Source of the DNA: Macrostomum lignano
Lineage: Eukaryota
Direction of reading: 5' to 3'
Assembly: GCA_002269645.1 (NCBI GenBank)
Contig: NIVC01000900.1
Coordinates: 400,117-464,116 of the forward strand
DNA length: 64,000 bases
In this document: positions 1-64,000 of the stretch, piece by piece
How positions within the stretch are numbered: position 1 is the first letter of the stretch
How the letters are laid out: each line of letters begins with the position of its first letter
Made by a program: the position numbers and the translations under genes
The notes under the pieces: generated by a model
The model's database searches: none
Told to the model about the DNA's origin: nothing
The model's input: only the letters and a program-made list of their open reading frames with translations

Positions 1-6545
<6,545 letters not shown>

Positions 6546-7002
6546 CTATAAGAATGATTTTTGCGCTGCCTCGGATGAGCTCACAGCCAGGCTCCCTGGG
6601 TCGCCTCATGTCATGCCTTCATCCCCGACCCTCCCCTCAAGAGAAAATTGGAGAGGAAACTGAAATTAGCACGCGACACAATAATGGCGGGGAAGACGGA
6701 CGATTCTGAATGGATGAAGGCAGCTGGGCGAGGGATGAGGGCTAGAGGGTGAAAGTGAGCATAATGGATGAGTGTAGACTCGTCTTGAGCACAGATTTTA
6801 GATTGGTGAACGCTTGAGTGCGTCTGTCGAGAGCGGAGCTTGAGGCTGCTGGCTGCCTGGCAACAGCAGACTGGTGTGACTGAATTATTCATCTGATCTC
6901 ATGCCGTGCCTGATTAAGCACTGCACTGCGCTGCACTTCTGCGCTAGGTTTCGTTTGTGGCCTGATTATGTTTGTCCGGTTTACGAGCGTATTGATGTGG
7001 AT

Positions 7003-7614
<612 letters not shown>

Positions 7615-8030
7615 GCACTCGAGACTCGGTAGATTAAATGGAGCAGTCCTTTGAAGTGAAGCGCTCATAGATTCTATTTTGCAGAAGAGCGTAGAAGCAC
7701 TGATAATTTGTGGCTGTAACAAAATTTTGGCTGCTTCTGGTGTAACGCGCCCAGAGCTTCAACTTTTATACACGTTCATGCATGTGTTTAAATCTGTGCA
7801 CGCATCTGCGCTAGCTCGTAAAAGTAGATATAAGTTACAGCAATGGGAGCCTCAGTCTTTTGGTAACACATCTGCCGTGTCTGCACACTTGTGCACTGCA
7901 GCACTTCACGGGCAGTCACATGTTTTACACTTACTGTAATATAAGGAAGTCGAAAAGCAGGTTGCCTGTTTGCCTGTTGCCTGTTATTGCAAATGGAGGA
8001 CAGATGATTGATGTGCTCTTGTTGGCTGCT
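7615..8030 (-). pseudogene. 5' fragment (upstream region plus first 18 codons) of a third IFIT-like paralog
   Basis: 7668-7615 encodes MSASLQRTAPFNLPSLEC versus MNASLQRTAPFNLPSLEC at 22675. Upstream motifs taaaagttgaagctctgg and atcagtgcttcta match 22575-22660. The frame then runs straight into the TATC array. Confidence 0.85.
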
Positions 8031-8084
8031 TTGAAAGACTGTCCTATACTCTCCTAGACGGTCCTATTGCTTTGTAAATGTAGT

Positions 8085-10752
8085 ATCGGTTCGGTCTCAG
8101 GAGGCACCACCAACGGGGGATCGGCCTGGATCCTCCTCCGCAAAGAAGACGGCATTATCATCCGCAGAGGGCATGCGGCAGCAGGCCGATGGTGCAATTC
8201 CTACGGGATAGCGACGTTTGCCTGCGGGACGTTTGCCAGCCGACGTTTGCCTGCGGGACGTTTGCCAGCCGACATTTGCCAGCCGACGTTTGCCAGCCGA
8301 CGTTTGCCAGCGGGACGTTTGCCAGCCGAAGTTTGCCTGCCGGGCGTTTGCCTGCCGGATGTTTGCCAGCCGACGTTTGCCTGCGGGACGTTTGCCAGCC
8401 GACATTTGCCAGCCGACGTTTGCCAGCCGACGTTTGCCAGCGGGACGTTTGCCAGCCGAAGTTTGCCTGCCGGGCGTTTGCCTGCCGGATGTTTGCCAGC
8501 CGACGTTTGCCTGCGGGACGTTTGCCAGCCGACATTTGCCAGCCGACGTTTGCCAGCCGACGTTTGCCAGTGGGACGTTTGCCAGCCGAAGTTTGCCTGC
8601 CGGACGTTTGCCTGCCGGACGTTTGCCAGCGGGACATTTGCCAGCCGACGTTTGCCTGCCGGACGTTTGCCAGCCGACGTTTGCCAGCCGACGTTTGCCA
8701 GCCGACGTTTGCCTGCCGGAAGTTTGCCAGCCAAAATTTGCTAGCCAATATAAAGCCAGTCAGTGAAAAATTTGATACTGAAACATTCGCAGTTTAGCGG
8801 TTTGACAAAAACCGTTTTTACTCCAACTTTTTGACGGTTATTCGCATGTATACAAGTTTGAAAGCAAAATATATAAATTATGCAGTTCATCAGTCTAACG
8901 TCTAATATCTAGTTTAACAACGATTTTGGCACAACATATCAAAAGATGAACATTGGGTTTGCCTCGTATGAAAGCAATAACAATTGTTGTGCTGAAAAGA
9001 TGAAAACTTCCTATCTCCCTATGGCCTTCAAAACATTTTTCATAGATTTCGAGTGCTGCGTACTTCTTCTTTAGTAGTCCTTGGCATGACTAAGCTTTGC
9101 ATACGTAGTGTCTAGCGCTTGCTATTCTACTAGCTTGCTACTGGCGGCTTGTCTGGCTATTCAGCTATATAGCTTACTATAAAAACGTACCGCATTCGAC
9201 TCGTCTACACATGTACGTTGAGATCGCGGTTTCCTTGCTTACTTGAGTAGTAATACAACAGAATTGGAATCAATTTGCTTACTTTTGGATCTCCCAATGA
9301 ACTGAGAAATATATGAGCCAGAATTACCGCTCAGCAGCTCTTTTTGTTTGCCTCATAACTTAATCGCTGGAGATTCCCGTTGTAATCTGCGCGTCTTCTT
9401 TCGCACATCAAAAATCAAACATCTCAAACTGGGAAAAACGATACGCAATTGTCAAAAGTAAACAATATTTTCACATTCAAAGAAAATCGTTGTTAAACTG
9501 GATATTAGATGTAAATCTATATAAATTGCATAACTTATATAGATTTTGCATAAATTTCATAATTTATAGATTTTGCTTTCAAACTTGTATATATGCGAAT
9601 AACCGTCAAAAAGTTAGAGTAAAAACGGTTTTTGTCAAACCGCTAAACTGCGAATGTTTCAGTATCAAATTTTTCACTGACTGGCTTTATATTGGCTAGC
9701 AAATTTTGGCTGGCAAACTTCCGGCAGGCAAACGTCGGCTGGCAAACGTCGGCTGGCAAACGTCGGCTGGCAAACGTCCGGCAGGCAAACGTCGGCTGGC
9801 AAATGTCGGCTGGCAAACGTCCGGCAGGCAAACGTCGGCTGGCAAATGTCGGCTGGCAAACGTCCGACTGACAAACGTCCCGCTGGCAAATGTCGGCTGG
9901 CAAATGTCGGCTGGCAAACGTCGGCTGGCAAACGTCGGCTGGCAAACGTCCCGCAGGCAAACGTCGGCTGGCAAACGTCGGCTGGCAAATGTCGGCTGGC
10001 AAACGTCCCGCAGGCAAACGTCGGCTGGCAAACGTCCCGCAGGCAAACGTCGTAGACCCATTCCTACGAGGCCGAGCTTAATGCCATCACTCTCGCGCTC
10101 CAGGACATCATCGATTCCGCTACCGCCTGCGCCGCCATCCTCACGGACAGTCAAAGTGCCATTACCGCCATCCAAGCCGACCGGCCCACACTGAACGCGA
10201 GGCTCGAACTAGCGAAGGCCCTCCTCGTGACTGCGGCCCATAGGACCAAACTTACGCTGCTCTGGGTGCCCGGACATTCGGGGGTGCACGGCAATGAACT
10301 CGTAGACACAGAAGCTAAACTCTCTGTCAAGGTCAGGTGCTCATCTCGCTCCCCCGCCTCCAAGGAGCGGATCTACCATCACCTTAGGTATCAGCCCGAC
10401 CTGCCAGGACACCTGGAGGTATACCGCACCCCGGTGTCCCCAGGAACGGGCACTCGTCGGCAGCGGACGCTTATATCCCAAGTCAGATCCGGCCATTGTC
10501 CAGAATCATCCTACTATCGTCACCGAACAGGCATCGCCGAAGGAGGGCCATGCCGGCTATGCAATCAACCGACTGAGCAGTTCCATATTCTCCATTGTCC
10601 TAAGCTCGAACCTACTAGACGCACCATCGGCGTCACTAGCATTGGTGACCTTGCACGAGGAGAAGTAGTGGCGCAGCTCCTGGGGGCCATCGACTGGCGG
10701 CCCCTCTGAGCTCATCTCCGCAAACAACAACAACAAAAGCAACAACAACAAG
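8085..10752 (+). mobile_element. 5'-truncated non-LTR retrotransposon 3' end (RNase H domain, (CAA)n tail), split by a foldback insertion
   Basis: Removing 8205-10059 and one TSD gives GSVSGGTTNGGSAW...GRWCNSYEAELNAI...ILTDSQSAI...LWVPGHSGVHGNELVDTEAK. Stop at 10709 is followed by caacaacaa repeats. Confidence 0.88.
8205..10059. mobile_element. Foldback-type non-autonomous DNA transposon with long inverted arms built from 14/15-bp subrepeats
   Basis: Arms about 8205-8890 and 9530-10059 are reverse complements (gacgtttgccagcc arrays plus a unique inner segment). Termini gggatagcgacg...cgtcgtagaccc. TSD attcctac at 8197-8204 and 10060-10067. Confidence 0.92.
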
Positions 10753-10769
10753 ACGCGCTGTCAAAGATG

Positions 10770-11200
10770 CTGTTAGAGGGTAGCATCACAGAGCGCGCCT
10801 CTCGGACAGGTCGGGAACGAAAGCTGCGCCGCCGACCGAATCCAGAACGCCAGCGTCAGCCGACATACGAAATGCCGAGTGCGCGCCTGTCCCCGCCGAT
10901 AGGGTGCCTGCACCTCCGGCACGGGATGTGGGCAGTACGACTCGGCGCGTATGATGTGTGTGACCTGGCAGCCGGAGTCCCTGAAAGCACAACAGATCAC
11001 TTGGGCGGACCAAGGCCAGGGCGGCGATACAGTGCTGAGTTAGAAACATCTCAAGCGTCTTCTTGTGGCTCGAGCGAGTCCGTCAGCGTCTAGGTCTCAG
11101 CAGCGTTGTACAGCAAGACGGTCTCCACCACCGCCTGGAATAGTTCCGCCCTCGGGCCTCGGAGGTAGGGCCTCGGATTGCAGGACTGGCTTCACAGAAC
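10770..11200 (-). mobile_element. Decayed RTE-like LINE fragment (post-RT region)
   Basis: Minus strand reads ELFQAVVETVLLYNAET*TLTDSLE and RAESYCPHPV...QAPYRRGQARTR; homologous to 21640-21730. Confidence 0.75.
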
Positions 11201-12408
11201 AAAAGTCAGTCGAGGCAATGACTGTGATTAAAGATTTTACTCCTCTCGCTCCTCTATATTCATACTAATTTAAGCGGCTCCCTACTGGAGGGCGCCTAGT
11301 CCAATAAAATCTAGTAAAGTATAGTAAAAAAGTCTAGTAATCTAGCATAATAAAAAAATACATATACATAACTACAGAATTACAGAATTCCACAATATGA
11401 CGCTATTGTGAACACTACGGCCAATACCAAAAGTCAGGATCAACTTTGTGCGTAACTAACTGAAAAAAGTGAGTATACTCTTAGTCATACAAAATCCTTG
11501 AAATTCAGATAGCATCGGAAATATTTCAACACTCGCATGCATTGATTCATAAAGTGCATACCAATAAGAGTAACCTATGTAACTCCAAAATACTATTTAA
11601 ATATCAGTAGGAATACCAAGCCATTTTCCACCCGTCGAACTACCCAGCCCTGACAATTTTTTCTGTGCCAGAACGGAGCAAAGCAGGCACACGAAATGCA
11701 AAAAGACGAGTGAAATTTTGTTGTGCACATTCTCAAACAACAGTCAAGTCGCCAGCCCTCCGGACCGTCGAGATATTCGACGATTCTGCCAGAAGGTCGG
11801 ATTTTTTTCCCATAAGTGCTAGTGATTTAATACACCTCTGTGCGTCAATCAGCACTGTGCCTCAGTGCAGCCTTGCCAAGCCTCAAGGTGTAAAAGTTAG
11901 TCATGAATCTTGTGTGCCTGCTTTCCTCCGTTCCGGCGCAGCAAAAAGATTGTCTGAGGGATTCCTCTCTGATACGAGCGTGTTACGGATCTGTACGATT
12001 TTTATTTTAGAAAGGAAACGGCTCCGTCGAGAATCACCAAACTAAAAATTTTCAGGATTTGGTACATATGCTTTTTAAGCTATTCATATAATGCAGATTG
12101 CTCAATGCTGCACAGTGAATATAACTGGGCATAGCACTGTATTGCCTTGAACGGAATATCTAAAATTGCCCAGACTTAACAAGAATCGGTTTGATTTAAC
12201 AATGCCTTTGAAATAAAAAGCTGGGGTTTTCAGAGCCAATGCTTTCTTGCTTTAAACATATATCGAAGAGAAATTTACAATTGTGACAACTCCAAAGGTA
12301 TACATAGGTAGATACTGAAAAATTTTGGGAATTGAAATCGTCTGACAAGGATAAAAAATCTCTGTATTGTAAAATGACCTGAGCGTGTCTCATTTTACTT
12401 GACGATCA

Positions 12409-15406
12409 CTAGTCAGTAGCCTCACCAGCTTGGACTCTAGTGGCCTCACCAGCTTGTACTCTAGTGGCCTCACCAGCTTGGACTCCAGTGGCCTCACTAG
12501 CTTGTACTCCAGTGGCCTCGCCAGCTTGTACTCCAGTGGCCTCACTAGCTTGTACTCCAGTGGCCTCACTAACTTGTACTCCAGTGGCCTCGCCAGCTTG
12601 TACTCCAGTGGCCTCGCCAGCTTGTACTACAGTGGCCTCGCCAGCTTGTACTCCAGTGGCCTCGCCAGCTTGTACTCCAGTGGCCTCGCCAGCTTGTACT
12701 CCAGTGGCCTCGCCAGCTTGTACTACAGTGGCCTCGCCAGCTTGTACTCCAGTGGCCTCGCCAGCTTGGTCTCCAGTAGCTTCACCAGCTTGTACTACAG
12801 TGGCCTCACTAGCTTGGACTCCAGAAGCATCACCAGATTGTGCTCCAGTAGCCTCACCAGCTCGAACTCCATTGGAGAAAACGGCCCACGTCTCCTCAGC
12901 GAACTCCGCTGCCAGGTGCGCCACATCGTACGCCGTCTTTCGGCACTCTCCGCCTCCCGACCAATCAGATTCGAGCTGCTGATTGAGCTCTTTCACCAGG
13001 ATCTCAGTCGAGTGCTTCTCGTTGTTAACCAGGTAGACCCAGCGGACAATCCAGCTGTCCTCACTTGACAGAATTCTGTGCTCACGACTCACCATGAAGT
13101 TATATATGTCTCTGGTGTCTCTCGATTGGTGAAAGTTGTGATCAATTCGCTTCAATTCTTCTAGCAGGCATTTTTTCACGTTTTTAAGCGATGCAGCATC
13201 TTTGTTTTCTTTGAGCAGCTTCATCTGCGACTCGAGCTCGAATGCCTTCCGCTCTGTCTCGGAACTAAGCTGGTTGAACTGCCTTTTATAGTCGCCTCCA
13301 AGCTGCTTCTTCAACTGGCCAAACGCGTGAGGATATGAGAACTCTCGACCCGATCCCTTAAGCCGAACTGCCAGCGACCGATCGAGGACTTCCTTCGCCT
13401 CCTTCAGCACCGATACGATCATGTTGTTCATTTCTTGAACTTCTCTACCAGTCTCCTTCATCTGCAGCTTCGTCATGAGAAATCGATTCGATCTCATGAG
13501 GTTTCCGCGATCGCCGGCGCCTTCAGCTGACCGAGTCGAGCCCGCTTTGCTCGTTAGCAGATTGAGCTCCAAGAACTCAGCGATTCTGAGCTTTACAGAC
13601 TTCCTTAAATCGTCCAAATCCGATTCAGTTTCAATAACGAAGCTGTTGGAATCATCTATAGTGAGTTCGATCTTGGCGCACAGCTCGTACAACTCTCGGC
13701 GGAAGAACAGCGAGTCTTTTCCAGCTTGAGCTGATGGTGACGCATCCGCCATCACCCTTTCGGCAGTTTTCTGTTCGGACTTTCGACGCTCAAGAATGTC
13801 GAAAATTCGAGGAGCCGCATCGCGACATCCGCACTCGAGACACTCCTGAAAATGTTTTAGATCAGCCTCGGGATTCTCTAGAAGTGACTGAGCCAGCAGT
13901 TTGTTTTTACTTTCATGCTCATCTGGAAGCTTCCTAAAACAGTCTGCCGCTGCATCGAACTTTCTATTCTTCATTAGAAAGCGACCAAGGTGCTCCAGAG
14001 CGAACTCATTACCTTCATCTCGTTCTAATGCGGTTCTGTAAAGCGATTCGATGTCCAGCTTCTTCTTAAATGTGCCAAACAGAGAAGCAAACCACGCCAG
14101 GTACTCTTCTCTGCCTTCTTGTAAACGGAAAAGATCCTCAAAGAAGGCCTGTTTCTTTGCGTAAAACACCATTTCTAAACTGGACTGGGCCTCTACAGCA
14201 GCGATGCACGACTCTATAGCTTCGTCCGTATCACCCTGCTTCATCAAATACAAAGCCTTGCTAAACAGAATAACTGCCACATCTTTGTTATACATTGAAA
14301 ATATCTGACGAAGTGAGTCGAAGTGAGCTACAGATTTATCTTTGCCTAAACTTTCGCTCTGCAGTTCCAGAAGTTTCAGCTCGATCCAAAGATTACCAGG
14401 TGCAGCTGCGACTTCTTGGCCTTTTTTTAGCAGTTGCATTGCTACATCTGTACTCCCGATTTCGCAGGCTGCACCCGCCATCTCCAAGTAAAATCCGGAG
14501 TCGCTTATTGAAAAGTCTGAACTTTTTACATCGTCCAGTAGAGCCTTTCTTTGCTGGTCAAAGCTTTTTTTGTTCGCCAGTTTAGATGCCGAAATATTTT
14601 TGCGCACACAACGTACATGAAAAACGAATGCTCTTTGAAGCTCTTCGGGCTTTGCAGAAACATGTCGGTAGCTTTTTCAACCAGCTGGCAACACAATTTG
14701 TGGTTTACATTGTGAAGAATTGCTTCTGCATAGTTGGCATAAAAAATGGAGGTTGTGAGATTCTTCTTCTCCCCAATCTCTCTGGCGGTGCGCCACAGCT
14801 CCAACAATTCACTGTCGGCCTGCTTTTTTGCCGTCTGCCTGTTGCACCGAGCCTTTAAAAATGCCTCACCATAAAGCCAATAGAAATTTTCTGGCTGTAT
14901 TTCTTTGGCCCTGGAAAAAGCCTCAACACCAATAGCATACTTTTTGGGTCCGAAACAGCCAAATGTGACACCTTTGACTCCGAAGACTTGAGCTCGTTTG
15001 TTAATGTCATTCCACAGACTGCTGAGCTTACGAAGTTCCTGTGCAAGTGAGTCCTCTTCACGCTTCTGGAACTTTTTACTTGTATTTCCGCGCATCTTTT
15101 TGAGGTGCAATACGTCAGCTCTGATAACATACTCGCTGGATACGTGCAGGTCAGTCTGATTGTCTGACTGAATTTGAGCATCAATGCGTCGCGCCTCATC
15201 CAAGAGTTCTTGCGCTCTGACGAAATCCACGCGCATATTTGGGTATGTAGGTATGCCAGCGTAGTGAGGTAGGCGACCTTCTTGTGAGGCTCTCTTTTAA
15301 TCTTTCGTTCTGTGGTCTTGATCACGTCTTCGATGTTGACTTTTGTACTTTCCTCGTCAGGACGCCAAGTAAAGTGACACTCCAGCTGGTCCAAGGTCTC
15401 AACCAT
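12409..15406 (-). pseudogene. IFIT-like TPR protein paralog 1, intronless, about 999 aa if two 1-nt frameshifts are corrected (pseudogene or sequence errors)
   Basis: Starts MVETLDQLECHFTW (vertebrate IFIT N-terminus is LxQLxCHFTW). Then AYLTTLAYL, QELLDEA, FGPKKYAIGVEAFSRAKEIQPEN. Three ORF pieces (14855-15406, 14526-15236, 12409-14607) are colinear with the intact paralog at 22675. Length 2998 + 2 nt gives 1000 codons. Confidence 0.8.
12420..12865 (-). repeat. 24-bp coding tandem repeat encoding (QAGEATGV)n at the C-terminus of paralog 1
   Basis: Plus-strand unit cttgtactccagtggcctcgccag, about 18 copies, in frame up to the stop at 12409. Confidence 0.93.
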
Positions 15407-16089
15407 CGTAGCAGCGGACCCTGTGAAACTTTTGGGTACAAAATTTGCTTTCAGTCGTCTAAGTAAGTTAAAGAAATGTTTTTTTATTGTCCTGTATTGA
15501 AATATATGTTAGATTAATATTATCACTGAAAACATGCCAAATACCGAAGGCGCACTTAATCGCAAACCTACGAGCGTAGTACGAGGAGAGTTAGCACTAC
15601 TTGCAATGCGAGTGTCTCGCTTCTCTTTACTCCAAAGCCTTTCTCTAACTGCGTCTTTTAAGCAAAAAAGATGAAGAATACGAGCTAGTTGAACACTTAT
15701 GGGGCAGATAGTGCGCACAAAATGCATCTTAAAAGCTGTGTCGGTTTTACAGTGCTGCCCTATGCATTGTTTGAGTTCAATTTGTTGTGTACTCTCTGCT
15801 TGCTTATGTGGTTCAGAGCAATTTTAGTGTTTGTGTACATAAATTTACAGGGACTGTTACAGTGACAGGCGACAGCAAGCGCAAACACTTCAACCGCATA
15901 CAATATTAATCATTGTTTTCTAAGAGCTGATCTAAAGTACATGTTCTCAGAATCAAAGCACGCAGGAAAGCTTGCTTTCGCCTGTTCTGTGCGTTCTGCG
16001 CGTCCATGCCTGATAAGGCTCAAGACTTCGTTGAGCATCCCTCGATGCGCGTAGAGTGTGCATATGTCGTCGTAGACCTGAACACTGTC

Positions 16090-16290
16090 CTGCGTAGGTT
16101 TGAGCGGTCTCTGTTCGAGACGCCACATAAGAACGGAAACTTCCTGGAGGACTTCTCATGGACCTCTCCAGACTCTCCTGAAGAGGCAGGACATGGTGTC
16201 GGTCAACACCCGTTTTCGCAAGCCATCGGGAGGACTTTCAACCTATGTGTGCTGCAAGCGAGGACGGCAAGAATGCGCGTGGCCGAAAAG
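16090..16290 (+). mobile_element. Decayed LINE AP-endonuclease fragment (RTE-like)
   Basis: KNGNFLEDF, then after a frameshift LLKRQDMVSVNTRFRKPSGGLSTY; this matches the N.NG..L / NT.F.K pattern of RTE endonucleases. Confidence 0.6.
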
Positions 16291-16849
16291 CAACACAGAG
16301 GCAAACAGAACTCAAACATGTGCTTGTGCGCTTTTGGGAGCGCCGCCGCGCCGTTAACTGCCGGTCCATCACACCACTGACTCCTCGTCTCCTCGGAGGC
16401 CTCAAATTCAATAACTCTATAGAAATATACTGTATAATAGCAGCCGGCAATAACATAGCTCTCAATAATCAAATACCAAAGACTTTGACTAAGGCTTACC
16501 GATCGATATAAGCTTCTCTCAGAGATTTAGCCTCTCGGTTCATGTTAGTTTGTCTCGAGTTCTCTTGAGGCTGCTTCGAGGCTGCTACGAGTCTGGATTT
16601 CAGCTCAGATTTTTCGCTTATATTTATACCCGTTTTGAGTCGACCTTGAGCTCAAACCGGTTTTTTGATGAGTTTACGAAAGGAATTGATTTGACAGATG
16701 AGATTTTCGAAAAGAAGCAGTGAAACTTAGGTCAATTTAAGGTTAACGTTTACATTATTTGCGAGTTCTAAAATTAAATGTTGCGAACCGGTTTTTCTTA
16801 TAATGAAATCGTAATTCACTGTTTTCGTGATAATACTAACGCATGCAAG

Positions 16850-19800
16850 GTGGGTTCAGCACGCCTGTGTAGCATGAGACAGACCAGGCCTACGAGCTAA
16901 GGTCTGCGATCCTACACACCTGCACCCCCTCTATTCTGGTGCAGGAATATGTACGGAGCTGAAAAACCTGTTTATCTACATGGAGGACGAGCGACCCCAG
17001 ACACACCGACACCGTGCCTGGATTTCGGCTCGCAGCTGCATCACCAAGGCCGACGAGCTGCGTCACCTGCTAGTGGCTACCAACCCGGAGCTACCGGCAA
17101 ACGGTGTCGTAGTTCACAAGACCATCTCCAAGCCGGGCGGAGATGGTTTCACGGCTATTCTTGGACTGTCGGATAGCTGGATGCTCTGCTATCCGGACAT
17201 GTCCCTCATCTCTGTCGGGCTGATGCAGATTCAGCTCTTTAGCTTTGAGTCTGACGCCACCCGTCCACCGCCCCCAGAGAAGCGTAAGCGGGCGAGCGGG
17301 CACCGCCCGCGGAGAAGCGTAAGCGAGCGAGCGGGGGCTCTGCCGGGCGGAAACGCCCAGGAAAAGAAGCTCCCGGTCGTCACGACCCCTCCGAGGACGT
17401 GGACCCTGTCAGAGGGAAAGCCGCGAAAGCTGCAGCAACAGGCGGACGTGGAAAGGGCCGGAAACCCACCCGGAACACTATCCGCTCTGGTCTGACTCAG
17501 CGCGCGAAGCAGCTGCTGGACACCGCCAGGGCCCACAACCGCAGCAACCCCCAGCCCAATGTCACCACTGCGGCCCCCCAGAAAACCGGGCTGAGAGCGA
17601 GAATGCCGCCCAGGTGGAGGCATCGCCCTCGACCATGGAGACCATCCGGGAGGAGCCCATGGAACTGGAGCCTGGAGCTATCGGCGAGGCAGAAGAGGTG
17701 GCTCTCCTGCACAACTCGCCCTGAGCCGGCAGGAAGCTGCGCGGACCACTCGTGGATTCCCCGGAGTGGACATCCTGCAGCTAAACCTACACCACTGCAT
17801 CGCGGCCTCGACCAACCTGATGCGGGTGGCAAACTTTGCGAAACCGGGCATCATCCTACTCCAGGAGCCCTGGACAAAGAAAGGTAAGATTCTGAATATT
17901 CCTGCTGGTTTTGACTGTTTTCAAGACCACCAAAACCCCAGAGCAGCCATGTTCGTGTCTACCCATCTCAAAGCTTGGCACAGACCGGACCTCTCTGACA
18001 GAGATCTCTGTGTGATTCAATTCAACCATATTATCACCAACCGCACGGTCATCATCGCCTCGATCTATATCCCTGGCGATGGCCCCGCGGTTCCACCCAA
18101 CCTCATCTCCCTCGTGGACTACTGCTCTAACTGTAGGTTCGAGCTGCTGGTGGCGGGCGACGTCAACGCTCACCATACCCACTGGGGCAATAATACTTCC
18201 AACAGCAGAGGCGAGGAACTCCTTGCTTACATCTGCACCACCAATACTGAGTTTTGCAACATTGGTGGAACCCCCACCTTTGACAACGGGCGATGGACGG
18301 AGGCCCTCGACGTTACCCTCGTCTCCCATGGCTTGACTCCTTTAGTCAAGGACTGGGAGGTTTGGGACGAATAGGAATCTCTGTCTGACCATCGCTTCGT
18401 TCGTTTCCGATTGCAATCCTCTTGCCCCAAGCCTCACATCCTGTGGAAAAGGAACGTCCGGAACACTGACTGGACGGCTTTCACGGAAACCCTGAAACGC
18501 CAGACAGATCAGCTGTTTACCGCCGCTCCAACCACCTGTCAGGAAGTGGATGACCTTGCAGACTTGCTCAGCAAGACCGTCCTGACAGCCCATGAGGCTT
18601 CCTGTCCTCTTAAAGCCTACAAAGGCACAATATCCGCCCCCTGTTTGCACCCGGCGCTTGGATCCCTCCGGCGCAAGGTAAAGTACTTCCAACCGTAAGC
18701 TCGCAAGAGCAAGGACCCAGCTGACCTGGCCGCCTACCAAGAAGCGATCCGCGACTTTAAGCGTGAAACCAGGAAAGCCAAGTCCGACAAATGGGCCAAT
18801 ACTGCGCGGAGTTAGAAGGCACCCGTCCTACTTCGCGCGTAGTTAAGGCTCTCACTCTTGACAAAATGTAAAAGCTCTCAGTTATTAAAAGACCGGACGG
18901 CCGGCTCGCTGAGAACCCTGGGGAATCGCTGGACATCATGCTCACCAGCTCTTTCCCACGTGCCGCACAGCAGCTAGGCCCACCGGACCACTCTCCGGGC
19001 GGACAGATCCTGGCTTCGACCATCATTACTAGAGAGAGGACGGCTCGCGCCGCAAAATACTTCTCTCCTTTCAAGTCACCAGGATCTGACAACATTTATC
19101 CTGCCTTCCTCCATGAGGCAGTTATAAATGACAGGTTTCTCGGCCTCCTCTGCAACCTCTTCAAGGCCAGCATTACCCTCGGGTACGTGCCAAAAGCCTG
19201 GCAAGAGGCTACGGTAGTCTTCACACCCAAGCCAGGGAAGGGAGACTGATGGAACGGCTGGTGCTCTGGCGCCTTCTCCTCGTAGAGCTGAGGAACTCCC
19301 CGCTCTCCCTAACCAGCACGCCTTTCGTTCTGGACGCTCCATCGAAAGTGCGCTGCACGCCATTGTCGACAAGCTGGAGCGCGCCGTGCTTGGCAATGGA
19401 TACGCGCTCTCGCTTTTCCTCGACATTGATGATGCTTTCAATAATGTGCTCTTTGAAGTCTTTAAGCGGGCCCTGGAATCCCGGGGCACGCACGAGCACC
19501 TCACTCGCTGGATCATGTACATGGTCTCCCATCGTACTGCCACCTCGCGCCTCCTGGGACACTCGCGCTCCGTGGAAGTCCAGAAAGGCGACCGCAAGTC
19601 CTAAGCCCGAAGCCCGATCCTCTCCTAAGCCCGATCCTCTGGAATATAGTCATGGACGAGCTGCTTTGCAGCCCGCATCCGACCCAGTTTTAGAAGGTCG
19701 GCTATGCGGATGATGTTACCGCCACTGTGGCTGGACCATCACCCGCGTCCTCAGGGACTCCTTCAAGCTTCATCCACCGTCGCGAACGCTGGGCACACAG

Positions 19801-20695
19801 CTGCGGTCTCAGTTCTCTGAGTCTAAAACCGTGGCTATCATGTTCACCAGCCGCCGAAACTGGAGGATCGAACCGCTCTCCCTCTATGGCAAACCTGTTG
19901 CCATGGAGAAACAAACCAGATGTCTGGGCGTCACCCTCGACCACAGGCTGAGCTGGACCCCGCACGTCCAAACCAAAGCCCACAAAGCCCTCGCGACTCT
20001 CGCGCAGATCCGCAGAGCTTTCGGCGCTACCTGGGGCCTCACCCCCCGCCGCCTCTGGTGGATTTACACTGCCATTGTTAGACCGGCCATCTCCTTCGCC
20101 GGCTTCATTTGGAACAGTGCCATAGAAATGAAAGGGGTTCTTTAGGTTCTAAATAGGGTGCAAGGCCGCGCTTGTCGAGCTATCATGAGCGCGGCTCCCT
20201 CTGCGCCCTTCGCTGGCATGAACTCCTTGGACATTCCCCCCTCTACCTCTTTGTTGGGTGTCCAAATCCAGAAGCAGTTTGCCTTCAGAAAGCGGAATTT
20301 CCGGCCGCATGGCGACCTCAGCCTGCGAGACCTGGAAGAAGCGAGAGGCATTCCACCACGTCATGAAGCAAGAGACAACTGGAAACCCCATGAAATCCAC
20401 TGCTTCACTGACGGGTCCCAAATCAACTCCGCCTCTGGCTACGGCTACTGCATCGTGTCTGGAGGGAGAACTATGGCGACCTTCTCCCAACACACCGGCA
20501 CCTGCTCCACCACCGTCTTCCAGAACGAAGTTCTCGCCATTAGCTCCTGCGCCATGGAGCTGTACAATCAGCGCGTCTGGGGGAAGGAAATTACCCTCCA
20601 ATCAGACAGCCAAGCGGCGATTCACGCCCTTGAGCGCAGCACCACCTGCTCGCGTACAGTCCTCGACTGTATCGGGCAGCTCAACCGCTTAGGCA
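16850..20695 (+). mobile_element. Degenerate near-full-length LINE with ORF1 remnant and APE-RT-RNase H ORF2 (LOA/R1-group-like), 3'-truncated
   Basis: APE: MDILQLNLHH..LLQEPW..GDVNAHH..LDVTL. RT: SPFKSPGSD, AFRSGRSIESALH, FLDIDDAF, GYADD. RNase H: CFTDGS..FQNEVLAI..SDSQAAI. Many stops and frameshifts. Confidence 0.92.
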
Positions 20696-20705
20696 CAACA
20701 TATCT

Positions 20706-21090
20706 TTTGATATTTTGTGCCTTTCTTATTGTTCTATCGATATTCATAAAGCTTTTTGTTCAGAAAATTAGGATTCCATGTTAATTTTTTATTCTACGTA
20801 TATTTGTGCACGTCTAGTGCCTAAAAAACCATTAAAATGGCACAGCTTGGCTCTTTGCTTTTATGAGTCTATTTCATCATTCTTAGCTGACTGTGTAACA
20901 AATATGCGTAGCAAAAATGATAAAATGGATTCATAGAACCAAAGATTTGGAGCTGTACAATGCATTTTTATTATTTTTAGGTACAGGAAACGTACGTAAA
21001 ATAAATAATTAATATAGAATCCTAATTTTCTGAACGAAAAGCTTTACAAATATCGATAGAGCAATAAGGAAGGCACAACATATCAAAAGA
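20706..21090. mobile_element. About 385-bp imperfect palindrome (MITE-like hairpin) abutting the truncated LINE
   Basis: 20706-20790 is the reverse complement of 21012-21090, and 20800-20885 of 20905-21010; centre is near 20895. Confidence 0.75.
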
Positions 21091-21309
21091 TGAGCATTGG
21101 ATCTGCCTCCTATCAAAAGCAAAAGCAATTTGTGTGCTGAAAAAATGAAAAATTCTGATCTCCGTAGTGTATTTTTCCTGGAAAACCTGCCTTCTAAAAT
21201 TTTCTAAGAAACAATGTTTCCCGTCTTTTCGTCCTTGTTTTGATCGCGTGACATTAAAAATTTTGGTTGTGCAAATTTTTATCTTACTGCTTCTAGTAGT
21301 CTGCTTGCA

Positions 21310-21900
21310 CTGTATTTCGAAGATCTCTACACCGCCACTGTTAACGCGCCACCACCCCGCTGCCAGACAATCCCAACTTCCGCCAGAGACGCCGTTGTCG
21401 GAAGAGGAAAATTAATTTTAGCGTTGCACCAGCCGTGCACTGCCTGCTAGAGCACATCGAGGCTGAAATTTAGTGCGGAGGCAGTCGACGGAGATTCTGC
21501 GTTGCCAGTAGTTTATCTACCTCAGCGGTCTGGTTTCTGGCTTACGCGTGGATCTGTAGCGTCGCCGTGGGCGTGTCTTGGCTGCCTTTCGTTCTGTGAG
21601 GGGAAGCCCTGCAGTCTGAGGCCCTGTCTGACTGCCCTGGCACTGTTTCAAGCAGTGATCGAGACCGTCCTGCTGTACAACGCTGAGACCTGGACGTTGA
21701 CGGACTCACTCGACCAACAAGTAGACGCGGCACAGCTGGTCTGCTGCGCGAAATATTCAAGATCGGCTACGAGCGATGGACCAACGTGGCACTTCTATCT
21801 ATACGCGAGTCTGTAGGCTGTCGTGCGTCGTACGCTCGAGCAGCCTAGTCCCGACGGACACCGCGTTGTACGCGTGTCAGTGGAGGACCGCAGCCAGGGT
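21310..21900 (+). mobile_element. Decayed RTE-like LINE fragments
   Basis: LFQAVIETVLLYNAETWTLTDSLDQQVDAA; homologous to 10770-11200. Confidence 0.7.
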
Positions 21901-22674
21901 CAGTACGCAAACCCGGGTCTGGGAAAGGGGCACGAAAGGACCAAGCCCTTGAGCCCCATCACCAAAATTATTTAAAAATTAGGCGACTTCTTTTCAACTA
22001 AATGTTTCTAGTGAAAGTTTTTAGGAAATGAGGTTTCACTATTCATTTACTCCTTAAGAAATAAAGTCCTTGTGAATAATATTGGAATTTTGAGTCATCG
22101 CAATGGTGCTTTTTGACGTACTTTTACGAGCATATTCTAAACAACGATACTAACAAAGGACAACATTGCCTGTAAAAGATTTGATATCGCTTAAAATTTA
22201 GCTTAAATTTCAGAGAGATAAATGATAAGAAGCGTTACCATTAAAATTAATCTTCAGAGCTTCAGCTACATTTCCAGGAAAATTACAGTGGGAAACGTAC
22301 ACAGAACAGTTGGAAAAATGAGTTAGTGAAGTACAGGTCTGGATAAGAAAGGCTGGCGCCAACAAAAGCTCACTGCACAGTGCGCATCGACTCTCCCAGT
22401 AAATGCAGAAAGAAAGCTGCGAGTGCACAATACACAGACAGTCTGCTCTGCCAGACGAAACACCAACAAGAATGGCCCACCGCCGTTGTTCACTCACATG
22501 TACGAGCGTACGTCTATTTTTAGCTGCAGACGCATAAACAAATTTATCCACTACGTACGTACATTAAAGTTGAGTAAAAGTTAAAGCTCTGGATTCAATT
22601 GCACCAAAAGCAGCAGCGACAGTTTTTGTTCCAGCCGCATCAAATCAGTGATTCTATATAGAATCTAATTTCAC

Positions 22675-25290
22675 ATGAACGCTTCACTTCAAAGGACTGC
22701 TCCATTTAATCTGCCGAGTCTGGAATGCCACTTTCTATGGCAACCAGAGAAGTCGAGCACAAAAACCAACATCGACCAGGTGATTGAACGGTTGCTGGAG
22801 TACAGGCTGTCAGACTCTGAGATGTCAGTTGTCTACCTGACCACCCTTAGCTACCTATCAACTCTGCCACCGTTTCCGAACTTCGCCAAGGCGCAGCAAT
22901 TCCTTGATGAAGCTGAACAAGTGCGCGACACGGACGATTTCTGGCGGCACAGCGGCTTCATCCTGTCCTCCATGCGGCTGTGCATCCGCCAGATTCGGCG
23001 GGGTCGGCCGCTGATGCATCACGATATCGCTGACGAGCTGGCCGAGCTCACCAGCCAATGGGAGGGCAGCGCCGACGTCAGGGCGACCGTTTATGGCATC
23101 AAAGGCGCGTCTCTAAGATTCTTCGGGCCGCTGAAGTACAGAGAAGGAGCTGAGGCCTATGGCTTGGCCTTGGAGCTGCAGCCAGACAACTTCAGATGGC
23201 TTTGGGGGAAAGCGTACCTGCTGGCCCGGCAAACTAGACAGGGCAGACCCGGTGAGATCCCCGAGAGTCAGCTGAACTTATGGAGTCGAGCCTACGAGAT
23301 TTCCACCAGGGATGGAATCCGAAACCCGACTTTTTTTGCCAATTTCTCCGAGGCGGCGCTTAGCGACCGAGCTCTGACCGCGTGGTGCGAAAGTTTGATG
23401 GATGAAGCAGTTGGACTGTTGGAACGGCTGGGAAGAGACGAGAAGGCCAAGCACCCGGTAGCCTTTCTTATTGGTATAAAAGTTTACAAAAGGTTTAAAT
23501 CATTTGCAAAGTATTATACGCTTCTTGATTTAGCACAAACAGTCGACCGATGCAAAAGTTCTAGCTTTTATTTGGAGATTTCTAGACTGCATATGAGAAA
23601 TGGCGATAAACAGAAGGCTCTGGAGGCACTCAGAATTGGTAAAAATGCTGCAATGCACCCTGGTAACCACTGGGTCGACCTTGAACTCATTGAGCTGGAA
23701 GCTGAGGATGTTGGAATAGAAAATACGCTCCAATCCTTTGACTCCCTGCTGGCGTCAAACTATCGCGTATATGACCGGGTCATTGCATGCATTCGCTTCA
23801 GAAAGGCGCACTTTTTGTTTAAATGCAACCGGAACCAAGAAGGCTTCGAGGAATGCCTGCTAGCATTCAAGACGTGTCCGGATGCTGTGGAGAACTTTCA
23901 GGACTATCGATATGAGGAAATTCTGCAAGCATTACAAAACTGGCCAGATCATGAAGAATATGAGGCCTGGTTTCGCACTAATATCATGTCCTGCATTCAG
24001 CGCCAAGACAGCATTCACATCGAGGATCAGTTTCACAGAGGGCTGTTGAGAAATCAGCGCAACCATTTCGCCTGGGAGCACCTGGGGAGGTTCTATTTAA
24101 AGGAACACAAGTACCAACTGGCTTTCGACTGTTTCAGTCAGTTACCGGGCGACTCGGACCTGCCAGACGGTACACGTAGAGACAATTTGCTGACTGAAGC
24201 CCTTCTACAGAATCCACAAGCCAGCCTGGAAGACATTGAGCTCTGCTTACAACTTGGTCGTCACAAAGCTGCACTAAGAGTGTTCGACTTCTTAAACGAC
24301 TGCAAAACTGACCTTGTAAAACGGGTGTTGGAAATGGCGAACGGGGGTGACTCGCAAAGGGCCAGGGACTCCAGTCTGATGTTTTTCAGCCGTCGCGTTT
24401 ACGAGCTGTGCGCCCGAGCTCAAAACCTGGCTTATGACTACGTCAGCGATGCGGCTGATCAGTCAAACGTGGCTGACACGGTGCGCAAACGAGTGAGGGA
24501 CCTGCTGGAGCTCGGCTCCCTCAGCACCGCGGCCGCAGCTCCAGCTGCAGCAGGCAGCGATCGCGGCAACTTGATGCGACAGGCGAGGTTCGAAGCAGTC
24601 AAGCTGCACTGCCGAGGCAGAGGGTCCACAGAGGAGTGCTGCAACTCGATCGTGCTCACTCTGAAGGAAGCCAAGGAGCTGCTCGACCGGTCCTTTGCTC
24701 ATCAGTTCCAAAGCGAGACATCCGAAGAGTTCTCCTACATCCACGCTTTCGGCCAGATGAAGCAGAGGTTAAAGTCGGATCCAGAGTACAACCGGGAGCT
24801 GAAGGAGATGCAGTCCAAAGCGGATAAAAAAGCGCTTGAAGCAGAAGCACTGATGAAGGCGATTCGCAGAAATCGAAGTCTGCGAACTGCGGAAAAAATT
24901 CGCGAATTTCTGCACGCCGGAATTAAAAAAATGAGCGCCAACTTTCGCAACGCCAAAGCCACCAGCTGGAAGTTCGACTTCATGGCGAATCGCGAGCGAC
25001 GAATTCTGGAGGAGGAAAACCGCTGGCTCATTCGCTGGATCTACGGAGTGAACATGGAGAAGCACAAGGTAGAACTGCGGGTTGGCGATATCGAGCAGCA
25101 TCTGGCAGCCGACTGGTCCGGCTGGGACGGCTGCCGCACCGCCTACGAGCTGGCGAACTTGGCCGCCGAGTTCGCCGAGGAGACGTGGCTGATTCTGGGG
25201 CCGCAACGGCTGGACGGTGACAGCGGTTCTGCGGGTACCGAATCTGAGGAGAATCACCTTGCCGCAGAGTTTGCGACTCTGCGACTCTAG
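22675..25290 (+). CDS. IFIT-like TPR protein paralog 2 (871 aa, intact, intronless) with a C-terminal putative HEPN-like domain
   Basis: Uninterrupted ORF. LECHFLW, YLTTLSYL, QQFLDEAE and LRFFGPLKYREGAEAYGLALELQPDN..KAYLLAR align by eye with vertebrate IFIT1/5 subdomains. TPR-like AWEHLGRFYLKEHKYQLAFDCF. Conserved with paralog 1 along its whole length. Confidence 0.88.
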   Translation: MNASLQRTAPFNLPSLECHFLWQPEKSSTKTNIDQVIERLLEYRLSDSEMSVVYLTTLSYLSTLPPFPNFAKAQQFLDEAEQVRDTDDFWRHSGFILSSMRLCIRQIRRGRPLMHHDIADELAELTSQWEGSADVRATVYGIKGASLRFFGPLKYREGAEAYGLALELQPDNFRWLWGKAYLLARQTRQGRPGEIPESQLNLWSRAYEISTRDGIRNPTFFANFSEAALSDRALTAWCESLMDEAVGLLERLGRDEKAKHPVAFLIGIKVYKRFKSFAKYYTLLDLAQTVDRCKSSSFYLEISRLHMRNGDKQKALEALRIGKNAAMHPGNHWVDLELIELEAEDVGIENTLQSFDSLLASNYRVYDRVIACIRFRKAHFLFKCNRNQEGFEECLLAFKTCPDAVENFQDYRYEEILQALQNWPDHEEYEAWFRTNIMSCIQRQDSIHIEDQFHRGLLRNQRNHFAWEHLGRFYLKEHKYQLAFDCFSQLPGDSDLPDGTRRDNLLTEALLQNPQASLEDIELCLQLGRHKAALRVFDFLNDCKTDLVKRVLEMANGGDSQRARDSSLMFFSRRVYELCARAQNLAYDYVSDAADQSNVADTVRKRVRDLLELGSLSTAAAAPAAAGSDRGNLMRQARFEAVKLHCRGRGSTEECCNSIVLTLKEAKELLDRSFAHQFQSETSEEFSYIHAFGQMKQRLKSDPEYNRELKEMQSKADKKALEAEALMKAIRRNRSLRTAEKIREFLHAGIKKMSANFRNAKATSWKFDFMANRERRILEEENRWLIRWIYGVNMEKHKVELRVGDIEQHLAADWSGWDGCRTAYELANLAAEFAEETWLILGPQRLDGDSGSAGTESEENHLAAEFATLRL

Positions 25291-25299
25291 CTGCGACTC

Positions 25300-25937
<638 letters not shown>

Positions 25938-26647
25938 TATAGATAGTGATTTTCATTTTTAGTATATTAGAATATTGGATTAATATTTAAGTAATCTTAT
26001 AGCACGTCTAGTACATACTACTTGTCAGTAGAGTCTTTGAAATGGCGTTCTTCTGTTGAATTAGATGTATCTACGCTCGTATTGAGGGAAGCTATACGCA
26101 TGATCAATATTGTGTTGAGATTTTGTAGCTTTCTTTCTCGTGCAATTTTTTAAGTTTAAAGTGCAAAAATTGAAACCAAAATTTATCCTCAATGATTTCC
26201 TTAATCGCTCAGTATACTCGAACTGTGAATTTCTTTATTTTTTGTTTATTTTAATACAATTTACCGCAGCAAACCAGCGATCTCAGACCTACCTGCTTCC
26301 AAAAGACAGTTAGTGGCTGGAGTCAAATCAGCATGAAATATTTAGAGTCAATATTCCTGAAAATGTTTTTGTATGATTTTTAATCTGCAGTAAATTTTGC
26401 TCATTGACAACTTATTAATCTTTGCTGGTGTACGGAGCTCCAGAAATCACGGGAAAAGCATGACACTAAAGCTATTAAACTATGTCAGGAGCGCCAGTTT
26501 TAGTTTGTCAGGAAAGTTACTTTTTCGAGATTTTTTAAAAAGAATGGGTACCATTTTGAGACTGTCAGGAAGCTGTCAAAAGCAGCATTCTGGGCCGATT
26601 TTCTTTTTCTGAGATTTTTTAGGATGCCATTTCGGCGCTGTCAGGGC

Positions 26648-26972
26648 GGGAGTACGACGTTTGCTTGCGGGAAGTTTGCTTCGGCAAGCAAAAGTCCGCA
26701 AGCAAAGTTCGGCAAGCAGACTTCGGCAAGCAAAATTCCGCAAGCAAAATTCCGCAAGCAGACTTCGGCAAGCAAATTTCCGCAAGCAAAATTCCGCAAG
26801 CAGACTTCGGCAAGCAAATTTCCGCAAGCAAAATTCCGCAAGCAGACTTCGGCAAGCAAAATTCCGCAAGCAAAATTCCGCAAGCAGACTTCGGCAAGCA
26901 AATTTCCGCAAGCAAAAGTCCCGCAAGCAAACTTCGGCAAGCAAACTTCTCGCAAGCAAATTTCATAGACAC
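26648..26972. mobile_element. 325-bp MITE of the same foldback family as 8205-10059
   Basis: Ends gggagtacgacgtttgcttgcg and cgcaagcaaatttcatagacac are imperfect inverted repeats. TSD gtcagggc at 26640-26647 and 26973-26980. Body is made of gcaagcaaa subrepeats. Confidence 0.85.
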
Positions 26973-27225
26973 GTCAGGGCTGTCATTCTGGGGCTCTCGG
27001 GGGTTGCCATTCTGGGACTGTCAGGGCTGTCAGGGCTGTCATTCTGGGGCTGTCAGGGCTGTCATTCTGGGGCTGTCAGGGCTGACATTCTGGGGCTGTC
27101 AGGGCTGACATTCTGGGGCTGTCAGGACTGAAATTCTGGGGCTCTCTCGGGGCTGACATTCTGCGACTGTCAGGGCTGACATTCTGGGGCTGTCAGGACT
27201 GACATTCTGGGACTGTCAGGGGCCC
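26973..27225. repeat. 23-bp minisatellite tcattctggggctgtcagggctg
   Basis: Tandem units; related sequence also occurs left of the MITE (26570-26647). Confidence 0.88.
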
Positions 27226-28669
27226 ACGCTGGGGTTCCCTACATTCTATCGCGCATGCAGTCGATTTGCATTACAAATTCGCAGCTAAAATGAATTTATC
27301 ACACTTTCATGTGGCTCTTTATGTGACTCACCAGGCAGAAGGATAAAAATAAACAACTAGCTAACAAGGACGTTGATTACTCGAGGAACCACCCGGGGAC
27401 TCAAGAGATTTAACCAAAGTGATTCTCTGTACTGGTTATATTAGCATATGCAGAACTTGTGCCAGGGAATTAATCAGCTTGCAGTTATCCGATCTCAAAA
27501 ATGTAGACGAAAGTTCTTCACTGTAACCCTTGGGGACTGTACACGAGTCGTAGTCAAAGTCTGTGTTGGAGTGTCCTCTAGCATTAATATTTCTGTGCAA
27601 CCGTGAATTATATGCTTAAAAATACAAAGTTAATCAATTTTTATTAAAGCCACATCATACCATGTCCCAACCTCCTGTGCAGAGCACTAAAAAGCTTTCA
27701 TACGAAATTTCTTTCCATTCTTTTGCATCGGGCGAATAAAATCGCTTTGAATGGCGATATCGATTATGCATAGGTGGGGATTCTGGCTTATAGTATGTTA
27801 TATGTAGGCCGCAGTGATTAATGATTTTTGGGGAATGTATTGGCCTTTACCAGGTCATATTCCTTCGATCAGGTTAAGACCCGCAACTAGCGAGAGGGGC
27901 ATGCAGTCACGGCGCCCAAGCCTGAGCACTCTAGAGAGCTCACTCATATTATTATTTGCACATGCAAGAGCGCCTATACTGTACACAGGACGCACTCAAA
28001 CACCCACTCACACAGGGTGCACAGCAGCTCTGTGCCGTCATTACTTTCAACGTCTAAAGAGACTCAGACTGTAAAAAAAAAGTTTTAGATCCAAGAAGAA
28101 AGTCCAGCTGATCCAATTCAAACTGTGTATTTTAAAGAAATGTAAAAAAGCCAATCTACCGTAGTGAAATATTTCAAGCACTTTTTTGAGTCAATTGAGT
28201 CAATATACGTGTAGCAATGTTACTCTACATTTAGATTATATTGTAATTTTCGTAAGTAATTTGACCATCTTGTTATATAAATGTATTTTTAACTTTTGGT
28301 CTGTATATGTAAAATTATTGTTTCAAGTGTCAGCAATATATTTAACTTACACTAATTTTTTTATTTAGGTAATGCTGCATTATTAATGCCTGCAAGCACA
28401 TCACAGAATTATAATGACATGTTTATACGAGCCTATGACTTTATCATTTATGTCATGTGGAGCACCATATGCGGAACTCGCGAAGTCACTGAGAAAGTCA
28501 AGCATAGCAAAGTTGCATTGCATATTTTAAAATTTATTATTTCATATTTTATTAAGAGGTGCCTCTGCTTGTGAATATAGAACGACACGCGAAGCGATTA
28601 ATAATAGCTAACAACAATTTATTTGTTACACCTGCCCTAATGGCCAGATGTGCAACCGACAGCTCAGCC

Positions 28670-28904
28670 GCAGCTATTGCGCGGCGCATCTGAAGGCTGC
28701 GTACGGCTGTTCAGTCCAAGGACTGGGGGGTCGTCACACACCCTCAATTACCCCAGCTAATGCTGGCACCCATTTTACAGCTGGGTGAACTGAAGCAATG
28801 CAGAGTTAAGTGTCTTGCTCAAGGACACAAATTGTTCCAGAGGGTCGAGAATCGAACCCCCCGACCTTACAGTCGTGAGTCCGACGCTCTAACCACCAGG
28901 CTAC
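28670..28904 (-). mobile_element. tRNA-derived SINE, copy 1
   Basis: Minus-strand head gtagcctggtggttagagcg...ggttcgattc (A and B boxes), followed by a core gtgtccttgagcaagacact; second copy at 30002. Confidence 0.85.
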
Positions 28905-29021
28905 AACCCCCTTAACGACTGAATTGTAATTTAACATTTTATTTTGAAATTAAGTACGTTAAATGTAAATTAACTGTGCAGACTGATGTCACAGAATCTG
29001 CAATGCCGTGCAGGCCCTCAC

Positions 29022-29498
29022 CTTCAGCTGTGCAGCCGCTATCGCCCTCTGGCTGGCGCGAAAGTGCTCGATCGGTACGCGACCGTATCGACCGGCTGCA
29101 ATCCTTTTCTCTTCGACCTCCAACCGGCGGGCGATGTCGGTCGCATGTAGCCACATTCTCAGATAATATCTGCAAGCAGATAACGAGCGCGTCGATGCCC
29201 CGTTAAATGCTAGTAGAACAGTCTGATTAATGAGATATTGAGGTGTAAGATATTACACACAGTCAAATAATACTATATCACCTACGTTACAGGCGGCACA
29301 GGCTGCCGATTGAGTCCGCCGTCTTCGAAATCCGATTCCCGGGTCACTTGGATTTGACCCGGGGCGGCGGCTCTGGCGGCAAGGAAGCGACTGCACCAGG
29401 CAGCTGCCTCATGTCGCGCCGACTCGATCGCGATCTCGCCGATGCGAATGTGATCAGTCGGCATGTGCCCGTACAGGCCGACCATATTGTGGTAGTAT
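29022..29498 (-). CDS. Two internal exons of an unidentified gene (29286-29498 and 29022-29169)
   Basis: GT-AG borders with matching phase 2 give YYHNMVGLYGHMPTDHIRIG...PVPPVTYYLRMWLHATDIARRLEVEEKRIAAGRYGRVPIEHFRASQRAIAAAQLK. GC-rich island in AT-rich flanks. Confidence 0.6.
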
Positions 29499-30001
29499 CT
29501 GAAAATGTGGACAAACAAAGGTACAGCGAGTGTTTTGTTGTGCACACAACCAAAACAGCGTGTGCTGACTACGAGTAAACTGCATGTGTACTATCACTTA
29601 CGTAACGCGCGTTACAATCACGCGGCCGTTGGCGTCGGTTTCAACGATTTTGTTGGACATCGTTTAACAAGCATTGAAAACTGTCTCGATAAGATGTGCG
29701 TCAAAAATGCTTTAGTTTATTTGATATTTGTTACAGTTGTCGGCACAGACCGCTTGTAAACCATGCAGCAATCGCTAAAGTATTACAAGTTTTCTCGTAT
29801 TTTTTCACATACACAGTTGTAAAATTCTCAGTAATATTTGTTCCATTGCGCAAACAAAACGAAATAAGTACTTTTTCTGTAACTATTTGTTGTTCTTGTA
29901 AGTTGCTTACTTTGCATCCTTTTCATCAATCTGATGCTTCGTCTGTTTGTGTTCTTTTGTTTTCCAGTGCGTTTTTTGTTGATACGTTTTTTAAACAGGA
30001 G

Positions 30002-30241
30002 CGCAGCTATCTGTTGCGCGGCATATCTAAAGGCTGCGTACGGCTGTTCAGTCCAAGGATTGGGGAGTCGCCACACGCACCCTCAATTGCCCCAATTAAT
30101 GCTGGCACCCATTTTACAGCTGGGTGATCTGAAGCAATGCAGAGTTAAGTGTACTGCTCAAGGACACATTTTTCCGAGTTTGCTTGAGAATCGAACCCCC
30201 GACCTTTCGTCGTGAGTCTGACGCTCTCATCACTAGGCTGC
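30002..30241 (-). mobile_element. tRNA-derived SINE, copy 2
   Basis: Colinear and highly similar to 28670-28904. Confidence 0.85.
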
Positions 30242-32050
30242 AAATGCCCCCCTCCTAGTTTTTCATGGTCGCTATGGAAACACGTTTTTTCTAAGACCAT
30301 AACTTTCCATTTAATTTACTCCTAAATATGTATTTGCATAATGTATTCAACATAGCTTGCCGATAAAAACATCGGTGGTTCTAAGCCCTCAAGATTCTGG
30401 CGCACCAGGTAAATATGAATTTCTCGTGTTGACAAGGAACCGATCCACAGTTTTTTGCTCTTATCATAGAAAGACAGCCCGAAAGCGCTGAGGGTGCTCC
30501 GCTTGTATTTGCAAACAAGGAACGCGGATAAGGTGAAGTGGAACTGCACTGTTTACAACTTCTGGCATTGAAGTGCAGTTTTCCCACCACGCAATCGTCT
30601 TGATGTATGCGCGGAATTTACATTTCTGGGGTTTTTGCGTTGAGGGAATAATTAATGAAGGGCATGGTTAGTAACAGTAGAAAATCTACTCATATCCCGC
30701 GCATAAACGTACGAGCGTAATCCATTAAACGTTTGTTTGTTAACGCTTGATTCTGAGCTGGCGCGCTGGTGAGCACAGGAGTCCGCTGAGTGGGCAGAGC
30801 TGTCCAGAAGGCGTTGCGCCAGGGTGTCTGCAACTCTTTTGCAAATATTTTCTCCAATTGTGGTTTACAGTGGAAAAACATTCCACCTGACATGAAGCAC
30901 GGTCTTGTTCCTCCTGACCACCAGGTTCGCAGAGCCTTAATAGAGAAGTGTATTATTCAATAAATGTCTTCAGGAAACAGGTGATCGCTAAATGATTTAA
31001 TATCCTGAACAATGTCGCTTCATATAGGTGAATAGCACCTCGCATCTATTCACTGTTGATCCGAAAGTTATTTAGTGAGCTGTAATTTCCTGATCTCAGT
31101 TAACGTCTTCCGTCCGTCCGTGAAAGTTTTTTCCTTCGGATAGTAATCTGCATTGCATTCAAGCTTGGGCTCTTGGATGGCCCTGCGCGTACTTGGTACT
31201 TAACTCGTACATGTTGAATAACCTTTCCAATTTCAAACATGCGGTAGTTCTTGTGGGCGCTCTACTGGCTCTATTGATATTTAACATCGGAATGCAATAA
31301 TGGCTTCGTTGGAGTGTGTGCGGATTTGAATCTGCCCAAGGGATGTTTTGGTGTGTGGCGACCGATGCAGATACGAGAATGCACGCGCTGGGGAAATGTA
31401 GCACTGATAATGGGAAGGTAGAACCCATAGCTGGCCCTAGCTACATCCGTCATTTTTGGATAGGTAAAGTTTTAAACAACACGTTCTGAGCATTAACGCA
31501 CTAACCATAAGGAAGTGGACGCATTTAGTGTCCCCATTAACCATTGTATATTTTAGCGTTGCCAACCAAGCTGATTAAATAAATATATTGCTGGAAATAT
31601 GTTACTGAAAAATCTAGGAAAGAAATATTACAATTCCAGGTAGCCTTCAACCAGGAAGTGTCAGCTTGCTATGGTATAGTTCGGGAGGGCATCGTATAGT
31701 GTGTGCGTGTGTAGCTATTTGAACGTGTTGCGTACTCCTTGCGCTCCCTCTCCCTCTCGGCTCCCAACCCTCTTTCTCTCTCCTTCTGATCTTTCATTTG
31801 CTGTCTGCTTCAAGGCTTCTAGGAGGAGGAGGAGAAAATACTGGAAAAGGGTAAGAGAGGCAGAGAGACAGAGAGCTAGCAGGGCATTACGAAGGTTGGT
31901 TGGGCGCGCACTGCAAGCCTCCCAACTATAGAAGAGGGGCCCGGTCTTAATTCAAAAAATCCAAGGGAGATTCGCATCGCAACAGAGCGCGCAACAGGCC
32001 ACGCGTTGCTGGAGCTGCAGCCGAAATCATTTCTGCCAACTGGAGCCGAC

Positions 32051-42307
<10,257 letters not shown>

Positions 42308-43289
42308 CTAGAAACGGTGGTATTTGTTTGAACTAATTTGACTATAACAACCGCCAGAAGTTACCGGTTTTATGAGGATGTGTACGACTCTCGCTCTTAA
42401 TCTGTCAAAATCTCACCTTCTGTGCTGCCAAGTACTTTATATTGAGCGTTGCATCCTGACCACAACGGTAGCTTCTAGCGGTTCTTTCTTGACGATTGCT
42501 TAGAAGCTGCAGTTTAAGTGCACAAGAATGCCTTGATTTATTTTGCTTTTTGCAAGCTATTGCAATGAATGCTTTCAGTGCTTATAGTTGATATCTAATC
42601 ACCAGACAGAAGCATCTCTAGAAGTTTTATTCATTCTCTAAAAAAGTTTTTGTCAATCATTCGAAAGGCTGCAGTTTGTGAAAAAAAATAGCTACTTCAA
42701 CAGACTTATGATCAGTATATAGGGTTCAATGTAGTAAAATTCTCGCATATCCTTTTTTGACTACTTTTAGTAGAGAGCTTGCGACTTTCTTTATAATGGT
42801 AATTTCCATGAATTTATTACAAATTAATTACTATAAAATATTGCTTCCTATGATGCTAACTATAATGCTTCATCTACTTTGGTAATTTTGATAAATTCAA
42901 ACATCTTCAACAATTTGTTATACTTTTAATCCTCTGGCTGTCGCTGTAAATTCAGCTATTCTTCAATTTAAGTGACTTCCTCGTCCAGTCTAGTCAGGAA
43001 GCAGTGGGTCTGTATTTAAAATGAGAATAACAGCTTGCAGATTACAGCGTCTTAGCGTAAATGCTTTTTGCACCTCTTACTCATCAATATACGATATGGC
43101 ACGGCTTATCGTCTTCGATTTTGCTATAATTTGCTATAGTGTGCTTTGTGTTCGAGTAAAACTTTGAGACTTTGGATGCTAAAATTCTTTTATGCTATTA
43201 TCTAGCAGAGATTCTCGATTTGGTTCAGACGGCTGACACAAACAAAAACAATGGTTGAAGCTGACACCCGTGGTGCTGGCGCCCATGGT

Positions 43290-43920
43290 GCTCTGGCGCC
43301 CCTGGTGTTGGGCGCCCCTTGGTGCTGGCGGCCCTGATGCTAAAGCCTCCTGGTGCTAAAGCCCCTGGTGCTAAAGCCCCTGGTGCTAAAGCCCCTGGTG
43401 CTGAGGCCCCTGGTGCTGAGGCCCCTGGTGCTAAAGCCCCTGGTGTTAAAGCCCCTGGTGCTGAGGCCCCTGGTGCTAAAGCCCCTGGTGTTAAAGCCCC
43501 TGGTGCTGAGGCCCCTGGTGCTGAGGCCCCTGGTGCTAAAGCCCCTGGTGTTAAAGCCCCTGGTGCTGAGGCCCCTGGTGCTAAAGCCCCTGGTGTTAAA
43601 GCCCCTGGTGCTAAAGCCCCTGGTGTTAAAACCCCTGGTGCTGAGGCCCCTGGTGCTGAGGCCCCTGGTGCTGAGGCCCCTGGTGCTAAAGCCCCTGGTG
43701 TTAAAGCCCCTGGTGCTGAGCCCCCTGGTGCTAAAGCCCCTGGTGTTAAAGCCCCTGGTGCTGAGGCCCCTGGTGCTAAAGCATCCTGGTGTTAAAGTCC
43801 CTGGTGCTGAGGCCCCTGGTGCTAAAGCATCCTGGTGTTAAAGTCCCTGGTGCTGAGGCCCCTGGTGCTAAAGCCCCTGGTGTTAAAGCCCCTGGTGCTG
43901 AGGCCACTGGTGCTAAAGCT
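43290..43920. repeat. 15-bp minisatellite gcccctggtgctaaa (variants ...gag, ...gttaaa)
   Basis: Tandem array; source of the spurious KAPGA/KPLVL ORFs. Confidence 0.95.
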
Positions 43921-45058
43921 CCTGTTCTTGTCTCTGACTGTGACGCATGGTAAAGGCTGAATTAAACCTTCTAACGACTGGCTTACAGTGACCAGCATCA
44001 AAGAATTCCTGACTCAATTTTTAGCAGCTCTAGATAGCTATAGAAGTCTCTGCATAGCTACTATCTAGAGTACTCGAGAAATTGTATTTTTCTGGCACAG
44101 ACTTTCTATTGGACGGAACCCCATTTCCTTAGCAGCCTCTAGCAGCCTTGCGAAAAGTTAAAGGATTAATTAATTTACTTGTGGCCGGGAAAATTTGAAC
44201 GTGAATTTAAACTAAAAGATTGTTTGTTTGAATTCAAATAATCAAGCGGCCAGTGGCCCAGGCTCGATTCCAACTGCAGTCACATACGCTCGTACGTTAG
44301 TTATCGTACATTTGTGGCTAAATCGGAATCTCGGCTTGGCTCTGCTCGTGCAATAAGCCGCTGTAACTCCTGTGTGAGTGTTTGCCTGTGCGTAGCTATG
44401 GCTGCGTACGTATCCGCGCGCTTGTGTGCCTGCTCAGGGGAGTCGGCGGAATGGGCATGCAGTAATTCGACCTTCGCCGGTTGTATGACAATTATTAATT
44501 TTGTTAAATCAATTCCTTCAAAATGTGCTTATTTTAATAAGATTATTGTCTATTTCCACTCGCAGCAACTAACAACTTACTACAACTCACTAGTAGCTTC
44601 GATTCGTCATAAAATTACTGAGGTGTCCATGTGACCAAGAATAAATTACTGAACAACATAAAAAACTAAAATAGCCTGTAGAAACGATTCAGTAAAAATA
44701 CGAACAGGATATAGAAAATTGTTATAAAATGTTTATAAGATAAAAAGAAACATTAGGGTATAAGTGTAGGCATAAGAGTGATTCACCACAATAGCAGCTA
44801 GTGGCTAAAAATGTGTCTAACAATTAACAAATATAGGCTCCACAACGAATCAAATTAAAGAGAAACTTTTTTTTCAATTCTAATAAACTTCTTGATCGGG
44901 GGAAGTACTTCCCAGGGTCTGCATATTAGGTTTCGACTTGAAAATACGTATTGCTAAATTGACAATTTAAAGTTTGCGACCAATTAACGACTTGGTGCGA
45001 AGTTAAATTTAATTTTGAATAGTGAAGTTCTGCCCAAAGCTGCGCTTGGAGGTGCAGC

Positions 45059-46310
45059 TCAGTGAGTTGCGAACGGAGTCAGCAGATACCCAAGAAAGAT
45101 GACAACGATGGCAACGCTGCCAACCAAAGCCATCAGCCTCTCCAGGGCCAGCGCCGCCACCACCCAGTCGGAGCGGCTCGGTCCATGAACGCCCTCGACA
45201 CCGACGTCCACCTTCGAGTCGCTGGTGGAGGTGCACAGCAGGCGTCCCAGGCAGGTCACGAACACGAGACGGAGACACGGCGGCATCGGCTGGGTGTCCG
45301 CAGCGAAGTGGAATCGAATCACGACCGACGTGAGCAGCAGGGACAGCGACGACAGCACCATGGCCGCCGTGATGAAGGACGCCACGACCGGCATTGATTG
45401 CGACTTAGGCAGCAGGCCGTCCAGCAGCAGCAGGAACACCGTGTAGCTCAGCATGATGGTGATGCCAAAGCCCAGCTTCTCTCCGGACTCGACTGGCACG
45501 ATGAAGATCAGCAACTGGAGCAGCGTTAGCAGCAGCAGGGGAGCCACCACGTTCAGTAGATAGTAGTTGGACACGCGCTCGACAGTCATGCGAATAACGT
45601 AGCTTGGCAGCGGCAACTTTGGCTGGCCCTTGAGCATCTCGTAGTACCTCAGATGCACGAATGTGCTCAGATTCAATAGTCTCCACTCGCTATTAACGAC
45701 GTAAATCGCCAGCTCATTGTTCATTGGGTTGCCAATGGCAGGCTGGAGAAGATGGTGACCCCGACCTTGGTCGCTGCAGAACAGTTCCATGTGAGACGTG
45801 CTTGTCGAATGGAAATAGCCTCATGTCGAATTTGCAGGAGAACTCCCATTCCTGCTTCCAGGTTGTCTCTGCAACTGTTGCCCTGGGCGAACTGGAAGTG
45901 AGGATTATGGGAAACTGCGGCTTGAGCAGCTGGTTGTCGCCTACGCCATTGTAAATGAGAATCACGGGGAACCAGATTTGACTGGAGTCCCAGTCCATGA
46001 CAGTCACGTTTCCAAAATCGGCCGGATCCCAGACCAGCCGCTCCTCGGTCCAGCCAGCCTGAAGGTAAGCGGATATCTTGACAGTCTGCTTAGCGCTGTC
46101 CACAGCTACAATTTGGCTGAGCAGAAAGGTGAAATTGAATAGCATCACCTGGTCCGGGTCCAACACTGGCCGAACTATCGGACTGTAGTCCGTGATGTTG
46201 TTCTTCAGATACTTCATCAATTCTATTTGATAATCTCTCTTGGAATGAACAGATTGATTGAGTATTACCATGGTAACAGAAAGTATTAACCAAAATCGGC
46301 TGTGCGACAT
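45059..46310 (-). pseudogene. Intronless Cys-loop ligand-gated ion channel subunit (nAChR-like, non-alpha), one frameshift; about 417 aa if corrected
   Basis: Signal peptide, RPV, W.D..L.WDP..F, IWFPVILIYN, Cys-loop CKFDMRLFPFD, then a frame change near 45791. M1 YYLLNVVAP, M2 SGEKLGFGITIMLSYTVFLLLL, M3, short loop, M4. Confidence 0.88.
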
Positions 46311-46621
46311 AACTCAATAACGATTTTGTGTGGTGTGTGCTCAAAAATCGGAGGATGGCTATAATTAATTGTTCCCGTTCAGCTTGAGCAGGATGTTAAC
46401 TTTACATGGACTGGAGATATATACCCACTCTAAAACTGAAAATAGGGGTCTGTTCCGTCTCAGCCAATCAAATTGAGAGTTCAACGTTCTAACAAAAGTA
46501 TACTTTGTTAGAATTGCAGCATCGATCTATTTGTTAGAACGCTCTGCATGACAACATACGCTCGTATTTCTGTGCGCAGGCTTTTCATTCTGAACAAAGA
46601 TTAGAACGGATATTGAGAGGG

Positions 46622-47310
46622 CCAAGGGGTTTTAGCACCAAGGGGCTTTAACACCAAGGGGCTTTAGCACCAAGGGGCTTTAGCACCAAGGGGCTTTAGC
46701 ACCAAGGGGCTTTAGCACCAAGGGGCTTTAGCACCAAGGGGCTTTAGCACCAAGGGGCTTTAGCACCAAGGGGCTTTAGCACCAAGGGGCTTTAGCACCA
46801 AGGGGCTTTAGCACCAAGGGGCTTTAGCACCAAGGGGCTTTAGCACCAAGGGGCTTTAGCACCAAGGGGCTTTAGCACCAAGGGGCTTTAGCACCAAGGG
46901 GCTTTAGCACCAAGGGGCTTTAGCACCAAGGGGCTTTAGCACCAAGGGGCTTTAGCACCAAGGGGCTTTAGCACCAAGGGGCTTTAGCACCAAGGGGCTT
47001 TAGCACCAAGGGGCTTTAGCACCAAGGGGCTTTAGCACCAAGGGGCTTTAGCACCAAGGGGCTTTAGCACCAAGGGGCTTTAGCACCAAGGGGCTTTAGC
47101 ACCAAGGGGCTTTAGCACCAAGGGGCTTTAGCACCAAGGGGCTTTAGCACCAAGGGGCTTTAGCACCAAGGGGCTTTAGCACCAAGGGGCTTTAGCACCA
47201 AGGGGCTTTAGCACCAAGGGGCTTTAGCACCAAGGGGCTTTAGCACCAAGGGGCTTTAGCACCAAGGGGCTTTAGCACCAAGGGGCTTGAGCACCAAGGG
47301 GCTTTAGCAG
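46622..47310. repeat. 16-bp minisatellite ggggctttagcaccaa
   Basis: Highly homogeneous array; its reverse complement gccccttggtgctaaa differs by one base from the 43290 unit. Confidence 0.97.
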
Positions 47311-47834
47311 ATGCATCGCATACATGTACATTACAAAGTTTTTTCAGAATTCTTCAGAATTTACCTCTCCTCCTAGTTTTAACTGTATGTAGGCTCCTAT
47401 ATCCTTGTTTACTAGGTAAATACTTCGAGCACTTGACTAAGAAACTTCCTTTCAGTTTACCTTTGGTAAACAAGAGAACTGAAAACCTGTTGCACAGCTG
47501 TCTAAACAGTGGTTAGCTGCAGCTACAGTATTTGCAAGGAATCACTTCTTTATTTAACATTTGAAGAGACCCCCTCAAAATTTCCTAAAGAATTTTCACT
47601 GCTGAAACAGTGCATCAATTTTTCATAAATTGCTTGACTTTCGCTATAGGTTCTCAGTACAATGTTCAGCACTCATGCGTCAATCTAACGGTTCAAACAT
47701 GTAGGTTAATTAGCATGGTTGCATAACCATGCATAATCAATTTACGGGGAAAGATCATTATAGTAGCTATAGTTTGTTAATTTTTTAAGTAAGTCATACA
47801 TGCAATTGTACCGAAATACAGGTGCACTCTTCTA

Positions 47835-50437
47835 CCCAGTGAAAAAAATGATATGGATTCCATGTGGATTTTTCATATGAAATCCATATGTGCATTTGTC
47901 TCCGTCCATCCATGTGGAATCAAGATATGGATTCCACATGGAAGATCCACATGGAAGTAATTATGTATTTCACATAGAATCCACATTGTCATTGAGCAAG
48001 CAGCCATTATACTGGTTGCCATAATAAATTGTTGCATCCTAAATCTCAAAATAATACCAGATCTCAAAATTTCATACGAACCCCAGATCTCAATACCATA
48101 TAAAAGAAACTGAAACACAGATAAAAACACTAGCTATAGCCAAAAATATTTCTGCACAAAAATATATTCAAAAAGGATGTCTCAATAAGTAAGGTGTATT
48201 TATGTACAGTAGTGAGTCACTGGCACACAAAGAATAAACACACTGATGTAGATATTGATATCTTGAGTTGCGCTATGCATATGATTTAATATATAATTTG
48301 AAATTGACATTGTCAATAGCATTAATTAATTAACAATAATATAATGAACCAGAATTAGAACAGTCAGAAACATGCTGCTGCCAATTTCCAGAATGCTGCT
48401 TCTTCAGGTCAGGTGAGCAACCTTAGAAAAGAAAGGGGTTAAATTACAGAATTTTATAACAGATTGATGACAAATATTGTAATAGATTTTGATCTTATAA
48501 CAGATTTTGATGACAGAAAAAAATCAGTTTATAACTAAAACTTACCATTGCTTCACAAAAGGTAGCATTCTAGATATTAAATTCAAATTCCAAGTAGCTT
48601 TGCATGCTTCTTCAAAAGCAAGACCAAGGTGACATCCAAGTTTGAGGATGGGCCATGTAATGTTAGGCTGAAATGAAATAGAAAAATAATTGTTGCCAAT
48701 TAAGATTGATAGATTATATTGATATAATTCATACAACTAATTTAAGGATGAATACTTAATAAAGTTTATTTTAAAATTAACTAGGCCTAGGCCTAAGTCC
48801 TAGGTTTATTTTTTATGCGCAAAATATGCATATGCACCCTAAATTTTAAAATCCCACCTTATAAATTGAAATTAAAAAGTGGATACAGTTTAGGTGTGAT
48901 CTCATTACCTATTTTTTTGTTGAAGCCTTTTTTGCACTGCCTTTATATAAGAAAAAAGAGAAACTGCATTCTAAGCCTTAAAATTATAAAACCCTGAAAG
49001 TAAGCATAAGGTATGATTTTGCACCTTGTCTCTAGCAAAAAAGAAAACTCTACCTAAGTCAATCAATAAAATTACCAAAAAATAATAAGTACAAAAAGAA
49101 TTAATAAATGTTTCTATAAATTTAATTTTTTATTTAAAAATTGATTTTAGACTATAAAGTATTTAGGCAAAGCAATGCATGTTTTTTATATTTGCTGGCC
49201 TAGTATGATTAAACATTAGGCCTAAGCGGCCTAAGCCTAAATAGCTATGCCCTATGGCTATTAAATTCTGGTCTTGGCCTAAATCAGATCAAATTTACAA
49301 TAATTTAATACTTATTTATAATAGCAACCTTAGGGGTCTACTAGGCTAGCTATGCCAAAAGCAAGTTGCAAGTGTAATTGCAAAGAATTATTTATTATAA
49401 TTAATAATATCCATATACTAAAAATGAAAATCTTGCTTGTTTGTATGCAATTGATTAGAGAAAAATTGTTTTTTAAAAATGCAACAAGTCCAAAAGATGC
49501 TAACAGGCTTTTTTGAAGAAAATCATAAATTAATAGATTTTTAACAGACTAACTAGATTGACTAGTCACAATTCACAAAGTCAAGCTAGTCCTAACCTTA
49601 ATTAAAATAGAAGGACCTAAATTTTAGGCTAAATTGATAGTTATAGGCCTAGCTTAAAATAGGCCTAATAAGCATACATATAAATAGATAGGTAGGACTA
49701 AGAGGAAATTATGAACTTCTAAAGGCCTATTTAAGTTAAAAAATGAGTAGCCAATCTATGGACATGGCCATGGGATTCCTAGAAATTGGATAGGCCTAAA
49801 TAAATTTATCATGGTCATGGATTTTACCAAAAGTATTAGGCCTATCTATGATAAAATACTGATTTATCTAATTTCTAATCCCATGGAGGCCATGGCCTTA
49901 TAAGTTATTGCCTATAGGCTAGGTCTACTAAAATTTTTAAGGTGCTTAAATAGCCATAAACAAGGCAATTTATGTTTCAAGGCCTTGAACCAAGACATTG
50001 ACAAATATAAAATAAAATTAATTTCATTTTAAAAAGCACGAAACGTTTTTTATTGTTTACTTCTATTTTGTCTATTTTAACAAACAGTGTCTTATTGTCC
50101 GATTATAATTTAGCTTTCAGATATTAATTTTTACTTAAAAGCATATAAATATAATAATTTATTATAGTAATTTCATAAAAACGTCTGAATGTGGTGTATC
50201 ACAGTTTTTTATCGAAGTGGATTCCATGTTGAATCAATATACGCTTATTTCTCTTGAATTCCTTGTAAAATCCACATCAACATTAGGACAGTAAAAATAA
50301 AAAAATAATGCATAAAAAATACTTTGCATACCATTATGTCATCTTTAAGTCATTAATTTGCAAAAATTAAAGAAACATTTAAATTCCACATGGCCACGTG
50401 GAACCCACGTGGAATCCATAAATCATTTTTCACTGGG
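47835..50437. mobile_element. AT-rich non-autonomous TIR DNA transposon
   Basis: TA-cccagtgaaaaaaatgatatggattccatgtgg versus ccacgtggaatccataaatcatttttcactggg-TA. Subterminal ggattccac repeats at both ends. No transposase ORF seen. Confidence 0.8.
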
Positions 50438-50689
50438 TAATTGTATGGAATCTGTAGCTACTAAATTGTTTGATCATCACTTAATTAATTAGTAATTTGT
50501 TTGAGTAGAAAGTGTCCGCGGGCTGTGACGTAACTCCATACGCCAGAATTGACCATCCTCAGCAGCATTCCATCTTTTACCGACCGTCACACCAGTCTAT
50601 CCCGGCAGACTGCGGCACAATAATCAGGCAGTTGATCTACCCGCTTTCTGGACACCTTCGCCTACGTGGAGGGAAGCCGACTCCCGCCT

Positions 50690-51190
50690 GCCGATATGGT
50701 TAAGCACGATCGCACAGTGCATCGAATCGACACCAGCAACCAACAAACGGCCTACACGCCAGAGCCCATGCACCAGCAGCTGCAGCTGGAGAAGAATTCC
50801 AATAGCTGATCGACGCCGGCTATATTTGACTATCCAAGAACTCGTGGGCATCATGTACCACTCCACATGGTACCAAAGAAGTCGGACAGCAGACAAAACG
50901 GGAAAATGGCGCGACCATGTGGCGACTACCGCGCCCTTAACAAGATAGCTACACTACCCATGCAGTACTGCAAATAGAGCTTCACTCGCCATATTTGCAC
51001 TGCTCAACGCGACCTCAAGAAAACTGGTCTAAAGTCCTGGTGCGAGCATCTACATGTAATCACAATTGCTGATTCCAAGGACAGTAATCAACACACCTTT
51101 ACGGTCTTTTTAAGTACATGCATCTAATAGACTCGATATGTCCTTGGGCTCCGAAATGACGCAAAAGTTTTTCAGCGTTTCATCGACTCA
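50690..51190 (+). mobile_element. Decayed Ty3/gypsy reverse transcriptase fragment
   Basis: LHMVPKKSDS...RPCGDYRALNK, and a degenerate GLRN..Q.FQRFID segment near 51145-51190; multiple stops. Confidence 0.8.
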
Positions 51191-52268
51191 TTATTACATT
51201 ACCTGAGGACTGCACTGCCTGCCATGCATGTTCAGTATGGCCGGTTCGCCGTTACCTCTCGATGACCCGGCCCTCTTGCATATGGTTTACTCAAAAGTCC
51301 GAGGAAGAATTTACCTTCAGCAGCTCGAGGCTGTACTATTGTAGTGAGCTGAAATGAATGAGATATTAATTAGGCGGTTGTTCTTCGGGTTAGCGTTTGT
51401 TCAACAGCTTTACGCATGGAAAAGCTACTGATCAATTACGAGTACAATGTCGGGGATGCGCTAGCTGCTATACATGCTTTATAATAATTTCATAGAAAAT
51501 TCTAGAGTTCGGGAGTATTCGGGAAGCATGTGCGCGGAGTTTACATTGCCCAATTTAAAATGTCTTTTATACGGAAATTTCTAGAAAGGTGGATACGCGT
51601 AACTACATAACTACATAACGCGTAACGTGTTAGTGTTTTTAATATATGTATAGTAGTAAAAATTGATGCGTTTGTATAAATCAGTCATGACACAATATAG
51701 AAATTACGAAAGCACTAAAGTAATAATAATTTCACGTGTCGCCGTTTCAGGTGTAGCCTGCATAAGACTTAAGAGTCAATAACTTAAGTAAATGTTATTG
51801 ACTTAATGTGTACCTAAATGTACCTAAATGTGTACAGGCAGATTAAACATAACTCAAAAATTTATTTGAGTTTCGGAAACTCAAATTATTATTTGAGCTT
51901 CGGAAAAAAACATAATTAAGTTTTAACTTTCATATTAGCTTTAAATTTGTTTTCGCTACACAATTTAGCCTTATGATTAAGAGAAACATTCTGAGCACTA
52001 GCAAAACTTAAAGATTTGTTAATACTAGTGAAAACATTTAAAGTCTGTTGTTTGTTTTTTACTTACGCTGAGATCTCATCATCGTGTCAAACCTAATTGA
52101 TTGCAGTGATCGTGACGGACACCGCTTGTGTAGTTTTGCCACTGTTCTGTTTCTTATTAAGTGTCGTCTGTATCGACCCTTGACTTAAAATAAAATTTGT
52201 GTTTAACAATTAGCAGTATTTATTTGTGGTAGTTGAAAAAATTCGAATTCTTGAGTCTTGACTTTGTC

Positions 52269-52431
52269 ATGGGCAAAGGCTCTATTAAATTTGATCCAAA
52301 AAAGTTTCAACAGAAGTTGCTAACACTCGTCAATGATAAAGATAGCATTTATGGACTGACAACAGCATTTTTTAACCACAAAGATTATGCACAGCAGACT
52401 GTAAAAATATGGATCAGTGCTTTTGAAAGTG
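52269..52431 (+). CDS. Candidate first coding exon of a CID (RNA Pol II CTD-interacting domain, RPRD-like) protein
   Basis: MGKGSIKFDPKKFQQKLLTLVNDKDSIYGLTTAFFNHKDYAQQTVKIWISAFES followed by a g|gtaagg donor. Resembles RPRD1 FSE..LEKKL..L.NSQQSVQTLS.W..HHRKHA..IV.VW. No downstream exon found. Confidence 0.45.
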
Positions 52432-52778
52432 GTAAGGCATTTCATTTTTTTCTTAGGAAACTTGCAAAGTTGATGGTATGAATTAGCCTTTTCACGAAGT
52501 CTACTCCGGAATCGGAGTAAATTCCGATTCCAGAACCAGATTTGCTAGGAAAATGAAAAGCATCGAGTAAATTTTATTTTTTGTCAAAAATTATTTAACA
52601 TTTTTAATATTTATTTTTTCTAAGTTACATATTTTTTTACCTTTTTTAGTCATTTGCTGAAACCCATACGCTCAACATTTTATTAAAATGACTTGCTTAA
52701 AAATTTAAATCTCCAAGGCCTTGCAATCACGTCTGATATTAACTGCTCTGCACGTGTGCACATTATACAAGATTTGAA

Positions 52779-54453
52779 ATGACGCAAAGACAGTCTTATT
52801 CATTTTTAAAAGGCAATATTGTTGTGACTATTGAGGCTGCTTCTGAAGGAGATGCACTGCAGTTTTTTACGCTTTGCGAGTTTTCGCACGATGAAGGTCA
52901 AACTACTATTAAGCAACCAAATGCTAATTTAGCTTTTGGGCGAATCACCAGTGCTATCTATCTGCAAGCATCGGAGCCTTCTGTTGCCGGAACTACAAAT
53001 TCTCAAGCTAACAAAGAGGACGTCACGGCCGAGTCTTATCAGCAGGACAAAAAGAATGCCAAGGAATTAAACGAAAGAAAGGAAACTAAGTGTTTCCTAA
53101 ACTGCACCATCAAACAAAAAAAAGATTTTGATAGCAAAGTTACAAAGAAGAAAGTGTTATGGAAACGAATCGAAGCTGATATGAAAGCAGAAGGATTTGG
53201 TCTAACTTCTGAGCAGTGTGAAAACAAGTACAAGGCTTTAAAGAGGAAGTTTTCTAATTTTAAGCTGCAGCAGGCAAAATCTGGTGCTGGAAAAAAAGAC
53301 ATAGATTTTGAAGAAGAACTCCAAGAACTGTTTGGAAGTCATGCAGAAGTGATGCCAACATTTCTTCTCACTGCTAATGCATGCCACAGGCCTCAAATGA
53401 AGATTTCTACAGCTGGACCAGAAGAAAGCATGCAGCAAGAGATAGGCCTAGAAGAACCTCAGGCTAAGGCTACAACAGCAAGAAAGTCCATGACCAGAAG
53501 TCCAAGCAGGTAAGTAGAATGCTAATGCATTCTACTAATGCTAATGCATTCTACTGCATTCTAATGCAATTTTGTCCTAGAAGCCCCCTCATGCATTCTA
53601 CTCAAGTACGAAAGTCCAAACAAGGCCACCAAGAAGCTAACATCAGAACATTTATGCGTAGAGCTCGAACGGGATCCCGATCCCGATCTCGAATTCTCGG
53701 GATCCCGAAGATTTTTCGGGAATTCGGGATCAGGATCCCGAAGGCTTAGAGAACTCGGGATTCGGGAGCACAATAGATTGATAATGAAGATGATGCTTTC
53801 AACAATCAAGAGCAGTAATCAATACTAAGCTAATTTTTGTAACAGCAACTATAAATACGTTGAAAGTCTGATCTTGAATTCACCAAATAAAGCAGCAGAT
53901 TTTTACTTAGTAACAGATTTGTAAAGAGTTGTACTCGTAAATAACGAACTAACAAGTATGAGGCTTTTCACGAAGCGATTCGAGTTTGAGGCTTTTCACG
54001 AAGCGATTCGAGTTTGAGGCTTTTCACGAAGCGATTCGAGTTTGAGGCTTTTCACGAAGCAATTCGAGTTTGAGGCTTTTCACGAAGCGATTCCAGAACC
54101 AGAATTTTACAAGAAAAAAGCAGTATAACTAATGCAATTCAATATTACATTAATGCAGAACAGTCGCCTTTTGTGCGATTTTTAGCCAAGTAAGTAATAT
54201 ATTCCCAGATCCCGGATTCCCGAATACTAATCCCGAATCCCGATCCCAAAATTATTTTCAATCCCGATCCCGCCCGATCCCGAAAATTCTGCTCCCGTTC
54301 GAGCTCTATTTATGCGAGACCATCATTTCAAAGTTGGACCAGGCCAGTAAAGAACGGGAAGAAATGAAACAGATGCTACAAAAACAGCATGAAGAAAGAA
54401 TGGAAAGGCAGGACAAATTCCTAGAGCTCTTTGCCAAAAGTTTGGACAAATAA
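52779..54453 (+). pseudogene. Harbinger Myb/SANT-like (trihelix) DNA-binding protein, second exon interrupted by a hAT MITE
   Basis: ETKCFLNC...KKKVLWKRIEADMKAEGFGLTSEQCENKYKALKRKF...FEEELQELFG, donor ag|gtaagt near 53510. Removing 53659-54308 joins KLTSEHLC to ETIISKLD...FLELFAKSLDK*. Confidence 0.82.
53659..54308. mobile_element. hAT-like MITE (650 bp)
   Basis: TIR tagagctcgaacggga...tcccgttcgagctcta; 8-bp TSD tttatgcg at 53651-53658 and 54309-54316; gatccc subterminal repeats. Confidence 0.92.
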
Positions 54454-55110
54454 CTGCTTTGATAATTGTAACTGCTTTTCTTTACCATGTATATTAAATT
54501 CAGTTTTAGTTTTATTAATATGATATTGTAGTTATGAAAAATGCATAATTAATAATAATAAGTAAAAAATCACAAAATGTGATGAGTAAGCACCTTTAAA
54601 AAGGAAGGAAAAGATGATACATTAATAGCAAAAAGGGTAATTATCATATTAAAAAAATTACAAGATGAATGAATGAATGATAATACCTTAAAAGCATTAA
54701 TTGATAATTAATAACATTAAGTGTAAAGCCTCAAATTATTATTTTACCATGGCATAACAAAACTTGATTATAAATTTGTTGAAAAAGCTTAAAATATTGT
54801 TTGTATTTTTTTTCAAAAACTCAGTTTTCTTTTTGTCATTTCAATATTAATCAAACTTACATTTATTCTTGCACATGTTTTTTGTAAAAAATATACTACC
54901 TACTTGCTAATCGCTATACTAAATAAAATGCTTCAAACTGCTTGTTTTATACAGCTTTAAATTGAAAAAGTTTCATAATTTTTTTACAATAAATAATATG
55001 ACACACAAAAGTTGATAAATTGGAAGTTGCAACTGATTCATTAGCACTTATTAAAAAATCAATAAATAGCAATGAATACTTAACTACAGTATTCAAATAG
55101 AGTACAGAAG

Positions 55111-64000: not shown

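What the first reader, a model, noticed from the sequence alone, without database searches (positions are those of the whole stretch)
12409..25290. A family of IFIT-like TPR genes in an invertebrate genome
Seen: two long, diverged, intronless paralogs (plus a third fragment) share LECHF(T/L)W, YLTTL(A/S)YL, (L/F)LDEA and FGPxKY...ELQP(D/E)N..AR. Established: vertebrate IFIT1/5 begin LxQLxCHFTW and continue LLKCGGKNY...VDPEN...AYRL; they are interferon-induced sensors of 5'-PPP or cap0 viral RNA and are mainly known from jawed vertebrates. Inference: residues equivalent to IFIT1 K151, Y157 and R187 appear kept in paralog 2 (R, Y, R) and partly in paralog 1 (G, Y, R), suggesting RNA-end recognition in an animal lacking interferon.
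Basis: partly seen in the sequence, partly recalled or inferred. Interest (0 to 1): 0.85.

Follow-up and report, generated by a model that had tools for sequence, protein, structure and literature searches.

The report
Flatworm IFIT homologues with extra domain
Two unannotated genes of the flatworm Macrostomum lignano encode proteins whose first 500 residues are true relatives of the vertebrate antiviral IFIT proteins, joined to a conserved 300-residue domain of unknown fold, so the IFIT scaffold is older than interferon, although its RNA-end-binding residues are mostly not kept.

Summary
The window is Macrostomum lignano (GCA_002269645.1, NIVC01000900.1:400117-464116).

- **Paralog 2** (22675-25290, +) is an intact 871-codon ORF with no gene model in that record.
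- **Paralog 1** (15406-12409, -) is colinear with it at 37% identity. It is broken by two 1-nt deletions in homopolymer runs, and restoring them gives one 999-codon ORF.
- **The third copy** (7615-7768, -) holds only the 5' flank plus 18 codons.

IFIT homology is well supported. A two-sequence profile searched against 1.84 billion proteins found only a small flatworm-type family and then bona fide IFITs. A profile of the first 110 residues hits only IFIT5, IFIT1, IFIT2 and IFIT3 in the PDB. hhalign against IFITs gives 99.7% probability over 426 columns. The four best Foldseek matches of the AF2 model are IFIT5.

The RNA-end inference is weak. R186, K257 and Y156 are kept, R260 partly; K150, Y250, R253, Y254, Q288 and F337 are not.

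Verdict: a new variant of a known kind. Function is untested.

The parts
22675..25290 (+). Paralog 2: intact intronless ORF of 871 aa. It has no gene model in GCA_002269645.1.
   Evidence: ORF list. Family HMMs match NTD 22699-23541, middle TPR 23551-24309 and CTD 24319-25197. The locus L003 gene list shows no called gene here. AF2 model: pLDDT 81.8.
22675..24309 (+). IFIT-homologous TPR module of paralog 2 (aa 1-545), comprising subdomain I with LECHFLW and regions equivalent to IFIT subdomain II, pivot and subdomain III.
   Evidence: hhalign against the IFIT family: 99.74% probability, E 5e-27, p2 residues 5-506 against IFIT5 11-455. The four best Foldseek hits are IFIT5. PDB profile searches.
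24310..25209 (+). C-terminal all-alpha domain (CTD, aa ~546-845). Conserved motifs: LFFSR..YE.CA, R..RL, ALD.C, YPHA, ARREHxII..E.AW..W...N..KH, TAYDVAH.AAEFAE.T.
   Evidence: Alignment A4 with 11 invariant columns. Domain model: pLDDT 79.9, pTM 0.83. No significant match by PDB sequence search, Foldseek PDB, BFVD, Pfam or PADLOC.
12409..15406 (-). Paralog 1: same architecture, read in three frames (15406-15242, 15245-14565, 14565-12412). It becomes one 999-codon ORF once two single bases are restored.
15239..15244 (-). Frame break 1 of paralog 1: a one-base deletion in a C run (..CATACCCAAATATG..). Restoring one C gives YLHTPNMRVDF, which matches paralog 2's ..FPNFAKAQ.. region.
14565..14572 (-). 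Frame break 2 of paralog 1: a one-base deletion in an A run (A7). Restoring one A gives NWRTKKSFDQQRK.
12414..12875 (-). 24-bp x 19.2 in-frame minisatellite ((GEATGVQA)n) extending the C-terminus of paralog 1.
7615..7768 (-). Remnant of a third, paralog-2-like copy: about 100 nt of 5' flank plus 18 codons (MSASLQRTAPFNLPSLEC, coding 7668-7615), joined directly to a microsatellite.
   Evidence: tblastn and blastn; translation.
7004..7614 (-). (TCTA)153 microsatellite, written in gene orientation, abutting the remnant. It is the same repeat that follows paralog 2, which suggests that codons 19-871 of that copy were deleted.
25298..25940 (+). (TCTA)161 microsatellite starting 8 nt after paralog 2's stop codon.

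Best explanation
These are two unannotated members, plus one remnant, of a Macrostomum lignano multigene family of intronless genes encoding proteins of about 870 aa.

Shown:
- Residues 1 to about 500 are homologous, end to end, to the whole vertebrate IFIT protein. This covers subdomain I with the CHFxW signature, subdomain II, the pivot region and subdomain III.
- Residues ~546-845 form a separate, conserved all-alpha domain that vertebrate IFITs lack and that has no detectable relative.
- The family evolves by local duplication, decay of copies and gene conversion.

Inferred:
- The IFIT-type TPR clamp still encloses a ligand channel lined by some of the ancestral basic residues (equivalents of R186 and K257, and partly of R260, plus new lysines at the T37 and Q41 positions).
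- It most likely binds single-stranded RNA or another anionic ligand. Its end specificity would differ from IFIT1/IFIT5, because the triphosphate and cap contacts (K150, Y250, R253, Q288) are replaced.
- The C-terminal domain, with its many invariant polar residues, would act as the output: an effector enzyme or an assembly module.
- Together they would make an interferon-independent, single-chain sensor-effector of cell-intrinsic defence.
For: Organism and locus:
- 100% identity over 30,365 bp to M. lignano NIVC01000900.1.
- The neighbouring Slo channel is 99% identical to Mlig030539g2.

Specific IFIT homology:
- A profile of the two window paralogs against 1.84e9 representatives gave 78 hits. 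These were the flatworm-type family, then proteins named IFIT5-like or IFIT1-like in stingray, smelt, frog, hemichordates and echinoderms, all through query residues about 12-200.
- A profile of 19 family N-termini, with no vertebrate sequence included, hits IFIT5 at E 4e-12 in one stretch (7-199 against 13-199), and also IFIT1 and IFIT3.
- A profile of the first ~110 residues alone has only IFIT5, IFIT1, IFIT2 and IFIT3 below E 0.01. The next hit is at 0.033.
- hhalign against an IFIT alignment: 99.74% probability, E 5e-27, 426 columns.
- AF2 model (pLDDT 81.8): Foldseek ranks 1-4 are IFIT5, with TM 0.50-0.57 normalised to IFIT5 over about 540 columns. IFIT1 follows.

Function retained:
- Paralog 2 is an intact 871-codon ORF despite only 33-40% identity to its paralogs.
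- dN/dS is 0.34 in the CTD between paralog 1 and Mlig006963g3.
- The CTD has 11 invariant and 8 nearly invariant columns across 15 sequences.

Immune-like evolution:
- At least 7 annotated loci in M. lignano, plus these copies.
- A remnant copy.
- Mosaic divergence: dS is 0.155 in the 3' third and saturated elsewhere.

Channel residues partly kept:
- R186 equivalent is R/K in 9 of 9 sequences. K257 equivalent is K/R in 9 of 9. R260 equivalent is K/R in 6 of 9.

Possible RNA link:
- Two M. lignano models place an RRM_1 domain in front of a divergent IFIT-like module.
Against: - No functional or expression data. Neither gene has a model in a transcriptome-based annotation. They may therefore be silent, inducible or simply missed.
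- Most residues whose mutation strongly reduces IFIT5 PPP-RNA binding are not conserved (PMC9677429, Table 5). Q288 is usually E, the very substitution that strongly reduces binding in IFIT5.
- At 16-17% identity, helix registers in the alignment may be off by a residue. I could not inspect model coordinates or electrostatics.
- No ISRE, IRF or NF-kB consensus lies within 1 kb upstream.
- The CTD has no recognisable catalytic fold. It could simply be a structural or oligomerisation domain.
- The RRM fusions may be merged gene models; another model in the same family cluster, P0081, is 4,203 aa long and carries a family copy only at residues 975-1902.
- Paralog 1 may be a pseudogene.
Confidence: 0.6

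Rival explanations
1. They are true IFIT homologues but not nucleic-acid end sensors. The TPR module would work as a protein-protein scaffold or adaptor, as proposed for IFIT2/IFIT3-type partners, or it would bind another ligand. The role need not be antiviral.
For: The triphosphate and cap contacts are replaced: K150 to C/F, R253 to a hydrophobic residue, Y250 to V/L, Q288 to E. Ambulacrarian IFIT-like proteins also lack K150, R253 and F337, so the PPP pocket may be a vertebrate innovation. No immune-type promoter motifs were found.
Against: The equivalents of R186 and K257 are conserved in all nine family members examined, with R260 basic in six, and basic residues are gained at the T37 and Q41 positions. 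The family shows duplication, decay and gene conversion typical of conflict genes.
Confidence: 0.3
2. The loci are non-functional: silent, decaying duplicates of a family whose working copies lie elsewhere, for example Mlig006963g3 about 95 kb away.
For: There are no gene models for either copy in a transcript-based annotation. Paralog 1 has two frame breaks and a minisatellite expansion in its 3' end. A third copy is reduced to 18 codons. A retrotransposon sits between the two copies.
Against: Paralog 2 keeps 871 codons open although it is only 33-40% identical to every known paralog. Paralog 1 has no lesion other than two 1-nt homopolymer deletions, the typical residual error of a PacBio assembly. 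CTD dN/dS is 0.34.
Confidence: 0.15
3. It is a generic TPR protein whose likeness to IFIT is chance or convergence, because TPR repeats match each other easily.
For: Pfam sees only weak generic TPR hits. High hhalign probabilities are common between TPR proteins. Foldseek also lists IFT-A, Ctr9, SKI3 and OGT at E 1e-7 to 1e-5.
Against: The match starts in the non-repeat N-terminus (LECHFTW) and is colinear over the whole IFIT length. A profile of the first 110 residues finds only IFITs. In 1.84e9 proteins the non-family hits through the N-terminal region, where a name could be looked up, are IFIT or IFIT-like; the few generic TPR proteins match only through the middle repeats. The other Foldseek TPR hits have TM 0.1-0.3 against 0.5-0.57 for IFIT5.
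Confidence: 0.04
4. It is cargo of a mobile element or a captured viral gene rather than a host gene family.
For: The genes are intronless in a genome averaging about 5 introns per gene. They are multi-copy and lie next to retroelements, both here and on an ENA contig.
Against: No terminal repeats or transposase/RT gene travel with the ORF. The flanks of paralog 1 and Mlig006963g3 share no similarity. The CTD has no BFVD match. The NJ topology roughly follows animal phylogeny.
Confidence: 0.04

Closest known systems
Human IFIT5 (PDB 4HOR, 4HOT, 3ZGQ, 4HOQ) and IFIT1 (5UDI, 5W5I, 6C6K)
   Same: The N-terminal LxxLECHFTW signature and subdomain I. Colinear homology across nearly the whole IFIT length. 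IFIT5 is the best structural match. The equivalents of R186, K257 and Y156 are kept, and R260 partly. The coding sequence lies in a single exon. The genes sit in local clusters with duplication and gene conversion.
   Different: About 16-17% identity. K150/K151, Y250, R253, Y254, Q288 and F337 are not conserved. The long pivot-helix insertion of IFIT5 (about residues 296-317) is absent. An extra conserved C-terminal domain of about 300 aa is present. The host has no interferon system and no ISRE was found upstream. Expression and RNA binding are untested.
RefSeq 'IFIT1-like/IFIT5-like' proteins of hemichordates (Ptychodera, Glandiceps, Saccoglossus) and echinoderms (Amphiura, Antedon), and Strigamia T1JLK3
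   Same: They are invertebrate proteins retrieved by the same N-terminal profile. They also lack K150, R253 and F337. In the NJ tree they lie between vertebrate IFITs and the flatworm family.
   Different: None matched the CTD profile. Most match human IFIT5 directly over nearly its whole length; the flatworm proteins do not. They carry only automatic names. The one paper found that examined such proteins (PMC3688568) rejected the Saccoglossus and Branchiostoma candidates as IFITs.
Macrostomum lignano hypothetical proteins Mlig006963g3 (PAA75149.1) and Mlig030191g2 (PAA92423.1)
   Same: The same family and architecture, also intronless. Mlig006963g3 lies on the same contig about 95 kb away. 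It is 65% identical to paralog 1 overall and 89% in the CTD.
   Different: They are annotated, whereas the window copies are not. Paralog 2 is only 34% identical to any of them, so it is a deep, otherwise unrecorded branch of the family.

Membership tests
[quoted passage not shown] | N-terminal subdomain I with the L..L.CHFTW signature preceding the TPR array | tested here: met
   LECHFLW and LECHFTW lie at residues 16-22. The subdomain-I profile A7 hits only IFIT5 (2.5e-9), IFIT1 (1.7e-6), IFIT2 (5e-4) and IFIT3 (1e-3), all anchored at their N-termini. The next hit is at E 0.033.
[quoted passage not shown] | Colinear similarity over the whole IFIT protein (subdomains I, II, pivot, III) | tested here: met
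   hhalign of A6 against A5: 99.74% probability, E 5e-27, 426 aligned columns, p2 5-506 against IFIT5 11-455.
[quoted passage not shown] | IFIT structures are the nearest solved folds | tested here: met
   Foldseek PDB ranks 1-4 are IFIT5 (E 7.6e-9 to 8.9e-8, TM 0.50-0.57 normalised to IFIT5). IFIT1 follows at about 1e-6. The model has pLDDT 81.8.
[quoted passage not shown] | IFITs are the nearest sequence relatives outside the query's own family | tested here: met
   Exhaustive search of 1.84e9 representatives. Hits named IFIT5-like or IFIT1-like. Local phmmer with the IFIT5 sequence, verified identical to 3ZGQ_A.
[quoted passage not shown] | TPR-only architecture of about 460-490 aa | tested here: not met
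   The proteins are 871 aa, and 999 aa for restored paralog 1, with a conserved non-TPR C-terminal domain of about 300 aa.
[quoted passage not shown] | Induction by interferon or virus (ISRE-driven promoter) | tested here: not met
   No ISRE, IRF or NF-kB consensus within 1 kb upstream of either gene or the remnant. Actual inducibility cannot be tested with these tools. Interferon genes are reported only from jawed vertebrates (PMC3688568).
[quoted passage not shown] | Orthology shown by a rooted phylogeny | tested here: inconclusive
   Only an NJ tree without support values, rooted arbitrarily on human IFIT5, was made. Its grouping is vertebrates, then ambulacrarians, then Strigamia and unknowns, then the flatworm family.
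IFIT1/IFIT5-type sensors of 5'-PPP or cap0 RNA ends | K150 (IFIT5) / K151 (IFIT1) contacting the triphosphate | tested here: not met
It aligns with F149 in paralog 2 and with C in paralog 1 and most of the family (the 'CFGP' motif).
IFIT1/IFIT5-type sensors of 5'-PPP or cap0 RNA ends | R186 (IFIT5) / R187 (IFIT1) | tested here: met
   R185 in paralog 2; R/K in 9 of 9 family members.
IFIT1/IFIT5-type sensors of 5'-PPP or cap0 RNA ends | Subdomain II and pivot contacts Y250, R253, Y254, R260, Q288, F337 | tested here: not met
   The equivalents are V/L, a hydrophobic residue, I/V, K/R (6 of 9), mostly E, and N/H. Only the K257 equivalent (9 of 9) and partly R260 are kept (mutational effects from PMC9677429, Table 5). 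The alignment register is uncertain at 17% identity.
IFIT1/IFIT5-type sensors of 5'-PPP or cap0 RNA ends | Basic tunnel and measured binding of PPP or cap0 RNA | not testable with these tools
There is no biochemistry.

The most novel reading that the evidence does not exclude
The IFIT clamp is a bilaterian invention that predates interferon by hundreds of millions of years. In flatworms it survives as a single-chain immune sensor-effector: an RNA-binding IFIT module fused to a previously unseen enzymatic domain, probably with a new fold, that carries out the antiviral action directly.
Probability: 0.25. Interest if true: 0.85.

Novelty: new variant of a known kind. Interest (0 to 1): 0.62.

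Why it matters
The papers I could search place the origin of IFITs in jawed vertebrates, together with interferon. The one study that looked in invertebrates rejected its candidates (PMC3688568), and no paper found here reports an invertebrate IFIT.

This locus, and the relatives it pulled out in a centipede, echinoderms and hemichordates, show that the IFIT fold with its signature N-terminus existed in protostomes and deuterostomes. The case parallels the recent re-dating of Mx proteins (PMC11789081).

It gives a testable system. M. lignano is a laboratory model with an established transgenesis method (PMC5730564). Two questions become open to experiment:
- What did an IFIT do before interferon existed?
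- What is the attached domain, which has no known relative?

It also flags two sizeable genes missing from the public annotation.

Tried and rejected
- **The search for homologous proteins:** paralog 2 alone and a 21-sequence family alignment both returned nothing. The word pre-filter evidently fails for this family, whereas the exhaustive search worked.
- **Pfam:** only sub-threshold generic TPR hits. A DUF1722 hit on paralog 1 (23.9 bits) was seen in 1 of 15 family members and is treated as spurious.
- **CTD as a HEPN-like or other known all-alpha enzyme.** This was my idea, prompted by the REH...N..KH motifs. No conserved Rx4-6H motif is present. There is no PDB sequence hit, no Foldseek hit below E 0.48 in the PDB or 0.8 in BFVD, and no PADLOC family. 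Rejected for lack of support.
- **Promoter scan** for ISRE, IRF, NF-kB and GAS: nothing meaningful.
- **Taxon of the unnamed ENA relatives:** the contig record (ERZ26859043) gives no organism.
- **Literature:** searches for invertebrate IFITs, for M. lignano with IFIT, and for the Mlig gene identifiers found nothing relevant.
- **Faster evolution of the sensor half:** this reading of the mosaic identity was rejected. Synonymous divergence also differs (0.155 against saturated), which points to gene conversion of the 3' third.
Full report
**1. What is in the sequence**

The ORF list shows an uninterrupted 871-aa ORF at 22675-25290 (+), here called paralog 2. On the minus strand between 15406 and 12409 there are three overlapping ORFs in three frames.

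tblastn of paralog 2 against the window aligns these three pieces colinearly with residues 12-63, 58-272 and 283-841. It also finds an 18-residue match at 7668-7615 (-).

Both frame breaks of paralog 1 are single-base deletions in homopolymers. One is CCC, where CCCC would read YLHTPNMRVDF. The other is A7, where A8 would read NWRTKKSFDQQRK. With those two bases restored the gene is one 999-codon ORF with no other lesion. Its 3' end carries a 24-bp x 19 in-frame minisatellite (12414-12875).

The third copy (7606-7768, minus strand) is 74% identical at the nucleotide level to paralog 2's 5' flank and first codons. After codon 18 (..SLEC) it runs directly into (TCTA)153. The same microsatellite, (TCTA)161, begins 8 nt after paralog 2's stop codon. 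It therefore looks like a paralog-2-type duplicate that lost codons 19-871.

A six-frame scan with family HMMs finds no other copy in the window. A degraded non-LTR retrotransposon lies between the two divergently oriented genes.

**2. Where the window comes from**

The neighbouring Slo/BK channel exon is 99% identical to M. lignano Mlig030539g2. The locus fetched for that protein matches window 21943-52307 at 100.000% over 30,365 bp.

The window is therefore Macrostomum lignano GCA_002269645.1, contig NIVC01000900.1, positions 400117-464116.

The gene list of that record has no gene at paralog 2's position. No protein more than 65% identical to paralog 1, or more than 35% identical to paralog 2, exists among the hits. 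Both genes are therefore unannotated.

The assembly is PacBio/Canu polished with Pilon. The annotation is transcript-based, with about 4.9 introns per gene on average (PMC5730564). Three things follow:
- The homopolymer breaks may be assembly errors.
- The lack of gene models suggests low or no expression in the published RNA-seq data.
- Intronless 2.6-kb coding sequences are unusual for this genome.

**3. Is it IFIT-like?**

Pfam sees only weak generic TPR matches, and phmmer against the PDB sees nothing. Profiles are decisive.

- *Two-paralog profile against the PDB.* It hits IFIT5 at E 1.1e-6, query 7-220 against IFIT5 7-209.
- *The same profile against 1.84 billion representatives.* It returned 78 proteins. 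The strong hits are M. lignano hypothetical proteins and unnamed ENA proteins with the same architecture. The weaker ones, matched through query residues about 12-200, are named IFIT5-like or IFIT1-like. They come from a stingray, a smelt, a frog, three hemichordates and two echinoderms, plus a Strigamia protein.
- *Profile of 19 family N-termini, with no vertebrate sequence.* It hits IFIT5 at 4e-12 in a single stretch (7-199 against 13-199), IFIT1 at 5e-5 and IFIT3 at 9e-4. Designed consensus TPRs match only through one 30-50-residue repeat.
- *Profile of the first ~110 residues only.* It has IFIT5, IFIT1, IFIT2 and IFIT3 as its only hits below E 0.01, all anchored at their N-termini.
- *hhalign of the family's TPR module against an alignment of IFITs.* It gives 99.74% probability, E 5e-27, over 426 columns, with paralog 2 residues 5-506 against IFIT5 11-455. 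The IFIT5 sequence used is identical to 3ZGQ_A.
- *AF2 model of paralog 2.* It was built with a 21-sequence alignment and has pLDDT 81.8 and pTM 0.63. It is entirely alpha-helical.
- *Foldseek of that model against the PDB.* The four best matches are IFIT5 (E 7.6e-9 to 8.9e-8, TM 0.50-0.57 normalised to IFIT5, about 540 columns), followed by IFIT1. Other large TPR proteins appear with TM 0.1-0.3.

Homology to IFITs is well supported.

**4. Is the RNA-end pocket kept?**

I used the hhalign register and the list of IFIT5 mutants with their effect on PPP-RNA binding (PMC9677429, Table 5). Each position was tabulated in nine family members and in eight IFITs or IFIT-likes.

| IFIT5 residue | Equivalent in the flatworm family |
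|---|---|
| R186 | R/K in 9 of 9 (kept) |
| K257 | K/R in 9 of 9 (kept) |
| R260 | K/R in 6 of 9 (partly kept) |
| Y156 | Y in 6 of 9 (its mutation is listed as neutral) |
| Y250 | V/L |
| R253 | hydrophobic |
| Y254 | I/V |
| Q288 | mostly E |
| F337 | N/H |
| E33, T37, Q41 | variable, often K |

The hemichordate IFIT-likes also lack K150, R253 and F337. The vertebrate PPP/cap pocket is therefore not conserved, and may be a vertebrate elaboration. A subset of basic channel residues is conserved.

The register is uncertain at 17% identity. Two alignment methods differ by two to three residues around E33-Q41. I could not inspect coordinates or electrostatics.

**5.

Residues ~546-845 of paralog 2, and the equivalent region of paralog 1, form a conserved domain found only in this family.
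- Fifteen sequences share 11 invariant and 8 nearly invariant columns. The motifs are LFFSR..YE.CA, R..RL, ALD.C, YPHA, ARREHxII..E.AW..W...N..KH and TAYDVAH.AAEFAE.T.
- Modelled alone it is a confident helical domain (pLDDT 79.9, pTM 0.83).
- It has no PDB sequence match, no Foldseek match below E 0.48 in the PDB or 0.8 in BFVD, and no consistent Pfam or PADLOC family.
- One ENA relative carries two such domains in tandem (P0017). None of the proteins matched by human IFIT5 matches the CTD profile.
- The many invariant polar residues suggest an active or binding site. That is an inference only.

**6. Evolution of the family**

M. lignano has at least seven annotated loci of this family: Mlig006963, 030191, 020377, 010163, 019237, 011244 and 000529.

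Mlig006963g3 lies on the same contig about 95 kb from paralog 1 and is also intronless. Against paralog 1, protein identity is 52% in the N-terminal part, 57% in the middle and 89% in the C-terminal domain.
- Synonymous divergence is 0.155 in the C-terminal domain and saturated elsewhere.
- The mosaic therefore reflects gene conversion or recombination of the 3' third, not different constraint.
- dN/dS there is 0.34, which indicates purifying selection.
- The flanks of the two loci share no similarity.

An exploratory NJ tree of the N-terminal region, without support values, groups vertebrate IFITs, then ambulacrarian IFIT-likes, then Strigamia and unnamed sequences, then the flatworm-type family. 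This is compatible with descent from a bilaterian ancestor.

Two M. lignano models place an RRM_1 domain before a divergent IFIT-like module. This may be a real fusion or merged gene models.

**7. What is known**

The only paper found that examined invertebrates concluded that IFITs arose in jawed vertebrates together with interferon, and rejected acorn-worm and lancelet candidates (PMC3688568). No paper in the searchable library reports IFIT homologues in invertebrates, in M. lignano, or under these gene identifiers. RefSeq's automatic names, however, already call several ambulacrarian proteins IFIT-like. A comparable re-dating has been published for Mx (PMC11789081).

**8. Verdict**

- The IFIT interpretation is right as homology.
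- The claim of conserved RNA-end recognition is not supported residue by residue.
- The architecture (IFIT module plus a novel C-terminal domain) is a new variant of a known kind.
- The most likely working model is an interferon-independent IFIT-type clamp that binds an anionic ligand, probably RNA, with altered specificity, coupled to the C-terminal domain as output. That model is inferred, not shown.
- I put homology at about 0.9, and the sensor-effector mechanism at about 0.35.

Noticed in passing
window 22675-25290 and 12409-15406: Neither IFIT-like gene has a gene model in the public M. lignano record GCA_002269645.1. Paralog 2 is an intact 871-codon ORF that is absent from all protein collections searched.
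   Followed up: partly
window 16980-20800 (+): A degraded non-LTR retrotransposon lies between the two paralogs: EEP endonuclease at 17766-18374, RT fragments at about 18938-20145, and RNase H at 20158-20784, with several frame breaks. A further RNase H-like fragment lies at 10227-10709.
   Followed up: partly
window 32006-42307 (+): Slo/BK calcium-activated K+ channel gene (Mlig030539g2, 99% identity) with unusually long exons, one of 695 aa. Its intron holds a 1.7-kb hexanucleotide-type microsatellite (36844-38574, reading 'PTPH') with GC skew of about -0.6.
   Followed up: partly
window 45059-46310 (-): Cys-loop ligand-gated ion channel gene in two exons: the ligand-binding domain at 45714-46310 and the transmembrane region at 45059-45790.
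   Followed up: no
window 52779-55767: Harbinger-like transposon remains: a Myb/SANT-like ORF (52779-53513, +) and a DDE_Tnp_4 transposase ORF (55111-55767, -), in an AT-rich stretch.
   Followed up: no
window 7004-7614, 25298-25940, 33403-34065; 8212-8746, 9694-10052, 26680-26964: Very long (TCTA)n microsatellites of 150-160 units, and 14-nt satellites (CGACGTTTGCCAGC and a related unit), recur around the gene copies. Two of the (TCTA)n arrays sit exactly at the 3' edge of paralog 2 and at the break of the remnant copy.
   Followed up: partly
L002 (NIVC01000900.1:314795-337428) compared with window 12865-15394: Paralog 1 and Mlig006963g3, about 95 kb apart, are 87% identical at the nucleotide level in the 3' 1.25 kb but 64.5% in the 5' 0.7 kb. 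dS is 0.155 there and saturated elsewhere. This indicates gene conversion of the C-terminal-domain region.
   Followed up: yes
proteins P0014 and P0024 (UniRef A0A1I8FW97, A0A1I8FX15; M. lignano): Two gene models carry an RRM_1 RNA-recognition motif (aa 21-91) upstream of a divergent IFIT-like N-terminal module in which ESPFKW replaces ECHFTW. This is either a real RNA-binding fusion or merged neighbouring genes.
   Followed up: no
L001 (ENA ERZ26859043, contig ctg70513) 10001-12643: A full-length 880-aa family member sits as a single ORF on an unnamed 50.7-kb ENA contig next to retroelement genes. Many such ENA and Logan relatives exist, and their source organisms could not be determined here.
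   Followed up: partly

What the first reader, a model, noticed from the sequence alone, without database searches (positions are those of the whole stretch)
24550..25200. IFIT-like sensor fused to a putative HEPN-like effector domain (candidate sensor-RNase immune system)
Seen: after the TPR region both paralogs carry a roughly 200-aa extension that is among their best-conserved regions: DRGNLMR, LKEAKE(V/L)LDRS, FSYxHAFGQ, F(M)xxRExRIL, W(I/L)(V/I)RW(V/I)YxVNxEKH (25048-25065; 13012-13029 in paralog 1) and CRxxAY..AxLAAEFAEETW. Established: vertebrate IFITs are about 470-490 aa and have no catalytic domain; HEPN RNases have an N-terminal acidic helix and an RNxxxH-type motif. Inference: the ..LD helix followed by NxxKH resembles NxDKH-type HEPN-like domains. 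That would give an RNA sensor coupled to an RNase in one protein, analogous in logic to OAS-RNase L or bacterial TPR-HEPN defence proteins. Caveat: the residue before N is Val, not the canonical Arg.
Basis: inference. Interest (0 to 1): 0.88.

Follow-up and report, generated by a model that had tools for sequence, protein, structure and literature searches.

The report
IFIT-like protein with orphan C-terminal domain
A flatworm (Macrostomum-type) gene encodes a relative of the vertebrate antiviral IFIT proteins that carries an extra, well-conserved C-terminal domain matching no known family; the proposal that this domain is a HEPN RNase could be neither confirmed nor excluded.

Summary
ORF 22675-25290 (+, 871 aa) and its paralog (12409-15406, -) share every cited motif at the cited coordinates. 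Residues 761-840 are the best-conserved stretch of the protein.

The N-terminus is homologous to IFIT: a family profile hits IFIT5 at E=2.7e-6, including the LECHFTW motif. The only relatives found are Macrostomum lignano hypothetical proteins and a tandem array in one unidentified eukaryotic ENA assembly.

The C-terminal extension has two parts: a helical linker (about 561-749) and a core of about 95 aa (750-842). The core also occurs without any TPR. It has 16 invariant residues in 11 sequences: F757, R773, E774, I777, E781, W784, W788, N793, K796, H797, A827, A830, E832, F833, E835, T837. It is under purifying selection (dN/dS 0.16-0.34) and stays nearly identical between paralogs whose TPR parts diverge.

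HEPN membership is not shown. No homolog has the defining Arg (the motif is V/D-N-x-x-K-H). Pfam, PADLOC, NCBIfam and PDB give no match. The AlphaFold model is all-helical, but confidence at the motif is below 50, and Foldseek finds only TPR and 14-3-3 folds. Motif spacing and position remain HEPN-compatible.

Verdict: a variable sensor joined to a constant, novel output domain; its biochemistry is open.

The parts
22675..25290 (+). p2: intact, intronless 871-aa ORF (stop at 25288-25290). IFIT-like TPR region + helical linker + conserved C-terminal core + short tail.
   Evidence: Colinear in one frame with M. lignano P0006 (877 aa, res 2-869).
22675..24354 (+). p2 residues 1-560: TPR solenoid. 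Residues about 7-172 (22693-23190) are the part aligned to IFIT5, including LECHFLW (res 16-22) and FGPxKY (res 150-155).
   Evidence: Profile A3 vs PDB: IFIT5 3zgq E=2.7e-6. Weak Pfam TPR hits. Residues 461-550 are modelled as TPR-like helices with pLDDT 84-93.
24355..24921 (+). p2 residues 561-749: helical linker region with FFxRxxYELCA, DRGNLMR (24559-24579), LKEAKELLDRS (24661-24693) and FSYIHAFGQ (24730-24756). Basic (pI 9.2). Present only in TPR-fused members.
   Evidence: Absent from core-only ORFs P0013-16.
24922..25200 (+). p2 residues 750-842: autonomous conserved core of about 95 aa, predicted as four helices. Invariant F757 R773 E774 I777 E781 W784 W788 N793 K796 H797 A827 A830 E832 F833 E835 T837.
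   Evidence: 11-sequence alignment A6. Conservation profile. dN/dS 0.16-0.17. No family, PDB or fold match.
25048..25065 (+). VNMEKH (res 792-797): the N-x-x-K-H motif proposed as HEPN-like. N793, K796 and H797 are invariant. Residue 792 is V (Macrostomum) or D (ENA clade), never R.
25162..25188 (+). AAEFAEETW (res 830-838): the most conserved helix. A830, E832, F833, E835 and T837 are invariant.
25201..25287 (+). p2 tail, res 843-871. Acidic and not conserved. It ends with a second LAAEFA (res 862-867).
12409..15406 (-). p1: paralog split over three frames. Res 12-63 in frame -1 (15397-15242), 58-272 in frame -3 (15272-14589), 283-841 in frame -2 (14541-12877). The 732-aa ORF 12409-14607 holds the C-module. 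Either a recent pseudogene or an assembly with indel errors.
12877..13512 (-). p1 equivalent of the finding region (DRGNLMR..EETWAVF). The core is 12877-13155 and VNNEKH is 13012-13029.
   Evidence: 87% DNA identity and 90% aa identity to M. lignano Mlig006963g2, dN/dS 0.25.
12414..12875 (-). 24-bp tandem repeat (19 copies) read in frame as a GEATGVQA-type tail of p1. The M. lignano ortholog has no such tail.

Best explanation
p2 belongs to a lineage-restricted multigene family, found only in Macrostomum and one unidentified eukaryote. The family has three parts.
1. An IFIT-homologous TPR solenoid of about 560 aa. This is the recognition part. By homology it probably binds an RNA end or another linear ligand (inferred, not shown).
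2. A basic helical linker of about 190 aa.
3. A previously undescribed all-helical domain of about 95 aa that serves as the family's constant output module.

Shown:
- The core is an independent evolutionary unit. It occurs fused to the IFIT-like TPR, behind a different N-terminus (P0003), and as core-only exons.
- It is under purifying selection.
- It is kept nearly identical, probably by gene conversion, between tandem paralogs whose TPR parts have diverged to 30% identity.

Inferred:
- Seven of the 16 invariant residues are packing residues: W784 and W788 against the Ala face A827/A830 (plus the near-invariant A834), and F757, I777, F833.
- The other nine are polar: R773, E774, E781, N793, K796, H797, E832, E835, T837. 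That is too many polar invariants for a mere scaffold and points to a specific binding or catalytic site formed by three neighbouring helices.
- RGG-repeat tails directly follow the core in two paralogs. With the IFIT ancestry, this suggests the site acts on RNA.

My commitment: an RNA-directed effector or binding module that works like a sensor-coupled output. My estimates are about 0.3 that it cleaves RNA and about 0.2 that its fold is a divergent HEPN. It cannot be filed as a HEPN member on present evidence.
For: - IFIT homology.
- Family restricted to M. lignano and ENA assembly ERZ25074608. Four hits among 1.84 billion representatives, names, further members. Nothing in JGI metagenome contigs or IMG/VR.
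- Core autonomy: P0003 has another N-terminus. P0013-16 are core-only with no TPR within 6-10 kb.
- Selection: dN/dS 0.25 and 0.17, 0.34, 0.16.
- Constant versus variable parts: ENA genes A and B show a C-module at 94% aa identity with dS 0.087, against upstream TPR at 30% identity with dS 1.34 and dN/dS 0.66. p1 vs M. lignano shows 87% DNA identity in the C-half and 65% in the N-part.
- Invariants.
- No sequence similarity of the core to the family's own TPR profile (hhalign probability 0.4%).
- RGG tails in P0002 and P0003.
- All-helical prediction.
Against: - No biochemical or expression data exist.
- The AF2 model is weak in the core (pLDDT 43-73) and below 50 exactly at residues 779-798, so the proposed clustering of the polar invariants is not shown.
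- The core is acidic to neutral in the TPR-fused members (pI 4.7-6.2), which is not typical of an RNA-binding surface.
- The IFIT5 triphosphate-pocket positions, as far as they are aligned, are mostly not conserved (residue roles from my own knowledge). RNA-end binding by the TPR part is therefore only an analogy.
- Low dS in the C-module may reflect recent gene conversion rather than function alone.
Confidence: 0.55

Rival explanations
1. The core is a divergent HEPN-fold, metal-independent RNase. Helix 762-777 would be HEPN helix-2 with the acidic residue E774. Helix 781-792 would be helix-3, ending in x-N-x-x-K-H in place of R-N-x-x-x-H. The helices 801-839 would be a kinked helix-4. K796 or R773 would replace the missing Arg. 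Ligand binding by the TPR would license RNA cleavage, probably through dimerisation.
For: - N793 to H797 has the same spacing as RNxxxH, and the position after the Arg is typically N, D or H (PMC3710099).
- G, P, S, N or T at residue 791 and the AF2 secondary structure place the motif at a helix end and loop start. That is where Rx4-6H sits (PMC3710099).
- Invariant acidic residues lie in the preceding helices.
- One HEPN family (Parep1/8) keeps the H but not the R.
- HEPN domains fused to TPRs occur in animal lineage-specific expansions such as DZIP3-like.
- RGG tails occur in paralogs. P0004 carries two tandem C-modules.
Against: - The Arg is required for activity in KEN and PrrC and is absent in 11 of 11 sequences.
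- There is no Ex3[KR] motif.
- No HEPN-clan Pfam hit at E<=10 in 13 sequences.
- No PADLOC, NCBIfam or PDB hit.
- No HEPN structure among the top Foldseek hits.
- Only about 45 residues precede the motif in the core-only copies, which is short for three HEPN helices.
- The strongest conservation, AAEFAEET, has no counterpart in HEPN descriptions.
Confidence: 0.2
2. The core is a non-catalytic homotypic interaction or oligomerisation domain, functionally like CARD, PYD or death domains. TPR-fused sensors and core-only proteins would assemble through it, and the polar invariants would form interface salt bridges.
For: - It is a small all-helical unit of about 95 aa.
- It occurs both fused to variable sensors and as multi-copy core-only units under selection.
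- It is homogenised between paralogs, as expected if all copies must recognise each other.
- Its surface is acidic or neutral.
- Many invariants are packing residues such as W, W, A, A, F and I.
Against: - Death-fold-type adaptors usually show little residue-level invariance. Here nine polar residues are invariant at 25-30% overall identity.
- No similarity to any known adaptor family in Pfam or PDB.
- The core-only ORFs lack an ATG and may be terminal exons of unknown larger genes.
Confidence: 0.2
3. The extension is only a continuation or cap of the TPR solenoid. It would be conserved for folding or for closing the ligand-binding groove, with no separate function.
For: - The region is entirely helical in the AF2 model.
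- The best Foldseek matches are TPR and 14-3-3-like repeat proteins.
Against: - Those Foldseek matches are non-significant (E>=0.07, TM<=0.23) and are probably driven by the true TPRs at 461-550.
- hhalign of the core against the family's TPR profile gives 0.4% probability.
- The core exists without any TPR.
- It is better conserved than the TPRs.
Confidence: 0.05

Closest known systems
Vertebrate IFIT proteins (IFIT5, PDB 3zgq/4hoq; IFIT1/2/3)
   Same: Both share the N-terminal L-x-x-L-E-C-H-F-T/N-W motif and the following TPRs. The family profile aligns with IFIT5 residues 13-175 at E=2.7e-6, including IFIT5 F151-G152..Y156 on the family's invariant FGPxKY. Both are (nearly) intronless, occur in tandem multigene arrays with pseudogenes, and have rapidly diverging TPRs.
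   Different: IFIT5 is 482 aa and ends with its TPRs. This family adds about 280 residues (linker plus core). Only the first 170 or so residues align significantly. The aligned IFIT5 pocket positions E33, T37, Q41 and K150 (roles from my own knowledge) are not conserved in the family. The host is a flatworm without an interferon system. Two papers in the library describe IFIT as restricted to jawed vertebrates (PMC3688568) or as a 'young' vertebrate family (bioRxiv 10.1101/693333).
HEPN superfamily RNases (KEN domain of RNase L/Ire1, PrrC/RloC, DZIP3-like HEPN fused to TPR in animals; PMC3710099)
   Same: Both are small all-helical domains at the C-terminus of a repeat-containing putative immune protein. 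Both have a conserved N-x-x-x-H at the end of a helix and an acidic residue in the preceding helix. Both show lineage-specific expansion.
   Different: There is no Arg at -4 to -6 of the His in any member and no Ex3[KR] motif. No sequence-profile or fold match was found. The most conserved element (AAEFAEET helix, W-x3-W helix) is not a HEPN feature. The domain is shorter before the motif.
OAS-RNase L and other sensor-effector antiviral systems
   Same: The logic is the same: a recognition module coupled to a constant output. The variable-sensor, constant-module pattern is shown.
   Different: Here both modules are on one polypeptide. There is no second messenger, no kinase-like or ankyrin module, and no demonstrated nuclease.
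Death-fold adaptors (CARD/PYD/DD) with domain-only regulators
   Same: Both are constant helical modules of about 90-100 aa attached to variable sensors, and both also occur as domain-only copies.
   Different: There is no sequence or fold similarity. The number of invariant polar residues here is unusually high for an adaptor.

Membership tests
IFIT | N-terminal L-x-x-L-x-C-H-F-T-W motif followed by TPR subdomain I, detectable by sequence profile | tested here: met
   Profile A3 vs PDB: IFIT5 is the only significant hit (E=2.7e-6, profile 7-174 / IFIT5 13-175). LeeLeChFtW aligns with LLELECHFTW. The motif is invariant in the family (L16 E17 C18 H19 F20 W22).
IFIT | Whole protein is a TPR solenoid of about 470-490 aa with no further domain | tested here: not met
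   p2 is 871 aa. The TPR-like part ends near residue 550-560. About 280 further residues form a linker and a core with no TPR similarity. IFIT5 is 482 aa.
IFIT | Conserved 5'-PPP/cap RNA-binding pocket residues | tested here: inconclusive
   Only IFIT5 13-175 is aligned. Y156 and F151-G152 coincide with family invariants. E33, T37, Q41 and K150 do not (K150 aligns with R149 in p2 and C in most homologs). Residue roles are recalled from the IFIT5 structure papers, not tested here.
IFIT | Induction by interferon or virus | not testable with these tools
   No expression data. No paper mentions the M. lignano loci.
HEPN | Rx4-6H motif: conserved Arg 4-6 residues before the conserved His | tested here: not met
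   In 11 of 11 sequences the positions -4 to -6 from H797 are N793, V/D792 and G/L/P/S/N/T791. None is Arg. Definition from PMC3710099.
HEPN | Polar residue (N/D/H) right after the Arg position, with His 4 residues further on | tested here: met
   N793 and H797 are invariant and have the spacing of RNxxxH.
HEPN | [quoted passage not shown] | tested here: inconclusive
   AF2 secondary structure shows helix 781-792, loop 793-800 and helix 801-810. Helix breakers occur at residue 791. pLDDT here is below 50.
HEPN | Conserved acidic residue in helix-2, typically Ex3[KR] | tested here: inconclusive
E774 and E781 are invariant in the two preceding helices, but neither is followed by K/R at +4.
HEPN | Four-helix up-down bundle of two alpha-hairpins | tested here: inconclusive
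   The model is all-helical (pTM 0.68) but the core has pLDDT 43-73. Foldseek against PDB and BFVD gives no hit with E<0.07 and no HEPN among the top 50.
HEPN | Match to a HEPN-clan sequence model | tested here: not met
   hmmscan against Pfam-A at E<=10 on 13 family sequences gives no HEPN-clan family. PADLOC, NCBIfam and PHROGs give nothing relevant. PDB profile searches give nothing. Caveat: this is far less sensitive than HHpred.
HEPN | Metal-independent endoRNase activity dependent on the His | not testable with these tools
   Needs biochemistry.

The most novel reading that the evidence does not exclude
An IFIT-type sensor, thought to be a vertebrate invention without enzymatic activity, exists in flatworms fused to a new autonomous 95-aa domain. 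The invariant R-E / E / N-x-x-K-H / E-x-x-E-x-T constellation of that domain would be the active site of a new (or extremely divergent HEPN-like) RNase. That would make this a single-chain 'sense and cleave' antiviral protein, with the effector domain also deployed on its own.
Probability: 0.2. Interest if true: 0.85.

Novelty: new variant of a known kind. Interest (0 to 1): 0.55.

Why it matters
If the IFIT homology and the output-domain reading hold, three things follow.
1. The IFIT fold predates vertebrates and interferon, which bears on how the vertebrate set of interferon-stimulated genes was assembled.
2. IFIT-like binders can be wired directly to an output domain. That would give a natural example against which the 'sequestration only' mode of vertebrate IFITs can be compared.
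3. A 95-aa orphan domain with nine invariant polar residues is a tractable target for discovering a new RNA-directed activity or a new signalling module in invertebrate immunity.

If the core turns out to be a plain structural or interaction domain, the finding is a lineage-specific curiosity.

Tried and rejected
- Full-length p2 against the 5.8-billion-protein index: no hit, because the word prefilter was swamped.
- Single-sequence AF2 of the full protein: pLDDT 41.8, unusable.
- DUF1722 hit on p1 (23.9 bits): seen in 1 of 5 members only, rejected as chance.
- Myb_DNA-bind_5 (E 0.08-0.1, 2 of 8 sequences) and SaeR winged helix (E 0.4): not significant, noted only as leads.
- PD-(D/E)xK, HNH, di-iron ExxH, RNase III signature, death-fold and SAM were considered by motif inspection. 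All were rejected because the spacing or the conservation does not fit (my own reasoning, no tool test).
- PADLOC, NCBIfam and PHROGs: nothing.
- JGI metagenome contigs and IMG/VR scans with the core patterns: no relatives.
- Exact look-up of p2 in public assemblies: not on record.
- HEPN alignments from the supplement of PMC3710099 for a profile-profile test: not held.
- A profile-profile test against self-built HEPN alignments was not attempted. With shallow alignments a negative result would carry no information.
- Literature search for the M. lignano locus names: none.
Full report
**What the window is.** The window is animal DNA.
- It carries microsatellites and minisatellites and LINE-type endonuclease/RNase H fragments.
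- It has a very long exon of a Slowpoke-type K+ channel (40220-42307) and a Cys-loop receptor (45059-46310, minus strand).
- The closest database proteins to the two paralogs are 'hypothetical proteins' of the flatworm Macrostomum lignano.
- Paralog 1 is 69-82% identical to Mlig006963.
- p2 has no relative above about 42% identity among 1.84 billion cluster representatives. Its exact sequence is not on record.
- So the window is most likely from a Macrostomum species or haplotype other than the sequenced M. lignano assembly. This is an inference.

**Checking the observation.** ORF 22675-25290 (+) encodes 871 aa.
VNMEKH is at 25048-25065 and VNNEKH at 13012-13029 on the other strand.
- The two paralogs align over 570 residues (37% identity, E=9e-108).
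- At the DNA level, only the last 210 bp or so of the conserved region still align between them (24977-25188 vs 13100-12886, 68%).
- In a four-way full-length alignment, the 40-residue windows 801-840 (0.49) and 761-800 (0.46) are, with 141-180 (0.47), the best conserved of the protein. The mean is 0.30.
- One correction applies. Paralog 1 is split over three reading frames, with shifts near 15236-15245 and about 14600-14615 next to A-runs. It is either a young pseudogene or carries assembly indels.

**The N-terminal part is IFIT-homologous.**
- Single-sequence searches gave only weak TPR hits.
- A profile of five family N-termini (A3) hit IFIT5 (3zgq and five further entries) at E=2.7e-6 over profile positions 7-174 and IFIT5 residues 13-175.
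- The diagnostic LLELECHFTW aligned to the family's invariant L-E-C-H-F-x-W, and IFIT5 F151-G152..Y156 aligned to the invariant FGPxKY. The next TPR protein scored E=0.02.
- Two papers in the library state that IFIT genes are confined to jawed vertebrates (PMC3688568) or are a 'young' family (bioRxiv 10.1101/693333).
- From my own knowledge, automatic annotations of 'IFIT-like' proteins exist for some cnidarians and molluscs. The presence outside vertebrates is therefore notable but not unheard of.

**Anatomy of the C-terminal extension.** Homologs were found only in two sources.
- M. lignano: P0001/5/6, P0002/7/8, P0003.
- One ENA assembly (ERZ25074608) of an unidentified eukaryote: P0004, P0010-16. 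There the genes form a tandem array, and the N-termini again start with LECHFNWKPE.
- Scans of JGI metagenome contigs and IMG/VR found nothing.

The alignments (A4, A6) split the extension in two.
- A helical linker, p2 about 561-749. It holds FFxRxxYELCA, DRGNLMR, LKEAKELLDRS and YxHAF, and is basic (pI 9.2). It is found only in TPR-fused members.
- A core of about 95 aa, p2 750-842. It has 16 residues invariant in 11 sequences: F757, R773, E774, I777, E781, W784, W788, N793, K796, H797, A827, A830, E832, F833, E835, T837.

The core is an autonomous unit.
- P0003 carries it behind a different N-terminus and before a long RGG-repeat tail.
- In the ENA organism at least four 133-aa ORFs (P0013-16) contain the core alone, with no TPR sequence within 6-10 kb.
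- These ORFs have no ATG and have an in-frame stop three codons upstream, so they are probably terminal exons.
- They are nevertheless under purifying selection (core dN/dS 0.16).

**Selection and the variable/constant pattern.**
- p1 against the M. lignano gene in L002: the finding region is 90% identical in protein, dN/dS 0.25. The core is 0.17. The preceding TPR tail is only 53% identical with saturated dS.
- DNA identity there is 87% in the C-half and 65% in the N-part.
- Two neighbouring genes of the ENA array: the C-module is 94% identical (dS 0.087, dN/dS 0.34). The upstream TPR part is 30% identical (dS 1.34, dN/dS 0.66).
- A 15-fold difference in synonymous divergence within one gene pair means the C-module is being homogenised (gene conversion or recombination) while the TPR part diversifies.
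- This is the architecture of a variable recognition module joined to a constant output module.

**Testing the HEPN idea.** The defining features were taken from Anantharaman et al. 2013 (PMC3710099):
- a four-helix up-down bundle;
- a polar residue after the Arg;
- an acidic residue in helix-2, often Ex3[KR];
- Arg and His both required for activity in KEN and PrrC.

Results against:
- The Arg is absent in all 11 sequences (V in Macrostomum, D in the ENA clade).
- No HEPN-clan Pfam family appears at E<=10 in 13 sequences.
- Nothing appears in PADLOC, NCBIfam or PHROGs, nor in PDB profile searches.

Results compatible:
- N793 and H797 have the RNxxxH spacing.
- Helix breakers at residue 791 and the AF2 secondary structure place the motif at a helix end.
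- E774 and E781 are invariant in the preceding helices.
- One HEPN family keeps the His without the Arg.
- TPR-HEPN fusions are known in animals.

The fold test failed to decide.
- AF2 with an 8-sequence alignment of p2 461-842 gave pLDDT 70 and pTM 0.68, all helices. It scored 43-73 in the core and below 50 at residues 779-798.
- Foldseek found only non-significant TPR, 14-3-3, LapB and Tom70 matches (E>=0.07, TM<=0.23). These are probably driven by the true TPRs at 461-550. It found nothing in BFVD.
- I therefore rate HEPN fold at about 0.2 and do not file the domain as HEPN.

**What the core most likely is.**
- It is not TPR by sequence (hhalign probability 0.4% against the family's own TPR profile).
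- About half of the invariants look like packing residues. W784 and W788, one helical turn apart, would face the Ala-rich stripe A827/A830/A834 of the last helix. This is an inference from helical periodicity.
- Nine invariants are polar. That is unusual for a scaffold or a death-fold-like adaptor at 25-30% overall identity, and it suggests a specific site.
- RGG tails behind the core in two paralogs, together with the IFIT ancestry, point to RNA.
- Against this, the core is acidic to neutral.
- I commit to 'constant RNA-directed output module of an IFIT-like sensor family, novel domain' at 0.55. The rivals are HEPN RNase (0.2), homotypic adaptor (0.2) and solenoid cap (0.05).

**Novelty and interest.**
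- The proteins are already in databases as hypothetical proteins, and no paper mentions them.
- The combination of an IFIT-homologous N-terminus, an orphan autonomous domain with a catalytic-looking constellation, and a variable/constant evolutionary pattern is a new variant of a known kind of immune protein.
- It is worth a structure prediction of the core, an HHpred run and a simple RNase assay.

Noticed in passing
window 12409-15406 (-): Paralog 1 is broken into three frames. The shifts are near 15236-15245 and about 14600-14615, the latter beside A5/A7 runs. Its C-module is still under constraint relative to M. lignano (dN/dS 0.25). It is either a recent pseudogene or has assembly indels.
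   Followed up: partly
window 7606-7768 (-) and 7004-7615: A 74% copy of the p2 5' end (22575-22738: about 100 bp upstream plus the first 18-21 codons) directly abuts a (TCTA)n array. The same microsatellite follows the p2 stop codon (25298-25940). It looks like a third family copy from which almost the whole coding region was deleted.
   Followed up: partly
window 25255-25287 (+): The p2 tail ends with HLAAEFATLRL, a second small copy of the core's NLAAEFAEETWL helix 33 residues downstream.
   Followed up: no
window 12414-12875 (-): A 24-bp tandem repeat (19 copies) is read in frame as a GEATGVQA-type tail of paralog 1. M. lignano paralogs instead have RGG/RGRGGSEHF tails (P0002, P0003) or a short tail (P0001). 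The tails after the core are hypervariable low-complexity sequence.
   Followed up: partly
L003 6001-6402; L004 10001-10402 and 11023-11314 (ENA ERZ25074608): Multi-copy core-only ORFs (P0013-16) have no ATG and sit among Ty3/gypsy-like elements with envelope-like ORFs (weak PF24664 hits). They are under purifying selection (dN/dS 0.16). The gene they belong to is unknown.
   Followed up: partly
L001 (ENA ERZ25074608), 9303-21641: A tandem array of at least three family genes. Each is split by a frame break or stop at a different place. P0004 contains two head-to-tail C-modules. The cause may be pseudogenes, assembly errors or real duplications.
   Followed up: partly
L002 10082-10552 (M. lignano NIVC01004191.1): An inverted partial copy of the C-module (75-91% to window 12949-13410) lies about 1.5 kb downstream of the Mlig006963g2 gene.
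   Followed up: no
window 40220-42307 (+), 32006-33082 (+): A single 695-aa open exon encodes the RCK and C-terminal domains of a Slowpoke/BK-type K+ channel. An Ion_trans exon lies 7 kb upstream. These are unusually long exons for an animal channel gene.
   Followed up: no
window 45059-46310 (-): A Cys-loop ligand-gated ion channel, with the ligand-binding and transmembrane parts in two adjacent ORFs.
   Followed up: no
window 17766-18374 (+), 20158-20784 (+), 10227-10709 (+): LINE-type endonuclease / reverse-transcriptase and RNase H fragments lie between and beside the two paralogs.
   Followed up: no
window 36001-40000: Strong negative GC skew (-0.6 to -0.3). Long ORFs on both strands (36844-38574 +, 36973-38550 -) indicate a large low-complexity or satellite block.
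   Followed up: no
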